A stretch of DNA of 64,000 bases from a virus, in the IMG/VR virus record IMGVR_UViG_3300035190_001334, positions 1 to 64,000 of that record. One strand, 5' to 3'. The notes under the pieces were generated by a model. It saw only the letters and a list, made by a program, of their open reading frames with translations. It was not told where the DNA came from and made no database searches. Below are positions 1 to 64,000 of the stretch, one piece after another; positions within the stretch are counted from its first letter, which is position 1; each line of letters begins with the position of its first letter. The position numbers and the translations under genes were made by a program.

Positions 1-1
1 T

Positions 2-742
2 CCATTTGAGGGTGGGGCAGAATTAGCTAAGGCAATGATTGCTGCAAAACCAAATGACTTGCACTCTCTTAATGCTAAAAAACTCGGTATCAGTAGAGAT
101 GATGCAAAAAGTTTTAGCTACGCCTGTCTATATGGCGCTCAACCTGCCAAACTTGCAAAGATGTTGTCTATACCCTTAAGCAAGGCGAAACAACTCTACG
201 CCGATTTCTGGGATGGTATGCCAGCACTTAAGGCACTCAAAGAAAAACTTGAGAGATACTGGGAAAAATCTGGTAAACAATATATTCTGGGATTAGATGG
301 TCGTCGCATCTATACAAGAAGCAAGCACTCTCTTTTGAACGCAATGTTTCAAAGTGGTGGTGTGATTGCAACAAAATACACTACACTGTTTATGATGCAG
401 AGTTTTGAAGAACAAGGATATTGCACTGACCCATTCATAGGCAGACCTGATATATGCCCAATGATAGAGTACCACGATGAGGTTCAGCTATTAATCAGGA
501 AAGGTTTAGTAGAAATTCGTAATTTTGAGACTAAAGAATTAGCTGACCAGTTTATAGCTTCTTGGGATGGTGAGCAACTAAGCCCTAGTGCTGAAGGTAA
601 AAAAGGTCACTACGTTGCAATGCCTAGCCCTGTATCTATAACCGTCAAAGAATCTATACAAAAGGCAGTGGAAACATTAAAAATGAGAGTAAATCTTGGG
701 TTTGAGTATAAGCTCCATCGTACATGGGCTGGTTGCCACTAG
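2..742 (+). CDS. Family A (T7-like) DNA polymerase, C-terminal part (5' end outside window)
   Basis: DLHSLNA, motif B RDDAKSFSYACLYGA, NAMFQSGG, motif C YHDEVQ; frame open from window start. Confidence 0.93.
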   Translation, partial: PFEGGAELAKAMIAAKPNDLHSLNAKKLGISRDDAKSFSYACLYGAQPAKLAKMLSIPLSKAKQLYADFWDGMPALKALKEKLERYWEKSGKQYILGLDGRRIYTRSKHSLLNAMFQSGGVIATKYTTLFMMQSFEEQGYCTDPFIGRPDICPMIEYHDEVQLLIRKGLVEIRNFETKELADQFIASWDGEQLSPSAEGKKGHYVAMPSPVSITVKESIQKAVETLKMRVNLGFEYKLHRTWAGCH

Positions 743-744
743 GT

Positions 745-1743
745 ATGAAAAGATTTACCCCGTCTGAATTTATCTCTAAAGCATCGAGTAGGCACAATAA
801 CAGCTACGATTATTCTTTAGTCGATTATAAGAATACAAAAACTCCTATAACCATATTTTGTAAAACCCACAATACAAAATTTGTAACTACTCCAATGTCC
901 CACCTCAACGGTACAAGATGCCCGATTTGCGTGAGAGAAATCCCTCATACAACTGACAGACTTACTCACAAATTGTTTATGAGCAAATTGCTTGATGTAA
1001 ACAAAGGTAAGTTAAATTTCGAGGTGTTAAGCAGATGTCAAGGCGCAGATACCAAAATCACTTTGCAAGATAAGTACGGAACTTACGAAATCCTTGCTAG
1101 GGTGCTGCTTAGAGGCGCTCAGCCATCACTTATTTCTGCCACTGATAAGACAGCTAATGTGATAAATAGGTTCAAAGAAGTACATGGAGAAATTTACGAT
1201 TACAGTAAATATAAGTTCACTAATGCTAGAACCATGTCTACAGTTGTTTGTAAGTTGCATGATGAGGAGTTTGAAATCAATCCTAACGGTCATTTATCTG
1301 GTAATGGTTGCCCTATTTGCAGGTATGAAAAAGTTGCGGTAATAAATGCAGAAACTTCGACTGGTTGGGGATTGTCCCGATGGTCTGAAGTAGCAACTAC
1401 GTCAAAAACTTTTGATTCATTTAAGTTATATTTCTTAAAACTATCTGATGACAAAGAATCGTTTTATAAAATAGGTAGGACGTATAGAAAGTTGTCTGAG
1501 CGTACTTACAGATTACCCTACACTTGCGAAACACTGCAACTACTAGAACATAGTGACCCCAAGATTATCTTTGACCTAGAGGCGCATTTAAAGCGCACCT
1601 TTAAGATACACAAATACACACCACTAAAGAAATTTAATGGTATGGGAGAATGTTTCCAATTCGATGACCCTACAATACAATCCGTCTTGCGAGAGATGAC
1701 ACTCCCAAGCCCTTCCGACATAATACCCACATCAACTAAGTGA
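745..1743 (+). CDS. Free-standing homing endonuclease-like protein (repeated YDYS/CxxH/CPxC zinc modules plus C-terminal GIY-YIG-like domain)
   Basis: Two YDYS..Y..CxxH..H.NG.xCPxC repeats; LYFLKL...FYKIGRT; immediately after the polymerase; ATG 745 preferred over 724. Confidence 0.75.
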   Translation: MKRFTPSEFISKASSRHNNSYDYSLVDYKNTKTPITIFCKTHNTKFVTTPMSHLNGTRCPICVREIPHTTDRLTHKLFMSKLLDVNKGKLNFEVLSRCQGADTKITLQDKYGTYEILARVLLRGAQPSLISATDKTANVINRFKEVHGEIYDYSKYKFTNARTMSTVVCKLHDEEFEINPNGHLSGNGCPICRYEKVAVINAETSTGWGLSRWSEVATTSKTFDSFKLYFLKLSDDKESFYKIGRTYRKLSERTYRLPYTCETLQLLEHSDPKIIFDLEAHLKRTFKIHKYTPLKKFNGMGECFQFDDPTIQSVLREMTLPSPSDIIPTSTK

Positions 1744-2642
1744 CACACATGACTAACCAATTCATCAAACCACACATGACATTCCTAACTGAAGCCAAAC
1801 GAATCCTCTCCGAGTTTGTATCTGAAACTCGCGAATCTCTTCATTACGTTAAAACGGAGCTTCTTCGTCAGTACCACCTCTCAATCATCAAGGAAATCAA
1901 GGAAACGTATCCCACAACTTACCCGTATATCGATACGGTCTACAAGATTGTCGATGGATTGGCTCAAGATGACGCACCTGACACAACTTATTTTCGCGTA
2001 GTAGCGAAAGACACTCAAAGCAATTCAGCAGCCTCCCCAGTAAGTAAACTCGAAAATGGTGTGGTGACAACTATCGCCAACTCAATCATTGTGTGGGATT
2101 CAGGATTCGCGGATACAGTATATTCTGTAGGTGTCGTACTTGCCAAGGAAGGGGATTCTTACCGTATCTTGGATTATATTCGTGACAAGCTCGAAATTAT
2201 TGGACAGCTACAGGAAATCCGTAACTTTGCATCAAAATACCCTGAAGCTAAAGTAGGGATTGTTCCACAAGCTAACGGTGCAGCTATTCTTCGCTTGCTG
2301 CAATCTGAATTTCCAGACATTATAGAGGCAAAACTTGCTCTAGGGGATAGAACTAAAGTAGAACAAGCTATTATGGAACGCAAGCTGTTGACTGTACCTC
2401 CTAGTTTCAATGAGTTTGACGAGTGGAAACGTATTGTGAATTGGGGTATCGGCTATCTGGCTATTGACAGCCTTACGAACGTCGACCTTACGAACTTGAA
2501 AGAAGGCGACCGCTTAACAAATCGCTGGGGTAACGACTCAGCATTTGAAACACCAGAAGAAACTGAGTTCTTCAATAGCAAAATTGCCAACGATGGACTT
2601 AACGAGCCTGACTATCCCTACGATACGGAGCCAAGCGCATGA
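1740..2642 (+). CDS. Protein containing a degenerate terminase large-subunit RNase H-like nuclease domain
   Basis: IVWDSGF..YSVGVV...YRILDYIRDKL...YPEAKVGIVPQANGAAIL resembles the TerL C-terminal pattern WD.A..DYSVG..Y.LD..R.K..IE.KANG; no ATPase part. Confidence 0.55.
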   Translation: MTHMTNQFIKPHMTFLTEAKRILSEFVSETRESLHYVKTELLRQYHLSIIKEIKETYPTTYPYIDTVYKIVDGLAQDDAPDTTYFRVVAKDTQSNSAASPVSKLENGVVTTIANSIIVWDSGFADTVYSVGVVLAKEGDSYRILDYIRDKLEIIGQLQEIRNFASKYPEAKVGIVPQANGAAILRLLQSEFPDIIEAKLALGDRTKVEQAIMERKLLTVPPSFNEFDEWKRIVNWGIGYLAIDSLTNVDLTNLKEGDRLTNRWGNDSAFETPEETEFFNSKIANDGLNEPDYPYDTEPSA

Positions 2643-3155
2643 TAATGTTCCACTGGAGAAGACGCGAAGGTAACTGGGAAAAAGATAACACTGGACTTAT
2701 CCCCAGTCTCAAGAAGCATTTCTTAGATTCTACTTTCTATTACCATACTTTTAGATGGAGATGGTTTGAATTTACTGTCTACTCTCCCGAAGCCTCAGAG
2801 TATGTTTTGAATAAACTAAACGGAAAAATAAAATAGCATGGAACCTGAAGTAGTAGTCACTTATCACATCTACCCTGAAGGTTGTGATGATTTACATCGT
2901 TTTGTGCTGGTAAGTGAATTTACAGACCCTGACTTAGAGGGTTTTAACGGTATAACTATCAGTTCCCAATACCGTAAAGATACTAATAAGTCGTATAGAA
3001 ATAGATGGACAGATAGCCTAGATTTAGAAGAAGCTAGAGCTTTTTATGATTGTTTAGGTAAAATTCTGGCTAGTAAGGAGGCTCTTGTTCAGGTTGAGGC
3101 TGACGCTGAGGCATCAAGGAACCCAACGCGGGAAGTACCATCGCGGCAGTTGTAA
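2639..3155 (+). CDS. Two small hypothetical proteins (2639-2836, 2838-3155)
   Basis: Tightly coupled ORFs in the + strand operon. Confidence 0.6.
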
Positions 3156-3456
3156 GTCCTCCGACCCAAGGCGCTGCTGCACCAATCGCTTTACCTCCAT
3201 AGTGCTTTGCTTTTCCGACTACACCAAGTCCCGCAACTCTTTTTGCTTCTGCTGCTGCTGCTCTCTTAGCTTGTACACCAGCTTGTGCATTCTGTGTGGC
3301 GGTATTCTGTCTGTTACTATCGAAGGCTTGCCTTTGTTGAGCTTTCATTTGGTCATACTGAGTACGGTCGCCAGTTTTTTTAGCTTTTTCGTATGCTTGC
3401 CGATTAAGGTTGCCTAATTCAGTGTCGCCAAGGGCAAAATTTGCAAAGTGTTGCAT
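3070..3456 (-). CDS. Basic Gly/Ala-rich protein of the ANF-motif family (possible internal virion protein)
   Basis: Starts MQHFANF; C-terminal Gly-zipper/hydrophobic segment; motif shared with three other ORFs. Confidence 0.7.
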   Translation of the reverse strand: MQHFANFALGDTELGNLNRQAYEKAKKTGDRTQYDQMKAQQRQAFDSNRQNTATQNAQAGVQAKRAAAAEAKRVAGLGVVGKAKHYGGKAIGAAAPWVGGLTTAAMVLPALGSLMPQRQPQPEQEPPY

Positions 3457-3506
3457 ATTCTCTTTTCTGTGTTACTATATTCAACAATTCTACCATCTAC
3501 AAACAT

Positions 3507-3984
3507 ATGCTAGCATCCCCACCCCCCGATGAGCCTATCCACAATTTTGACTTTTCCCTACTAAGTAAGCGCATCGCTGAAGTAAAGGACGCGAACGCCA
3601 CAATGTCTCAAAAGCAACTCGCCAAATCTTTCATTAAAAACAGTATCTTACCTGTTCTAAATACCCCTCAAATCTACCAGATGCTTCAAAACCCTGCATT
3701 TGTAGACCAATTTACAGAATTACTCCTCGGATTCCTTATTACTGCACCTAAAGTTGCACCTCCTAAGCCCAATGAGCTATAAAATAATCTGCTCTTATCG
3801 AGGCACACCGATGAAATCGACAGTCGGACTACCAATTGGCGTTCGACTGTTTCCTCCAGATGCAAATTACTCATACAGCCGCGTGGAAATTGAAACAAAA
3901 ACGCAGTTGACACCTGAACAAGAAACGAAGTTGTTCAAAATACTTGAGAATTGGTTCTTACAACTGAAAAAAGAGTCTGCATAA
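3507..3984 (+). CDS. Two small hypothetical proteins (3507-3782, 3811-3984)
   Basis: ATG-started ORFs upstream of nrdA. Confidence 0.55.
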
Positions 3985-3988
3985 ATGC

Positions 3989-4018
3989 TTGCAGAAAAGA
4001 AAGTTTCGATGCTACACT
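3989..4018 (+). promoter_or_regulatory. Sigma70-type promoter of nrdAB
   Basis: TTGCAG-N18-TACACT with extended TGn, in the intergenic gap. Confidence 0.55.
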
Positions 4019-4045
4019 AGATAAACCAAAACGACAAAAGACATA

Positions 4046-6289
4046 ATGCAAGTAACAAAACTCGACGGCTCGTTGCAAAATCTTGACTACCAAAAGATTC
4101 ACGCAATGGTTGAAATCTGTGCGGCTGGAATCGAAAATGTAAGTGTTTCAGACGTAATCATGGGCGCGAAACTTAACTTCTACGATGGCATCTCAACTCA
4201 AGACATTCAGACTGCACTAGTGAAAAGCGCTGAGAACTTGATGACTGCGCGTAACCCAAATTATTCACTGCTTGCTGGGCGTTTACTTCTTACTCAACTT
4301 CGTAAACAGGTGTGGGGCGAGTGGTCAGTACCCCATCTTTCGGACGTAGTTTTTGCCAATACTTTGCGCGGATTTTATGATGAGGAGCTACAAGGATTTT
4401 ACTCTGCTGAGGAGTGGAATGAACTTAACGACTACATCAATCACGACCGAGACTTAGATTACACTTCCGCTAGTATTCAGCAATTCAAAGACAAGTACAG
4501 CGTCAAGAATCGCGTCACTGGACAGATTTACGAGACTCCACAAGTAGCTTATATGCTCATTGCTGCTGCTGGGTTTGCTCACGAAGATAAGGCGATTCGG
4601 GTGCAGTTTGTCAAAGATGCCTACGACGCTTTCTCAACTGAAGCTATCTCGCTTGCCACACCTATCCGCGCAGGAATGCGTACAAGCTCCAAGCAATATG
4701 CAAGTTGTGTACTAATTGCGGCAGATGATGACCGTAAATCGATTGCTGCGGCTCAGTCTGCGATGATGGAGTATGTTTGTTTGCGAAGTGGTATTGGTGT
4801 TGACTTTGGAAGATGGAGAGCGCTCAATGCCCCTATCCGCAATGGCTCTGTCAAGCACACTGGAGCAATTGGTTTCCTCAAGTCCTACGAAGCTACAATC
4901 AATGCCTGTAGCCAAGGTGGGGTTCGGAAGGGTAGCGCGACAATGTTTTACCCTATCTGGCACAAGGACGTACTTTCTTTTCTGCCTCTGACGAACGGGA
5001 AGGGAACCGAAGAGACTCGTACTCGCGGATTGGATTACGGAATCGCCACTTCCAAGATTTTCTATGAAAGATTGCAAGATGAGGGGGAAATCTGTTTATT
5101 CGACCCCAACGATTTGAAAGCTAAGTATAACATCTATGAGAACTTCGGACTAGAATCTTTTGATAAATTGTACCTAAAAGCAGAAGTTGACCCTGATATC
5201 CCCAAGACAAGAATCAGTGCGGTAAAACTTTGGACATTGATTGCTCAAGAAAGAGCCGAGACAGGTCAAGTTTATATTCTAAATATTGACCATGCAAATA
5301 GCCACAGTTCTTTTACTGTACACATTTCCCAAAGCAATTTGTGTGTCGAAATAACAGAGCCAACTACACCTTTCTACTCTCTTGATGACCCAAATGGGGA
5401 GATTGCAACCTGTATTCTTGCTGCACTTAATCCTGCAAAAATAAGAAGTCGTTTAGATTACCAGAAATCTTCCCGTATCATTGTCCGTTTTCTTGATAAC
5501 GTTATTGAACATCAAGATTACCCTTTCATCATGGCTGAAAATGGTTCTAAGGCTCGTCGTTCAATTGGTGTAGGTTTTAATGACTTTGCACATTGGCTGG
5601 CTCTAAATGACTTCAAATGGGGTAGTGACGAGATGCTAGAGGAAGTACACAATCTAGCTGAAATGCACCAGTACTACTTACTTAAAGCTAGTAATGAATT
5701 AGCTATTGAAAAAGGAGCTTGCAGTAAATTCAATGAAACCAAGTACTCGAAAGGCATTCTCCCAATCGACACCTATTATAAAAATGTAGATAGCTTGGCG
5801 GCTCCTATTTATGTATATGACTGGGAGGCACTTCGAGCATCTATTTTAGAACACGGTCTTCGTAATAGCACTCTCACCGCGCAAATGCCTTGTGAGAGCA
5901 GTAGTTTGACGGGAAGTGGCTCTACAAACGGCATCGAGCCTCCACGTTCAGCTATTGGCATCAAAGATAGCAGCACCAACACACTCAAGTTCGCTATCCC
6001 TGATGTAGATAAAGTTGAGTATGAATATGCTTGGTCTTTCTCTTCTAACGAAGCTTACCTGAACACTGTCGCAGTCATTCAGAAGTTCTTTGACCAGTCC
6101 ATTAGTGCAAACACCTATTACAATCCTCTTCTGTACCCAGATTCAAAAGTACCTCTTCAGGTAGTTCTCGATGACCTCATTTATGCTTATAGTATTGGTC
6201 TGAAGAGTTTGTATTATCACAACACTCACGATATGTCCGACAACGGATTATCTTCTTCTTCTTGCAGTTCTGGAGCTTGTGCATTGTAA
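4046..6289 (+). CDS. nrdA: Class Ia ribonucleotide reductase alpha subunit
   Basis: N-terminal ATP cone (VTKLDGS), ETPQ, ASCVL, SNLCVEI, GLRNSTLTAQMP, KSLYY, C-terminal CSSGAC. Confidence 0.97.
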   Translation: MQVTKLDGSLQNLDYQKIHAMVEICAAGIENVSVSDVIMGAKLNFYDGISTQDIQTALVKSAENLMTARNPNYSLLAGRLLLTQLRKQVWGEWSVPHLSDVVFANTLRGFYDEELQGFYSAEEWNELNDYINHDRDLDYTSASIQQFKDKYSVKNRVTGQIYETPQVAYMLIAAAGFAHEDKAIRVQFVKDAYDAFSTEAISLATPIRAGMRTSSKQYASCVLIAADDDRKSIAAAQSAMMEYVCLRSGIGVDFGRWRALNAPIRNGSVKHTGAIGFLKSYEATINACSQGGVRKGSATMFYPIWHKDVLSFLPLTNGKGTEETRTRGLDYGIATSKIFYERLQDEGEICLFDPNDLKAKYNIYENFGLESFDKLYLKAEVDPDIPKTRISAVKLWTLIAQERAETGQVYILNIDHANSHSSFTVHISQSNLCVEITEPTTPFYSLDDPNGEIATCILAALNPAKIRSRLDYQKSSRIIVRFLDNVIEHQDYPFIMAENGSKARRSIGVGFNDFAHWLALNDFKWGSDEMLEEVHNLAEMHQYYLLKASNELAIEKGACSKFNETKYSKGILPIDTYYKNVDSLAAPIYVYDWEALRASILEHGLRNSTLTAQMPCESSSLTGSGSTNGIEPPRSAIGIKDSSTNTLKFAIPDVDKVEYEYAWSFSSNEAYLNTVAVIQKFFDQSISANTYYNPLLYPDSKVPLQVVLDDLIYAYSIGLKSLYYHNTHDMSDNGLSSSSCSSGACAL

Positions 6290-6292
6290 TTT

Positions 6293-7411
6293 ATGAAAGT
6301 CATTAACTTTGAGAAACAAAATCAAATCCAACCCCTCTTTTTGGGGGAAAATCTCGGTGTTCAGAAGTACCTCACACCACAGCACCCTAAGCTCGAAGCA
6401 TTGACCGTTCGCCAAATGGAATATTTCTGGCGACCCGAACGCCATGCAGCTAACATCGCTCAAGATAATCTTGACTACCCTAACTTAACCGAAGCCGAGC
6501 GTCACGTATTTCTTTCTAACATTCAATATCAGATTGTTCTTGACACTATTCAAGGTCGAGCAATTATCCCTGCACTCATGCCTTTTGTAAGTTGTGATGA
6601 ACTTGAATCTTGCATCACTGCTTGGCAATTCTTCGAGAACATTCATAGTCGCAGCTATTCTTTTATTCTCAAGAACGTGCTTCCACAGCCCGAAGATATT
6701 TTCGACGGTATTGATAAGGTTGAAGAGATTATTGCACGGTCTAACGACATTTGTACTCAGTACGAAGAACTTATTGGCTTTGCAAACAAATATTCCCTTA
6801 ATGATGGGCATGAGTTTGGTGCTTTTCTAGACAGATTAAAGCGCTCTATCTACCTAACCCTCATTTCTATCAACATTCTTGAAGGTGTTCGTTTTTACAA
6901 TTCATTTGCTTGCTCGTTTGCACTTGCAGAAAACAACAAGATGCTCGGTACTGGCAAGATTCTCAGTGAAATTGCGAGAGATGAAGCCTTGCATCTAAAT
7001 ATTACACAGTATTTAGTTAATTTTCTTAACTCAGACCCAGATTGGCAGCACATTGCTCAAGACCCAAAGATTCGCGCTCAAGTTGAAAGTATGTATCGCT
7101 CAGCCGTACAGCAAGAGGAAGACTGGGCAAAATACCTCTTTAGTAAGGGTTGCCTTTTAGGGCTTAATGAAGCTATACTGAGCGAGTTCATACGCTGGAT
7201 TTGCAATGTGCGTACAGATGTCATTGGATATGGCAAGTTGTACCCCGAATCGAAGTCTAACCCGATAACTTGGATTCTACGTCACCTTGGAGGTGCAGAG
7301 ACTCAATCTGCACTGCAAGAGACAGTCACCAATACTTATCTCGAAGGTGGTGGACTTGACCTCACCAAGCCATTAGATTTCAGTTCTAAAAAGAGGAAAT
7401 TTTCACTATGA
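6293..7411 (+). CDS. nrdB: Class Ia ribonucleotide reductase beta subunit
   Basis: FWRPE, LDTIQGR, ENIHSRSY, LEGVRFYNSF, IARDEALH. Confidence 0.97.
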   Translation: MKVINFEKQNQIQPLFLGENLGVQKYLTPQHPKLEALTVRQMEYFWRPERHAANIAQDNLDYPNLTEAERHVFLSNIQYQIVLDTIQGRAIIPALMPFVSCDELESCITAWQFFENIHSRSYSFILKNVLPQPEDIFDGIDKVEEIIARSNDICTQYEELIGFANKYSLNDGHEFGAFLDRLKRSIYLTLISINILEGVRFYNSFACSFALAENNKMLGTGKILSEIARDEALHLNITQYLVNFLNSDPDWQHIAQDPKIRAQVESMYRSAVQQEEDWAKYLFSKGCLLGLNEAILSEFIRWICNVRTDVIGYGKLYPESKSNPITWILRHLGGAETQSALQETVTNTYLEGGGLDLTKPLDFSSKKRKFSL

Positions 7412-8210
7412 GATTCTTCAACTATCGCTTTCACCAGATTCACGGCATCTCCAAAGCTAATTGGAATCCGTACACAATGACTGACTGGAAGCAACAAGGT
7501 CTTCCATTTATCGATTTTGGTACTCGCATTGATTTTGGGCAACATCATCCTGAATGTTTTCCTGACTATAACCAAGTACGACTTCGAGTTGGCAATTGGC
7601 GACTGACACTTCATTTTCATTTTGTAAACTGCGAGTTTGACGAACCTGTATGGGGCATATCAGAAACACAAAAGATGCTTTCATACTGGAAAACCTATAA
7701 AAATTCTGGCTGGTCGATTGAGGACATTAGGCAGGGTATTTCACTCTGGGATAGTCCTATGGTAACTACCGAAAAAGTCATTGAAAACATTAAGCGACTC
7801 ACAAGTAAATAGTATGGAACTAACACTAGAAGACCTCAAGAAGCACGTAGAGAAATACTACGAAGTAAATGGTAAGTATCCTAGTAACATTCGTCTAGCG
7901 AAGAAGTTGAAGACTGGGAATGGCTTTCAAGCATATTGTACAGAAAAAGGTATTAAGGTGAGTTATGTCTAGTAGGGTAGTGTCGCTAGAAGATAAGACC
8001 AGTGAAACCTATTTTGTTCTAGAAAAGTATCGTCTCTGCGAGGATTACCAGATTAACCCTTGGTCAGCTTGGGGGTTAAGCCTCGAAGCTGCAAGAGAAC
8101 TCATTGAGAAAGAGCAAGCTTACGACCCGAAAATTGTCCCACAACGTAAGTGGCGCATTGTCAAGCAAACCATTGTAACTACCCACGAAATTATCGAGAG
8201 CTATGATTGA
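7408..8210 (+). CDS. Three small hypothetical proteins (7408-7812, 7814-7972, 7965-8210)
   Basis: Overlapping or adjacent start/stop coupling. Confidence 0.6.
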
Positions 8211-8694
8211 CCCAAAAGAAGATGGTAAGACTCATATTAATATTTGGGCAAAGGGGGCAACTTTTATTGGCAAGTTTCTAGCTCCTCGCACTCTTTGTGA
8301 ATTAAATATGCCCGAAGGAAGATTCCTATGTGTAGCTGCATACTGGTATCATCTAACTTGCAAAGAAGACAGCCGCCTGAGTCGTGTTTACGATTGGGAA
8401 ACTGAACTTCTTGCTACCCAACTTTCGCCTCTACCTAAAAAACAACAACTTCCACCAACGGAGTTACAAGCGAAGCTGGAAAAAGCCATCGACCAAAAAA
8501 TCAAGTGGAGCGAATACTGGCAAGAAGAGTTCACGGACTCAACACTTCCTTTTCTGCAATATCATCTCGATGCTGAAGGTAATGTAGTTGACGAGAGTAG
8601 GAAATATCGGTGGCTGTTAAATCACCTCGAAGCAAGACGTACACTATTACAACAGAGGAGAGACAATGCAAATCTTATCAGCGAATGCGGTTAG
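8203..8694 (+). CDS. NADAR-like large-phage protein (divergent)
   Basis: DGKTHINIWAKG.T.IGKFL and F.CV..YWY resemble the DG..HIN.YS.G.T.LG..L / F.S.E.YW family of large phages. Confidence 0.4.
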   Translation: MIDPKEDGKTHINIWAKGATFIGKFLAPRTLCELNMPEGRFLCVAAYWYHLTCKEDSRLSRVYDWETELLATQLSPLPKKQQLPPTELQAKLEKAIDQKIKWSEYWQEEFTDSTLPFLQYHLDAEGNVVDESRKYRWLLNHLEARRTLLQQRRDNANLISECG

Positions 8695-9090
8695 AGCTAT
8701 ACCCAAACTTGAAATTAAAGACAGAATCAATAACCTAGAATATTTGTCTGCTTTATTCTTTCAATTACAGAGTGAAGGGCAAAATAGCGTTATCTACTCT
8801 ACTCTAGAAGGTGAATATCTTTTAGATGAAACTAGAGTTCGCTTAAAAGAGTTAGGCTACACTGTCAAAAATTCAGGAGTTGTCTACGTTTCTGGCAATC
8901 CTATTTATGAAATAGGTTGGAGTGAAACAACATGATAGTTTACGCAGTTTGGCGACAACAACGCAGTTACCACTACCCTGAATTAGTTGAAATTTTTCTA
9001 TCTAGACCATCAGCCGAAGCTTATGTAAAAGAGAAAAAAGAAGACTACGACTTAGACCACACTATTCAAGAACGAGAAGCAAAACCATGA
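8666..9090 (+). CDS. Two small hypothetical proteins (8666-8935; 8932-9090, not in track)
   Basis: ATGA overlaps chain them into thyA. Confidence 0.6.
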
Positions 9091-10028
9091 CAACTGCTAA
9101 CTACACTTCCGCCGACCTCACTTACGCTTTTTTACTACAAGATATTCTACGCCTCAACAACGTAGTCGAAACTCGCAACCATTCGTGCTACTGCAATCCA
9201 TTTCTCGATAACGTCACCTTCGACTCCCTACCACTAATTACCGTCCGTAAGACAACTTGGAAACTTGCATTGACTGAGATGGAGTGGTTCATGTCGGGTA
9301 GTCTCAAATGCCCTGAGAAGTTATCTAAGTGGTGGGCTGGTCAACTCGATGAAAATGGCTGTTATGGCGATGGTTACAGTTATCAGTTCAGAAATTCTTC
9401 CTATGGTTTGGATGAGCAAACTGGATATGCAATGGGAAGTCCTCTCGGCAGGTTTGACCAAATCGCTTATATTCTCGACGGTCTAAAAAATCACCAACAC
9501 TCTCGCCGTTTAGTTATGACATCTTGGAATACAGGTGAGATGGCTGAAATCACGAAGACCAACAACAACCCTCAAACTCCGTCCTGCTGCCACAGTACAG
9601 TGCTTCAGTTTTTTGTCGTCAACGGTGAGTTACATATCAAACACTACGCCAGAAGTCAAGATATGTTACTTGGTTTTCAGGCAAATATCGTACAGTACTG
9701 GGCTTTGCTCACTTACTTCGCTTTCCACAGCAATCTAAAAGTTGGCTCACTTACTTGGGTATTTGGTGATGCTCATATCTACAACGAAGAATCTCACATC
9801 AAAGCTGCTAGTGATATTATTCGTTTCGGTTTGTTAGCTGTACGGGTTAGGTCTTCGGGACTCTCTTCTCTCACAACTCCACCCAATCCAGAAATTAAAC
9901 TCAAACTCGTCTACAACTACTCTGGCGAACTTGACGCATTCGGCACACCTCGCTTTGCTGCTGCCGACTTCACTATCGAAGGTGAGATTCCTAAGCCAAC
10001 TGTGTTGACTAAACCCAAATTACTATAA
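9087..10028 (+). CDS. thyA: Thymidylate synthase
   Basis: PLITVRK, EMEWF, YSYQFR, DQI, SRRLV..WN, PSCCH, RSQD, N(IVQY), GDAHIY. Confidence 0.93.
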   Translation: MTTANYTSADLTYAFLLQDILRLNNVVETRNHSCYCNPFLDNVTFDSLPLITVRKTTWKLALTEMEWFMSGSLKCPEKLSKWWAGQLDENGCYGDGYSYQFRNSSYGLDEQTGYAMGSPLGRFDQIAYILDGLKNHQHSRRLVMTSWNTGEMAEITKTNNNPQTPSCCHSTVLQFFVVNGELHIKHYARSQDMLLGFQANIVQYWALLTYFAFHSNLKVGSLTWVFGDAHIYNEESHIKAASDIIRFGLLAVRVRSSGLSSLTTPPNPEIKLKLVYNYSGELDAFGTPRFAAADFTIEGEIPKPTVLTKPKLL

Positions 10029-10029
10029 T

Positions 10030-10096
10030 CTATTCCTTTAGATAGATGAACTACTCCTTTAGATAGTGTTACTTTGAAATGAGTACTCTATCTAAA
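10030..10096 (+). repeat. 16-bp direct repeat plus hairpin after thyA
   Basis: CTA(T/C)TCCTTTAGATAG at 10030 and 10051; TTTAGATAG (10058) is inverted as CTATCTAAA (10088). Confidence 0.7.
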
Positions 10097-10107
10097 TTTT
10101 CATATTT

Positions 10108-11229
10108 ATGGATATATTGGTTTTCCTCATTGCAACTTTCGGTACTGTAGCTGTATGTCCGTTGATTATCTGGCTTGTAGGCACTGACGGGAGCAACAAG
10201 TCTTAATGGTAAAACATGACATTCGCCTTCGAGTCAGCAGCCTCATTCGACAACTAGACTACCCGCAAATCCGCCTCAAGCGCCTTGACATTGACCTACT
10301 TCGTGCTTGGTGCAACGCAAATTTACCCAAAGCTGTTGAGAAATTTAAACGCGACCGATTCGACCTTAACGAAGCAACGACTTGGGAAGAACTTGCTTGT
10401 TATAACACCATCTTACAAATCTATGGTCGTAAGGTAGCTATATATTTCACTTTCGGGTGGTTAGAGTATCAAGCTGTCAAGGAATTTATTCAGTCTAAGA
10501 AGGGGGCAAAGTTTCGCCAAGACTTTGAGCTTGACCATCATAGCGCTATCTTGCTTTCACCTACAACATTCTTTTCTGCCGAGTCGCTAGACGAATTTTG
10601 GGTGAGCTTCGACCTAAAAAGTGGTAAGGGCTACAACTTCCTCGACTACTCGCACTATAATGATGACGAAGACCTTGACAGCGATGATGAAAAATATCAG
10701 TGGCTTAACGAAGCCCTAGCTGAACAAGAAGACGCAAAAATCAAAAACCCCTACGAGGAAGCCACTCCTCGACGCTCCAGCACACCTCGCAAAACTAAAC
10801 CTAAAAATGCCACTCCTACAAAATAACAAGCGCTACACACGACCACAACCTCAGCCTCAGCAACAACAAGAATCTGAACCTCAACCTAATACAGTAGTAA
10901 TCGTACTGGAAGCGGAGGAGTCTCATCTTATCAATGCTATTTTAGACATCGAAGAAGCCAAAAGTCGCGAACATGACCTAAGATTGCGCCTCAACGTAGT
11001 TCAACAATCTTTGCAAGCATTCCGTGCCTTGGAAGCCGCGCCAGAACCTGCACAAGAAGCTCCTGTACCTGTTGTCAAGAATGTTCGGAAAGCTGCGACC
11101 AAAGTTCGGGTAACTGAACCGAAAAAAGCGGTAACACCTACCCAAAGAAGTATTGCGCCAGAACCAACTGTGAGTGATACTGAAAATATCAATCTTGTAC
11201 ACGATGACTTTGCAACATTTCCTGAATAA
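10108..11229 (+). CDS. Hypothetical proteins: 10108-10206 (32-aa membrane peptide), 10206-10826, 10807-11229
   Basis: Coupled ORFs; the first is a single hydrophobic helix. Confidence 0.6.
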
Positions 11230-11232
11230 CTT

Positions 11233-11715
11233 ATGACCAACAGTTTTTATCTTTCTGAACTCATCGGTATTCCTATCCTCGAATCTTTTGCACAGGCAGC
11301 TAAAGACAGAGAGTTGAAGGAGTTGTCTGATTCTTTGTACGCCAAAGCATCTACAGCTAAGCGTGAAGAACTTCTCTCACCTACAGTTGTTTTCGAGAAC
11401 ACCTCAAAGTTAACCAGAGTGAAGTCTAAAAATTCTCAGTATTACGAAGATGCTAAAGAATTTTATGTTTCTCTCGGTATCTTCAAACTTGACACTACTT
11501 CAGCCACTGCCACAATCACAAAAGACAACAAACTTGAACTCACTTGGACTGAACGTGCAGGTAAAGGGAAATTCTCTAGTAAGATTCCTAACTACCTAGT
11601 CGCCACTTCAGCGCCTATATTAAGCTACGAAGGTGGCGTACTTGATATCCGAGTTCCAGTGGAGTCACGAAGCAAGAATGAAACGGTATTTATCGGTAAG
11701 CTTGAATCGAAGTAG
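11233..11715 (+). CDS. Small heat-shock protein (Hsp20/alpha-crystallin-like)
   Basis: C-terminal LSYEGGVLDIRVP motif; size and beta-strand pattern. Confidence 0.65.
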   Translation: MTNSFYLSELIGIPILESFAQAAKDRELKELSDSLYAKASTAKREELLSPTVVFENTSKLTRVKSKNSQYYEDAKEFYVSLGIFKLDTTSATATITKDNKLELTWTERAGKGKFSSKIPNYLVATSAPILSYEGGVLDIRVPVESRSKNETVFIGKLESK

Positions 11716-11777
11716 TAAAGAATTACGAAGACTAATTCTCCCTATTTTTATTGAAAGGGTAAAGCAACAAATTTATA

Positions 11778-11805
11778 GGGGACGCTGCGGTGTCCCTTTT
11801 CTTTT
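11778..11805 (+). terminator. Rho-independent terminator
   Basis: GGGACGC-tgcg-GTGTCCC followed by TTTTCTTTT. Confidence 0.7.
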
Positions 11806-11821
11806 ACTAAGGAGAAAAATC

Positions 11822-12443
11822 ATGTTTAATTTCGATGAAATCTACAAGTTGATGCTGGAATATCTGCTAATAGTAGTATTGACGATTCTTGGGCTACAAG
11901 TTACACTTCTATTTACACAAACTATTTGGGAACTTTACAATTATGGCAGACCCTAGACACTACAGTATTTCAATTCTCGAAAACTTTTCAGATAAGCCGT
12001 TACAGGAAATTGCACTTGCAGTTGCAAAAAAGATTGAGAAAGATATCTCAGAAGATGACTTTACTCTTTGGGATGAAGCTGAAGACTTGGAGTTAGGTGC
12101 TAATTTCTTAACTACTGAAGAGGCTTATACTTGGTATTTTGTGGCTGACGACCTTTTACCGATATTCAAAGATTTTCCAGATACTTGTTTCTGTCTTTCG
12201 GTTAGCGACGGTGAGTGCGGTGGTCAGTACCGTGCCTTGTTCTTCAATGGGAAATATGTAAAACAATACCCTGAAATTCGTTACGAAGAGTTTCGCCCTA
12301 ACGACTTCGAGTACCAAGCTTCAGAGAAAACCCCCTTGGGAAGTGCAGAAAAGAATGTTGAAGAGCCTGACCCTGTAGAAATCGATTTTATTAAGAAGAG
12401 CTGGCAATATTATTTCGGAGAACGCACAAGATGCTTGACCTAG
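11822..12443 (+). CDS. Small membrane protein (11822-11956) and acidic hypothetical protein (11943-12443)
   Basis: AAGGAG RBS before 11822; coupled ORFs. Confidence 0.6.
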
Positions 12444-13033
12444 ATGTGACCATGATTGACCCGACCCAGCCTAGTACCAATATCGAAACAGCAAGTGTGG
12501 CTTCAGCAGACGACCCAGAGACTCATAAAATAATTAGGAGGCTTTTGACTATGCCACAAGTAAATCTGCACTCAATGCCACAAGACGCGAACATTCTCGA
12601 CGTTGACCTCACTAACCCTGAGAACTCCATTTTTATCCCTGTGAACTGCGTAGGAGTGATGGGGAAAGGTTTGGCGCTTGATTTCAAGAAAATGTATCCA
12701 GCAAAATTTGAAATATACCAGACTCATTGTGAGGTAGGGCTTCTAGCTGTCGGTAATCCCAGTATATTGTGCGATTGGGGTTACAAAGGCTCGGTAGTAT
12801 TTTTCCCAACTAAAAACGATTGGCGCAATCCTTCAGAACTTATCTGGATTCGCGAAGGTCTAATTCGTCTTGCTACCCAACCTTCACATACACAATGGCG
12901 CAAACAAACACGTAATATCCATATCCCCAAACTTGGCTGCGGTCTTGGCGGTCTTGATTGGGTTGCCGTGAGGAAAATTATCGAGCAGTTTGCTGCTTGT
13001 ATGCCCGAACACGAAATCTACCTTTATGAATAG
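12431..13033 (+). CDS. Macrodomain ADP-ribosyl hydrolase (DarG/TARG1-like)
   Basis: PVNCVGVMGKGLAL.FK..YP, FFPTK.DWR.PS, IPKLGCGLGGLDW. Confidence 0.9.
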   Translation: MLDLDVTMIDPTQPSTNIETASVASADDPETHKIIRRLLTMPQVNLHSMPQDANILDVDLTNPENSIFIPVNCVGVMGKGLALDFKKMYPAKFEIYQTHCEVGLLAVGNPSILCDWGYKGSVVFFPTKNDWRNPSELIWIREGLIRLATQPSHTQWRKQTRNIHIPKLGCGLGGLDWVAVRKIIEQFAACMPEHEIYLYE

Positions 13034-13035
13034 CG

Positions 13036-13440
13036 ATGCTAGGAAGTCTTCCTAATCCACAAGAATCTAGGATAATCCCTATCCCAGATAAACTAAACAA
13101 ACTTTATATAGATACCCACAACATTCTTCAGCAGTATAAAGATACAACTGCTCCACTACTTGCTAAAGAAATTATAAGGATATCTACTAATTTAGATTTT
13201 GTTTTTGAGAATCTATCTATAGCAGATGAGGAGTCTAAAATTGAACACTGTATTAGGCTTTATGAGTACTACTACAAACTACTTTCTTACTACGACTCAC
13301 TATTTTTGTCTGACGAAGTTGAAAAACATTTAACTGTAGAGGCAGAAAAAGAAAGGCTGCTTACGATAGAACGACAAGCTGAGCGTAAAATACGTAATGC
13401 CCTAGCAGAACAAGAAAAAATACTCTTAGGCTGGTTTTAG
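13036..13440 (+). CDS. Hypothetical protein
   Basis: 134-aa ORF in the operon. Confidence 0.6.
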   Translation: MLGSLPNPQESRIIPIPDKLNKLYIDTHNILQQYKDTTAPLLAKEIIRISTNLDFVFENLSIADEESKIEHCIRLYEYYYKLLSYYDSLFLSDEVEKHLTVEAEKERLLTIERQAERKIRNALAEQEKILLGWF

Positions 13441-13443
13441 TAG

Positions 13444-13472
13444 TTGACAACACATCCCTTTTCTGCAATACT
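13444..13472 (+). promoter_or_regulatory. Sigma70-type promoter
   Basis: TTGACA-N17-AATACT; AAGGAG RBS before ATG 13500. Confidence 0.55.
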
Positions 13473-13499
13473 TTTTAGTAATATTTAAGGAGCAAATAG

Positions 13500-14203
13500 A
13501 TGTCACGCACCAAAAAGCACAGAGACTTGTTTTTTCTTCAGTTTCTTCGCAAACTTATCCGTTCTATCGGCAGCCCTTTCACACATCCTCGCGCATCTCG
13601 TTGGGCTAAAGTACGTCGTAGAGTCAGCAGACAGTACGGAGGCTCTAACTTGGGAGACAATCAACGTGTAGACACCAAATATAACTGGACACCATTCAAA
13701 CGTGCAGCTAAGCGAAGTGACCGTCGGCAAGCGCTACAACAAGCACATCAACAACTTGAGGAATACGAGTATGAAAATTAAATTACTCCCTTCGTGGGGA
13801 TGCGCCGATATAATTGTCCTATCCATCTTTTCTGTTTATATTACTTTCGTATTCTTTACTATTGATTTTTGGGATTGGAAATGGAAGACTGATAAAGGCG
13901 AAAACTACTACACCATCATGCCGCCCACTTTTTCTGTCACTTTTGATTGGGATAGAATCTATGAAATTTAAACTGCCACCAAGATTCAAAATTTTCCACA
14001 ATGTTTCAGAGGACTATTATCTCGTATATCAACGGTTTTACCTCTTTTGGTATATAGCAGAAAGAAGAGATGTTGGTTATGATGCAATGGAAGTAATTCG
14101 TTACGCAACACTTGAAGAAGCTGAAACTTATATCAACCAATTGCTTGAGCATGAAAAACAATCTAAAATTCCCGATGAAATTAAATTAGTAAAAGAACTA
14201 TGA
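13500..14203 (+). CDS. Arg-rich basic protein (13500-13781) and two small proteins (13771-13971, 13961-14203)
   Basis: Coupled ORFs with a strong RBS. Confidence 0.6.
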
Positions 14204-15330
14204 CTAACACCTCTATTGCTCCCGTCGAAATCGTTACAATCTCGCGTATTATCCCTATCTATAAAAATGGCGAAGAAGCCTCTGCTATCCAAGTTGTGAA
14301 CTTCAACTTTGCCAATGGTGATGAATGCGGCTATAACGTCATTTCACAAAAAGGTATCTATCAAGTAGGTTCCAAAGCGGTCTACATTCAACCTGACTAC
14401 TGCTTACCCGACTCTCCTTTGTTCGCAAGCTTCACGGCTCCTAACGGCGACCCCAACAAATCTCGACTTGGCAAGAACAACCGCATTCGAGCGCTCAAAT
14501 TCAACTTCAGCTTCGAGAACAGTTCTGACCCAATATACTCTGTTGGCATCTTACTTAACACAAACGAGCTACCTATCGAGTTACTGGCGACTGAAGACCT
14601 CGCAGCAGCTTTGGGCATCACTAAGTACGAAGAACCAGAGAAAGGCGCTACAGGACTAACTAGAGGCACATTACCTTCTTTTCTGTATTCCACTGATGAA
14701 GTCAACTGCGCGAACCTCAAGTCCCACATTAATCGTGTTCTTGCAAGCGGAGCAGAAGTTGCGTACACTATCAAAGTTGATGGAAGCTCGTTCACTGAGT
14801 ATTTCAAGAAAGATGCTGAAGGAAATTGGTACACAGGTATTTGCTCCCGTTCTCTTGAAAAGAAAATCACTGATGACACTGCTGATAGTTGGGTGAAGTT
14901 GGCTAAATCTTCGGGCTTGTATGAACGTGGCATGGAATACTGCAAGAAGCATAATGTCGAACTCGCTTTTCGTGGAGAAATCTACGGTCAAGGACTTAAA
15001 GGTAGCGGCAACAAGTTGAACCCAGATGCTAATAAAAAACAAGGACTCATTATTTTCGGCATCGATGATTTATCAAGTGGTTTCGCTACTCGCATCCATT
15101 ACGGAGAGCGACACAATCTTGACGATGTTTGTGAAGAGTTGGGAATTAATTATACTTCTGCGGCTGTTTTTCACCCTAAGAATTACGATGAGTTAGTTTC
15201 TATTGCATCTGATATTTTTAAAGATGAAAAAGAATCTGGCTATGTTGTTGAGGGTGTAGTTGTTCGCACCGTTTACTCGAATGATTTGTCCTGTAAGATT
15301 ATGAATCCTGAATATGATGCCAAAAAATAA
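14200..15330 (+). CDS. RNA ligase (DRB0094/Rnl5-like, N-terminal OB-like domain)
   Basis: Motif I TIKVDGSS, ICSR, RGEIYGQG, EGVV, CKIMN; N-terminal G.YQVG.KAVYI.PD. Confidence 0.88.
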   Translation: MTNTSIAPVEIVTISRIIPIYKNGEEASAIQVVNFNFANGDECGYNVISQKGIYQVGSKAVYIQPDYCLPDSPLFASFTAPNGDPNKSRLGKNNRIRALKFNFSFENSSDPIYSVGILLNTNELPIELLATEDLAAALGITKYEEPEKGATGLTRGTLPSFLYSTDEVNCANLKSHINRVLASGAEVAYTIKVDGSSFTEYFKKDAEGNWYTGICSRSLEKKITDDTADSWVKLAKSSGLYERGMEYCKKHNVELAFRGEIYGQGLKGSGNKLNPDANKKQGLIIFGIDDLSSGFATRIHYGERHNLDDVCEELGINYTSAAVFHPKNYDELVSIASDIFKDEKESGYVVEGVVVRTVYSNDLSCKIMNPEYDAKK

Positions 15331-15840
15331 TTAGTAACTCGTAACCGATTTCACGTAAATGAGATTGTTGATACAAACAAACTCAATAACTGCAAAGTTA
15401 CTCGAAAATGCAAACACAGGAAGAGAACCGAATCTGAAGCGTGAGTCCCATCCCGTAATCGTCCAAGCACCACTATTCCTATCCAACAATAAACTACCAG
15501 CACCATTTCTCAGCGTCGTCTGTAGATTAATGGTGCTATTTTGCGTAAAGACCACTCGAACCTGCTCTACGCTCGTAAAATCAGCTACAGTTGTCCCTGA
15601 TGTAGTTGTGACGCTCGTAATTGTGTTTAGTTTGTTCGTGGTATTATTTGACCTGAACCACCGACCAGCACCCGCAGTCGGAGCAAATATCTGCCCTGCG
15701 ACAATAGCATCTGAAGCCGTAGCATCGTATATTAACCAAGACTTGAGTTCGATACAGACTACCGCAAACCCTTGGGGAAGTGTGCTGACATCGAGATTGA
15801 GAACTTCAGTGAACGTAGAAAAAGAAATAGGGTGAGCCAA
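15331..15840 (-). CDS. Tail fibre/spike-associated protein
   Basis: YDATAS...P..GAGRWF module shared with other tail genes. Confidence 0.55.
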   Translation of the reverse strand: MAHPISFSTFTEVLNLDVSTLPQGFAVVCIELKSWLIYDATASDAIVAGQIFAPTAGAGRWFRSNNTTNKLNTITSVTTTSGTTVADFTSVEQVRVVFTQNSTINLQTTLRNGAGSLLLDRNSGAWTITGWDSRFRFGSLPVFAFSSNFAVIEFVCINNLIYVKSVTSY

Positions 15841-15842
15841 AA

Positions 15843-17615
15843 TTATTCTCCATAAAAAACATCGGGAATGTAATCTCCAGTGTATCTCGCAGACTTAGTG
15901 ACCCGTAACTGTGGAATCTCAATCCAACTCCTACTGCGGAACAAAGAGGTATTAAGACTTGCTACTGCGCTATCTTGAGTGAAAGTACGTTTGATACTAA
16001 ATTCAGAGCTTGACGAGGCTGCATTCATCACTTCGCTTGTAGTTGCAGTTGATTCAAGTTCGCCATTCAAGAATAGAGAACAAGTTGCGCCAGATTTCAC
16101 AAAAGATACATCAACTAATGTACTGTCTGGAATATCGGTCACACCGTCCAAAGTGAAGCTACCAAAGGCGATGCGTAACTTGAGGTCATAGATTCCCCAC
16201 GTAAATCCACCTTCAACATCGATAATAGCTCCGCGAGTATTGCCAATCGGATTGTAAATTTTGGCTTCGAGAGTTACATTACCTGTTATCTCCAAGTTGC
16301 TGTTTGTATATCCAATATGCGAGTACTTATTGAGCCGTCCTGACGCGATAAGAGGTTGAACTGTAGTGTTTGAGGTAAAACTTCTTGTGAGGCTGTACTG
16401 AGCAAAATCCGTATCACCCACATTGAATTTGAGAAGTAGCACTGTGTTAGCTGTTAACGTATCTTTAGGCGGAACATCGTTAGTAGAAAAAGGAATGCTG
16501 GCTGCTGTATTGATGGTAAGTTGGCGCAAATATCCTTGCCAACTCTGAGAAGTCCATGACGGTGTTCCAGTAGCGTTTTTCAAGCTGCCGATACACAGTG
16601 GCTCAGTTGAGTTATTGTTGAAATTGTTAGCTGATTTGAGATGAGCGCTAAGTACACCATCAATAAATATTTTGTAAACTCGCCCGATTCGGTTAATAAC
16701 AATACCATGCTCCTTGACATCATCTGGTAAGGCGCATGAAAGCACGTTACTACCAAAGATAGCAAACAAGGTACTATCAGCCGCTACACCCACATAAAAC
16801 CCTATGCTGGATGCTTTGTGGCTACCCACGATACATCCATACTCGCCTACGCTCGTTTTGGCAGAAAAGAAGGAAATGGTGAAGTCAGTTTCGTCGAGGT
16901 CGAGAGTACTGGTTTTGGTTGCTTCGAGTCGCCCAGTGGAGCCAAGAAGGAGGCGCGACTTGCTGATGCTCGGAGTGCCTACAGTAGCCGCGATAGCCGA
17001 GATGCCAGCACCAGTGTATGCAGTTGTTGAGGAGCCGAACGCCAGATACAGAATTTCAGAGGCAGGAGCCGTGTACCCTATCTTTTCTGCCACACCGATT
17101 AAGCCGCTAGGCGAGATGTTGTCGCTGTAATTGATATTCGCGTAAAGTTTATTAACATATTGCAGTTCGAGGACTTGCTTGCCAAAATATGCAGTGAGAA
17201 GTGTTGCAAGGCTATATTGCTTAGGTAGCGCGAAGATATCAGTGAAATTCTTGATTATGTGACCATTTGGGACTAGCTCAATGAAATATTTGGTGTACTT
17301 GCCAGCATTGAGGATTGTGAGGGTCGTGTTGGCTGTTAGAGTGATACTGAGGTACTGAGTCGCGGTAGCGAGGTCAAGTGAGTATGTGTCGGTCGAGATG
17401 GTGATTGAAGTGAGAGCGTAGGCGCTGATTTGATTCTGGGGTATGTACTCGAAGCCTGAAGATGCGTTGAGACTGTTTGTTATGTTCGTGTAAACGCCCC
17501 AACATTTGCGGTCAAAGTTGATTAGCGGAGTGCTTGCAGGTAATAATGAGGAATCTAGTGCCGAAAGCTCTGAATCGCTGTTTACTGTATAGCCGTTGCG
17601 TGGAGGTCTTGCCAT
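15843..17615 (-). CDS. Tail protein with two LamG/ConA-like domains
   Basis: DFTISFF, IFIDGVL, T.EAKIY, LFLNGEL, LRVTKSARYT. Confidence 0.75.
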   Translation of the reverse strand: MARPPRNGYTVNSDSELSALDSSLLPASTPLINFDRKCWGVYTNITNSLNASSGFEYIPQNQISAYALTSITISTDTYSLDLATATQYLSITLTANTTLTILNAGKYTKYFIELVPNGHIIKNFTDIFALPKQYSLATLLTAYFGKQVLELQYVNKLYANINYSDNISPSGLIGVAEKIGYTAPASEILYLAFGSSTTAYTGAGISAIAATVGTPSISKSRLLLGSTGRLEATKTSTLDLDETDFTISFFSAKTSVGEYGCIVGSHKASSIGFYVGVAADSTLFAIFGSNVLSCALPDDVKEHGIVINRIGRVYKIFIDGVLSAHLKSANNFNNNSTEPLCIGSLKNATGTPSWTSQSWQGYLRQLTINTAASIPFSTNDVPPKDTLTANTVLLLKFNVGDTDFAQYSLTRSFTSNTTVQPLIASGRLNKYSHIGYTNSNLEITGNVTLEAKIYNPIGNTRGAIIDVEGGFTWGIYDLKLRIAFGSFTLDGVTDIPDSTLVDVSFVKSGATCSLFLNGELESTATTSEVMNAASSSSEFSIKRTFTQDSAVASLNTSLFRSRSWIEIPQLRVTKSARYTGDYIPDVFYGE

Positions 17616-17629
17616 TAAATTATTATACC
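17616..17629 (-). promoter_or_regulatory. Leaderless-type promoter
   Basis: GG-TATAAT-N6-ATG. Confidence 0.6.
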
Positions 17630-17873
17630 AAACTAAAGATACGTACTAGGGAGGATGATTTTGTCTTCTGGACGCTATACAATGCGGCAGGTGTACGCAA
17701 GAAACAACAGAGTTGATTCGAGTCTCTATACGCGCAGACGTTCGATATCAAACTAAAGATATATTGTCATAGAGAGATTTTGTAGTTATTGAGTGATTTG
17801 CTGACAACAAGAGAAATCTTATTGCAAAAAGTTTAGTGCTAAAATCATTAAAACCTAGCAACAGGCGACGAAA

Positions 17874-18566
17874 TTGGCTAAACAACGAAATCAATCCACA
17901 GCGCTGTTTTCCGTAGACAAGCTCCTCACAGTAAAGCCGATGACGGCTAACCAGCAGAAAGCGTTTGATATGTGGGGTGAGAATTATAACCTCATCCTCA
18001 GTGGGTTTCAGGGTACTGGAAAGACTTACCTTGCTTTATACCTCGCTCTAAAATCTTTTTTATTGAGAAAGTACGAGAAAGTTGTAATCATCCGTTCGAT
18101 TGTCCCAACACGTAACATCGGCTTCCTCAAAGGGACACAGCAGGAGAAAGAGTGCGTGTATGAACAAACTTATTTGAATCTCGTCAACAAACTTCTACCC
18201 ACGATTCCTAATGCTTACGATGTGATGAAGAAGGAGAAAACGATTGAGTTTACGTCTACCAGTTTCATTCGCGGAAATAATATCGACAAGGCAGTGGTAA
18301 TTATTGATGAATTTTCCAACCTTACTTACCATGAGTTGAGTTCAGTAATAACGAGACTCGGAGAGAACGTTAGGGTAATATTTTCAGGAGATTTTTATCA
18401 ATCAGATTTACGATATTCTGACGAGAAAGAAGGTGTTTTAAAATTTTTAAAAGTTCTTTCACTAATGGAGGAAGATTTTAAACGTGTTGACTTTACTATT
18501 GATGACGTAGTTCGTAGCGGTTTAGTGAAAAGGTTCCTCCTTGCGGAGCATGAACTAAGACAATAG
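17874..18566 (+). CDS. phoH: PhoH-family ATPase
   Basis: G.QGTGKTYLA, IGFLKG, FIRG, IIDEFSN, TRLGEN, SGD..QSDL, DVVRSGLV. Confidence 0.95.
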   Translation: MAKQRNQSTALFSVDKLLTVKPMTANQQKAFDMWGENYNLILSGFQGTGKTYLALYLALKSFLLRKYEKVVIIRSIVPTRNIGFLKGTQQEKECVYEQTYLNLVNKLLPTIPNAYDVMKKEKTIEFTSTSFIRGNNIDKAVVIIDEFSNLTYHELSSVITRLGENVRVIFSGDFYQSDLRYSDEKEGVLKFLKVLSLMEEDFKRVDFTIDDVVRSGLVKRFLLAEHELRQ

Positions 18567-18598
18567 GGCAGCTTTAGTCCAAGCTATTTTACGATATG

Positions 18599-18622
18599 AC
18601 CCAGCAGCAATGTTGGGTTTTT
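18599..18622 (+). terminator. Rho-independent terminator
   Basis: ACCCAGCA-GCAA-TGTTGGGT followed by a T-run. Confidence 0.8.
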
Positions 18623-18696
18623 GTGTATATACCCTCAGATAGATGTTTTACAAAATTATACGTGCTTCAATGAAGTTGTTGTAAACAGCAAAACAA

Positions 18697-19392
18697 ATGT
18701 TTGAAGATTTAGTAAATAGCTCCAAGCGCGAAAACGACAATTATGTTAACGCTACGAAATGGTGTAAACAGTTTGGTAAGGGCAAAGAGTGGTCTAGATT
18801 TATGCAAGTCGAAACTACTATAAAGTTTGTCGAAGCTTGCTGTCAGAAATTAAACCTCTCCACAAAAGAGGTTATCCAAGCAAAGCAAGGACGCAATGGT
18901 GGTACTTGGGTTCACCCACTTATCGCAATCAAATTGGCTGAATGGCTTAGTCCAGATTTTGAAGTTTTTGTCAAGGAAGTATTTGTTGCCTACATCGAAG
19001 CAGATATTAGTTTGGCTGACTCTATCATTGAACGTACTGATGACCTCGAAGGACTCAAAAAGCACAACACCAAATCTGCTGCCAGACAAAAGCAGCTTGA
19101 GGGCTACCACGACTTGATGAACGAATTGCGTAAACACAAGTGCGAGGATATACACTTCGCAACCGTGAACAAACACAATAATCAACTTATTGGTGTGGAA
19201 ACTCGTAAAGCTGGGCTGACTAAAGATGAAGTCAGTGTAGTCACTATTTTGGAGAATTTCGAGAGGCTTCGACTGTCGGGCGAAATCCCTACAAAACCTT
19301 GGAAGGCTGTGAATCTGACCAAGGATGCAGGGAATCGCTTGATGCAGTTTCTAGCTGGGGAACTAATTCCAGAAACTAGAGCTACAACTTAA
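18697..19392 (+). CDS. KilA-N domain DNA-binding protein
   Basis: DNYVNATKWCKQFGK, GGTWVHPLIAIKLAEWLSPDF. Confidence 0.9.
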   Translation: MFEDLVNSSKRENDNYVNATKWCKQFGKGKEWSRFMQVETTIKFVEACCQKLNLSTKEVIQAKQGRNGGTWVHPLIAIKLAEWLSPDFEVFVKEVFVAYIEADISLADSIIERTDDLEGLKKHNTKSAARQKQLEGYHDLMNELRKHKCEDIHFATVNKHNNQLIGVETRKAGLTKDEVSVVTILENFERLRLSGEIPTKPWKAVNLTKDAGNRLMQFLAGELIPETRATT

Positions 19393-19622
19393 AAACGCTT
19401 ACTATCTTCGGGAACGGGGTCGGGCTTATCAACAGGCTCGTCCTCGTCGTTATCATCTTCATCCCAGAAGACCTCACTCATTTCCAAAATCTGAAATAAT
19501 AACGAAAGATGTTCCGAGACTAATTCACTATTTTTCTCGCTTAAATCTACCAAAGCAAGCCCCTGAGCTTTCTCGGCAATTTTTATTTGATTTTCGGTTA
19601 ATTTACTAAAATCAAGTTCCAT
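19389..19622 (-). CDS. Small acidic protein
   Basis: 77-aa ORF with upstream GGTAGAAT. Confidence 0.55.
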   Translation of the reverse strand: MELDFSKLTENQIKIAEKAQGLALVDLSEKNSELVSEHLSLLFQILEMSEVFWDEDDNDEDEPVDKPDPVPEDSKRF

Positions 19623-19654
19623 GTTGTGACCTGCAAGGTTTTATTTATTCTACC

Positions 19655-21052
19655 CTAAAAGTAGCTTTTCAACTGCGGGAACTCTAGATTCAGCCAATTC
19701 CAAAAACTCACATCACTCCAGTTATACACTCTCTTTGGTAGCGGCTGGGACATCACACTGAAGGCACTCGCGCCACTTTCAAGGTAAATTCCGTTGCACA
19801 ACCCTAAAATACCTGAGCAGACAGAAAAGAGATTAGCGTTGCTTGCTATCGTTGTAGTGTATGCGGTCGTCACATTTATATCCGCGCTATTCACTTTTAA
19901 TGTTAAGGTGGTAGCGCTTTTTTGCACATATATATGATTCCATGCCCCAGTGACGGGAATCCACGAAGTTGAAATTACTACTACGCCATTGATTGACACC
20001 TCTAGGTTATTTGAGATTGTCTTTCTAAGAGCAAACACCCCATTTTTTTCTGCCAAGGCGACCAGCCGCCCCGAAGGATTTGTGTTGAAATATATAAAAG
20101 CATTCAGTGTAAATTCATTAGGAAAAACCACATCTTCATACTGCACATTGGTAGTCGAGCCACAAATAAGGCACTCCGTCCCAAACAACTTATTTTCTGA
20201 CTCATATTCAATACCAGACATTGAGGAGATTTTTGAATTGCTGCTTTGGTCAGAAAGTCGCCCATTGAAATCTAAGTGTAGGAGGCTCGAATTGTTGCTT
20301 GGCGAGGTATATGTCGTAAGATTTATATCTGGGTCGCTGACGCGCAATATTAAGCTATTGGAGTAGATAACTGAACTTGGCTTTAGCGTCGTGGGTATAG
20401 CTATATCTGCCTCGAACCAAATATTGTTGCTAGAATCTGTAATTCTTGCGAGATTTATTGTGCTGTTGATAGTAGGAAGTGTCTGTGTGTTACCGTACTC
20501 GAAAAATATCTCGCCAAGTGTGCCAATTTCGCGCTTCGACCACTTAGCGGCTGTCAGTGAGATTGTGGCTTGTAGTGCGTTGCTGTTGTTGTAATACTTG
20601 GCGCTCAGCGCGCTGGGAAAAGTGTCTAGCCCTTTGAAAATTAGCTGAAGTATTGCGTTGCTTAATTTAGTTGCACCAAAGTCTAATGTCAGTGTTACAC
20701 CTGTTCCAGAATAAAGTATTAGCTCGTTGCCGCTTTCAATTACAGTATCGAGAGGCGAAGCAGCAGCAAGAATAATGCCGTCAGAGGTAGTAAGGCGGAG
20801 GTAGAGGGGTAACGCATAATCAGTTAAGGCAGTTCCGAAATTTATATCGTTGCTATTATTACAGGTGTTGTCTGTAATTGTCCAGTAGCTTGCATCTAGA
20901 TTGAGCGCTGAGATGCCAAACAGTGTGTTGGTGATATTAGCTCCGCTTGTGTTATGCAGAGTGGCTAGAATTGGCAAAGAAGCTGCTGTGATGGTCTGCT
21001 GCTTGATTACTTTTTCGGCGATGTCAACGCAAGTTTGGAAGAGTGTGGTCAT
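19655..21052 (-). CDS. Tail protein with C-terminal LamG-like domain
   Basis: LLHLDFNG, KLFG, FTLNAFIY, WNHIYV; N-terminal NSNDINFGTA typical of tail fibres. Confidence 0.7.
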   Translation of the reverse strand: MTTLFQTCVDIAEKVIKQQTITAASLPILATLHNTSGANITNTLFGISALNLDASYWTITDNTCNNSNDINFGTALTDYALPLYLRLTTSDGIILAAASPLDTVIESGNELILYSGTGVTLTLDFGATKLSNAILQLIFKGLDTFPSALSAKYYNNSNALQATISLTAAKWSKREIGTLGEIFFEYGNTQTLPTINSTINLARITDSSNNIWFEADIAIPTTLKPSSVIYSNSLILRVSDPDINLTTYTSPSNNSSLLHLDFNGRLSDQSSNSKISSMSGIEYESENKLFGTECLICGSTTNVQYEDVVFPNEFTLNAFIYFNTNPSGRLVALAEKNGVFALRKTISNNLEVSINGVVVISTSWIPVTGAWNHIYVQKSATTLTLKVNSADINVTTAYTTTIASNANLFSVCSGILGLCNGIYLESGASAFSVMSQPLPKRVYNWSDVSFWNWLNLEFPQLKSYF

Positions 21053-21128
21053 TGTTATATCTTACCAGAGGAGCATTGCAAAATTAGCACACTGAATATA
21101 CACTAGCTGAACAACTTAAGTCAATATT

Positions 21129-21888
21129 ATGCAAGACACATTAGAATCGCTCGAAGAAGCACTAAATAAAAACTGCGCTATCACCGAATATCTCAACCAG
21201 CAGCAGAAAGAAAACAACGAAAATTTCGTAAAGCTGATGCGTAAAAAGTGGTGGTTGCTCAATCCTGATATCGTCGAGATTTCGTATGTTGCGGTCTATG
21301 AGACGAACTATGGACATTCAGAGTGGGAAACTTACCCTGAGATTTCTTGGCTGTCTGCGATTGATGTGCAGGGGAAAAATGTTTTGTGGGGGACTAGCCC
21401 GATACCAATCACTAACGACTATCCTGCACTTGAGTCGGAGATTACTGACGAGGAAACTGTGATTACTGTTCGGAATCCATACCTAGAGGTTGTCGCTTAA
21501 CATGAAAAAATTATTACGCAGTTGGATTGAATTTCTGTATGAAGCTACCGAGTCTTGGGTAGAAAAAGAAATACCAAATTATCGGAATCCTGCTGAGGAA
21601 GCAAAAGTGCGGTATATCGAAACGCTGCCTTGGCGTATGGCTGAAAGTCGTGTAAAGGCAGCTTACAAAATAATGCCTCGATACGATGAGCGTGATAAAG
21701 ACAGTCCTCCAGAATGGGTGCGCCCTTACTGGTACGTGATTCACAAGGCTACAGGCATCATTTGTGAGAAGCCGTATTGTTCAGAGCGTGAAGCTGAAAG
21801 AGCCATTACTGACTATTGGGAAAAATACTATAAAGAGTGGGTTCCCAAGAATTTACACAAGATTGAAATACCAAATCGAAGCTGGTAG
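21129..21888 (+). CDS. Two hypothetical proteins (21129-21500, 21502-21888)
   Basis: Upstream TTGCAA-N17-TACACT; coupled ORFs. Confidence 0.6.
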
Positions 21889-22134
21889 TATCTCAAGCGC
21901 CGATGGGCTGTGAAGATTTTAGAGGGTAGAAGGAGAAAAAGTAAGAATAAAGGCACACTCAAAACTAGTATTATTCAACGTGTTTATTGGGTTTGAGGCT
22001 TGTCTAAAATTATGCAAATTTAAACATAACTGTAGAAAAATCCTAGATAACCCTAGCAATCTACAACATAATTATTAGCTTATTGGCAGAATATGGCAGC
22101 AGGTCGTTGCTGTTACTTATGCTATAGTAATATT

Positions 22135-22833
22135 ATGTTAAAAATAGTGGCAATGAAATCAGCAAACCCCTCCGATGTGACCAGCATAGAAACTTCGCTT
22201 TCACTTAGACCTCTAGATACAGAAGCTATCCTAGACATACTAACACCCGAAAATTATAGGTATACTACAGCTATAATTCTTAGCTCGTATGAAAGGTTGG
22301 TTGCGAGTCAAGAACAAACGAACAAAATTCTACAGGAGCATCAAAAATTACTTCTAGAGTTAACTCAGAACTCAAAAGATACTAGAATTACCGAAACTAA
22401 GTTAGCTAAGTTTTTTGTAGCTCTGCCCCACCTTCTAGATAAGTTTAGTTACGACATTGAAACTAAGCAATTATTCTACAAAAATGAGCCTATCCGAGAT
22501 GGTGACGACAGCATCAATTTCCTTTCTATAGACCTTCAGAACTACTTTGCAGGGCATATTCCTTATTCTGTACTGCTTACGTCGATGAAGAGGTATTTTG
22601 CCATTCTTCGTCGGCAAGATAATGTACTTGTTGATTTTGTGGAAGAGTTTCTAAAAGATTACTTCTCAACTTACACAACAAAAAAACGCACTAGAGTTTA
22701 CCTGAAAGAAATAAAGAAAGCTTGCAAAGACCATCCAGATGCTGACCAGAAGACTTTAAAAGCTATTATGGTCAATCTAGGCTATATCGAAGACAAAGAC
22801 ACCTCTAGAGTTATTTTCTACACAAAACCATGA
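22135..22833 (+). CDS. Putative DNA-binding protein, paralog of 55684-56409
   Basis: Shared coiled-coil, KL..F, F...K..L.Y and C-terminal L.(N/D).G(Y/W)...IFYT; TATAGT-N6-ATG. Confidence 0.55.
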   Translation: MLKIVAMKSANPSDVTSIETSLSLRPLDTEAILDILTPENYRYTTAIILSSYERLVASQEQTNKILQEHQKLLLELTQNSKDTRITETKLAKFFVALPHLLDKFSYDIETKQLFYKNEPIRDGDDSINFLSIDLQNYFAGHIPYSVLLTSMKRYFAILRRQDNVLVDFVEEFLKDYFSTYTTKKRTRVYLKEIKKACKDHPDADQKTLKAIMVNLGYIEDKDTSRVIFYTKP

Positions 22834-23159
22834 CCAACAAAGTACTCACAAATTTCCGCGACCACCCAGCACTCCGCTATGATGACCCACAATCTGTATT
22901 CAAAATCGACGATAAAGTGTATCTTATCAGTGAAGGTGTTGTGCGCCAAATTCCACCTTCATATATATATATAACCCACACCAACATTAGTGAGCCTTAC
23001 GCAAAATTAGTGGGACTTTATTTCCTATTTGCTGACGACGACACCGTGAAGCTCGAATACTCGCATGAAGAGTGTATTGACTTTGCCCCAGAAGATGAAG
23101 AAGCTCTGAGGCAACTAATCAGCCCTGAGACAGATGCAGAAAAGAGAATTGGCGCTTAA
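22830..23159 (+). CDS. Hypothetical protein
   Basis: ATGA overlap with the upstream gene. Confidence 0.6.
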   Translation: MTNKVLTNFRDHPALRYDDPQSVFKIDDKVYLISEGVVRQIPPSYIYITHTNISEPYAKLVGLYFLFADDDTVKLEYSHEECIDFAPEDEEALRQLISPETDAEKRIGA

Positions 23160-23187
23160 TATTAGTTTGTTGTGATTCGAGGTGCTA

Positions 23188-23496
23188 ATGCTGACATTAC
23201 TGCTTAATTTATTTTTATTTCTTCTCTGCCTCATTGTTACTCTCGCTATCTCATTTTTCGCCTTGTTGATTTGGGTTTTTATTCTTGCAATTTTGGACAT
23301 AACACGCTAATGCTTGATGTAATTATTTTCGCTTTGCTTTTCTTCGGTTTAGGTTTTGGTGTTGCTTGGGCTATATTCTCACCGTATTCAGACAACAGCT
23401 AGTATGTTCCTACACCTAATCCTGCCACTCACATTGGCACTCATCGTTCCCGCGCTTCTCGGTTACATTGCACTTCGACTTTATTTTGGAGGCTAA
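23188..23496 (+). CDS. Three tandem hydrophobic micropeptides (23188-23310, 23310-23402, 23404-23496)
   Basis: Translated by hand: 40, 30 and 30 aa, mostly hydrophobic; stop/start coupled; fill the gap in the operon. Confidence 0.6.
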
Positions 23497-23497
23497 C

Positions 23498-26192
23498 TTG
23501 GAAAAACTATTTGTAGCTGTATTTTCAATTGAATCTGGTGTATTTGTTAATGTAGATACTGTATTGGTGTTTGCGAGAAACAAAGCTGATGCAGCAAATA
23601 TAGCTACAGAGTTATTAGCACGTAAATTCGAGTTTCTAGAAGAAAAACCAAAACGTTATCTTCAACAACTCATTGAGGTTGATGACCAACTCATCACCAA
23701 AGCCTACAACAACTTACCTTCGACCAACAACAACTAATATGACCGCACCACAAATTCTCGCTGTCTCGAATACCACCACCGAACTCTCACCCGAAGAGAA
23801 CGAACTACTCCTTTCCGCAATCAATCTCAGCAGCCAAGAAAAGAGCGTACAAGCCGAGTTGAAGGACGTAAAGGTAAAAGTAACCGAACTATTTACAAAA
23901 CGCTTTGACACCGCAACTACTGGCACAATCGCGAAGCTTGGTAAATCAAGCATTCAGGTCAAGCGCAAATCTGGCAAAGTTGTGCTGACCGATGAGCTAC
24001 TCGAACTGAGAGAAACTATTGATGGCGCAATCACAGACTACATTGCATCCAACGAAGGTGAAATTCTAAAGCTGAAAGAGCAAATCGAAGCTTTGCAACA
24101 ACAGATTCTAGCACTGCAAATTAGTGATGAAATCTTGATGATGGAGTTTGACTTCAAACAACGTGTTGCTGCACTGCCTGAGCCTGAAGCGACCTACGAA
24201 GTAGCTATTAAGGTGTAGCTATGAAAGCCTATTGTTACGGCTCAGCTTTTAAGAAGGAGCGTGTAGCTACTACAGAGTGGTTTTTCGGGGTAATTGTTTC
24301 TAAAGACCCCTCATCTGTAAGAGCAGACGTTATTGCAACCGAACAATCCCAAATAATGCTTCGTTTGGGTTACTACCTAGCTAAGTTTGACTGTTTTGAG
24401 ATTGACCAGAACATCGCACCAATGAACCGTGAGGACACATGAACATCATAGAATCCTCTAGACCAGATACAGAATTTGAAGAACTGAAAGCTGAGCGCTC
24501 CTACTATAGAGGCATATTAGATGACCTTACTAACCGAGCTAATCTGTATAGTGCTGATGCGTTTAGTCAATTGAAAAATCATATCGTACCCAGAGACAGT
24601 ATAATCAACACCTCATTCCAACTCAAAGCTAGAAAGAAAACCTTCTGGTTTTTTACTCAGGACTATGACATCGGCTCTTTTCGTGGTGATGGTGATATGT
24701 CTCGTAAAATTGTCGAGTTGCAAGGCTGGGGCTTTTTTGATTTCAGAGTGTTTCCAAATATTAGTCAAAGTGACAGGATTGTAGAATGAAAGACGCACAT
24801 CAAGTTGAAGTAGGTGACAAAATCGACGGTAAGACTGTTACAAATATTGAATACTACGACACCGAACATGAGTGGAGGATTATCTTTACTTTTGAAGACG
24901 GTACTACTTTAGATGTGGAGGAATACGAAAGTGTATAAAAGCGACCCCCGTATCAAGCACCGATTTGTTAAGGTGTTTCCTGTAGATTTACTTCGTGGCA
25001 AACACAAATGTCGTGATGGAGTTGAGCGTAGTGTTGTATGGCATAAACCTTGGAAACTAGGCGGAGTGATTTTTATTCCTTTATTTCAGTTCAAAGTTCA
25101 GCCCCGATTTACTATCGATGGTAAAAAGTTAAGCGATAACAGTAGCTTTTGTTATTTCACTGCCAGATTTATTTGGTGGCAAATTAATGCGACATTTTGG
25201 TACAGTAAATGATTATGGAAACACAAACTAAAAACAGATTCTACGTTGTCGCAGTCTACGCCGAAATTAGAAATAGCGAGGACACGTACAACAATATCTA
25301 CACAGTTCTGCTCGATGAGCCAGATGAAACCGAGCAAGATGCAATCAACATGGGTAGAATACTTTTCGTCGCTGATGTACTGAGAGACTCAAAACTTGAT
25401 GTCATGGGTGAGACTGTGATAAGTAAAGACGACATTCGCATCTGCTACATCGGATGCAGAGAAATCACTGCTGAAGACCTTGACCCTGAGAGCTATGGAA
25501 CCTGAAATATATTATCGTGTGCAAGTAAAAGACCATACACAAGCTGACTGGGAGTATACGTTCAACCCGTTATACAAAGAAGATGGAGCGCGTTACTTTC
25601 TAAACAGCCTTATCACCAATCACCCTGAAAGAATGTGGAGACTTTTAAGGATTACAACTACATTTGAAGAACTGCCCCTTTAACCATAAAGCGACTTTCC
25701 TGATACACTACAACATACACACAAATTAAAAACATGACAATTACAACACAATCTGAAATCGAAGCAATCATCTCACAACAAGACTTCCTAATCCGCCTTG
25801 AAGTTTATGAATCTGGCTCAATCTCTCTATTCGCTAACAATCGAAATATTATTATCGACTTACCTACAGAAGAAGATTATGTAGCAAAATTGTTCAAGTA
25901 TCTTGAAACAGGTGAGCAGGTCAACCCACTCAAGACCTTTTATATACTTTCTTTCCCTACCATCGAACATAGACTTGATGACGTTCATTTTGAAAATGCT
26001 TTTGGCAATGGTTTTCAACTCAAGACGATTTGTGTTCGTGCTGACCAGAATTATCGAGAGTTCACCAACTGGCATCCTGCTCTAATCGAGGAACTTAATG
26101 ACGCTATGGACAAGTACTTCGAGGGTAAGGACGAGTTTGACGAAGCCAAGTTCAAAGAGTTTGTCTATAAGGGATTAGGACTTCAAGCATAA
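23498..26192 (+). CDS. Run of small hypothetical genes (23498-23737, 23739-24218, 24221-24442, 24439-24789, 24786-24938, 24931-25212, 25209-25505, 25495-25683, 25734-26192)
   Basis: Mostly coupled ORFs, several with GGAGG RBS; no family recognised. Confidence 0.6.
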
Positions 26193-29100
26193 AACGACCT
26201 CTCCGCCAACCCAAGGTACTCGTAGATGTTTGTTTCGACTCCCTGAATCTCAGCCGTAGTAAGCTGTCTGTTGTACATCAAGCAACCCAACCACAGCCCC
26301 TGAATATCTGTAGCGATAGAGTCAATCGTCAACGCGCTGCTTGAACTAAATACTAATACTTGAGCGTCTGTGTTATCTAAGTTTGTACTTAGAGTCACAG
26401 GCGCTTTTTTTTGCCTCACATCTGTAATTATCTGAGGAATACTGGCTCCATCGCTACTATAAAACTCTAGTTGGTCTGTGTAGTTGCTTATCAGGACACT
26501 ATCAGCCGTTAGAGCGTTAGCATAGCCATATAGTCCAGTACTTACGAAGCTTTTTGGCACAGTCCAGTTATCAGAAAAAGAGTACAGAAAAGAAGTACTT
26601 TCATTTGGGCTACCCACCAGCAAGTCATAGGCAGAATTGAATGACAACGAGTATCCAAAGTTAGTGGTCGCGCTTGTGATGGTCTTCACTACACTCCAAG
26701 CGCCAGTTTCGTATTTCCAAATTTTTACCTGACCAGAGAAGTTAGCGGTCGCCAAGTAGTCGCCCTTCAGTGCAAAATCTAAATCTGTGCCTGTGATTGT
26801 TTGGGTGAGCGTGTCCGAGTCAAAAACCCGAACATTACCTGAATTGTCCTGCGCCGCCCATCGCGACAAAGAAGAATTGCCCAGAATTTTTTTCCCAAAA
26901 AAGTTGAAGACGTTACTAGGGGTCGTATTGTAGATGCCAGCAGTAGAAGTGAACTTGTAAATGTGGTTACTGCCCTGAACTGAAGCAAGAAGCGCCGTGT
27001 TGTCATCCTTTACAAGTGCCGCCAGACCGAAGCCATCTATATAAGGTACAGGACTAGTTTGCCCCAAGTTCAGGCTAGATGTCCAAGTAGACACACCTGT
27101 TCGACTGAAGTGAAGTACGCGACCTTCACCCAAATTGCTATTCTTGACACCAATACAAATCAAATCGCCAGCGCTATTTATTTGAAGCGAGGCGTTAGCC
27201 AGAGCAGCCGCATCACCAGAAGTCAAAGGCAAAGTTACCGCAGACCCGAACGCCCAAATACCAGAGATTCGTCGCACTACTTTGACTGTGTTTGCTAAGT
27301 CATCGATGTAGACCAGATTACTTTCATCTTCCGAAATCACTACTTTACTGAATCGACCCGACTGCGTAGAAACTTTTACAAAATCGCCTTCATTAAATTG
27401 AAGTGCGCCGACCAACTGAGTACCAGAGCCACCATTGAAGGTGTACCCAGAATTTGAGCCAACATATTTGCGATAAGCTTTTTCCGCCAACTCTCGATAA
27501 ACAAAAAACAAAGTGCGGACACCGACCACTGGAGCCGCAAGATTTATCTTCTGCCCTGAGCTTGCGATGTTGTAGGTCTTTTCGTATAGAAGCGAAGTTT
27601 CCAATGTCGCGCTTGTTGTTGCATTGGCTGTTGCAGTGAGATTTGGTATTGTGCCGCTAATTACACTTGATTTAGCAAAGTAGCCGTCGAGATAGCCAGA
27701 TATGTTTGTGATACCAAAGCTGCGCGATTCGTTGAGACTTACTTCATAATCTTGATAGTAAGTGCTGTTTGAAATTCTTATGGTAATTGGTGTTCGGGCT
27801 GGTCGTACTGCAAAATTACTAAGAACTAGCTGGAAAGTTGCTGTCGTGGAATTTGGTGCTACTGATACGCTACTGACATTTAGAGTTGCTTCGTTTGTCT
27901 GCCAGTCAGAATTATCAGGAATTAATAAGTGTAGAAAATAAACTGTGGAATCTGAGTATGAGCCAGCTTGGGTAATTGTATATGTGGTGGTTGAATTAGG
28001 AGCGACAGAAGTTGCGCCAGCAACGGAAAAAATTCGCCTAGAAAAAATCCCCTGAAAAGTTGAAGACGTTTTGTTCCTGAACTTAATAGGGTAAAATTGC
28101 TCAACCTTAGCTTTGGGCAAAATTGGGTCGATTTGAGGGAAATATTGGTCGAGGTTGGTCACACTCTCCCAGACAGAAAAAGAAATTAGGCTGAAGTTTC
28201 CTGTAGGTGTTTGGTACTTGCTTGAATTAAACCAAAACTTGTAGCTCGGTAGTTTGATTTGCAGCGTAGTAGTAAGCTTTAATACGCCGTTGAGCCACAC
28301 TTTAACTGCATACTGGCTAAACTCTAACCGAAGCACTTGAACAAGCTCTGAGGAGTCAAAAGTGCCAATGTCCTGTAGGTTGATAGCACTTGAGTTAAGT
28401 CTGCCAAATTTGATTAGGTTGTCTAGTTTTCTTACAAAAAAACTGAGGTTAGGTGAATCCCAGTAGCTTAGTAGCTCTACATTTGCGCCGATATTGGCAG
28501 AAAGAAATCGTAGCTCGACTGTAAAACTTGATGTTAAAGGTCGGGCGCTTTGTAGGACAAGGGAATTGGGCGTTACTAGCTTCGTCTGTGTTTTATAGTC
28601 GTTTGTAGTTGTGTCAGTCAGTTTTGTGAAGTTGCCGATTTCGTCAGCATATTTTAGATAGCAGATTTGGTTGTTGCTTGGTTTGTACGCGCCCAATGCG
28701 GAGCCGAAAACATCTGCACTTATTGATAAAAGCCAAGGTAATGCCACAGACTTGTAGCCAATATTTTTGACATCACCAGTAAAATTGCCCCCTATCTTGA
28801 AAGTGCCAGACTGAATCTTGTAGTTGAAGGTGAGAGTAGCCGCCGACTCATTCACTTTAATACTAAGCACATTTCCTTTTCTGACAACGCGCAGCAGCGC
28901 CCATGTGAGCGTAGTAAAGGTTAGCCCAGTACTTATAGTCTCAAACACTGCCGAAGCTATCTGACGCTTAATTACTAGCACACCAGAGACAATTGCAAAC
29001 ACGAAGTTATCCGCTACAGTGAATAAAGTCTGATTTATAACTCCAGAGGGATAAAATTGCCCAAAGAAAGAGAAATCGTACTTGTTTGTGACTGATGAAT

Positions 29101-29227
29101 AACTTGTAGATGAAGCGGTGTACGAAGTTGTGCTGCTATCGTATACGTCCAGAGGAGTAGGAAGACAGTTTTGCTCAGTTTCGGTTAATTGAAATGGTTC
29201 AGGAGAATATGTGTGTCTGGGAAACAT
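26183..29227 (-). CDS. Large tail/adhesion protein (LamG-like domains plus beta-propeller-like repeats)
   Basis: FTVELRF, VWLNGVL, FG.A/FGYSLS propeller-type repeats, C-terminal YNRQLT..EIQ.VE. Confidence 0.65.
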   Translation of the reverse strand: MFPRHTYSPEPFQLTETEQNCLPTPLDVYDSSTTSYTASSTSYSSVTNKYDFSFFGQFYPSGVINQTLFTVADNFVFAIVSGVLVIKRQIASAVFETISTGLTFTTLTWALLRVVRKGNVLSIKVNESAATLTFNYKIQSGTFKIGGNFTGDVKNIGYKSVALPWLLSISADVFGSALGAYKPSNNQICYLKYADEIGNFTKLTDTTTNDYKTQTKLVTPNSLVLQSARPLTSSFTVELRFLSANIGANVELLSYWDSPNLSFFVRKLDNLIKFGRLNSSAINLQDIGTFDSSELVQVLRLEFSQYAVKVWLNGVLKLTTTLQIKLPSYKFWFNSSKYQTPTGNFSLISFSVWESVTNLDQYFPQIDPILPKAKVEQFYPIKFRNKTSSTFQGIFSRRIFSVAGATSVAPNSTTTYTITQAGSYSDSTVYFLHLLIPDNSDWQTNEATLNVSSVSVAPNSTTATFQLVLSNFAVRPARTPITIRISNSTYYQDYEVSLNESRSFGITNISGYLDGYFAKSSVISGTIPNLTATANATTSATLETSLLYEKTYNIASSGQKINLAAPVVGVRTLFFVYRELAEKAYRKYVGSNSGYTFNGGSGTQLVGALQFNEGDFVKVSTQSGRFSKVVISEDESNLVYIDDLANTVKVVRRISGIWAFGSAVTLPLTSGDAAALANASLQINSAGDLICIGVKNSNLGEGRVLHFSRTGVSTWTSSLNLGQTSPVPYIDGFGLAALVKDDNTALLASVQGSNHIYKFTSTAGIYNTTPSNVFNFFGKKILGNSSLSRWAAQDNSGNVRVFDSDTLTQTITGTDLDFALKGDYLATANFSGQVKIWKYETGAWSVVKTITSATTNFGYSLSFNSAYDLLVGSPNESTSFLYSFSDNWTVPKSFVSTGLYGYANALTADSVLISNYTDQLEFYSSDGASIPQIITDVRQKKAPVTLSTNLDNTDAQVLVFSSSSALTIDSIATDIQGLWLGCLMYNRQLTTAEIQGVETNIYEYLGLAERSFYA

Positions 29228-29580
29228 TAGATGGTTACAATCTCATTAACAAATCCATACGCAACAATAGCTCCAGTCGTTGCAGCCCAAGCTTTTATTA
29301 CTACAGAGCCTGTATATACTAAGCCATTTATCACAGGTACAAGTCCTCTGCCAGCAGGAATTGTAATAGGAATTAAATTAGTAGAGCCAGTTCCGCCAAT
29401 TGCAAGAGTTACAAGCACATCATTCGCACTATTATTGCAAAATGCGACCCAACATTCGTGCAAATTTGTCGGATGACTCGTATGAATCGTGTTAGCCGAA
29501 CCTGATGTAGTGGCGTTGATAGGAATACCAATTCCATTTGTGCTTCCACTTAAGATTATTTTCTGGAAAGAATCAGCCAT
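29227..29580 (-). CDS. Small virion structural protein
   Basis: Beta-rich 117 aa (LSGSTNG..I.I.AT...G.TIHT), coupled to the tail gene. Confidence 0.55.
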   Translation of the reverse strand: MADSFQKIILSGSTNGIGIPINATTSGSANTIHTSHPTNLHECWVAFCNNSANDVLVTLAIGGTGSTNLIPITIPAGRGLVPVINGLVYTGSVVIKAWAATTGAIVAYGFVNEIVTI

Positions 29581-29720
29581 TTTTTATATTTACTCATCTA
29601 TATGTAGATATCATACCGTAAAATACAAAGTCATCTATTAGTAAAAATATTTTATTAGGTGTGGGATTAGTATTTTTATGTGCTATAGTGGGTACAAGTA
29701 AAAATTACCTACTAATTAAT

Positions 29721-30542
29721 ATGGAAACAGTAAGTCCTGTCATTGTCGAAGATATTGAGTTATATGTAAGTGCCGACGGGCAAGAATCAGGAATGTCCAT
29801 CAGTGCATTAGCTCGGTTTATTGGTAAGACTGAAGCTAGTCTGCGTACAAGAATTTTGTCTAATATTGACAAGTCAGATGAAGACCGTGCAAAACCCCTA
29901 CCAAAAACCTTAGAACCCTTTGCTGGTAAGGCTTTTAGCACCGTGCTTGCTGGAGTAAATGGTGCTAAGATTGTTCCTGCTAAAACTTGCGAAGCTCTTA
30001 TTTTTTACTATGCTTTTGAGAAACAAGATTCTCAGGCGCTATTTGCATATAGAAAATTTGCACAAAAAGGTCTGCACCAGTGGATTAAAGAGGCAACTAA
30101 CAGTATTGAAGATAGAAACGATTCTAGGTTGCTTGCTACTGTGCAAGAAATTCTCTCTGAAGTTCGCGGTCTTAAAGAAGTTTCAAAACGATACACCGCA
30201 ATTCGTGAAAAGACTTCAACATACATGACTGGCACAGATGAGTTGTTAAATTTATTGGAAGACAATTCTGGTATGCTGCCCAGCGCCCATGATGGTTTAT
30301 TTACAGATGGCAAGATGTCTCTTGAAGCTTGGTTATATTACAAAAAAGATGGTTTGACTCTTCCTCGACCACTATTCAGACGACTTGCAAGCATTGTTGC
30401 TGAAACATATCGCTCTTTGGTTAAAGATGACCCTGAAAAACGCCATTGCATTGTCGCTGGCAAGAAAAAATATAATGTGTCTGTGTATTCTGAGATTCAT
30501 TTTCCTATTTTGCAAGTTGCTTTAAATAAGGTTATGGCTTAG
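29721..30542 (+). CDS. Antirepressor/KilA-like DNA-binding protein of cyanobacterial type
   Basis: ELYVSADG.ESGMSISALARF.G; YYAFE...A..KFA.KG..WI. Confidence 0.55.
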   Translation: METVSPVIVEDIELYVSADGQESGMSISALARFIGKTEASLRTRILSNIDKSDEDRAKPLPKTLEPFAGKAFSTVLAGVNGAKIVPAKTCEALIFYYAFEKQDSQALFAYRKFAQKGLHQWIKEATNSIEDRNDSRLLATVQEILSEVRGLKEVSKRYTAIREKTSTYMTGTDELLNLLEDNSGMLPSAHDGLFTDGKMSLEAWLYYKKDGLTLPRPLFRRLASIVAETYRSLVKDDPEKRHCIVAGKKKYNVSVYSEIHFPILQVALNKVMA

Positions 30543-30545
30543 ATT

Positions 30546-30821
30546 ATGAAAAATTCAGTAATTCTTGACATGTATTTAAAAAGTTGTTTAGGAGTTGTTG
30601 GTGAACGGAAAGATGTTTCTTGTGAAATTGTAAAATCGCCTGAAGCTATACGCCTTACTCGTAAAGTGCGTACTACTGATGGCAAGACCTACAACTTGCA
30701 AATAACTTATACTCCTGAAGAGTTTTCCACAAAACCAGACCGCAAAAAGATGCAAAGTAGCGTTGATATGAATGTTGGTAGATTACTCTACAAACTTATG
30801 AATCCGCAATCTGAATTTTAG
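30546..30821 (+). CDS. Small basic protein, paralog of acidic 55004-55306
   Basis: Ungapped 31-aa similarity (see findings). Confidence 0.55.
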   Translation: MKNSVILDMYLKSCLGVVGERKDVSCEIVKSPEAIRLTRKVRTTDGKTYNLQITYTPEEFSTKPDRKKMQSSVDMNVGRLLYKLMNPQSEF

Positions 30822-31281
30822 TTTTGTAAATGTGACAAAGCGCCACTGCCGTACTATCCGCGCAGTGGTTGTCTCTTAAAGGGAACTTACGTTCTGGAAA
30901 TACTTTTTCAACTGCATCAATCACCTGCTGCTTATCTGCTCCACCCCCCGATGTAACTGCTTTTTTTACTTCGGTAGGCTTATAACAAAACTCAGCTAAT
31001 TCATATTTATACGACAAATACCTAAGTACCCCAATTACTTGATTCAACTTTGCCCCAGTCGCGCCTTTCATTACAGGGTCTTCAAAAATGTAAGTGTTTG
31101 GTTTATATTGTTTAACTAGTTGCTTGAAATGTGTCGCTATTTCACTAAGATTCTCAGAGATAGTTTTGCCAGTTGTGACAAAATTTTCAGCATACAATAA
31201 CTTCAGATTTTCTTTTTCTGCCTCTATTACAGAAAATCCGAGATTGCGGTATCCTATGTCACAAGAAAGCAAAATGGTCAT
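30796..31281 (-). CDS. ruvC: RuvC Holliday-junction resolvase
   Basis: CDIGYRNLG, FED, PTEVKKAVT.GG.ADKQQV, HCADS.AVA. Confidence 0.9.
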   Translation of the reverse strand: MTILLSCDIGYRNLGFSVIEAEKENLKLLYAENFVTTGKTISENLSEIATHFKQLVKQYKPNTYIFEDPVMKGATGAKLNQVIGVLRYLSYKYELAEFCYKPTEVKKAVTSGGGADKQQVIDAVEKVFPERKFPLRDNHCADSTAVALCHIYKTKIQIADS

Positions 31282-31315
31282 AATAGTAAAATATAAATAA
31301 TAACAAGCCTAACAC

Positions 31316-32224
31316 ATGACACTATCGCTCGATTATATCGCAGACAACGCACTTCCATGCCGCAGTTATCTTGACTTCACTAATGTTGCATATAGTAGCG
31401 TGAGTGGGTCAACTTTCACTCAGCTAAATTTAATTGGCAACACAGATTACGACTTTATCTCTACAGGCGCACTAAACTTTCCGCAACGAGGCGACTTTGG
31501 TGCTACCTTCACTTCTACCCAGAAACTATCTCCTCGCGTCTCAGGCATCATTGGGGCTGGCGCTTCTAGCTACTCTTTACTCGTCGTTTCCAAAAACTCG
31601 GACAACTCGCTGCTAAAAGTTGGCAAAACCAACCCAAATCTACCAAAACTGCTTGAAATCGACTACACTACTACAAACTTCTCACAAAATTACTCACGAC
31701 TTAATGTTGCTGACCGAGAATTAACTATTGGCGACCTTGAAACTACCCAAGTCTGCCTACTTTCGCATAATGTTGTTACTGGAGTGACAAATACATCGAT
31801 AAATTTAACTGATTTTCAACAAAACACCAAACTTGATGCTGGATATATGCTGCCAAACTTATCATCATTTGTTTTAGGTGAGGGATTTGGCGGCGAACTG
31901 CTTAATTTTTTGCTTTTTGTGCCAGCTATTGAAAATGTGCATCTTTTGGAGCTTGGGCGGCGGGTATCTGATTATATTCCGCAATCAGAGTTAAAATTCG
32001 ACAAACTACTGCTGACAACTGAGAGCAAACTAGAGTTAGCAACTTCACTTCTTTCTGCATCACACGTTAGATTTAATTTACCTGTAAAAGTCAGACACTT
32101 AGAAACAAATTCGAGCCTGTTGTTTAGTAGCTCACTAATAGTAATTGCAAGCTACCTATGGGATTCTTTGTCAGAAATCAATTGGGATTCTATTTCTGAT
32201 TCACTGTGGGACAATCTCGGTTAA
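31316..32224 (+). CDS. Putative virion protein (LamG-like)
   Basis: Beta-rich; GFGGELLNFLLF; C-terminal WD.LS..WD repeats. Confidence 0.45.
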   Translation: MTLSLDYIADNALPCRSYLDFTNVAYSSVSGSTFTQLNLIGNTDYDFISTGALNFPQRGDFGATFTSTQKLSPRVSGIIGAGASSYSLLVVSKNSDNSLLKVGKTNPNLPKLLEIDYTTTNFSQNYSRLNVADRELTIGDLETTQVCLLSHNVVTGVTNTSINLTDFQQNTKLDAGYMLPNLSSFVLGEGFGGELLNFLLFVPAIENVHLLELGRRVSDYIPQSELKFDKLLLTTESKLELATSLLSASHVRFNLPVKVRHLETNSSLLFSSSLIVIASYLWDSLSEINWDSISDSLWDNLG

Positions 32225-32227
32225 TCC

Positions 32228-32920
32228 CTAGTATATAAACCCGTTATAACGGCGCACTTTAAAATTAGCAAAAGGAGAAGTTTTACGCGATGCATCCATT
32301 GTTCTCTGCCTGCCTCTTCTTCTGACACTTCCTTCAGGTTCGTTTGGTTTTAGTTCCTCAGGCTTTATTTTCTGCGACTTAGGACTAATTCTTTCTGTGG
32401 TAGCGCCAACTGGATTAAGATTATTCAAATCAGTAGGTCTAGAAGCACCAGATTGAGTTTGACCACTTGCATTTGGCACAGTAATAGCTGTAGTGTCGAT
32501 AGTTTGTTGACTTGCAGGTAATTGTGCTTGCTGCTTAGGCGCGTTTGGAGTAAATGGCTGATTGTTAATCGGTGTCTGGGTTACATTTGTAGCTGAAGCA
32601 TTTGTAGTAGCAGGTAAAAGAGCCTGATTACCAACTTGACCAGCTTTACGCGCTTGCCAAGCATTTCTAAGGCTTGAACCGCCATAACCAGCAGCACCTC
32701 CTAATGCAGCACCACCAGCTACTTGACCAGCAAGATTACCAATCGATTTATCATCACTGCCAAGGTAATTAATAGCACCAACACCTGCACCGATGCCAGC
32801 ACCAATTTTAGCCGCACCACCAGAAGTAGATAATGCTTTGCCAGCTAATCCTGCCCAATCAAAAGGTGCAAAATTTGCATTTTTATATTTAGTTGCTCTT
32901 GCGTATGCTGAAATTCTCAT
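32228..32920 (-). CDS. Gly-zipper protein of the ANF-motif family
   Basis: KNANF at aa 13-17 and PFANF at aa 216-220; GAGIGAGVG and GGAALGGAAG zippers. Confidence 0.7.
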   Translation of the reverse strand: MRISAYARATKYKNANFAPFDWAGLAGKALSTSGGAAKIGAGIGAGVGAINYLGSDDKSIGNLAGQVAGGAALGGAAGYGGSSLRNAWQARKAGQVGNQALLPATTNASATNVTQTPINNQPFTPNAPKQQAQLPASQQTIDTTAITVPNASGQTQSGASRPTDLNNLNPVGATTERISPKSQKIKPEELKPNEPEGSVRRRGRQRTMDASRKTSPFANFKVRRYNGFIY

Positions 32921-32938
32921 GTTTTAGGCAGTAAATTG

Positions 32939-35373
32939 CTAAAGTAATGCATCTATTGTATCCTGTAGGCTCAAAGAATCAAAACCAGCAGCCACGTACA
33001 TAGGCACTTTTACTGTTGGTTGCCAGTTAGGGTCAGGTTCAGTTTCAGCCATTAATGCGCCTAATGCCTGTGCAGTTTCAGGCGACATTACACCGCCAGC
33101 AACAAGGGTGGTGATGTTATCCTGAATAAATCCAATATCTCCATTTTGAAGGGCAGGAATCAAGCCTTGCCTGTAAGTTAAGCTCTCGCTAATAGGGTGC
33201 TTTTCAGCGTCAGGGATGAGCGTGAATGCTTCTCTGATATCAATTGGTTTAGGCACATCAAGTCTAGGTACTGTGTTTGCAACTTCCACTTCAGTTGCTA
33301 ACAGATAACTCCACAAATCATTGGGATTTGTGATGTTTAGGGCTTCAGATTGAGAAAGAATCCACTGTTGTTTGTTCATTTATATCACCGTAATTCCAAA
33401 ATAAGCGCCTTGATTTCGTTCTAGTAGTTGGCGGTCATTGCCAGATAAAACGGATGGGAAAAAAGTAATCTCTTGTACGAACAAATTCCCCCACTCTATC
33501 GCATTTGGAGAAACACCAACACGGAAAAAATCCCCTGTAGTATTGAGAGACCTAGCGTTTGACGCGAATTGAGTGCCATCTCGAAATAAGGTTACAGTTG
33601 TTGAATCAAAAGTAACACTTGCTACTTTTGCTGCAAGTGTAGGCGATTGGTTATCTGTCACATCTTGGTTAAACCCAGCAAAATAAGGGTTCCCAGAGGG
33701 GGAAGCTCTATTTTGCAATAGGAACCAATTGCCTACTCCTCCAGTAGAGCCTTGCCCACAAATTGAATTTGTCCCTAAAGTAGTTTCGGGCTTATAGACG
33801 ACATTCATAGTTCTAGGATTTGCGCCAATAGGAAGCCCAACAGAACCATTAACTAAGGATGTACTTGTCCCGTTGAATCTAATTGCTGGTCTGCCATTTA
33901 CAAGATTTACTACGCCACTTGTTACAATTTGAGGCTGAATCGCAGTGGTTGGTTGAGGTAAATTCCTCGAATTGCCTGATTGGTCGAGCCAAGTAGCAGC
34001 AAACCCATTCCCAACGCCAACAAAGTCAATCAAATCAGGTATATTTAAGTCCCCATTTGAGATAGAGCCAATCCCTCTCACTTCGTTATCGCTAGAGCGG
34101 CGAACAGTCATCAGCGACCCCAAATAATTAGAGTAGAAGCGGCGCACACTATACACCGCAGAGGCGCTTACGGATAATGAATCACCTATAAATTGAGAAC
34201 CACTATCTCTCAATAATCTTCTAGCAAACATCAGTACACCTCACAAGATGCTTTTGCTGTAAGTGTTTCAGAGTTGGCAGCAGGAGTAAAAGCTGCATTA
34301 CAGCGCAGGTAAAACCACAAGCTAGTAGCCTCTAGAGGAGTGATAAATTTGATGTTTTTGGCAACCGCAAATACTTTATCCCCAATCACAGTAATAGTAA
34401 GCGGATACCCATCGGCAGGTGCAGCTGCATTAGGGAGTGTAGCTGTGAGCAGTGAATTATCAGATACTGGAGAGCCTGCTACTTGAGTATCAGCTTCAGT
34501 TGTAAAAAAACGTACTGAAAGCGCCATATTTGTAGGGATAGCGGTGATATCAATAATCACTTGGAAATCATTGATAAACAATGATTGACCATTAGCACCC
34601 ACATTAGCAAATACACCTCTACCACCATAACTATCCCCTATTGAGTATTGTGCAAGACCAGAGGTGCGAGTGATTAGGGCTGATGTTAGTTCTTTTACTT
34701 TTGGGGTAAAAGGGGTAAGTGCTGATAGTTGTGCAGCAGGGAGGACTACAGGTACTGAACTAGCGACTAAGGCTTGTCCTAGGGCTGGTGTCTTACTATC
34801 TATAGAAGTAAGAGAAGCATTTCCAGTTGTTTGATTCGCTGCTGTAGATACACCCGCAACGCTTACTTGTGAAGTATTTGCCGCCGCTCTTAAAGCTACT
34901 GTAGCTGTACCTGTGACGGCTGCAAGAGCGCTCAATCTAAATTTTGCGTGTCCTATAACTTCAATCTGCCAAATCCCCACAGACGCGCTTGGAATAGTAG
35001 CACTATTCGCACCTGTGACCATATTTTTAAATACGGCATTCGTAGGAGTAACCCAATTAGTCCCATCGGTGGTGATTTGTGCTGATAGAGCGCCTGTATA
35101 AGTTCCAGTTACTTGAATCGTAACTGTACCTTTGCTATCAAGGTCTATAGATACAGTGGAGCCAGCCGTTGCAGCACCAGTGGGAACTAGATTTTGAGTG
35201 GTAATTGTACCTGTTGCAGTTGTATCAGCAACACCACCAGAACCTATACCTAGCAGACTATTTAACGTATCTAGCCTATCTATTTGACTTTGCTCAAGCT
35301 TAGCCCCACGCTCAGAATCTAAATACGACTCTAGCCCAGCTTTCTCTGCGGTTAATTTATCTGTGAGCGACAT
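32939..35373 (-). CDS. Three tail-associated genes (32939-33379; 33380-34231 LamG/ArabFuran-B-like; 34231-35373)
   Basis: AVYSVRR..Y.G..VRRSSDN, WLDQSGN, PAIRFNG; Thr/Ala-rich fibre-like protein. Confidence 0.65.
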
Positions 35374-35422
35374 CCGCTTACCAATTTATTAATTTTCTAC
35401 TTCTATTGTATACTATTAAAAT

Positions 35423-36280
35423 ATGACAGTAAAAATTGGATATTCCATCAGCGATGTTTCAGCAATCAAAGCTCTTCCGACAGCTTTGCTTCTAAATGGC
35501 TATGCACGTTTATGTAGGTCAGTCAATGCGTGGTTTAGCTATAATTCCGCCTCTACGGCTACTGCTGATGATGTGTCGATATTATTACCAGCTTCAGGTA
35601 TCGGTAGATGGTTTAAGCTAAAAGCTGACGTAGCTGCGACTGATGTACTTAATTTTAGCGAAGCAGTAGATGACCGAGTTGCTTCGCTTATACAAAATAG
35701 CTCGACAATTAGTGCTAGTTATAATGACACTGCTAATACACTTACTTTTTCTGTGGTAAACGCAAGTATTGGTGATACGCAGGTTAGTAGTCTCAGCCAG
35801 TCAAAAATAACAAATTTAACGAGCGACCTAGCAAGTAAACTTTCAGCAAATCAAAATATTACTGTGTCTGGGGATGCAACTGGAAGTGGGGCAACAAGCA
35901 TTACTCTAACACTTGGAAATTCGGGTGTGACCGCAGGAAGCTATACAAATGCAAATATCACTGTGGATGCTAAAGGAAGAGTGACAAGTGCCGCTAATGG
36001 CACTGAATCAATTCAAGATGAGATAGCTAATACTTTAGTTGCTGGTACAAATATTTCTTTAAACTACAATGACACCGCAGGTACTTTGACTATTAATTCT
36101 ACTGCTGGAAGTTCTGGCACTAACGTAGAAATTAGAGATGGGGGTATAACATTGACTTCTGCGGCGACAAGTCTTAATTTTGTGGGTAATGGTGTAGTAG
36201 TCTCAAATACTGGAAGCGATGTGACTGTTACAATAGAAGGTAACAAAGCAGGACTTTATGAATTTTTTAATTTAATTTAA
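35423..36280 (+). CDS. Tail fibre protein
   Basis: GRWF module, EAVDDRVA, SGVTAGSYTNANITVDAKGRVTSAANG, YND.A.TLT repeats. Confidence 0.75.
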   Translation: MTVKIGYSISDVSAIKALPTALLLNGYARLCRSVNAWFSYNSASTATADDVSILLPASGIGRWFKLKADVAATDVLNFSEAVDDRVASLIQNSSTISASYNDTANTLTFSVVNASIGDTQVSSLSQSKITNLTSDLASKLSANQNITVSGDATGSGATSITLTLGNSGVTAGSYTNANITVDAKGRVTSAANGTESIQDEIANTLVAGTNISLNYNDTAGTLTINSTAGSSGTNVEIRDGGITLTSAATSLNFVGNGVVVSNTGSDVTVTIEGNKAGLYEFFNLI

Positions 36281-36284
36281 TTTT

Positions 36285-37459
36285 ATGGCAGCATCACCAG
36301 CATATACAGCTACACCAAGAACAGAAAGAGCCGAAATATCTATTGCTAATACTAATCGCGATGGTACAGGTACTATTGTCAATCTTTTTACTGCTGGAAC
36401 TGGCGGTAGTAGACTAGAAAGAATTACAATTTGTGCTACGGGAACAACTACGGATGGAATAATCCGTTTGTATCTATATGACGGAACAAATACAGATTTA
36501 TGGAAAGAATTACCAGTTACCGCAGTAACTCCAAGTGGAACTGTTTTGGCATACACTATCCAACTAGTATCTTTGGCTTTTATACTTAGTAATGGAAAGA
36601 GTATAAAAGTATCTACGCAAAATGCCGAAAATTTTCGAGTTATTGCTGAAGGAGGTGATTTTTAATGAATTTTGGTACTTTTGGTATACCTGTAGGATTG
36701 GGACTTAACTCTGGCTTGTTTAGTTTGCCTACCTATAAAAATTTATGGACTCCAACTTATATTACAACTCAATTATGGCTAGACTCTGCTGCACTAGAAA
36801 CAATCACTATTAGCTCTGGAATTGTAAACCAATGGAAGGATAAATCTGGGAATAATCACACTTTTTCTAATGGGGATTCTTCTGCTTGTCCATCTTATGT
36901 AGCTAATTCCTTAAATAATTTACCAGCGTTAATGTTTGATGGAGTTAATGATACCTTGAGTACTAGTATTATTAATACTCAATCGACTAATACAAGTACT
37001 TTTGTAGTGTCGAAACCTTCTTCAATTAATGTAAAAGGACACACTTTTAAAAATGGGGATTCTGACGGCTATGCAATAGGCTATGGTAGTAGTACATCAG
37101 ATAATAATGGGAATAGTTTTATTTATTTGAGAGAAGCAATACAATGGCATCCCTCTTTGTCCTATGGTGGTACTGCATCAAACATAGTCTCTTCTATATT
37201 GGGAGATAGTACTATTGTTAATTACTTAAATGGTAATAATATACAAACAATAGCAGGTAGCCCTTTAGCTCCTTCAGGAAATACTTATATTGGTGGTTCA
37301 CGACATTTTAGCGGGAATGTATTTGAGGTAATATTTTGTTCTTCAGTTCTTACAAATATAGACCGCCAAAAAGTAGAAGGATACCTAGCCCATAAATGGG
37401 GATTAACAGCTAGCTTACCAAATACTCATCTTTACAAATCTTTACCACCCCTTTTATAA
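36285..37459 (+). CDS. Small virion protein (36285-36665) and LamG-like receptor-binding protein (36665-37459)
   Basis: ANTNRDGTGT; LWLDSA, WKDKSGN, FDGVND, RQKVEGYLAHKWGL. Confidence 0.7.
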
Positions 37460-40158
37460 TGACCTTAATTAAACCGTCTACGACATACTACTATCGCACT
37501 AAAGCTGTCAATCTTGATGGTGAATCTGCATATTCAAATATAGTCTCCGTGACTACTCCAGTTTCATCAATTGGCGTAAATATTACACCTCCATCTCCGT
37601 CAGCACCGATAATCATCGCTTCAGAAAAAAATAGTAATTCTATCAAAGTCGAGATACAAAAAAATCTACCAAACGAATACATAAAAGAGCTAAAACTTGA
37701 TGTATCGTTAAACGCCGACTTCAGCGCACCCCTTTATTCTGGACTGACATTTTTACTCCCAGATAACGTAGTTGGGACAGAAAAAGAAACTCTAGCACTC
37801 ACTATTGGCGGCTTGGCGGCAAATACACTCTACTACTACCGATTACGTTTCTCAAATGCAACTGGACTATCTGCGTGGACTTCTACTTCGCTTTCAACAA
37901 CCACGAACTTCCCTATTCCAGACGCTTTAGGCACAACGAACCTCACTGCTATTGCCGCCCGACTTAATTGGGGCAAAGTAACTGGCGCGACCACCTATTT
38001 TGTAGATTTGGCGACCAATTCTAGTTTTACATCCTTAATTCTTGATAATGTCAATGTAGGAGATGTAAGTTTTCGAGATGTAGGGTCGCTTACTGCTGAA
38101 AACCAATACTACTATCGGGTAAGAGCTTCAAATGGAACTATAACCTCAGCCAATAGTAATATAGTAACTTTTACAACACTTAGGGATGTAGAAACTTATA
38201 ATGAGCAGTTTCAAAATCTTGCCACACCGACAATTAGCAATATTACTGATATATATTTAACTTCTTTTTCTACCTCTTGGAACGCAGTGGATTTGGCGGA
38301 TAGCTATAGTGTTCAAGTATCGGCAGCTTCAGATTTTAGCTCGATTGCTCAAACTATTGCAACCAAGAATACGTCGGTCATCTTTACGGGACTAACTGCG
38401 GCAACTGTCTACTATGTGCGAGTACGGGCAATTTCTGTATGGCAAACGACTGCATATTCCGCTACACAAGTTGTAACTACTCTTTCACTTAATACTTCTC
38501 TCAATCCCCCTCAACTGCTCACACCGACAACAATCACTTCTCGTAGTATCTTATTTCAATGGGTTCTACGCAGTTATGCAACTCGATATTTGTTTGAGTT
38601 AAGTACTTCATCCGTATTTGCTTCGGTTGCTTATTCTACTATCGTAGGGAATGTCGGGTCTTTGTTGTTGGATGAAGGCATTAGCCCTGCAACAATCTAT
38701 TATTCACGTATTAGGGCGCTCAATTCTAGTCAGTCCTCAGATTACTCCAATGCAGTTACTACAACAACTTCAGCAGCCCTTACAAGCATCACTGGAATCA
38801 CTACAACTAGCATTACCGATACTTCGGCAGTTATTGGGTGGACTTTGAATGGCAGCTACACCAATTATTTGCTGTCAGTATGGAAAACAGAGTCAAATGC
38901 TTACTTAGGGGTCAACTTCTACCGCAACAAGAGCCTCGGCAACACCAACACACATACAATTGACCTATTCTTAGAGCCAAGTAGCAACTACAACTACACA
39001 ATCACTGGAAAAACAGCATCTGGCGACACAAAAACAACTGCGATACAGACATTTTCGACAAAAGCCGCCGCCCCAATACTGCAACTAGCCAAAAACCTCC
39101 TAACTTGGACATACAATCTCAACAATCTTGAAGTTAGCACTGATTCTGACTTCAAGTTCTTGCTTAGGGGGTATCCAAGAACGGTTACGGACAATGGCAG
39201 CTTCAATATAGAGAATTTGCTCGATTCCAACAACAATTACTATATTCGCGGCAACTTTAACGGCGGCATTTACTCCAATGTGGTCAGTACATCAGCTTTG
39301 GCGGTCTACAAGGGCATCGTTGGCAAAACTTCCTTTTCTGCCATCTGGAAGCGCAGTGCTGGAGCTACTTCATACAGTGTCCAACTAAAAGTGCTAGATA
39401 CTGGCAACTATGTGCCTGTAAGTGGCTTCACGTTCCCTAAGAATGTAGGCGACGTTAATAGCTACACATTTGAATCTCTTTCTGCTGACACACAATATCA
39501 GGTAATTGTATATGACTCCAATTCAAACGTTTCTACTCCATACCTATTCAAAACTAATTTGTTTAGTGATACAGAAGAACCTAGTACTGCATCTCTTACG
39601 GTTCCTACAGTAACTCTTAGTGGAAGTGCTGATTTTGACCGAGCAAACGTAGTATTAACTGGCTATTCTAAGTATCTAGTCAATTTGGCGCGAGATAGTG
39701 CATTCACACTCGACAATACCTATTTTGAGAGCAGTTCCAATAATATCGAGCTTTTACTCAAACCTAATCGTACATATTATTTACGCGCCTATGGTTACAA
39801 CGGTACTAATCGCACAGCTTCACCATCAACTACACTTACTATCAATACACCAGCAGAGCCATACACAGCGTTAGCCATCTCTTCTGCACCAAGTATTACT
39901 AACGTCAATATACTTGATGAATCACAGGTTGAAATTAAGTTCGCTCAAGTAAGTAATGCTACCGATTATAAGTTGGAGATTAGTCGTGCAAGTACTTTCA
40001 CAATTCTCGAAGAGCTTAGTGTTACTAGGTCTGCTGATAACAAATTCTTAATCTTCGGATTGAGTGGAACGACTGTATATTATGCTAGGTTGTATGCTTT
40101 CAATAGCACCAAAATCAGCGCTTACTCTGGAACCACAATAATCGATACTACCCCATAA
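37459..40158 (+). CDS. Fibronectin type III repeat virion protein
   Basis: Repeated L...T.YYYR(V/L)RA.N...S..S motifs. Confidence 0.85.
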   Translation: MTLIKPSTTYYYRTKAVNLDGESAYSNIVSVTTPVSSIGVNITPPSPSAPIIIASEKNSNSIKVEIQKNLPNEYIKELKLDVSLNADFSAPLYSGLTFLLPDNVVGTEKETLALTIGGLAANTLYYYRLRFSNATGLSAWTSTSLSTTTNFPIPDALGTTNLTAIAARLNWGKVTGATTYFVDLATNSSFTSLILDNVNVGDVSFRDVGSLTAENQYYYRVRASNGTITSANSNIVTFTTLRDVETYNEQFQNLATPTISNITDIYLTSFSTSWNAVDLADSYSVQVSAASDFSSIAQTIATKNTSVIFTGLTAATVYYVRVRAISVWQTTAYSATQVVTTLSLNTSLNPPQLLTPTTITSRSILFQWVLRSYATRYLFELSTSSVFASVAYSTIVGNVGSLLLDEGISPATIYYSRIRALNSSQSSDYSNAVTTTTSAALTSITGITTTSITDTSAVIGWTLNGSYTNYLLSVWKTESNAYLGVNFYRNKSLGNTNTHTIDLFLEPSSNYNYTITGKTASGDTKTTAIQTFSTKAAAPILQLAKNLLTWTYNLNNLEVSTDSDFKFLLRGYPRTVTDNGSFNIENLLDSNNNYYIRGNFNGGIYSNVVSTSALAVYKGIVGKTSFSAIWKRSAGATSYSVQLKVLDTGNYVPVSGFTFPKNVGDVNSYTFESLSADTQYQVIVYDSNSNVSTPYLFKTNLFSDTEEPSTASLTVPTVTLSGSADFDRANVVLTGYSKYLVNLARDSAFTLDNTYFESSSNNIELLLKPNRTYYLRAYGYNGTNRTASPSTTLTINTPAEPYTALAISSAPSITNVNILDESQVEIKFAQVSNATDYKLEISRASTFTILEELSVTRSADNKFLIFGLSGTTVYYARLYAFNSTKISAYSGTTIIDTTP

Positions 40159-40162
40159 AAAT

Positions 40163-40330
40163 ATGATGAAACACTTCACTCATTTCGCTAAGGCTCATTC
40201 GTCGGGCGCTAACTTTGCAAATATTTATCAAACAGGGCTACAAAATTTGATTAGTCCTGTTGTAGAAAAAGAAACTAAAAAATACGTCAGAAAAAAGAAA
40301 GAGCAAGCAGAGGCAGAAAAGGAGGGTTAG
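40163..40330 (+). CDS. 55-aa ANF-motif microprotein (not in track)
   Basis: MMKHFTHFAKAHSSGANFANIYQTGLQNLISPVVEKETKKYVRKKKEQAEAEKEG; fills the gap between the FN3 gene and portal. Confidence 0.55.
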   Translation: MMKHFTHFAKAHSSGANFANIYQTGLQNLISPVVEKETKKYVRKKKEQAEAEKEG

Positions 40331-41859
40331 GCTTGCGGCGCTCCATCTTGAGGAGGATATTGCTCAGCTTGTCCTTCAATTGGGGCTGGAGGAGCCTGAA
40401 GTTGATTAATTTGCGCCTGTAGAGCCAATACTTCACTTTGTTTTTGCAACTCTTTTTGTATCTCAGCTTTGAGTGCATCTTCTTGTTTCTTGGCTTTCTC
40501 ATCTTCATCGAGTGAAGGTAATCCAAGGTTCTTACGGATAAGGCTAAGTACCTCAACGTCATCGGCAGGAATGATGCCAGATGCAATGAGCGAGGTAATG
40601 GTGCTGAGACGACCATTAACTGTTGCTTGGTCTTCTTCGACATCGAATACAAACTCGCCCCAATCTTCGCTGAACCAACTTGAAGGGAAGTTGTCGTGCA
40701 ATAAACCACGAATCATTTTGTGGATAATTTCGTGCTTGAGTGTGGTAGTTAGTGCGAAGATGGTTGAGTCAAAGGTCATCTTGAAATTTTGACCAAAGCC
40801 GTTATTACCTAGATTTGTCGTTCCTGAGCCGCTATTAACGTCAAAGATGCCTGAAGGTATGGCGAAACTGGATTGAATGCCTCTGTCGATGTATTCTAGC
40901 GCTTTGAAATGGTTTTCGCTAGTGTTTTGTATTTGGATGCGAGTAAGTTCAACGTCGCTATCCGTAACAATGAATCCTCGCTTTTGGATATCTTTTAGTT
41001 GGTGCGAAAGAGCAGCTTGTTTTGTTAGTTGGAGTGGCTTGCCCTTGTTGTCTTTTTTGACGTTACCTTTGGTGTCAACCATTGTGGTCGTACCGTTGTT
41101 GGGTGTTTTTGCCCAGAGTAGACCTTCGCTATCGTTTTTGATGCGAAGTGCTAAGTGGGTGAGTACTACTTTTTTTAATTTGTAATATGAATTTGCCGCA
41201 AACCCGTCCCCCACACCCCATACGGCGGTTTTGTCAAAGGCTGCTCCGCTTGTGTTTGTGATGTGTAAGAGCTTCTGATATGGAATTTTTACTTGCTTCC
41301 CATTTCCATTATCGTACAAAACCCACTCAATCTTCCCAGAACTTTTAGATGACTTTCCAAAAGATATGATTTGCTCAGGATTTAAAACGTGGATGTTGCC
41401 GATTCTCCACTGACCACGATAACCTCTGATTTTAGCTGACTTAGTGAACTCAGCAAGAGCTATTCCATAGAGGATTACTGAGCTAAACATCTGGAATATG
41501 ATTTTTTTAAAGCTTTTTGGTAAAGTTTTTAGGTTGGAATTTATAAAAACTTCTATTTCTTTCTTGCTATGTTTATATTCGCCAAATGAGCTTGTACATC
41601 TTAACGCTTTGAAACTTAAGCACTGTTTGGCTACGGGGTCGCGATTACCTAGCTCACTTAACTGTTTTATGCTAGGGCGCTCGTTTTCATTGGGGTGCGC
41701 TATTTCAGCATGAGCATCTGCCGTCAATGACTGAATTTCTACGCTATACATTCCTTGTACGCCAGCATTCATAGGGACTGGAGTGTTGGCGAATAAAAGC
41801 TCGTCGTCTAGCTCTGCTAAATTAAGTGATAGTTGTGTGGCTTCTGCTTCGAGAGGCAT
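40327..41859 (-). CDS. Portal protein
   Basis: RDPVAKQCL, ILYGIALAE, KIPYQKLLH, WGVG, IR.LL.DNF..WGEF, IRKNLGLP; size fits phage portals. Confidence 0.75.
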   Translation of the reverse strand: MPLEAEATQLSLNLAELDDELLFANTPVPMNAGVQGMYSVEIQSLTADAHAEIAHPNENERPSIKQLSELGNRDPVAKQCLSFKALRCTSSFGEYKHSKKEIEVFINSNLKTLPKSFKKIIFQMFSSVILYGIALAEFTKSAKIRGYRGQWRIGNIHVLNPEQIISFGKSSKSSGKIEWVLYDNGNGKQVKIPYQKLLHITNTSGAAFDKTAVWGVGDGFAANSYYKLKKVVLTHLALRIKNDSEGLLWAKTPNNGTTTMVDTKGNVKKDNKGKPLQLTKQAALSHQLKDIQKRGFIVTDSDVELTRIQIQNTSENHFKALEYIDRGIQSSFAIPSGIFDVNSGSGTTNLGNNGFGQNFKMTFDSTIFALTTTLKHEIIHKMIRGLLHDNFPSSWFSEDWGEFVFDVEEDQATVNGRLSTITSLIASGIIPADDVEVLSLIRKNLGLPSLDEDEKAKKQEDALKAEIQKELQKQSEVLALQAQINQLQAPPAPIEGQAEQYPPQDGAPQA

Positions 41860-41886
41860 TTTAAAGTGGTATATGAAAGTATTAGT

Positions 41887-42552
41887 CTATTCTAGCGCAT
41901 TATAAGCATAGGCTAATTTCTCTTCGTCAGTGGCATTGCGCCAGCCCTCCCATTTAGGTTTTGTATTCCTTATTCTGCGATACAAAGTATTAAGCAATAC
42001 TTGTTCCGCTTCGGCTGCAATTTTTCTTGTTGGGTAGTATTTCCCGTTTATCATAACTGGCAAAGTTCTCCAGTGGTTCTCCCCACTAATTTTCTCTAGA
42101 GTTTCTTTAGATTTAAGCTTGCCGAGTTTTGCTATATGCTCTGGACTAAGTTTTCTACCCTTTTTCGCCTTGCTTAGCTTCTTCTTGTGTTCCTCGGTGA
42201 ATTTCTTACCCTTTTTCACAGCACTAAGTTTAGCCCTCATTTCTGGGGTTTGAATGCCCCCACCATAACCTCCAAGACAGATATTATAGGTATCGGGACG
42301 CTCTATAAATTCCTGAGTGACCATTTCAGCTTCAGCCAAATAAGCACCCTCAGCACAGGAAAATTCTGCAAGAGTAATCCTGCTAAAATTAGCTCTTCCA
42401 TATTTTTCAATAGCTGGTTTTAAGGCATAGCCACTGCCAAGATAGCGTTTGGAGTCAAAGGTATCGGTCAGTCTATGTACCCCAACATAAATCCTGCCAT
42501 TGCAAACGTTCGTAGTTTGATATAAAATCCAAGTCTCTTTATCTGTTTCCAT
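41887..42552 (-). CDS. GIY-YIG homing endonuclease with NUMOD3 repeats (cassette 1)
   Basis: ILYQTTN..NGRIYVGVH, YLGSG, KYGRANF, YNI..GG, TEEHKKKLS. Confidence 0.9.
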   Translation of the reverse strand: METDKETWILYQTTNVCNGRIYVGVHRLTDTFDSKRYLGSGYALKPAIEKYGRANFSRITLAEFSCAEGAYLAEAEMVTQEFIERPDTYNICLGGYGGGIQTPEMRAKLSAVKKGKKFTEEHKKKLSKAKKGRKLSPEHIAKLGKLKSKETLEKISGENHWRTLPVMINGKYYPTRKIAAEAEQVLLNTLYRRIRNTKPKWEGWRNATDEEKLAYAYNALE

Positions 42553-42574
42553 TGCAAATATACCTTACCTGAGT

Positions 42575-42593
42575 TATAATAATAAGTATAACA
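42575..42593. promoter_or_regulatory. Bidirectional promoter/operator of cassette 1
   Basis: Reverse complement of TGTTATACTTATTATTATA; 18/19 identical to 53852-53870. Confidence 0.7.
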
Positions 42594-42608
42594 CACTGTG
42601 AGTACAAA

Positions 42609-42752
42609 ATGCGTCCTGATAAAAGTAAAAGATTGAATGTGAAATTGTCCGTAAAAAGACACGAAAAATTAGTAAAGTATGCCGAGTCTCAAGATAAAGA
42701 TATGACCTCTGTTATTGAGTGTTTTATTGATTCTCTTCCCAACATAGAATAA
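42609..42752 (+). CDS. Ribbon-helix-helix microprotein (cassette 1; not in track)
   Basis: MRPDKSKRLNVKLSVKRHEKLVKYAESQDKDMTSVIECFIDSLPNIE. Confidence 0.75.
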   Translation: MRPDKSKRLNVKLSVKRHEKLVKYAESQDKDMTSVIECFIDSLPNIE

Positions 42753-42755
42753 ACG

Positions 42756-43502
42756 ATGCCAGATTTCACCTTCCCTAAAATCTCAGGTTACGAGTTCCTT
42801 GCGCCCCGCAACCAAGTGAGCTTCCCCTTTCAAACAATCTTTGCTGCTGATGACTTTGCCTTACACGATAGCTTAAACGGTTCGTATGATAAACATTTCC
42901 CCCTTTATACCCTTACCAACATAAAAAATGCAGGTAGCGACTGGCGACCCAGCATCAACCTTATCAGCGCCACAGGAACTGAAAAAAAACTAACAGGCGC
43001 ACTCACACCAATAATCTACAAAGACAAAATCAACAGGCGAGAATATGGTCGCAAAGAACAGGTGCATCCCCAACTTGGCAACAGTAAACTAGTCTTGAAC
43101 CGCATATACTACCGAGAATTTCTGATACCTAAATTTGACCCTCGATATTCCTTAATTATCGATAAAAAGTTCATCACCAACACAATTCAAAGACCAGCAG
43201 AGCAAGCTATAGACATCGGTAAAGCCACTTCTAGCGTCCTAGAGGCGTTTCCAAGAGGTAGTCTCGTCAAATACTCCAACTATTACTGGAGATGCCTTAA
43301 AGCCACTAAAGCCTACCCTACAGCTACCGATTCTGACTGGCAGCAACTTCCTGAACGACAATCCATTTTCACTGCTGACATTTACTCAATTTTTGGCAGT
43401 GATGTGCAATATTTGCAAACTTACAGCGAAGACCGTAATTTTCGACCTGAACAACAAGATACCTCTCTGGTTACATATAATGTTTCGTGCTTTTATGGTT
43501 AG
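42756..43502 (+). CDS. Putative virion protein with a short CBM5/12-like motif
   Basis: FPRGSLVKYSNYYWRCLKA...P.....WQQL. Confidence 0.5.
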   Translation: MPDFTFPKISGYEFLAPRNQVSFPFQTIFAADDFALHDSLNGSYDKHFPLYTLTNIKNAGSDWRPSINLISATGTEKKLTGALTPIIYKDKINRREYGRKEQVHPQLGNSKLVLNRIYYREFLIPKFDPRYSLIIDKKFITNTIQRPAEQAIDIGKATSSVLEAFPRGSLVKYSNYYWRCLKATKAYPTATDSDWQQLPERQSIFTADIYSIFGSDVQYLQTYSEDRNFRPEQQDTSLVTYNVSCFYG

Positions 43503-43510
43503 ATAGAGAT

Positions 43511-43662
43511 ATGATTACAATAATTTTGATTGTGTTAGCAGTGCTTGGCGCTGGAGTTAGGATTTACTTCTACAAAGAAATTTTAGATTTAATTGAGAAA
43601 AATAAATGATTACTTGGATTTTGGCTGTTTGGCAACTTATGAAGTTTGTTCCTTGGAGATAA
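43511..43662 (+). CDS. Two hydrophobic micropeptides (43511-43609, 43606-43662)
   Basis: MITIILIVLAVLGAG...; MITWILAVW...; ATGA coupled. Confidence 0.45.
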
Positions 43663-43715
43663 TATACTTCTTAAGATAGATATACATAAGTGTATATTGT
43701 GCTATATTGAAAATA

Positions 43716-43793
43716 AGCAGAGATTAAGCTATGATGCGCTTCTGAGTCTCATAAACTTTTGCATATTGGGTTTGAATCCCAACTCTGCTACCA
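43716..43793 (+). tRNA. tRNA-Met/Ile2 (CAT), atypical
   Basis: AGCAGAG/CTCTGCT-A-CCA; CT-CAT-AA loop; weak D and anticodon stems; TTTGAAT T-loop. Confidence 0.65.
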
Positions 43794-43796
43794 AAA

Positions 43797-43868
43797 CCGA
43801 AAGTAATTCATTGGTAGAAGTGCCGCCTTGGACGCGGAGAGTAGTTAGTTCGATTCTAACCTTTCGGA
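43797..43868 (+). tRNA. tRNA-Pro (TGG)
   Basis: CCGAAAG/CTTTCGG; CT-TGG-AC loop; GTTAG-TTCGATT-CTAAC. Confidence 0.85.
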
Positions 43869-43870
43869 TT

Positions 43871-43953
43871 GGCTTGATTGCCAAAACAAAACACCCTTCC
43901 GAGTGTCTCGGATTGCTTAGTGAAAGTGGCAGCTTCAACGCTGCATCAAGCCT
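43871..43953 (+). ncRNA. tRNA-like RNA or pseudo-tRNA
   Basis: GGCTTGAT/ATCAAGCC stem, GCAGC-TTCAAC-GCTGC arm, TCCGAG/CTCGGA arm, no D-stem. Confidence 0.5.
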
Positions 43954-44005
43954 AATATTGGTTTGGTTCCCACAGGTGGTCATGGAAACTAATATTGGTG
44001 TTCAT

Positions 44006-44078
44006 GCGGCTTTAACTCAGAGGCAGAGTGCTTCGCTTCCAACGAAGAAGTCGGTGATTTCAAAATTCCCAAGCCGCT
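44006..44078 (+). tRNA. tRNA-Gly (TCC)
   Basis: GCGGCTT/AAGCCGC; CTTCG-CTTCCAA-CGAAG; imperfect T arm. Confidence 0.8.
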
Positions 44079-44081
44079 TAA

Positions 44082-44153
44082 TCCTAATTAGCTTAATGGT
44101 AAAGCGTCATTCTGTTAAAATGAAAGATTTTAGTTCGAGTCTAAAATTAGGAG
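44082..44153 (+). tRNA. tRNA-Asn (GTT)
   Basis: TCCTAAT/ATTAGGA; TCATT-CTGTTAA-AATGA; TTCGAGT. Confidence 0.9.
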
Positions 44154-44156
44154 TCT

Positions 44157-44228
44157 GGGTAATTCGCTCAGTGGGAGAGCATACGGCTTTTAACCGTACA
44201 TTCCTGAGTTCAAATCTCAGATAACCCT
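44157..44228 (+). tRNA. tRNA-Lys (TTT)
   Basis: GGGTAAT/ATAACCC; TACGG-CTTTTAA-CCGTA; TTCAAAT. Confidence 0.88.
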
Positions 44229-44306
44229 TTGTGCTTAGCTCAGTTGGATTAGAGCATTGAGTTTCTACCTCAAGAGTCGCTGGTTCGAGTCCAGCAGCAC
44301 AAGCCA
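44229..44306 (+). tRNA. tRNA-Arg (TCT)
   Basis: TTGTGCT/AGCACAA-G-CCA; TTGAG-TTTCTAC-CTCAA. Confidence 0.9.
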
Positions 44307-44309
44307 AAT

Positions 44310-44381
44310 GCCCAAATAGCTCAGTGGGAGAGCAGTGGTTTTGTAAACCAAAGGTTGTCAGTCCGAATCTGACTTTGGGCT
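44310..44381 (+). tRNA. tRNA-Thr (TGT)
   Basis: GCCCAAA/TTTGGGC; TGGT-TTTGTAA-ACCA; T-loop TCCGAAT. Confidence 0.85.
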
Positions 44382-46309
44382 TAATCCTTAATTTCAATAT
44401 TTTCTCGCCCATTCTCCACAAAGCCGCTTGGGAAGAGCGACGGCTGTTCCCCTAGCTCTGCTTGCTGTTCAGGGTTTGGCGCGAACACCAGAAGTGATTC
44501 CGAGTCATTTGCAGCAATAGGTCTGTACCCAATATTGTAAGTACTAATTCCTCCAGCACCAAAGCTCCCTAATATCTGATTGTAGACGTTTATATAAGCG
44601 TTCTGGCTATTAAGTGCATTTGGGGGATAGAAGCCTGACACAGCCGCAAAACCCGACTGAGGTATTGTAACTGAGCTATCGTAATACCTATCGCCAGAGG
44701 ACGAATTACTAACAACTCTACGTGGATTTACTTGATAGTAGTAACAGCCATCGTGCGAAAATAGTGGCGGCATCGAGTATTTCAACACAAACTCAAAAAT
44801 ACCTTGCCTGACAGCAAAAAAGCCACTCTCAGGGTTTATTGGCGTACTCCAAGTAGTCATAGCTCTATTGGGTATGTCCGTCTTTATGAGCGCACCATAA
44901 GGGTTAGTACCATCTACGAATAGCTGCCCTTTCATTTTTTCACCTGTAAGACGATTAATACCGTAAGTGAACTGATTTTTAACTGTTGGGTAGACATCTA
45001 AAATTTTTCCATAAGCCCACCAATACTGATATCCCCAAGAATAACTAACGCCCCTCTCACCTTGCGCGTGTTTGATGTCATAAGGTTGCTCAATTTTTCC
45101 TTCTGCCATGCCCATATCAAGTCGCAGCATATTTACACCTTCCTTAGAAGCCGCTAGTACTCCAAAAGGATTAGGTCGCAACACATTTGATTCTTGCTTA
45201 TATTTGTGTAAACTGAATCTAGCTTCATCAGTCCCGTAGTCAGGGTCTTTTCGCTTAGATGCAAGTCGATAGTTGGTATTTCCGACATAAGTGGCTTGGG
45301 AGTTGCAGGTTTCAGTGATTGTTTTTTGAGTCAGGTAATTAGCTGACATTTCAGGACGCAAACACAAGTCAAGGGCATAGTTCGAGTTCCTTTTCTGCAC
45401 AAGTACCGAAGTTTCGTCAAAAGCTTGTTGGTCAAATTGCACGGAGGCATTTCTACTGCGTTTCCTAAGTACTGACTGCCCTCTGCACCAAGTAAATGAA
45501 TATGTTGGTGTAACACTGTAGGAAACAACCGTAACACCTAATCTTGACTTACCGTTACTGATTTGCTTATATCTGCTATCATCTCTCGGCGCAAACCCGT
45601 AAACAGGAATTTTGTCGTCTGAGTCGATAGCTAAAGCGCCCCAAATACCTCCCCCCAAGTATTTAAGTGACTCCAGAGAGAAATTCTCCTTGAAACAACT
45701 AGGAACTCCAGTATCATCAAGGTTAAGCTCATATACTGTCTTTTCTGTAACAGCTATTCCGTCGTTAGCTGGTGATATGTCTGCGTTGTCGATAGTAACC
45801 AAACGCCAGTCCACATCTTTTAAGCCATATTGCCTAGTAACAACAGATTTAACATAGGCAAGATGTACAGACCACCCTTCTCGGTTTCTAGAGTTTGCTG
45901 TGACGTAAGCGCGAATTTGGGTCTGGTAGCTATCACAGAAAAAAGTGAAGATTGGTTCGTTAACGCCGTACAGGTCTTCATCGACGAAAACTGAGAAGTA
46001 GTTGATAAGGTCTTCTTCTGTCTCTGGGAACTTAACTGGCGCTGGCAGAGGGAATTGGGCTAGCACAGCGCTTCTCTCTAGGTTGGCTTGAGCTATACGC
46101 AATCTAGCAGTTACTGTTTCAAGTGACAACCCTTCAAGTTTGCGAACAGTCACAAGTTTAAAGAGCGACTCATTGGATGTTTTTTGCTTTGTTCGTTTTT
46201 GTACTTTCGTATCTACCGTCGATTGGTTGGAAACTAGAAGCCACTCATTCGTCTGGCTTTCTTGTAACCAAATTTTTCCTGTGGAATCACGTTTAATAAA
46301 TCTTCCCAT
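44381..46309 (-). CDS. Hypothetical, probably virion protein
   Basis: 642-aa ORF in the - strand structural block. Confidence 0.55.
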   Translation of the reverse strand: MGRFIKRDSTGKIWLQESQTNEWLLVSNQSTVDTKVQKRTKQKTSNESLFKLVTVRKLEGLSLETVTARLRIAQANLERSAVLAQFPLPAPVKFPETEEDLINYFSVFVDEDLYGVNEPIFTFFCDSYQTQIRAYVTANSRNREGWSVHLAYVKSVVTRQYGLKDVDWRLVTIDNADISPANDGIAVTEKTVYELNLDDTGVPSCFKENFSLESLKYLGGGIWGALAIDSDDKIPVYGFAPRDDSRYKQISNGKSRLGVTVVSYSVTPTYSFTWCRGQSVLRKRSRNASVQFDQQAFDETSVLVQKRNSNYALDLCLRPEMSANYLTQKTITETCNSQATYVGNTNYRLASKRKDPDYGTDEARFSLHKYKQESNVLRPNPFGVLAASKEGVNMLRLDMGMAEGKIEQPYDIKHAQGERGVSYSWGYQYWWAYGKILDVYPTVKNQFTYGINRLTGEKMKGQLFVDGTNPYGALIKTDIPNRAMTTWSTPINPESGFFAVRQGIFEFVLKYSMPPLFSHDGCYYYQVNPRRVVSNSSSGDRYYDSSVTIPQSGFAAVSGFYPPNALNSQNAYINVYNQILGSFGAGGISTYNIGYRPIAANDSESLLVFAPNPEQQAELGEQPSLFPSGFVENGRENIEIKD

Positions 46310-47055
46310 TATGCAATAGGAATTTTTGTAGAAACTGGAGATTGTGTTGCAAATTTATTACGAATATATCTTGCGCCTTTAGTGATGCCAGTTCCATCTG
46401 CTGTGGCACGACCAGCAGCACCTAGAAATGCCCCTGTAACTGCACCTTGAGCGCCACGTCCAATCATCTTGCCAACCCGACCTAAGCCAGATGTATTAGC
46501 CATCTCTTCTTCTGACTCTCCAAGACCGCCTCCTTTAGCCAATCCCGCACCAAGACCGACAAGACTGCCAATTTTAGCTGCTCCGCCAATGCCGAAATTT
46601 GCAAAATGCTGGAAATTACCTGAAAATCCTCCATATTGACCAGTTTGGAATTGTTGTTGACTTTTCCAATTTCCGACACTCATCTTCTTGCGAACCACAC
46701 CTCCTGCATCATAAAATTCATCAGGAGCAAGAGGTTTTTGACCGTTTCTAGGCGCTTGTTGCTTGCTAAGACCTCTACCTACCGATTGCGATGCCAAAGC
46801 TTCTGTACGTGCGTCTGGAGCAGTGCCATATTTAATATTTGCAGAACGTTGGTCGCGAGTTAATGAAAATGGCGAGTTATTTAGCTTCTGATTGCCAATG
46901 GCAGCTACATTTTTCTGGTTGAAAGCATCTATAACACCTTGCTTTGTTTTAGGTTGATTAGCAAATTGTTGACCTTTGTTTTTCAAAGTGTTTAGTACTG
47001 CTTGACCTTGAGTAGCCAAGTTTTTAAAGAAGAAGTCGGAGGTTTGGTATGCCAT
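46309..47055 (-). CDS. Basic Gly-zipper protein of the ANF-motif family
   Basis: QHFANF at aa 149-154, followed by GIGGAAKIG and Gly zippers. Confidence 0.7.
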   Translation of the reverse strand: MAYQTSDFFFKNLATQGQAVLNTLKNKGQQFANQPKTKQGVIDAFNQKNVAAIGNQKLNNSPFSLTRDQRSANIKYGTAPDARTEALASQSVGRGLSKQQAPRNGQKPLAPDEFYDAGGVVRKKMSVGNWKSQQQFQTGQYGGFSGNFQHFANFGIGGAAKIGSLVGLGAGLAKGGGLGESEEEMANTSGLGRVGKMIGRGAQGAVTGAFLGAAGRATADGTGITKGARYIRNKFATQSPVSTKIPIA

Positions 47056-47097
47056 TATTTAATTGGTAGTGAAAGTCTTTACTCTAGTTTATCATTG

Positions 47098-50000
47098 CTA
47101 GTTTTTCGGCAAAGGTAAATTTGGAGGGAGAAAGTCAGTAGTGTACCGAGATTGACCTAGCGTGACTCTGAATGATTGAATATATCCTGAAAAATTGGTT
47201 ATGCTATAACCAATATTTAAATTTTCCGTCCAATTCATATTTATATTCTTAGTTTTGTCGCGAAGCTCTCCCTCGACAAAAAGACGAGAGTAGCCATTTT
47301 TATTCGTAAGAGCTAAATGGAACCACTTTTTCGGTTCTATGTCTTCAGCAACCATCGGACTTGTATAGTTCGGTTGGCTCTTGTAACAGCGAATGGTCGC
47401 CTCATCATTGAATGCAAATATTCTGGGATTATGTTGACCTGAAGACAAAATACCTTGCAAAATTGAATCAGAATTATATGAACTACCGCTTAAAGAGTTT
47501 ACATCACCTACTATCGGCTCTGGAACATACTCAACCGCATCTGCTGCGCTCCCAATCACTATATTGTTGCTCCGAGTAAATAATCCCGAAACGGCTTGGA
47601 TACTTGTGTTGAAAGTGCTGGATAACGAGGTGTAAACTTTATACCCTATACTTCCTGCACGTTTTTGCCACTCCGCAACAAACCCATTAGCTCCCTTAAC
47701 TCTATTTTCTGCCACTTCTGGAGATTCAATCGCTGAATCACTAGTAACCGAAACGCTATTAACATCGCCAACCAATTTATTGTCAAATCCATCTACTTTC
47801 CTTGAAAAATCACTCGTATTTGATATATCAACAACATAATCAGTAGCTCCAACAATATCGCTCCAACTAATATCAAACGATGTAGGAGTAACCGACGATG
47901 CAGGGCTTGCAATAGGGGCAGAAAGAGAGAATGTGGTCAGCGAGGATAAATAGATGTAGAACTCAATGCAATAGTCCTGATTGGCGCTCAGTGGCTGCTG
48001 AAGCGTGGCAACAATGCTTGAACCCTGACCATTAAACCGCATAGACTTTAACAAGCCAGTAGGATACTCATCTCCGACTACATCGACATTATTTACTGCA
48101 AGTGTGACCTCATACTGGCTCTCGTCAACGATATTCGTTCCAGTGGGTTGAAGCAGCAGCAATGTTTGGTTGTAGTACGGGTCGGGCAAATAATCAGGAA
48201 CCACAGCAGTCCTAGTAAGTGTGTTTGACGCTTGATTCAAAGTGCCAATTGCCGATGCGACCGTATTTGCCGCCACTGAGACTGAAAAAGTACCACTTGT
48301 GAGCGCCTGAATTTCAAACGAGTAGCTATTGTTGTTACTTGCCTTGAGAAGACCACCCACAATACAATTAGTCAGTGTCAGAGCCGCCAAACTGAAGGCT
48401 GGAGCATCTTTGTTGAGAGTAACTGTCGCATATAGCTTGTAGCTGTTATCGTTAGACTGAGTAGTGGCAAAAACAATAGTGAAAGGACTATTCTCTACAA
48501 AAACGGCTGTATTGTTGGTAGTTGCGCTGAAATCCTTGTTTGGTAAGCTTGGCTCATTGTGAATTGCTATGTTGAAGTACACTTTCTGGTCAGTTACTTC
48601 GTTTTCCAATAATAGCGTTGCAACATAAGTGTTGTACTGAGTATTCACAACGTCAGCAGATTGCCCTAGAATCGTCACTACAGGCAAGTTAGTAAGCTCG
48701 ATGATGCTATTGAAGGTCAGCGACAGTGTATTGCCATTGACAGCCTTATTTGACACGTAGTTGTCCGATACCAATGAAATGTAGTCGAGCAATTCTGTTA
48801 CATCAAGAATATTTGTAACAAGTGGGTATGGTATTAGAGGTACATCGTGTTGGTAAGCTGTGTAGAGAGCTTTTCCAACTGTGAGGCGTAAGTTCGACAA
48901 AAAGTACGGTGCTTGAGTGACGCGATTTTTGTAGTAGCCAATTTTTAGGTCGCCACTAGAGATGTTGATAACATTACCTGACTGCACAAGCCCAATTCGT
49001 ACTCCATTACGATAAAACCGATAGACATTGCCTTTTTTCGTAATTGCAAAATGAGGGAATTTCTGCTGTAAGGTGTATGCTCCATTCTCGTATGCTGGAT
49101 AAACTGGATTGTTACCTGAAAATACGTCTGTCTCAGCTAAAGTAACCCCAGAGAACAAGCTAGTAGGTAAGTCGATGCTTCGAGCCATGACTATGTTGCC
49201 ATTAACCGCTAGAACTGCAAAACCAAAACCAGACTTCTCGACAGAAAAGAGATGAGCTGTATTCTGAGGGCTAAAAGTGTTGCCGCGATAGTGAAATTCG
49301 ATAGTCCAATCCCCAGTAAGCACTAACGATGAACTTTGACCAATGGCTTCAAAATTATCGTAAGTCAGTCCAGACTGCTCTAATTGAGGCACTACCGCCA
49401 AAGAACTATCTGTACCTATAGGAAACACCGTAGAAGAAAATAACGTGTTGTTGGTGACTATTTCAGCTAGTTGATATTGGTTTGGTGAAACATCATTGAT
49501 TGTGGTTGATAACTGAAAAGGTAGTTGCAAAATTGGGAAAGATTCAGCATAAATCCGTGCAAGCAAGTTACTTTTTGATGAGCTAATGTTAGAGTCCGTT
49601 ATACCAGCACCTTCTAGCGCCTGAACATACACCACACCTTGTTTTTCGGGAGTTATGTTGAATTGGTAAGTCTGCTTCAACTCGTCAATCAAATTTAGGT
49701 TGGACAAAACGCCATTTGAAACACCTATTTTGCTAATGTCGAACGTAGTGATAGCTGCATCCCAAGTAATTGTGCAACTGAAAGCTTCGTTAATGTAAGG
49801 GCTTGAACCGCTTGTTATGGTGGGTACAGGTGCATTTTTGTTGATGACATACGATTGACCTTCAAAGCTTAACTCACCTGTGTAATTCGATATAAGTGTT
49901 GAGATGCCTTTATATCTGACCGTTCTCCTATCTACAAAATTTAAGCCTAGTTTGCCATTACCAGTTCCAGTTGTGGCTGTAACAACGTACTCAAGCTCGT

Positions 50001-52029
50001 TATTTTTGACAATGGTAGTCAGTGCCGCGCCAGCCACACCTTCTATCTGAGAAAGGCTAAAATCCGCAAGAACCAAGTTATCAACTGCTTGTGCAAGGTA
50101 AACATACCACTGACAAGTGCTGGTGCTAATAGATGGGGTAGTGACGACAGTAACAATAGCCAAAATTCGTGCTTTGGGGTGGGTCAGCACGTTAGTTGTC
50201 AAAGGCAGAGGTTGTAGGCAGTGATTATAGAAATAGTCGTTAGGGACGGTCGAACTTACAAAGCGGTTGGCATTGGTGACGCGCAAACCCTTAACACCTA
50301 AAGTTCTTGTAGCCCCTCCACTAGATGATACCCAAGGCTGATACAGACTGCCAAATTTAAGTTCGAGTTTGTTTGTCTCTTGATACAGAGTGCCAGCGTA
50401 GGCAACCGTTTTTACATTGACTCCGTTGATATAGAAGTACAAAAAGCCGTCTTCCCTTGAAACAGCTAAATGAGTGTTAGGTTCGCCAAAAACCGACGCA
50501 ATTTTCACTGTGCTGGTAGTGATATTAGAGTTGATGGAGCCATTGTTGTAGAAAAGAATGTCTGTGCTAGGTAAAACGTAATCGGTCAAAGTACTGCCCC
50601 GTCGAGTTACTAAGTTGCCAGTTTCAGAGCTAAAAGTCTTCCAATTAATGCCATCTTCGCTGCAACTAAAGCTGAGATATGCCCCAAGCCTTCTGCTACT
50701 ATTTTGTAAGTCAGAGTAAAAGCTAAAGTCAATGCTGGCAACTAGTTTGTTATTAGAGGTGAGCGACAGCAGATTAACCTTTTCAACACCATCTGTATCT
50801 GAAATATTGAGACTTAGCCATTCCTCTAAAGTTTTGTTCTGCAAAAGACCAGCATTATTCTCAAAAAGACCAAGATAAAGCTCCATAGTCCATCGGGAAG
50901 TAGATAAATTGGTCGTAATCTGCTCAGAGGTGTAAGTGGTGTTGCCTTCAAGTTCTAAGAAGCCGCTATTGAAGTTTGGTACTTTCTTGCGTAGCTCTGT
51001 GTTACTAAGTCGCTTGAAATTTGGTGCATAGTTGTAGGCATCAAACTGTAGAGGGAAATTGAACAAAGTATCTGCATAACTAGCATCAACTCTGTTAGCT
51101 ACAGCGTTTTTTGGCAGTGGTAGTGTGTAATTGTAGAAAGAGGAAGGATATCTAGAGACAGTTTTGGTGATTCTGAAGTTGGAGATGCCGCCACTAAAAC
51201 TTGCATCAATCATATTGGTCGAAATAAAACCAATCAGTGAGTCAGCAAGAAGTGGCGCTCCCAAAGAAAGCCTTGTTAGCGCAGTGTCAGCGTTGTCAGC
51301 AGCATTGAAAGTTAAGTTGTAGGAAAAAGCGTAGATGTTTGTTTGTGTGAAATTGATGTAAGTTTTTAGTTGATTAGCTTCCCTGACAATTGCGACTGTG
51401 TAAAACTGATTGACGGCTATTGGTGAGGTGTTTATTTTGAAGGTCGCACCTTTAGAGTAGAAATAAAGGTCTGTGTTCAGTAAAAATAGTCCGTAGCCGT
51501 TGGTGCTATTGTTACCAGTAGAAATAATTGGTGTTTGTCTGTAATCACCTGCATTGATTTGTATACAAGCCCCCATACCAAAAACAGTTTGAACTGGGTA
51601 AATTGTGTCTACATAAAAAGACAAGTCAATAGTGAAATTATCCGTACCTAAACTAAACCCCTCAGAATATCCACTTAGTTGCACATCACAGTAGCTTGGC
51701 TTGACTAACGATTCACCTTGCCCTAGATTAAGTTCCGCAGCCCTACTGATGCGATTTACTGCGTTTGGGATGCGTAGACATGAACTGACACCTGCAAGAG
51801 TCGGTATTCCTGTGGTTGGGTAATTTATTGCAGAATCGATGCTTGTTCCAGTGAAATTTTTGACATGGCGCTGAAAACGTGAATAATCACGGCTAAATGG
51901 CAGACCTCGGCTGTTATCGCTGGCGCTTCCTGAGATGAGCAAGATAACGTCATTGAAATATACGTCCTCGACCACAGAGTTAGTGGCATCAGCGCTTGCT
52001 AGGTATTTTGCGAGAGTCTTTCCTTCCAT
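47098..52029 (-). CDS. Very large tail protein (multiple LamG, Ig-like and FN3 domains)
   Basis: LGTDNFTID, WTIEF, HFAI, LSNLRLTVGKALYT, Ig-like TITWD..IT.F, FRVTLGQSRYT. Confidence 0.8.
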   Translation of the reverse strand: MEGKTLAKYLASADATNSVVEDVYFNDVILLISGSASDNSRGLPFSRDYSRFQRHVKNFTGTSIDSAINYPTTGIPTLAGVSSCLRIPNAVNRISRAAELNLGQGESLVKPSYCDVQLSGYSEGFSLGTDNFTIDLSFYVDTIYPVQTVFGMGACIQINAGDYRQTPIISTGNNSTNGYGLFLLNTDLYFYSKGATFKINTSPIAVNQFYTVAIVREANQLKTYINFTQTNIYAFSYNLTFNAADNADTALTRLSLGAPLLADSLIGFISTNMIDASFSGGISNFRITKTVSRYPSSFYNYTLPLPKNAVANRVDASYADTLFNFPLQFDAYNYAPNFKRLSNTELRKKVPNFNSGFLELEGNTTYTSEQITTNLSTSRWTMELYLGLFENNAGLLQNKTLEEWLSLNISDTDGVEKVNLLSLTSNNKLVASIDFSFYSDLQNSSRRLGAYLSFSCSEDGINWKTFSSETGNLVTRRGSTLTDYVLPSTDILFYNNGSINSNITTSTVKIASVFGEPNTHLAVSREDGFLYFYINGVNVKTVAYAGTLYQETNKLELKFGSLYQPWVSSSGGATRTLGVKGLRVTNANRFVSSTVPNDYFYNHCLQPLPLTTNVLTHPKARILAIVTVVTTPSISTSTCQWYVYLAQAVDNLVLADFSLSQIEGVAGAALTTIVKNNELEYVVTATTGTGNGKLGLNFVDRRTVRYKGISTLISNYTGELSFEGQSYVINKNAPVPTITSGSSPYINEAFSCTITWDAAITTFDISKIGVSNGVLSNLNLIDELKQTYQFNITPEKQGVVYVQALEGAGITDSNISSSKSNLLARIYAESFPILQLPFQLSTTINDVSPNQYQLAEIVTNNTLFSSTVFPIGTDSSLAVVPQLEQSGLTYDNFEAIGQSSSLVLTGDWTIEFHYRGNTFSPQNTAHLFSVEKSGFGFAVLAVNGNIVMARSIDLPTSLFSGVTLAETDVFSGNNPVYPAYENGAYTLQQKFPHFAITKKGNVYRFYRNGVRIGLVQSGNVINISSGDLKIGYYKNRVTQAPYFLSNLRLTVGKALYTAYQHDVPLIPYPLVTNILDVTELLDYISLVSDNYVSNKAVNGNTLSLTFNSIIELTNLPVVTILGQSADVVNTQYNTYVATLLLENEVTDQKVYFNIAIHNEPSLPNKDFSATTNNTAVFVENSPFTIVFATTQSNDNSYKLYATVTLNKDAPAFSLAALTLTNCIVGGLLKASNNNSYSFEIQALTSGTFSVSVAANTVASAIGTLNQASNTLTRTAVVPDYLPDPYYNQTLLLLQPTGTNIVDESQYEVTLAVNNVDVVGDEYPTGLLKSMRFNGQGSSIVATLQQPLSANQDYCIEFYIYLSSLTTFSLSAPIASPASSVTPTSFDISWSDIVGATDYVVDISNTSDFSRKVDGFDNKLVGDVNSVSVTSDSAIESPEVAENRVKGANGFVAEWQKRAGSIGYKVYTSLSSTFNTSIQAVSGLFTRSNNIVIGSAADAVEYVPEPIVGDVNSLSGSSYNSDSILQGILSSGQHNPRIFAFNDEATIRCYKSQPNYTSPMVAEDIEPKKWFHLALTNKNGYSRLFVEGELRDKTKNINMNWTENLNIGYSITNFSGYIQSFRVTLGQSRYTTDFLPPNLPLPKN

Positions 52030-52084
52030 CAGACCATTATAACTTGCTGGCGCTCATTTCTTTCTGTCTACGAACGTCAGTGAG

Positions 52085-53683
52085 CTACCCTGCATCAGTA
52101 GTAGCAATCTTACCACGCTTCTTTACCACTCCAACACTATCCTTACGGGCTGAAAAAAGTATGATGTCAGATTTGCCATTTCCCGACAAAACTGGAGTTG
52201 TCCCACTAGGGAACAAGATAGTGTTGTCAAAAGCTACCGCACCTGTATTCTGTACCAATTCGACAATAAGTGCTTTAGTTTGATTATTGGCAAGCGTAGC
52301 GGTAAAGTTAATGTTAGTGATGGTGTTGCTTATATCTGCAACTGGAGTTTTTAAGATGAGGTAGTCATAATCTGCGTCAAGGTCGATTGTGTAGTTTGTC
52401 GGTGAGGATATTGTCACGGTGTTGGTCTTTATTTGGTCGCCAAGAGCCGTTATCACTTCGTTAGATAGCTTTGCCAGTCCAACGCTTCCGTCGGGCAATG
52501 CAGGATTAAAAACGACCCATCTACCAGTGGTCGGATTAGTGTTAGGAATCAGAACTGTGTCGCCGTTGTCGGACGCAGTGGATGCAGCATCGTACTTGTA
52601 AGGTCTATTGACCGATTCAACCAAACGCACTTGACCAGACTTGTATTGCACTGAGTTCAAGCTCTTGAGCGCCGCAATGTTGTCCACTGGCGCGTCCCAG
52701 AAAAGAAGGTCTTGTAGAAGCGCGTAATTGACCAGCTTGGGGTAGATACTGATGAAACTTTGTGCCGATACTCCGTCTAGAAGCTGTGAAGATGGTGTGA
52801 CTTCAATTACCACTGCTGAACCATCGGGGATGCCCTTGTTGAGCGCAATATCAAGCGTAGGGTACTCTTGCACCACTCCAAGGTTGTCGATACCAGTTGT
52901 ATCCAAGGCGAAAGAGGTGAGGTTTAAGTATCCAATAATCTTGACACCAAAGACGAGCCGTATAGCTGGGTCAGAGGTGTATTCGCTTAGATTGAGACGT
53001 AAACCCGTCAAAGTACCGCCAGTGTCGTTCACAATCCAGTATTTGATAGGGACTGGAATGGAATTGATGTTTTCGAGTGGGGCAACGAGTAGTGTCTCTT
53101 GGTCAGCGCTGATTACGTCAATTTCGGCTAACGAAGTGGTTTCGTAGAGGCTTGCTTCTCTAGTCTTGAACCAGCGACCGCTATTGTGTGCTAACACAGT
53201 AATATTATCGACACTTTCTACCGAACCGCTAACAAATTCGTAGCAGAAACCATTGGAATTTAAAGCTGCCCTAGTTCCCGTCAACAACCCAGTAAGATTA
53301 CTGATATCTGAAGGATTATTATATGTAGAGTTATTTAAAACAGATAAAGTTACATTAGTCGGAGTAACAGGTGTTATATAGTCTGCGGCAAAATGAGAAA
53401 ATTTGTATATTACCCTACTAGTTGTATAAGTATTGGTACTAGATATAGAAATAAGAGACTCTTTTACATCTTCATAGCCCAACGTGGTGAAGGTATCCGA
53501 AGAAATTACTATCGAGCCACTAGAAGATACTGTAATACTTGCAGATGGGGATGGTACAGTATACCCAGCCCTATTTCGCCTAACAAGCCACAGATAATAT
53601 GTCCCAGCCGCAAGGCTACCTCCTCCTACTGTTGATACTGTAGGGGCTACCAGTGTTTTACTTGAAGCATAGATAGTTTTCAT
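52085..53683 (-). CDS. Tail fibre/spike attachment protein
   Basis: GSLAAGTYY, two GRW modules, LPDGSV..AKLS. Confidence 0.7.
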   Translation of the reverse strand: MKTIYASSKTLVAPTVSTVGGGSLAAGTYYLWLVRRNRAGYTVPSPSASITVSSSGSIVISSDTFTTLGYEDVKESLISISSTNTYTTSRVIYKFSHFAADYITPVTPTNVTLSVLNNSTYNNPSDISNLTGLLTGTRAALNSNGFCYEFVSGSVESVDNITVLAHNSGRWFKTREASLYETTSLAEIDVISADQETLLVAPLENINSIPVPIKYWIVNDTGGTLTGLRLNLSEYTSDPAIRLVFGVKIIGYLNLTSFALDTTGIDNLGVVQEYPTLDIALNKGIPDGSAVVIEVTPSSQLLDGVSAQSFISIYPKLVNYALLQDLLFWDAPVDNIAALKSLNSVQYKSGQVRLVESVNRPYKYDAASTASDNGDTVLIPNTNPTTGRWVVFNPALPDGSVGLAKLSNEVITALGDQIKTNTVTISSPTNYTIDLDADYDYLILKTPVADISNTITNINFTATLANNQTKALIVELVQNTGAVAFDNTILFPSGTTPVLSGNGKSDIILFSARKDSVGVVKKRGKIATTDAG

Positions 53684-53687
53684 TATC

Positions 53688-53834
53688 TTATTTTAACACT
53701 ACCACTTCAGGCAAAGAATCAATCCAGTCTTCAAAAAGTACCGTCATGGCTCTGTCTCTGGACTCGGCGTAATTTTTAAGCTTTGTCATGCGTTTCTCTG
53801 ACAAAGTGGCGTTGAATCTCTTATCTTTACTCAT
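53688..53834 (-). CDS. Ribbon-helix-helix microprotein (cassette 2; not in track)
   Basis: MSKDKRFNATLSEKRMTKLKNYAESRDRAMTVLFEDWIDSLPEVVVLK; paralog of 42609-42752. Confidence 0.75.
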   Translation of the reverse strand: MSKDKRFNATLSEKRMTKLKNYAESRDRAMTVLFEDWIDSLPEVVVLK

Positions 53835-53851
53835 GATTAGTGTCAATGTTA

Positions 53852-53870
53852 TGTTATACTTACTATTATA
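53852..53870. promoter_or_regulatory. Bidirectional promoter/operator of cassette 2
   Basis: TGTTATACTTACTATTATA: extended -10 on +, TATAAT on -. Confidence 0.7.
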
Positions 53871-53892
53871 TCCTAGAAAACGATATTACGCA

Positions 53893-54672
53893 ATGACAAA
53901 AGATAAAGATACATGGATTTTGTATAAAACTGAAAATTTGGTAAATCATAGAAGTTATGTTGGAGTGCATAAACTTGCCGACAACCTACGCTCTAAGAAT
54001 TACCTTGGTAGTGGAAATAATATAAAGACAGCTATAAAGAAATACGGAAGAGAAAATTTCATTAGAACTACACTTGCAGAGTTTGCTTGTGCCGAAGACG
54101 CTTACTCGGCTGAAGAAAAGATGGTAACTGAGGAATTTATTAAACGTAAAGATACTTATAACATAAGTCTTGGTGGTCGTGGTAGTTCCAAACATACGGA
54201 AGAAGCTAAGGCGAAAATTGCTATTTCACACAAGGGGAGAGAGTTTACGGAGCAACATAGGGCAAAAATCAGCGCGTCAGCAAAAGGTAGAAAGATGACT
54301 GAAGAAACAAAAATGAAAATTGCGATTGCAAACACAGGAAAAAAGCATACAGAAGAAACAATGAAAAAACTTCGAGGTAGAATTGTCAGCGAAGAGACTA
54401 GAGCAAAAAGTGCGGAGATATTTAGGGGTAAAACGCACACAGAGGAGGCAAAAAGTAGGATGAGCGAGGCAGCTAAACTTAGAACTGGTGCTAAAAATCA
54501 TTCAAGTATAGCAGTAGTGATAAATGGTAAATATTATGAAAATGCACATATAGCATCCCCCTTAGAACAAACACATTATCAAACTATAGTAAGTAGACTA
54601 AAATCGCCAACAGCTAAATGGTCTGAATGGCGCTATGCTACTGAAGAGGAAAAATTGTCCCACCAGATGTAG
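53893..54672 (+). CDS. GIY-YIG homing endonuclease with NUMOD3 repeats (cassette 2)
   Basis: MTKDKDTWILYKTEN..SYVGVH, YLGSG, HTEE repeats; start reassigned by alignment to cassette 1. Confidence 0.9.
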   Translation: MTKDKDTWILYKTENLVNHRSYVGVHKLADNLRSKNYLGSGNNIKTAIKKYGRENFIRTTLAEFACAEDAYSAEEKMVTEEFIKRKDTYNISLGGRGSSKHTEEAKAKIAISHKGREFTEQHRAKISASAKGRKMTEETKMKIAIANTGKKHTEETMKKLRGRIVSEETRAKSAEIFRGKTHTEEAKSRMSEAAKLRTGAKNHSSIAVVINGKYYENAHIASPLEQTHYQTIVSRLKSPTAKWSEWRYATEEEKLSHQM

Positions 54673-54724
54673 TTGTGATGGTCGGTACAGGTAAGGTCTT
54701 TGACGCTGCGTAGGTAGTCTTCAT
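54638..54724 (-). pseudogene. Stranded original 5' end of the 52085-53683 tail gene
   Basis: MKTTYAASKTLPVPTITTTSGG vs MKTIYASSKTLVAPTVSTVGGG (14/22 identical). Confidence 0.8.
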
Positions 54725-54726
54725 AT

Positions 54727-54897
54727 TTACTTCATAATAGTTGTATTTGTGACGGACGTGACTATATTAAAAGTAAACGTATCACTGCCTTGTGTGAGTT
54801 TTACCCGATTTCCTTCTTGGACGACTCGCGGAACCACATTTTGCAGCCCAGCTTTGATGGCGGCTAGCGCCTCTGTGTAGTCGATGTCTTGGTTCAT
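54727..54897 (-). CDS. 56-aa hypothetical protein (not in track)
   Basis: MNQDIDYTEALAAIKAGLQNVVPR...; GG-TATAAT-N6-ATG; coupled to the remnant. Confidence 0.6.
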   Translation of the reverse strand: MNQDIDYTEALAAIKAGLQNVVPRVVQEGNRVKLTQGSDTFTFNIVTSVTNTTIMK

Positions 54898-55003
54898 TTG
54901 ATTATTATACCTTGTTCCCTATTTCTTTTCTGCAAGCTAACGCAGTGACGAGCGCAAGCGAGTGGTACGTGTTATCATAACAAGTAAACATACACCAAAC
55001 AAT

Positions 55004-55306
55004 ATGACCTATCCAATTTCTGCATTTGTCGAAGCAGCCGAAGCGTTACGTGAAGAATACGAAAATGCTGAAGTTACGTCGTCCGATACGTCGATTACAG
55101 TCTCTCGTACTGTTGTCTCTGAAGAAGGTGCTACATATACTTATGGCATCGAGTTTACACCCCCTGATGCTGAATATGATGAAGAGCTTGTCGAATTGTA
55201 CGTCGAAGACTTGTACGAGTCACTTTATGGTGAGGATGTCGAGTACGAAGATGAAGAAGGTGAAGATGACGAGGAATATGATGAAAACGGTTATGTTGTA
55301 GCATAG
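55004..55306 (+). CDS. Highly acidic small protein
   Basis: E/D/Y-rich; upstream TGTTATCAT; followed by a terminator. Confidence 0.7.
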   Translation: MTYPISAFVEAAEALREEYENAEVTSSDTSITVSRTVVSEEGATYTYGIEFTPPDAEYDEELVELYVEDLYESLYGEDVEYEDEEGEDDEEYDENGYVVA

Positions 55307-55332
55307 CTTTTAGTTTGTATGCTCGAAACTGT

Positions 55333-55363
55333 GACCCTCGGTTGTAATGACTGGGGGTTTCTT
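55333..55363 (+). terminator. Rho-independent terminator
   Basis: ACCCTCGGTT-gtaat-GACTGGGGGT followed by TTCTT. Confidence 0.65.
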
Positions 55364-55683
55364 GTTGCACAAGGCTATATAAGGAAATTGGATTGAACTC
55401 AAGCGCCGTATGGCTAGTAGAAGGGATTGTTCAATAAAAATAATACTAATATAAGAAACTTTGTAAAAATACAAAAATAGAGCTTGAAACCCTTTAAATA
55501 CGTTACTCGTTACAAGACTTACACATGGAAAATTTAAAAAATACAAAATTTATAACAAAGCTTGTAAGTGCCTAAACATATACCTAAGATGATAAAAACG
55601 AAATTATACTAAACAAAAATTACAAAAAATATAACATGGTCTGGAGTGTGTTATTATTAAAATACAAATGTATAATAGTAAAT

Positions 55684-56409
55684 ATGATTTCAGATGAACC
55701 TTTAGCAATTACACCAGTAGAAATTGTGGGTGCCTTAAACAAGATACCTACAGATACCGATTTTGTAGAAAAAGCTATTACCAAATGGGAAAGGGCTGGA
55801 GACAATGCTCAGCTTGCTGCTACTAGTTTGATAATGTTACATCAGTTGGCAGACATCAAGACAACTTTAGCTGCTCTCAACAACACCGTACAAAATTTAA
55901 ACGACACAATCGGCAACCCCAAAGAAGTTAGCGTAGTAAAGTTGACTACTAAATTTGTGAGGGAGCCAGAGCTTCGGGAAGGGTTTTCTGTTTTTGTAGA
56001 CGAAAAAGACGGTAAGCAGAAATTGCAATACCAAGGCAAGACAGATACCTACATCATTTTTGAGGCTTTTGATAGACTTCATCTAAAACTGAAAAACTAC
56101 TACGGTTTGAAAGAGATAACTCATAAGACAATGAACAACGCCTTGATTAAGTCTTTCAACTGGTCTAAAGCAGAGGCTCAGGATTGGGATGAAGCTACCA
56201 AGAAGACTACAATCTTGCAAACTGCTGATTTACTTTACCTAAAGAAAAAAAGTAAAAAACTGACTATTCCAGAAATCAAACTTGCCCTCAGTCCTTTAGA
56301 GGAGACAACAAGATTCATCAAAAATACTTTACTTGACGCTGGTTGGGTTACTTTGAGGCAAGGTACTTGCAACACTATTTTCTATACACATTCAAACGGA
56401 GACTACTAA
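55684..56409 (+). CDS. Putative DNA-binding protein, paralog of 22135-22833
   Basis: See paralog; TATAAT-N7-ATG. Confidence 0.55.
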   Translation: MISDEPLAITPVEIVGALNKIPTDTDFVEKAITKWERAGDNAQLAATSLIMLHQLADIKTTLAALNNTVQNLNDTIGNPKEVSVVKLTTKFVREPELREGFSVFVDEKDGKQKLQYQGKTDTYIIFEAFDRLHLKLKNYYGLKEITHKTMNNALIKSFNWSKAEAQDWDEATKKTTILQTADLLYLKKKSKKLTIPEIKLALSPLEETTRFIKNTLLDAGWVTLRQGTCNTIFYTHSNGDY

Positions 56410-56410
56410 A

Positions 56411-56560
56411 ATGACTCAAACATTTATTTATGCTATCTACTGCCCAAATAAACAGGAAGTTAAAATTGGTCAAAAGAAGAAATTACAGATTTACTTTTAG
56501 GTAACGGCTATATATTAAAAACTTATCCTTCAAATCGAGTTAAATACTTTAAAAACCATG
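56411..56560 (+). pseudogene. Internally deleted GIY-YIG-like gene remnant
   Basis: MTQTFIYAIY..EVKIG, then out-of-frame ITDLLLGNGYILKTYPSNRVKYF. Confidence 0.45.
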
Positions 56561-57083
56561 ACACACAACCCAAAATCAGGTTACTCCTGCAACATGATTA
56601 TTATCGATGACGTGATTACCCCATTTCCAACACCAGAGCAGAAAGCCAGTATGCTTCGATTGTACCAAGAACATTTAGATAGTCAAATCGCAAGTGTTTT
56701 TCGTACTGCCAATTACAACCATAATTTTGGAGTTGCCAACACTGCTGACCTACAAAGCCAGTTGGTTGCTAAGAAGCTTCATGAAGAACTACAAAAAACT
56801 TGAGGTTGCAACTACTAATATGATTAAATGGCATGAACCTGAAAATACCAACAAATTTCTCACCTTTGAAGATGTAGACAAAATGATGAAAAGCTACAAT
56901 CCGACAGAGTTCAAACAACAATACCTGAATATGCCTGAACCCAGTGAGCCTCCTTGTATCTCATCAGAAGTTCTGGACAAAGCAAAAGAAAGTTGGATGT
57001 TAAGAACTGCCGACTATAGACGAGGCAAGATGCGCGAAATTTTCAATGTGCTGGAAACAGAATTTAGGGGAGAAGAGCATTAA
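56558..57083 (+). CDS. Two small ORFs with terminase-like motifs (56558-56803; 56820-57083)
   Basis: GYSCNMIIIDD (Walker B-like); EFKQQYLNMP.P. Confidence 0.45.
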
Positions 57084-60000
57084 AGCCCACTTGAACCAGA
57101 ATTTACCCACCTTCCCATGCCATAAGGAACCCCTGAAACATCTACTCCGATTGAGTTCGGCAAACCTGTTACGTTCACAGTTGTCACCAGCCCACCTTTA
57201 ATACTATTTAGCGCTGTAGCGGTCGTACTAACTGCCGTGAGGGTAACTGGCACTACTTCGCCGAATGTGACATTGACGGGCTGATTAAGCGCACCTCCGT
57301 TGATTATCTGCGTAGTGAACGTACTCGACTTAGCAGCCCACTTTTGCCCAAAGTATTGAAACACACTATTAGGCTTTATTGCGTTTTGTGTCCACGTAAA
57401 TGATGTGGTTAAGCTGGCTCCGTCGAACACATCTTTATGCAGCTTGAATGTAGCGCCCTTGATTGCTTCTTGTAAGTTCTGCGCCCCAGTAATTGTCACA
57501 TCGCTCAATATGTTGCGGTCACGTACATTTGAGGTCAGATAAGTCAGCGAGTCTTTGAGTCCATTCTTGTCCTGAATAGGGTTAAGTTGGTTCACTGGCT
57601 TGCGTACTGTAGCGCTAGGAGGTCGCCCCAAAGCTGTACTAAAGCTTGAACTCTGTATGTTGCCCTTGAAGCTGGCATCAGCAACTGTGCGGATTGTTCC
57701 GTAGATTGAGTAGGAGTCGTCTTTGAAACTGGCATCATTAGCTGCGGTTGAATAGGATGGTACTGCTGAACCATCTTTTTTCTGCTGTGTTGGAATCACC
57801 TTGTTGACATCAATGCTCGGCGGAACGCCCTGACCAATTACTGCATCATCAGGCACATCCATATAACTGAATGGACGATAATAAGTACCACTATATGTCT
57901 CGTTTGCGTTAATTGAACCTAAGAGTCCATTTAGGTCATTGAATGTTTCATAAATTCTATCGATATTTGGCTTAGTTGTCTTGCTTGGGCGAATCATGTA
58001 GCGAGTATGCTCGTAAACTTCTTCACCAGTGGTCAAATAGATAGGGTTCTTGCCCCAGAGTGAAGCTGCTTGGTCATTATACTCAGGGTTGCCACTAACA
58101 GCCGCAGAAATCGAATATCTCGACTTACTAACTATCATCAAATTAGGAACCCAATCAGGACTAGGGAACAAAACTGCTACAGGGTCTTGAGTGCTTGGGG
58201 AGTTAGGTAGTTGTGCCTTGGGAATATACTCGACATTCCAATCAACTTTGTCGCCATCTTTGTAATATTTGCTAAACGGCTCGATGAAATAGTCTACGCG
58301 CTCGGTAATAGGGATTTTGCGATATAGGAAGCTTTCAAGTTTGCATTTTGCCTTGTAAACAGAAAGATAGTAGTGTTGGAGGCTGATGGGGTCGTTTGCA
58401 ATTAGATTACCAATTTGCAGCAGGAAAGTAAGGTTGATGTATGCCTGAATACTCCCTTGCGACCAACTTGCAGCATCCTCATTAGCAAAACGCTTAATTG
58501 TCCAACCTTCAGTCTGTTCAGCGACCAAAACTTGTGAATTAGACTTGAGGAGGTTCTGGTACTGCTCTGGAACTTCAATTTTGACGTAGTTCCCATACGC
58601 ATCCTTCACTTGAGGCTTGATGTCAAGTTCAAGCGGCTGATAAATGAAATCGGTCTGCTTAATGCTAGTTACGCGCCACACGATAGGACGCGCAAAGATA
58701 TTCTGTCCCACCATACCCATAGCTTGATTTACAAGGTCGCCAAGCAGTCCTTTCAATGCGTTACGTTGTGCTGCTGGATTACTTTGCATCCTGTTAAGAA
58801 TTGAAGTGTCAATATTGATTGGAGCCATCGGGTCAGTAACTAGTTCTAGCGCCGAGTGACTAAAACCGTAAGTGCCACTAATTTCCGACTGCGGTTGCCC
58901 GTATTTGTAAAGCGTAATCTTAAATTGCTTACTTAAACCACCGTTATCAACAAACACACTAAGGTCGCGAGGAACTAAGCTACCATCTCCGACTTCTACT
59001 GGAGGTAAGTGGGGATTAGGGTCGCCATCGTAAAGTACATACTCATCATCGGTCACTTGGACGTAAGTATTTTGTAGTCCATAATTAGTTCCACCATTCC
59101 AGTTCAGTAATGTATTTTTGTAGCAAGGTGTCTCGTTGTCCGTCAAAGTAATTTCAGTAAGAGGCGTAGCCGTAATTGAGCGTCCAGAACCAAGTGCAAC
59201 GTAATCGATGCCAGATTGTGAGTAAATAGCTACTTTGCCGTCAAGGATAGCGCGTTCATCTAAAAAAGACCGCAAGGTGAAGAAATCTGTGTTGGCTGGT
59301 CGGTAAGGAAGATTGACAAAGCCACTTAAACCTGTGATTGGGCAGTTGATGCCAGTGAAAAGAGATACTTGAGATAAGAGCGAAGCTAGACTGAAGCGGT
59401 AGAACTGTTCACCAATAATTTGCGCTGAACGCCCATAAGCCAAAACAAACTTAGCTGTGTTGATTGGTTTTTCTGTAAAGAGCTTGCTTACATGAGAATA
59501 GCTAAGTGAAACTTCGTATTTTACAAATATATTACCTACTTTCTGCACTTGAGGTGATTCTTTGTAGCTGTAGTTAGTCAGATAAAAATTGTAGTTACCA
59601 AAGGTTAAGTCACTTCCCAAATCAGGTATTTCATTCAGAGTTGCCACGTAAATGACGGCAGAAAGAGATGGAGGTTGGTCAAGCTCCTGATTTAGCGTGT
59701 AGGTACCTACAACGGCTCTGAGAGGATTTTCGGCGCTACTGGTAAGATTTGTGACTAAGGACACAATAATATATCCCCCTGCGAAGTGAAGAAACTATTT
59801 TTGCCAAACTTCAAGAACTTGTCGTATCGGTAAACCTGCCCGTAGTAACTGACGCTCTCAGTATCAACCGCCGCCCCTGCCAGCCTGAGTAACTTCTTTT
59901 TCTGCACAAGCGAAGCGAATCCGAGAAATGGTGAAAGTATGTCAAAATCAAGACGTACTCTGATGGTCGTGCGGTCAGTGATTGAAAAGCCTTTGATGTC

Positions 60001-61196
60001 CGAAACTTTATATGCGGTCGTGTCTCGGTCTTTAAAAATAATTGCGTTCGGGAAGTATACAGTCCAGTCTAAATCTGTGTGGCTGTTGAGGTCAGTGAAA
60101 TGGAAATCGAGCGTAGCCGTCTTGGAAATAGGGTAATCGCCAGTTGTCAAGTAGTAGCAAGCATTGAGGTCAGGTGTGGCAAAGCGAGAGCCTGAGTTAT
60201 TGTATCCATCAGCGCCGAGAGAGACAAAGTTGAAACCGACAAGAAAAGGTAACTTGAATTTCTGGTCTAACTTGATTACAGTCAGATAAGAGGCTTGTGC
60301 TGTATATGTGTCAAGATTTACAGTATTAGTAGATTCGCTTGTATATGGCGACACGGCTGCACCTCCAACCCAAGTTGGCAATCGTTTGGGCGTATCTTTA
60401 AGTAGTTTCCACATCTAACTTATCGCAAATTCTGGACTATTTAACTCGACTCCTGTAAGAGTGTAATTACGATAGCATTGTTCGGAGCCTACCGTGTATA
60501 TGCCACTATAGTCTACAGCTATAACTACCCAATTCTGTCCCCTAAATGAGAATGATTGAGAACCAAATTGTTGTAAAGAAGGTTTTTGAAATGGAATACC
60601 AGCTACTTTAATTCCTTCAAAATTTATTGTTACTGTTTCATAAGTAACAGAACCAGCCAACAAGGAAGAGTTGTTGAGCAGAAAGAAAGCATTCGCGTTC
60701 TGAGCATTAATTTTCCCAAAAGAAACTGCTCCCGATTTTAACGGAAAGCCAAAAAGCTTCTCTTGGGAATAACTAAGACCCACTAGGATTACCCAATCTT
60801 AGAGCGATATTCGTTGGTAACGAAAGTAACAGGGAAGCTCTTGAGAGATTCATCACTTGCCCCAACTCGGATACCACCTTTTTCTTCAAAGGAGAAAGGA
60901 TATAGGGTGTACTCACGGTAAGTTTGACCACCGACAAGACCAGTTCCTGCTGTCAAGTTGACTTGGTTCAGCAACATGGCTTCAGAGTTGGCGTTTGCAT
61001 CAGCTTTGATTTCTTGCACTTTAGTAAGGGAGATACCTCCAAAATCAAAAGTCCAAGTAACAGCAACTACCGATGCGCCGATAGAGAAGTCACCTAAGTT
61101 GGCGATGGTACTATCGATTGCCAGTTCCCCAGCCGTAATTTTGTCCGACGGCACTGGTATGCCGTAGAGCTTGGTTTGTTGGACGTTTAATGCCAT
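57080..61196 (-). CDS. Tail tip/baseplate-like genes (57080-59764, 59755-60414, 60415-60783, 60789-61196)
   Basis: Coupled ORFs immediately downstream of the tape measure gene; beta-rich. Confidence 0.55.
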
Positions 61197-61239
61197 AGTT
61201 GTTTTTCTTCACTATTTTCTCTAAGTATATCACTCTGGA

Positions 61240-63999
61240 TTAAGTGACATAACTCTTGGTCAAATCATTAAAGTCTCTACCGAACTTGGTAAATGCTTTC
61301 ACAGCTATATCATTGAATTGTTTCGAGATATCGCCAAATCTACCAGCAGCGTCTCCAGTTAGTGTAGTTTTCACACCGTCAATCGTGACTTGGTTGTTAA
61401 TTGTCAAGTTGAGGCTCTGTTGACCAGAAATTGAGCTAGTGGTTTGAGGCTTGTTAGGCGAAGCGTCACGAAAATCATTAGTAATCTTGCGAGTTTCTTT
61501 GTTTATCTGGTCTTGAAGTTGCTGTGCTTGCTGTTGAACGGAATCTCTAGTGCTGCCGCCAATAGTTTGCAGTTGTCTTTGAGTTGCCTCGAAGTCTGCC
61601 CCAAAGGGTGTACGGTTAGTGATATTTTGGATAGGCTGTTGAGTAGCAAAGCCAGTACTTAGTGCTTTACTAACAAGGTCAATAGATACCAAGCCACCAC
61701 TAGGGTTTCGTTGGGCAATATCGAGAATTTGACTCTGACCATTTAAGCCAATGTTGTTGATTTTGCTGAACGTATCTTGTCTTACAAAACTTTGCGTCTC
61801 CCTATTCAGAGCTAAGGAACCAAGAGTCTGTTTCTGAGCGTCAGCGATGTTTTTGGGGATGTCACCGATGAATTGATTTACACCACTAATGTCGCCAACT
61901 TGAATACCGCTACTTGGGTCAAGCTTAGAAACCAGTACCGATAGCAACTTAGTCTGAGTCAGCGCATTGACCAACATTGTCTCTTCAGTCTTTAGTTGTT
62001 GCTCCTGAACTTGAAGTGTGTTAAGTTCTTTCTCACCAGCACGACCAGCTTCATTCTTATCAGCCTGTGTTTTCTCGATAGTCGCAAGAATTTCGTTACG
62101 ACCAATAAGAGCTTGGGCAGCAGGATTATTTTGACCGAACAGACCGAGAACCGAAGAACTGAAACCTCGCGTAGCTTGATTGCTTTGGACTGTGGAAGCC
62201 TCTCTACGTCCTTGCAGGTCTAATCGAGCGTTAGCCAATGTTGCTACCTTCTCAAGCTTATCTGAGCCTTCCCTTGCTGTTGCCGAAAATCTTTCTAATG
62301 AAGCATTGACACCTTCAAGAATTGTTTTTTGCTTAATGTATTGGAAGTCACGGTCAGCTTCGGCTCTTGCAGTTTTAAGTTGGCGCTCAATGTCTGCTTG
62401 TTGCTTTTTAAGTTCAGGATTGTTAACTCCGTTCCTTGTCGCATCAGCATTAGCACTTGCAACTCGGTCACGAACTGCTTGAACAGTATTGACTCTGGCA
62501 GTTACTTTACTAATTTCCTTATTCGCATCAAGTAATAATTGGCTAGTTTTATCAGCTAGTTTTGCACCAATATTACTGAACACTGCACCAAGCGAAGAGG
62601 CAGAAAAGAGAGATGATGCAGTAGAGCCAAGTGAACTGAATGCGTCGCCTACTCCTTTTGAGATATCCGCAAGACGTTGTTGAGGTGCGAACGATGCATC
62701 AATGGCAGCTTCATTACGTGCAATAGTCTCGGCTAACGCGCCAATTTCTTGTTTGAGGCGATTAGCAACAACTGTGAACTTGAGGTCTTGTTCGGCTTGC
62801 TGGACAACTTTCTTGGCACTTTCGATATCAATGTTACCAACGCGCTCTTTTAGTTGGTCAGAGGCTCCAGTTATAGAGGTTTTTCTATTTTTGGCACTAT
62901 CTACTTTCTTTTGAAGGTCGTCTATTTCTTTTTTTGCGTTTTCTATCGCTTTTACAGTCAGTTCAGTTACTGCGGTAGAATTAAGTTTTCGAGAAACTCC
63001 TGTATTTAAAAAACTATTACCAACACTATCAGTGTTTACAAGCAAAGCGATTTTAGCATCAACCTCTTTTTGGACTCTATCTTCAAGCCTAAAACCAGTA
63101 TCACTTCTACCCTTTCTATTTGCGTAAGACTTGTCAACCTCTTCTCTAAAGAATTGCTCTTTTAGTGCTGGTAACGCCGAGGCATCTATTTTTATTTGCC
63201 CTTTCGATAATAATTGTTTACTCCTATCAACTTGACTCTGCGCTAAGTTTATATCTGCTTCTGCCCTAGCTGTTTCTTTAGCTACAGCCGCTTTGTCAGC
63301 TAAATTGATTTTGTTGTTTATGCCAAATTTAGACCCAGCATCCTTTTCAGAGATGTTGCCAGATTTGAGAACTTGTTGTAGCAGTTTTGTGCGATTGCCA
63401 ACCTCAGCTTGTGCCGCTTGTAAAATATTGCCCTTAGTTATTTCCTCTTCCCGCGCCGATATAGCTAAGGACTCTTGCTTGACAGACAATTCTTTTTCTG
63501 CCGCAGCCAGCTTTGCTTGCGCCAACGAGACTGACAACGAACCAAATTTACTTTCCTGAGCAAATGTGGAGACTATGTTTTTCTGCACCTCCAATAGCCC
63601 TTGATTGAAGCTGAGTAGTTGTTTACGCTTACCAAGTTCTTCGGTGATTTGCCCAGAGTTTTTGATATTAAAAGCTTCGGCACTAAGGTCAGCAATTTTA
63701 CTTAGTCGGTCTGCATAGTCTTGGGCGCTAATATTAGGTGCATCTAGAGACTTGCGAAGAGCATCGATGTTGCTTTGTATACCTTGAAGACTTCGTTTAG
63801 TAGATTGCCCGATAGCTTCTCCTCCAATTGCCCCAGCACTTGAAAGAACAGAAAAAAGTCTACCGTAAGAGTTTGTTACTGCATTGTTATAGCTAATTAT
63901 TTTGTCTGTAGCTACCTTGAAAGCCTCGTCCATAGCTCTTTGTGCAGTAGGGTCAGAAGCAACAAACTGCATTACCTTTACGTCTTCTGTAAGTCTTTT
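61240..63999 (-). CDS. Tape measure protein, C-terminal part (continues beyond the window)
   Basis: Long Ala/Gln/Lys-rich helical ORF open to the window end; C-terminal LNLTINNQVTIDG. Confidence 0.7.
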   Translation of the reverse strand, partial: KRLTEDVKVMQFVASDPTAQRAMDEAFKVATDKIISYNNAVTNSYGRLFSVLSSAGAIGGEAIGQSTKRSLQGIQSNIDALRKSLDAPNISAQDYADRLSKIADLSAEAFNIKNSGQITEELGKRKQLLSFNQGLLEVQKNIVSTFAQESKFGSLSVSLAQAKLAAAEKELSVKQESLAISAREEEITKGNILQAAQAEVGNRTKLLQQVLKSGNISEKDAGSKFGINNKINLADKAAVAKETARAEADINLAQSQVDRSKQLLSKGQIKIDASALPALKEQFFREEVDKSYANRKGRSDTGFRLEDRVQKEVDAKIALLVNTDSVGNSFLNTGVSRKLNSTAVTELTVKAIENAKKEIDDLQKKVDSAKNRKTSITGASDQLKERVGNIDIESAKKVVQQAEQDLKFTVVANRLKQEIGALAETIARNEAAIDASFAPQQRLADISKGVGDAFSSLGSTASSLFSASSLGAVFSNIGAKLADKTSQLLLDANKEISKVTARVNTVQAVRDRVASANADATRNGVNNPELKKQQADIERQLKTARAEADRDFQYIKQKTILEGVNASLERFSATAREGSDKLEKVATLANARLDLQGRREASTVQSNQATRGFSSSVLGLFGQNNPAAQALIGRNEILATIEKTQADKNEAGRAGEKELNTLQVQEQQLKTEETMLVNALTQTKLLSVLVSKLDPSSGIQVGDISGVNQFIGDIPKNIADAQKQTLGSLALNRETQSFVRQDTFSKINNIGLNGQSQILDIAQRNPSGGLVSIDLVSKALSTGFATQQPIQNITNRTPFGADFEATQRQLQTIGGSTRDSVQQQAQQLQDQINKETRKITNDFRDASPNKPQTTSSISGQQSLNLTINNQVTIDGVKTTLTGDAAGRFGDISKQFNDIAVKAFTKFGRDFNDLTKSYVT

Positions 64000-64000
64000 A

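Follow-up and report, generated by a model that had tools for sequence, protein, structure and literature searches.

Homing endonuclease genes must avoid harming the genomes that carry them, and in phage T4 this is achieved with borrowed promoters, RNA hairpins, or DNA binding by the nuclease itself. In I-TevI, the enzyme's DNA-binding domain acts as the repressor of its promoter, and free-standing T4 endonuclease genes carry promoters for the genes downstream of them; all the T4 examples except segD are co-directional with their neighbors (PMC2988022). A dedicated repressor is found in IS605 elements of the arc-tnpB and arc-tnpA-tnpB types, in which the Arc protein binds over the -35 and -10 elements and represses divergent promoters (Moon, Zedaveinyte, Wiegand & Sternberg, bioRxiv 10.64898/2026.09.24.754181). 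The same preprint names homing endonuclease genes among the neighbors of Arc, in a passing mention that is the only one our literature search returned for a cassette of a homing endonuclease and a ribbon-helix-helix (RHH) gene. The papers on PA-SR01 and the Pam phages do not discuss the cassette. The immI region of phage P22 encodes the RHH repressors Arc and Mnt and has overlapping divergent promoters, Pant and Pmnt. Finally, Paquin, Laforest and Lang in 1994 reportedly described a mobile GIY-YIG ORF that brings a replacement gene end to atp6 of Allomyces mitochondria.

The DNA analyzed here (the window, 64,000 nucleotides from positions 1 to 64,000 of IMG/VR record IMGVR_UViG_3300035190_001334) belongs to a cyanobacterial virus genome of 145,466 bp that contains two copies of a cassette of ~0.9-1 kb (Table 1). 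Each consists of a GIY-YIG/NUMOD3 endonuclease gene head-to-head with a tiny RHH gene, with a predicted two-way promoter between them. A preliminary description had located these reading frames, and both endonuclease genes and both divergent small genes are indeed present. The small genes are paralogous as it stated (their proteins are 55% identical, E 1e-14), and the endonucleases are 44% identical to each other (E 2e-72). Its measurements also stand: the spacers are 56 and 58 bp long, GCA precedes the endonuclease ATG in both, and the phage gene beyond each RHH gene follows after 3 or 4 nt. At every site, the RHH gene abuts the next phage gene in the same direction.

Table 1. Features of the two cassettes and their target genes (window coordinates).
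Feature	Position	Strand	Remarks
Cassette 1 endonuclease	41887..42552	-	221 aa; GIY-YIG, 2 NUMOD3 repeats, C-terminal DNA-binding region
Cassette 1 spacer	42553..42608	.	56 bp; overlapping predicted two-way promoter
Cassette 1 rightward -35 TTGCAA (predicted)	42552-42557	+	shares one base with endonuclease start codon
Cassette 1 rightward -10 TATAAT (predicted)	42575-42580	+	
Cassette 1 leftward extended -10 TGTTATACT (predicted)	42593-42585	-	
Cassette 1 ATAACA	42588-42593		candidate RHH operator core
Cassette 1 RHH gene	42609..42752	+	47 aa; stops 3 nt before 248-aa phage gene
Cassette 1 target/downstream gene	42756..43502	+	248 aa; function unassigned
Cassette 2 tail-fibre-like target gene	52085..53683	-	532 aa; Pam2 homologue annotated tail fibre
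Cassette 2 RHH gene	53688..53834	-	48 aa; stops 4 nt before 532-aa tail-fibre-like gene
Cassette 2 spacer	53835..53892	.	58 bp
Cassette 2 TGTTATACT (predicted)	53852-53860	+	
Cassette 2 TATAAT (predicted)	53870-53865	-	
Cassette 2 weak -35 TTGCGT (predicted)	53893-53888	-	overlaps endonuclease ATG
Cassette 2 endonuclease	53893..54672	+	259 aa; GIY-YIG, 4-5 NUMOD3 repeats, C-terminal DNA-binding region
Displaced old 5' end of tail-fibre-like gene	54659..54724	-	remnant reads MKTTYAASKTLPVPTITTTSGG

Both the cassette and the Arc arrangement of IS605 have a tiny RHH gene that diverges from the gene of a selfish nuclease, with two opposed promoters in the short region between them. Wider relatives of the RHH protein show the IS605 arrangement itself, lying head-to-head with TnpB nuclease genes: profile matches P0022, P0028, and P0019 and locus L055 are divergent to OrfB_IS605/TnpB genes, and at L146 and L147, and also at L055, the two genes are 56-58 bp apart. 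Head-to-head placement with tnpB is a property of these relatives; the Arc proteins assayed by Moon et al. may not be close kin of the cassette RHH, and the cassette clade is known from sequence. In contrast to IS605, the partner in the cassette is a protein-guided GIY-YIG/NUMOD3 enzyme, and TnpA, guide RNA, and transposon ends are all lacking; searches of the window and of 18 cassette variants found neither TnpB nor TnpA inside the cassette, and the partner is always GIY-YIG/NUMOD3. The cassette also differs in residing in a lytic-type cyanophage, with empty and filled alleles typical of homing, and in having an RHH gene directly beside a phage structural gene that it probably feeds. The cassette amounts to the phage form of the "Arc plus nuclease" arrangement and is not new in principle. 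The earlier remark that no description of this was known for free-standing homing endonucleases needs amending, as an Arc-like RHH paired with TnpB was known from IS605 and homing endonuclease neighbors had been mentioned (bioRxiv 10.64898/2026.09.24.754181).

Like segA-G of T4, the endonuclease is a GIY-YIG plus NUMOD3 gene placed between phage genes or at their edge, and its presence varies among relatives. Unlike the cassette, the seg and mob genes of T4 are not accompanied by a distinct gene for a repressor. In the cassette, the nuclease gene is directed away from the downstream target gene at all sites and opposes its neighbors everywhere but at the portal site, with the second gene restoring the sense direction. 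With P22 immI the cassette has in common an RHH protein of ~50 aa encoded first in the transcript, overlapping opposed promoters, and, as proposed below, self-limited expression. However, immI belongs to a temperate phage, where it governs an antirepressor rather than moving as a nuclease cassette, and P22 Arc has no detectable close sequence relation to the RHH family (Pfam Arc matches 2/83 relatives). Taken as a whole, with the proposed mechanism included, the explanation that we favor, and consider reasonably probable, is that Pseudanabaena-type cyanophages have a mobile two-gene cassette of which both loci are copies and which in its general form has a 55-60 bp two-way promoter and an RHH protein of 47-50 aa.

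Both endonucleases match PHROG 314 "homing endonuclease" (E 3.7e-47 and 2.3e-44 for cassettes 1 and 2). NUMOD3 scores above the Pfam cut-off in the first and at E 4e-10 in the second, and is present in 9/9 family members, eight of which also match SegE_GIY-YIG. By themselves, the window proteins fall below the Pfam GIY-YIG cut-offs. No variation occurs in the family alignment at the columns where the catalytic Tyr, Arg, Glu, and Asn are expected; this alignment was read by eye and includes no solved structure. A search of PDB sequences with the endonuclease profile gave no match. On these domain assignments, the family appears to belong with the Seg-like free-standing GIY-YIG endonucleases. 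Part of the DNA resembles T4 segE. The C-terminal tails vary by site, ending in ...ALE at the portal site and in ...EHHT at the site that follows a 1643-aa gene.

The small proteins had been proposed to adopt the RHH fold, and structure prediction agrees. An AF2 model built from 83 relatives (pLDDT 91) has an extended segment over residues 1-14 and helices at 15-27 and 32-42, in line with the β-α-α pattern over ~45 residues that characterizes the RHH (Arc/MetJ/CopG) superfamily; it supersedes an earlier model from 17 close sequences, which reached a pLDDT of 69 and gave no Foldseek match. The top Foldseek matches of the 83-sequence model are ParG, PutA, AmrZ, CopG, and Arc, with TM ~0.7 and rmsd ~1 A over 37 residues. 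When all PDB representatives were searched, nearly all of the top 50 were RHH proteins (Z 6.3-3.8; Arc, 5.7), the modest values reflecting the tiny size of the domain. Pfam assigns DUF6364 to 66/83 relatives, 56B_RHH to 23, and RHH_10 to 21, with CopG_antitoxin, RHH_1, ParG, and Arc among the others. The family profile, to which the RHH proteins of both cassettes belong, finds ParG in the PDB at E 0.023, and no match was obtained in PHROGs. As expected for the RHH superfamily, the protein would be an obligate dimer and bind its operator through paired β-strands.

Sister phages, namely PA-SR01, Pam2, and those represented by metagenomic contigs, have empty sites that lack both genes. At the portal site (site A), both are missing in PA-SR01, Pam2, and L058, and the distance from the portal gene to the 248-aa gene is 42 bp in PA-SR01 and Pam2 as against 896 bp in the window. 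The second codon of the 248-aa gene differs between allele types: across the junctions of 17 loci, filled alleles begin ATGCCn (MPD or MPE), and the three empty alleles begin ATGAC(T/A) (MTD). Similarity to the empty-site flank restarts at the last two endonuclease codons and the stop (41887-41895). A boundary common to both endonucleases had been placed directly after an EEKL motif, which is roughly right; the likeness to flank or tail gene resumes only in the last endonuclease codons. A search for a duplicated remnant of the target at cassette 1 gave no convincing candidate; one stretch that resembles the start of the 248-aa gene falls within the endonuclease's conserved ATxEEK motif, and chance probably accounts for the resemblance.

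Cassette 2 lies inside the 5' end of a tail gene and carries a recoded replacement for it. The same site (site B) is empty in PA-SR01, where a 56-aa gene adjoins the tail gene and there is no endonuclease. Alignment to this empty site defines the displaced remnant, which lies 2 nt past the stop codon of the 56-aa gene upstream of it and continues into the antisense of the endonuclease 3' end; from ~54659, within the last few endonuclease codons, the sequence again resembles the tail gene. The first ~22 codons of the 532-aa gene are the recoded replacement. In a codon comparison, the working 5' end matches the remnant at 30/54 nt, and many synonymous differences therefore separate the two. As with Allomyces atp6, the target gene end is displaced, a recoded copy is supplied, and a remnant is left behind. 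The differences are that cassette 2 replaces the 5' end of a phage tail gene, and that its replacement is not fused to the endonuclease ORF but comes after a distinct RHH gene.

The spacers had been described as two-way promoters, and opposed promoter elements are predicted in both. The promoter scan of cassette 1 returned TTGCAA-17-TATAAT with 10/12 matches; cassette 2 has a poor -35 that fails the strict -35 rule of the scan. A 19-bp motif, TATAATA[A/G]TAAGTATAACA, occurs exactly twice in the window, against 0.03 matches expected, and nowhere else in the genome. It had been taken for a single conserved element. It is common to both spacers, as claimed, but consists of two overlapping -10 boxes, TATAAT in one direction and TGTTATACT in the other. 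A phage-wide promoter function for this motif, prompted by the similar-looking empty-site portal promoter TATAATAGGCATAACA, was rejected; searches of the whole 145-kb genome for the motif and looser forms found none outside the two cassettes. The spacer layout is conserved across 18 unique cassettes, with the distance between boxes varying from 11 to 14 bp. This variation speaks against a fixed two-half-site operator across both -10 boxes and is awkward for a rigid two-dimer operator covering them. ATAACA is a candidate operator core. It lies 18-23 nt upstream of the RHH ATG in 17 of the 18 unique cassettes, which are related and so do not amount to 17 independent observations, overlies the endonuclease's extended -10 as well as the RHH start-site region, and is missing from two relatives that lack RHH (L064 and PA-SR01 QIW88510). 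Its conservation could also reflect only its function as the endonuclease extended -10.

We infer RHH binding to the spacer, repression, promoter donation to the neighboring gene, and cleavage by the endonuclease. The overlap of the two promoters is so tight that either -10 box would cover the opposite start site, and the endonuclease and RHH genes would therefore be switched on together. RHH dimers would then bind around ATAACA and shut both promoters, so that nuclease production would be confined to a brief, self-limited pulse. The phage gene directly downstream, whose own upstream signals would have been displaced by the insertion, would receive its transcription from the RHH-side promoter, and the junction of 0-25 nt may couple translation of the two genes. 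With such a supply, the cassette would do the phage almost no harm and would not easily be lost. In co-infected cells, the endonuclease would cut cassette-free alleles of relatives, and the cassette would be copied into them during repair. The recoded ~22 codons at the tail-gene site probably remove the recognition site. This recoding and the second-codon difference between filled and empty alleles at the portal site are indirect hints of such cutting and copying.

A dedicated gene for a trans-acting repressor appears to move with the nuclease in this clade and to substitute for the control region, and at one site for the opening codons, of the gene where it lands. If confirmed, the mechanism would extend the Arc-type self-limiting switch, so far shown only in one preprint on IS605, to protein-guided phage homing endonucleases. 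It would also explain the antisense-oriented nuclease gene within structural-gene operons and provide a compact, self-limiting two-way expression module.

The preliminary description had proposed a two-gene mobile unit and suggested a neighborhood search for RHH/GIY-YIG linkage at varied loci. The results favor the proposal: both genes are missing from the empty sites, and the pair is found at no fewer than five insertion sites in 18 distinct variants. Sites C and E are filled in PA-SR01 and Pam2 and empty in the window. Filled and empty alleles at the same sites among related genomes are, judged by comparison of the sequences, the pattern expected of a homing endonuclease. All 32 loci with a close RHH homologue (18 unique cassettes) have a divergent endonuclease gene 55-60 bp away. 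The expected pairing among homologous endonucleases is present, but in one clade only, and among the best 80 endonuclease relatives in IMG/VR just the four closest have the RHH gene; inspection by eye of the 76 more distant endonuclease loci revealed no RHH-like small divergent gene. The same clade also includes endonucleases that have no RHH (L064; PA-SR01 QIW88498 and QIW88510), so the RHH is dispensable for the endonuclease.

The two parts of the cassette do not share one history. On an unlikely alternative reading, only the endonuclease is selfish; the RHH gene with its promoter is an independent, portable segment exchanged by recombination, its regulation is directed at the phage genes downstream (their timing, for instance) and not at the nuclease, and nuclease genes settle at such recombination boundaries. 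RHH identity and endonuclease identity indeed do not track each other. Between L022 and L024, the spacer and RHH gene retain 88-97% nucleotide identity, compared with only 40-70% for the endonucleases and 55-72% for the downstream gene. The same RHH type (91-95% identical) occurs at sites B, C, and D beside different endonucleases, the cassette 2 protein being 95% identical to that of L050 at another site, and distant RHH relatives adjoin non-nuclease genes as well, such as the Rha-like regulator in L053. Against this reading, no close RHH homologue among the 32 loci lacks an endonuclease, every empty site lacks both genes, and the endonuclease-facing promoter element overlaps the RHH promoter, so any binding would affect both. 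The mobile two-gene cassette thus remains our preferred explanation, with the qualification that "one unit" means loose coupling, because the RHH-promoter part and the nuclease part differ in history.

The TnpB-linked relatives raise a further idea, which we hold to be distinctly speculative: the Arc-plus-two-way-promoter "head" could be an exchangeable module captured by TnpB in cyanobacterial IS elements and by GIY-YIG enzymes in phages, with cross-repression linking both in one regulatory network during infection. The TnpB-Arc spacers of distant relatives contain (G/T)ATAACA, and since the ATAACA core seems common, Arc proteins of the phage cassette and of host IS605 elements could repress each other's promoters.

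It is improbable that the small protein is instead an antitoxin-like or immunity protein that inhibits the endonuclease by contact, or shields phage DNA, and is no transcriptional repressor. A nuclease would make a plausible "toxin", and many RHH proteins are type II antitoxins; family members weakly match the CopG_antitoxin, Antitox_RHH, TacA, and ParD models, and the structural neighbors include TacA, VapB, MazE, and ParD. RHH antitoxins, however, usually have a C-terminal toxin-binding extension, and these proteins of 47-50 aa have only ~5 residues beyond helix 2, which leaves little room for one. In addition, the genes are divergent instead of forming the co-directional operon of a type II system, and the endonucleases without RHH persist in the same phages.

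It is scarcely credible that conservation of the small ORFs and of the motif reflects nothing but an overlap with promoter/leader sequence, with no functional protein made: the ORFs lack annotation in Pam2, and the window proteins give nothing in Pfam or reach only E 0.12 against RHH_5, but the family has 241 representative homologues at E<=1e-3 and a confident RHH model, and the substitution pattern already contradicts it. The RHH gene is under purifying selection (dN/dS ~0.15), with pN 0.03 and pS 0.71 for the minus-strand window gene compared with L050, and with no non-synonymous and 27% synonymous differences between the plus-strand gene and L041. Genes of 47-50 aa that annotation misses can belong to mobile elements.

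On comparative grounds, the two cassettes of the window are best filed as a variant of the Arc-nuclease self-limiting module in which a GIY-YIG homing endonuclease takes the place of TnpB. They add two features, a putative capture of expression control over the next gene downstream and a presumed replacement of one target gene's 5′ end. The window takes up the initial 64 kb of a virus record of 145,466 bp and is related to the Pseudanabaena phages PA-SR01 and Pam2 (~74-80% nucleotide identity over the matched pieces only). ORF calls confirm the paired cassettes of the preliminary description, with both endonuclease genes at the positions reported there and the small paralogous ORFs divergent to them. 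In pairwise comparison of the window copies, the small proteins share 55% identity (E 1e-14) and the endonucleases 44%.

Features of the two cassettes and the adjoining tail gene in the window
Feature	Positions	Strand	Remark	Basis
Cassette 1 endonuclease gene	41887-42552	-		ORF call
Cassette 1 small ORF	42609-42752	+	divergent	ORF call
Cassette 2 small ORF	53688-53834	-	divergent	ORF call
Cassette 2 endonuclease gene	53893-54672	+		ORF call
Remnant of old tail-gene 5′ end	54659-54724		still 2 nt past the upstream gene's stop	alignment

The sister phages provide the empty sites. Only 42 bp lie between the divergent portal gene and 248-aa gene of PA-SR01 and Pam2; in the window these two genes are separated by 896 bp containing the endonuclease, the spacer, and the ribbon-helix-helix (RHH) gene. 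Alignment to the empty site delimits the cassette 1 insert to about 41896-42755, and the last two codons and stop of its endonuclease fall in DNA resembling the empty-site flank. A 56-aa gene and a tail-fibre-like gene, 2 nt apart in PA-SR01, are parted in the window by cassette 2. Reciprocally, QIW88487 and QIW88488 form an endonuclease/RHH pair that lies downstream of the 1630-aa gene in PA-SR01, and Pam2 has one between Pam2_84 and Pam2_86 (Pam2_85 and an RHH gene at 80701-80847); the window has no cassette at either place (47056-47097 and 19623-19654). Cassettes of the collected loci, mapped onto the window's genome, occupy at least five sites, and one 40-kb contig carries two copies (L044 and L051). 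The empty sites, the reciprocal filled sites, and this recurrence bear out the proposal of a two-gene mobile unit. The Pam2 RHH gene has no annotation in its GenBank record (ON014754.1).

Alone, the window small proteins have RHH_5 as their best Pfam match (E 0.12). A profile built on 17 close homologues collects 241 cluster representatives at E<=1e-3, and 83 of these were compared with Pfam: 66/83 match DUF6364, 23/83 56B_RHH, and 21/83 RHH_10, with others matching CopG_antitoxin, RHH_1, ParG, and Arc. In the PDB, the family profile matches ParG across the RHH domain (E 0.023). The AF2 model from a deep alignment (pLDDT 91) contains helices 15-27 and 32-42 and an extended N-terminus, as would be expected of a strand pairing only in the dimer. 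Foldseek and a separate search of all PDB representatives return near-exclusively RHH proteins as structural neighbours (PutA, TacA, AmrZ, CopA, Arc, NikR, CopG, omega, and ParD). With these models and relatives, the RHH fold suggested at the outset has as much support as computation can give. Purifying selection on the gene is strong (median dN/dS ~0.15); the cassette 2 copy and that of locus L050 differ at 3% of non-synonymous and 71% of synonymous positions. Compared with L050 and L033, the cassette 2 protein is 91-95% identical, with 71-81% of synonymous sites differing. High protein identity with so much synonymous change indicates either a very old divergence with extreme constraint or pressure to differ in DNA.

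Among 32 loci from metagenomes and IMG/VR (18 distinct cassettes), every close RHH homologue (~50% identity or more) has an opposed endonuclease 55-60 bp off. From the nuclease side, the RHH gene is present beside 4/80 best relatives in IMG/VR, the four closest, and inspection by eye found no RHH-like neighbour for the remaining 76. Some endonucleases of the clade also lack the RHH gene: L064, which occupies the portal site, and PA-SR01 QIW88498 and QIW88510. RHH similarity tracks neither endonuclease similarity nor insertion site. Between L022 and L024, the spacer and RHH gene show 88-97% nucleotide identity, versus 40-70% for the endonucleases and 55-72% for the downstream gene. The most variable region of the nuclease is its C-terminal DNA-binding part. 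Judged by sequence, the RHH/promoter part and the nuclease part have different histories, so the cassette can be described as a promoter-plus-RHH "head" with a faster-changing nuclease gene. In three metagenome contigs with the cassette upstream of a 631-aa gene (L033, L034, and L037), the endonuclease is shortened to 201 aa and followed by a 73-aa ORF, and the RHH gene is intact. Here the nuclease looks to be in decay, as expected for homing endonuclease genes, with the head retained. L035 and L036 encode uninterrupted endonucleases of 285-291 aa.

The spacers, of 56 bp (cassette 1) and 58 bp (cassette 2), share the motif TATAATA[A/G]TAAGTATAACA, matched twice in the window against 0.03 expected. 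The whole genome contains no additional match, looser forms included, which rules the motif out as a general promoter of this phage. The RHH-facing promoter read from the sequence is near consensus (TTGCAA-17-TATAAT, 10/12 positions matching). Its -35 box overlaps the endonuclease start codon by one base, which explains the conserved GCA before the ATG in the preliminary description. An endonuclease-facing extended -10 box (TGnTATAcT) can be read on the opposite strand, TGTTATACT. Because each -10 box covers the expected start site of the other promoter, polymerase occupancy of the two predicted promoters is probably mutually exclusive. This layout is retained in 18/18 variants, at -10 to -10 distances of 11-14 bp. 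ATAACA lies 18-23 nt upstream of the RHH ATG in 17/18 spacers and is also found in TnpB-paired spacers of distant family members; it is absent from the spacers of two RHH-less relatives, which have GTGTAAAATAG in common instead. Its fixed position, absence in RHH-less relatives, and recurrence near TnpB make ATAACA the best candidate operator, confounded by the variants' kinship and its -10 box role. The RHH-less heads (L064 2220-3000 and PA-SR01 MT234670 75539-76466), in which GTGTAAAATAG replaces ATAACA in a divergent spacer of ~52-55 bp, may represent a second promoter-head type.

In every variant the RHH gene is co-oriented with the next phage gene, its end ranging from a 1-nt overlap (TAATG) to ~25 nt short of the following start codon. 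The portal-site insertion is ~5 nt upstream of the 248-aa gene start, which encodes MPD or MPE (ATGCCn) in all filled alleles versus MTD in the three empty ones. Of the "self-regulated two-gene mobile unit" proposed earlier, the unit holds on the empty sites and the RHH fold on AF2 and structural neighbours; repression by the RHH protein and promoter donation to the next gene are plausible predicted functions. At the tail-gene site, the working 5′ end shares 14/22 residues but 30/54 nucleotides with the remnant, and we infer that it is a replacement that arrived with cassette 2, eliminating the cleavage site. Instead of cassette 2, Pam2 has two paralogous genes there, Pam2_42 and Pam2_41 (3116-3775 and 3793-4395 of locus L006), with a common N-terminus (MQHF...FGYVKQANKQLKRLN) and no match in Pfam; this place resembles a hot spot for insertions. 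Elsewhere, five clustered tRNA genes (Pro-TGG, Asn-GTT, Lys-TTT, Arg-TCT, and Thr-TGT; 43797-44381) lie between the 248-aa gene and a 642-aa gene. The tRNA set varies, as the equivalent place has four in Pam2 (Gly, Asn, Lys, and Arg) and none annotated in the PA-SR01 record.

The preliminary description knew of no account of this arrangement for free-standing homing endonucleases. In principle it has been described: divergent arc-tnpB pairs are known from IS605-family elements, whose Arc proteins are reported to repress the divergent promoters, and homing endonuclease genes are named as frequent Arc neighbours (Moon et al., bioRxiv 10.64898/2026.09.24.754181). Wider RHH relatives share this head-to-head arrangement, lying 56-58 bp from opposed TnpB (OrfB_IS605) genes at L146 and L147 and likewise divergent to TnpB-like genes at L055 and L149. 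On the viral contig of L055 (1737-6023), the distant RHH gene has the divergent TnpB gene on one side and, on the other, a primase/helicase-like gene of 902 aa; at L053, a distant family member adjoins a Rha-like regulator gene. In T4, free-standing seg and mob genes contain promoters for downstream genes, segD alone is antisense to its neighbours, I-TevI represses itself via its own DNA-binding domain, and free-standing endonuclease genes have no known accessory repressor (PMC2988022). The cassette goes unmentioned in the publications describing PA-SR01 and the Pam phages. Beyond the window, at about 72,069-72,569 of the whole record, weak GIY-YIG endonuclease similarity (E 0.26-1.4) within a 420-aa open frame may mark a different, more distant endonuclease gene.

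Follow-up and report, generated by a model that had tools for sequence, protein, structure and literature searches.

The locus described here raises the question of how a putative phage tail gene can contain a homing-type endonuclease gene behind its 22nd codon and still be whole. It lies in a window of 64,000 nt (the whole stretch analyzed), which is the first 64 kb of a single contig of 145,466 bp from a 145-kb Pam2/PA-SR01-like Pseudanabaena phage, a freshwater cyanophage. Two cultured relatives exist, Pam2 and PA-SR01.

The Putative Tail-Fibre Gene and Its Displaced Start

The interrupted gene (53683-52085, minus strand) encodes a putative tail fibre of 532 aa and is the ortholog of Pam2 gp43, to which, as to the PA-SR01 ortholog, it presents 84% identity at the amino acid level. 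It belongs to the tail module, where the tape-measure gene precedes it. Pam2 gp43 was labelled a tail fibre on an HHpred match (probability 0.77) and carries no mark of detection in the virion mass spectrometry data (PMC9382816). The predicted fold of the 532-aa protein (mean pLDDT 57.9) has beta-rich parts at the N-terminus (residues ~10-175) and at the C-terminus; no fold could be reliably assigned, because the best matches in the PDB comparison (a tailspike and a capsid spike) reached a TM of only 0.13-0.15. The first-pass annotation had called this a structural gene. The gene position and the prediction for the Pam2 ortholog make a tail gene plausible.

On the minus strand, a promoter-like GG-TATAAT (54904-54911, with TATAAT at 54909-54904) stands 6 nt before a conserved 56-aa ORF (54727-54897), which is the ortholog of Pam2 gp40. 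The ORF is followed after 2 nt, at 54724, by a stub of the tail gene, namely its first 22 codons plus 1 nt (54658-54724, minus strand). The stub frame runs on for six codons antisense to a GIY-YIG endonuclease gene and ends with a stop at 54640-54638. Beyond the endonuclease and a small ribbon-helix-helix (RHH)-like gene, the intact tail gene begins at 53683. The promoter-like hexamer, the 56-aa ORF, the stub, the nuclease, the RHH gene and the intact start all lie where the first-pass annotation had placed them. The stub and the intact start share 14/22 residues and 35/66 nt. The next-best match to the gene start among ~291,000 six-frame windows of 22 aa from the whole genome reached 9/22, and no further duplicated copy of it was found in the six frames of the genome.

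The site is optional in relatives, with 14 distinct empty and five occupied allele types. In several empty alleles the 56-aa ORF is directly upstream of the tail gene, and the gap between its stop and the tail ATG is 2 nt in L002, L003, L006 and L010. The empty allele L002 also carries the GG-TATAAT candidate, which is thus the recipient's own, and its version of the 56-aa ORF is 96% identical. Its match to the stub (63/66 nt; 61/66 nt for L001) ends at 54658, and from there it continues straight into codon 23, as do minor contigs of the sequencing runs X1, X2 and X4; the empty-allele contigs diverge from the window at 54658-54660. In X1, which is likely the source sample, the contig that follows the stub to 54658 and then continues as a normal tail gene has a depth of 3.4, whereas the occupied form reaches ~50. 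Runs X2 and X3 (2023-2024) also contain fragments with full identity to the occupied allele. Thus, the boundary that the first-pass annotation had set 22 codons into the gene stands, and so does its expectation that an empty allele would join the remnant at 54724 to codon 23. It had further asked whether relatives without the endonuclease carry both N-termini, and a second tail-gene start was found in 0/12 endonuclease-free loci. Since empty alleles match the stub and none of these loci has a second start, the stub is, by sequence comparison, the recipient's own gene start. It belongs to an allele class that we name B.

The Incoming 5′ Tract

Codons 1 to ~145-160 of the intact gene (53206-53683, minus strand) belong to another natural allele class, A. 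From codon 23 to 157 the DNA is 82-87% identical to class A alleles and 56-61% to those of classes B and C. From codon 158 onward it is 94% identical to L001, whose own start is class B. The recipient's 3′ two-thirds of the gene (52085-53205, minus strand) present this 94% nucleotide identity to L001 vs. 80-83% to class A alleles. Informative sites divide 161 vs. 18 to the left of the break and 31 vs. 190 to its right, with the switch of class falling at codon 144-148 or 159-160. Contigs from the lake diverge from the window at 53206-53212. Trees group the 5′ part with class A and place the 3′ part as sister to L001, with a bootstrap of 100 each.

The first-pass annotation had supposed that the element brought a replacement of about 22 codons which it had recoded itself, and neither part survives. 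The incoming piece is ~145-160 codons long, as class A identity and the lake contigs indicate, and the comparisons identify it as an existing natural allele and not a bespoke recoding, because class A starts occur in L084, L088 and L089, none with a nuclease nearby. As incoming sequence extends that far, the alignments imply that recipient codons 23 to ~150 are lost. The tract is foreign, yet in frame with the L001-like 3′ part, and the reading frame is open over all 532 aa. Judged from its sequence, the chimeric gene is therefore whole without splicing, since the cassette brought another phage's version of the first ~150 codons, and the old start is left as a stub. Rescue without splicing had been proposed from the start and agrees with the rejection of a group I intron, for which there is no Rfam match, the downstream gene being complete by itself.

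As proposed, the gene does depend on the cassette, but to a limited extent. It requires the start that came in and probably the cassette promoter, and clean excision is unlikely because the two starts share so few nucleotides; recombination with an empty allele, however, would bring back the old state.

The Endonuclease Cassette and Its Relatives

The endonuclease gene (53893-54672, plus strand) is intact and encodes a SegE-like GIY-YIG/NUMOD3 protein of 259 aa, counted from the ATG common to its homologs. It scores 58.7 bits against TIGR01453 (cut-off 56.05), contains NUMOD3 (E-value = 9e-10), matches the homing endonuclease family phrog_314 (E-value = 4e-44) and keeps every invariant family column. 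Its nearest named DNA matches are segE genes, and its score for the Pfam SegE domain is 16.5, under the cut-off of 25. The gene is antisense to and out of frame with the host tail gene. At its 3′ end, 15 nt that include the stop codon are antisense to the stub (codons 18-23), so that the opposite strand of the stub provides the nuclease's stop.

The companion gene (53688-53834, minus strand) encodes 48 aa and ends 4 nt before the intact tail gene begins. An Arc-like PHROG match (E-value = 0.01) and Atlas neighbours with RHH families (0.91) are weak but consistent indications of a ribbon-helix-helix-like protein, which would be a probable repressor of the divergent promoters described below. 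An insertion sequence or integrase-type element was also considered and rejected, as the only ORFs are those of the nuclease and the RHH protein and self-comparison revealed no flanking repeat.

A second copy of the cassette is located at 41887-42749 of the window, and relatives yielded about two dozen copies, distributed over at least five sites. The nuclease is opposed to the downstream gene and the RHH gene is co-oriented with it, and in these phages the cassette is normally intergenic. At the co-directional sites (three intergenic ones and the stub site), the last conserved nuclease codon lies 1-13 nt from the end of empty-allele similarity, which means that the C-terminal tail and stop of the nuclease are read from the neighbour's opposite strand. 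At the portal site the corresponding distance is 44-52 nt.

The nuclease ORFs appear, from sequence comparison, to have been exchanged between cassettes, because the three that are linked to stubs form no clade in either the N-domain or the C-domain tree and those of the same site are only slightly more alike (C-domain identity of 47% within sites vs. 41% between sites, uncorrected for relatedness). The similarity of the stub-linked nucleases to each other exceeds the family median by a few points at most.

Candidate Promoters

Overlapping divergent promoter candidates lie between the two cassette genes (53852-53893, both strands), and all 23 distinct spacers listed have a TATAAT or TATACT directed at the RHH and downstream genes, those of RHH-less cassettes included. 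The candidate directed towards the RHH and tail genes on the minus strand has a -35 at 53893-53888, a spacing of 17 nt and TATAAT at 53870-53865, while the plus-strand candidate towards the nuclease reads TG-n-TATACT (53852-53860). In cassettes with an RHH gene, a hexamer beginning with TTG overlaps the start codon of the nuclease, and the -10 follows it at a distance of about 16-17 nt (53893-53865 in the window); in RHH-less cassettes, the same -10 is found 17-23 nt ahead of the downstream start.

The first-pass annotation had instead assigned the cassette promoter to the last RHH codons, where a TGT-TAAAAT (53690-53698, minus strand) is identical in L083 and L091 and its TAAAAT (53695-53690) stands 6 nt ahead of the intact tail-gene ATG. 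Most RHH genes end in similar hexamers, and the promoter role of this one is doubtful, because the next ATG is only 1 nt away, hence too close, in 7/21. Neither TAAAAT nor the TATAAT at 54909-54904 was among the predictions of a sigma-70 scan, and hexamers with at least 5/6 matches at 6-nt spacing precede 3/119 starts genome-wide, equal to five other spacings. Both are therefore treated here as sequence matches only. A promoter carried by the cassette is thus retained as a proposal, with the conserved -35/-10 pair upstream of the RHH gene as the better candidate.

Other Occupied Alleles

Protein look-ups led to the further occupied alleles. L091 has a nuclease, an RHH protein 96% identical to that of the window and a class A start (62/66 nt), with no stub, and its nuclease ends flush with the stop of the 56-aa ORF. 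Its sequence arrangement is donor-like, i.e., as expected of a donor, although L091 is not the actual one, because its nuclease is only 43% identical. L083 presents a different class B stub, a different upstream gene and a class A start, together with a nuclease 54% identical and an RHH protein 90% identical to those of the window. In L092, whose contig starts within the stub, the nuclease (44% identical) is followed without RHH by a start of the third natural class, C (73/77 nt to the empty allele L177); Pam2 gp43 is a class C allele as well. Finally, L085 carries a nuclease before a class B-like start, with neither stub nor RHH gene.

The stubs of the window, L083 and L092 all break in one register, and in 3/3 the functional start is unlike the stub around the junction. 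Beside the junction L083 and L092 have 42/48 nt in common, so that these two may share one origin, and the differing junction of the window may represent a second. The junction motif was found in 3/14 empty alleles, and with so few carriers its absence from the occupied ones is not significant. At other sites, native nuclease ends have similar bases at the junction position, from which a microhomology of ~5 nt would result. Two scans of JGI metagenome contigs gave no further occupied alleles; viral contigs contained no match to the junction pattern, and a single-sequence nuclease scan of them gave distant matches only.

Possible Origin of the Arrangement

We consider intronless homing, completed by one homologous crossover and one short-homology join, to be the most likely origin and on the whole a probable one. 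As L091 illustrates, the cassette of the donor would have been placed directly ahead of a class A tail gene. Coinfection would have brought it to a class B recipient, which took it up once the 5′ part of its tail gene had been broken, presumably by the nuclease itself. On the right side, homologous recombination would have taken place at codon ~145-160, where the alleles regain similarity; on the left, where there was no matching flank, a join over a few bases of homology would have formed at codon 22-23, behind the nuclease's last conserved helix. The outcome would be a stub that is dead, then the cassette, then a complete chimeric gene that starts from signals on the cassette; in later spread to class B alleles, the stub could provide the homology arm on the left. 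Such homing is favored by the different relatives of the 5′ and 3′ gene parts and by L083 and L092, which repeat the junction with other nucleases and other stubs. T4 is known to show homing events that are one-sided and have microhomology junctions, as well as co-conversion when the cut site is distant (PMC2988022). Speaking against it, the stub-linked nucleases are unrelated, which a shared target would not predict. The model predicts that class B is cut and that classes A and C are spared. The first-pass annotation had also proposed that the insertion removes the cut site, which is retained here as a proposal.

A more far-reaching version is tentative. Antisense GIY-YIG/RHH cassettes would repeatedly cut near codon 22 of a putative receptor-binding gene and exchange its N-terminal third for that of a natural allele that resists cutting, with the stub retained both as nuclease stop and as homology arm, which would give lasting intron-free homing into coding sequence and drive tail-allele turnover.

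Ordinary mosaic recombination is the first rival to be weighed. A chance short-homology join and a homologous crossover would have built the block, with the nuclease as a passenger or cutting elsewhere, and it would have spread by drift or because the class A tail domain was selected (for host range or CRISPR escape). We regard this as rather unlikely but as a serious competitor, since the gene is in any case a mosaic (L085 and L089, which have no stub, change class at other codons) and since the nuclease bodies found at the tail-gene site are unrelated. Additionally, host CRISPR spacers target Pam2 and its gp43 is a proposed receptor-binding protein (PMC9382816). Chance, however, does not readily account for stubs that occur only beside a nuclease (3/5 occupied types, 0/12 empty), for a break in a single register despite different stubs, upstream neighbours and replacement classes, or for nuclease ORFs that are intact.

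It is improbable that the cassette instead has a defined left end and a dedicated insertion mechanism, lacking a stop codon of its own and borrowing the one it abuts. The 1-13 nt rule at the three co-directional intergenic sites and the stub site would fit such an end, as would a nuclease tail that is the antisense of a neighbouring gene end, but the left end is explained equally by deletions that cut the gene back to the last helix it requires, and at the portal site similarity ends much farther away. Moreover, no recombinase, terminal repeats or target duplication were seen, the right end is variable and here lies ~480 nt into the tail gene, and L085 and L092 have no RHH gene. A duplication of the gene start in place, with the functional copy then recoded so that it evades cutting, is very improbable: although the differences between the two starts are mostly third-position, the functional one is 89-91% identical over 66 nt to nuclease-free L084 and L089, and the divergence spans ~150 codons, with an indel of 4 residues among the differences, and in the tree it falls with class A, so that class A alleles in nuclease-free phages rule it out unless all of these descend from cassette-bearing ancestors that lost both cassette and stub.

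Comparison With Known Systems

The closest described system to the arrangement that we attribute to homing is that of fungal mitochondrial hybrid genes (Allomyces macrogynus atp6; Glomus atp6, atp9, cox2 and nad3; Ophiostoma rps3). There as well, an intron-less endonuclease gene lies inside a host gene that a foreign gene end keeps whole, and the displaced native end resembles the empty allele (91% in Glomus atp6, 95% here), with the two copies ~55-64% alike (PMC3630166; PMC4019555). In the fungal hybrids the 3′ end is replaced and the element lies downstream, whereas here the 5′ end is replaced by an upstream element, which makes the cyanophage case a mirrored variant in which the start codon and transcription signals must travel with the element. 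It also differs in its phage host, in the antisense nuclease with its stub-borrowed stop, in the RHH companion and in the deletion, not displacement, of about 130 recipient codons. Mobility has been shown biochemically for Allomyces, and for the cyanophage cassette it is predicted from sequence comparison. Another kind of element, represented by e14 and phage 21 in icd, integrates in a gene end and supplies a replacement terminus; these use an integrase and att sites, of which the cyanophage cassette has none.

Concerning phages, the cassette resembles the free-standing Seg endonucleases of T-even phages (SegE, SegF, SegG and the antisense segD) in being GIY-YIG, intergenic at most sites and accompanied by flanking alleles when it travels, and, like segG, which carries gene 32 promoters, it would contain promoters of the downstream gene (PMC2988022). 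In T4, by contrast, the insertion point stays intergenic and there is no stub, and the same review describes no divergent RHH partner of Seg endonucleases (PMC2988022). Aeh1 mobE in nrdA and T4 mobA in gene 60 are likewise intron-less endonuclease genes in coding sequence whose host gene still functions (PMC2988022), but both halves are used there, while here the upstream piece is replaced and dispensable as coding sequence. The "N-terminal duplication" introns of Tremella (PMC7315562) were examined as a 5′ precedent and set aside, since what they duplicate is the exon after the insertion. In the literature searched, which included few subscription papers, no paper describing 5′-end replacement by an endonuclease in phages was found.

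Apart from splicing and gene splitting, the locus presents a third solution by which a homing-type nuclease can lie within phage coding sequence, and its allele series is unusually complete: empty alleles are known from each of three classes, the donor-like allele is intergenic, and three others bear stubs. If the homing reading is true, these nucleases would reshuffle a putative host-recognition protein, namely its N-terminal third, in phages that infect bloom-forming cyanobacteria.

Cassettes at other sites

A second cassette of the family, consisting of a GIY-YIG gene of 221 aa on the minus strand and an RHH gene on the plus strand, is located at 41,887–42,749 of the window. It is intergenic, lying between the mutually divergent portal gene and a 248-aa gene, and no stub was seen at it. 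The matching site is free of a cassette in the cultured relatives Pam2 and PA-SR01, and it is the commonest occupied site in the relatives, holding 11 of the cassettes sampled. Cassettes of the same family are also established at the end of a 1630–1643-aa gene in six related loci (L010 at 21,276–22,258, L083 at 16,993–18,040, L100, L111, L113, and L114), where they overlap its final ~35 nt tail to tail, the nuclease C-terminal tail being the antisense of that gene's final codons; this site is empty in the window. The tail module of relatives additionally harbors optional nuclease genes (L083 at 3,269–4,537 and 5,172–5,666; L088 at 1,608–2,198), including T5orf172 proteins and a 422-aa GIY-YIG protein encoded on the plus strand of L083.

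Neighborhood and natural chimeras of the tail gene

A TATAAT-like hexamer lies exactly 6 nt 5′ of the ATG at four minus-strand gene starts of the window (17,615, 52,029, 53,683, and 54,897), a candidate layout for leaderless transcripts as judged from sequence; genome-wide, this spacing is no more frequent than others. The slot that separates the 56-aa ORF from the tail gene is variable, with 0–3 extra genes of about 50–220 aa each (L001, L004, L005, L008, L009, L083, L084, L088, and L089), and none in the window and L002. Two slot genes of Pam2, gp41 and gp42, were detected by virion mass spectrometry (PMC9382816). The window also encodes, at 54,962–55,306 (+), a very acidic small protein orthologous to Pam2 gp38, a predicted putative anti-CRISPR. 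Finally, two stub-less tail genes switch class at positions differing from the window's break, from B to A near codon 90–100 (L085, 6,880–8,478) and from A to B near codon 135–140 (L089, 3,244–4,842), and therefore chimeras of the N-terminal region occur naturally.
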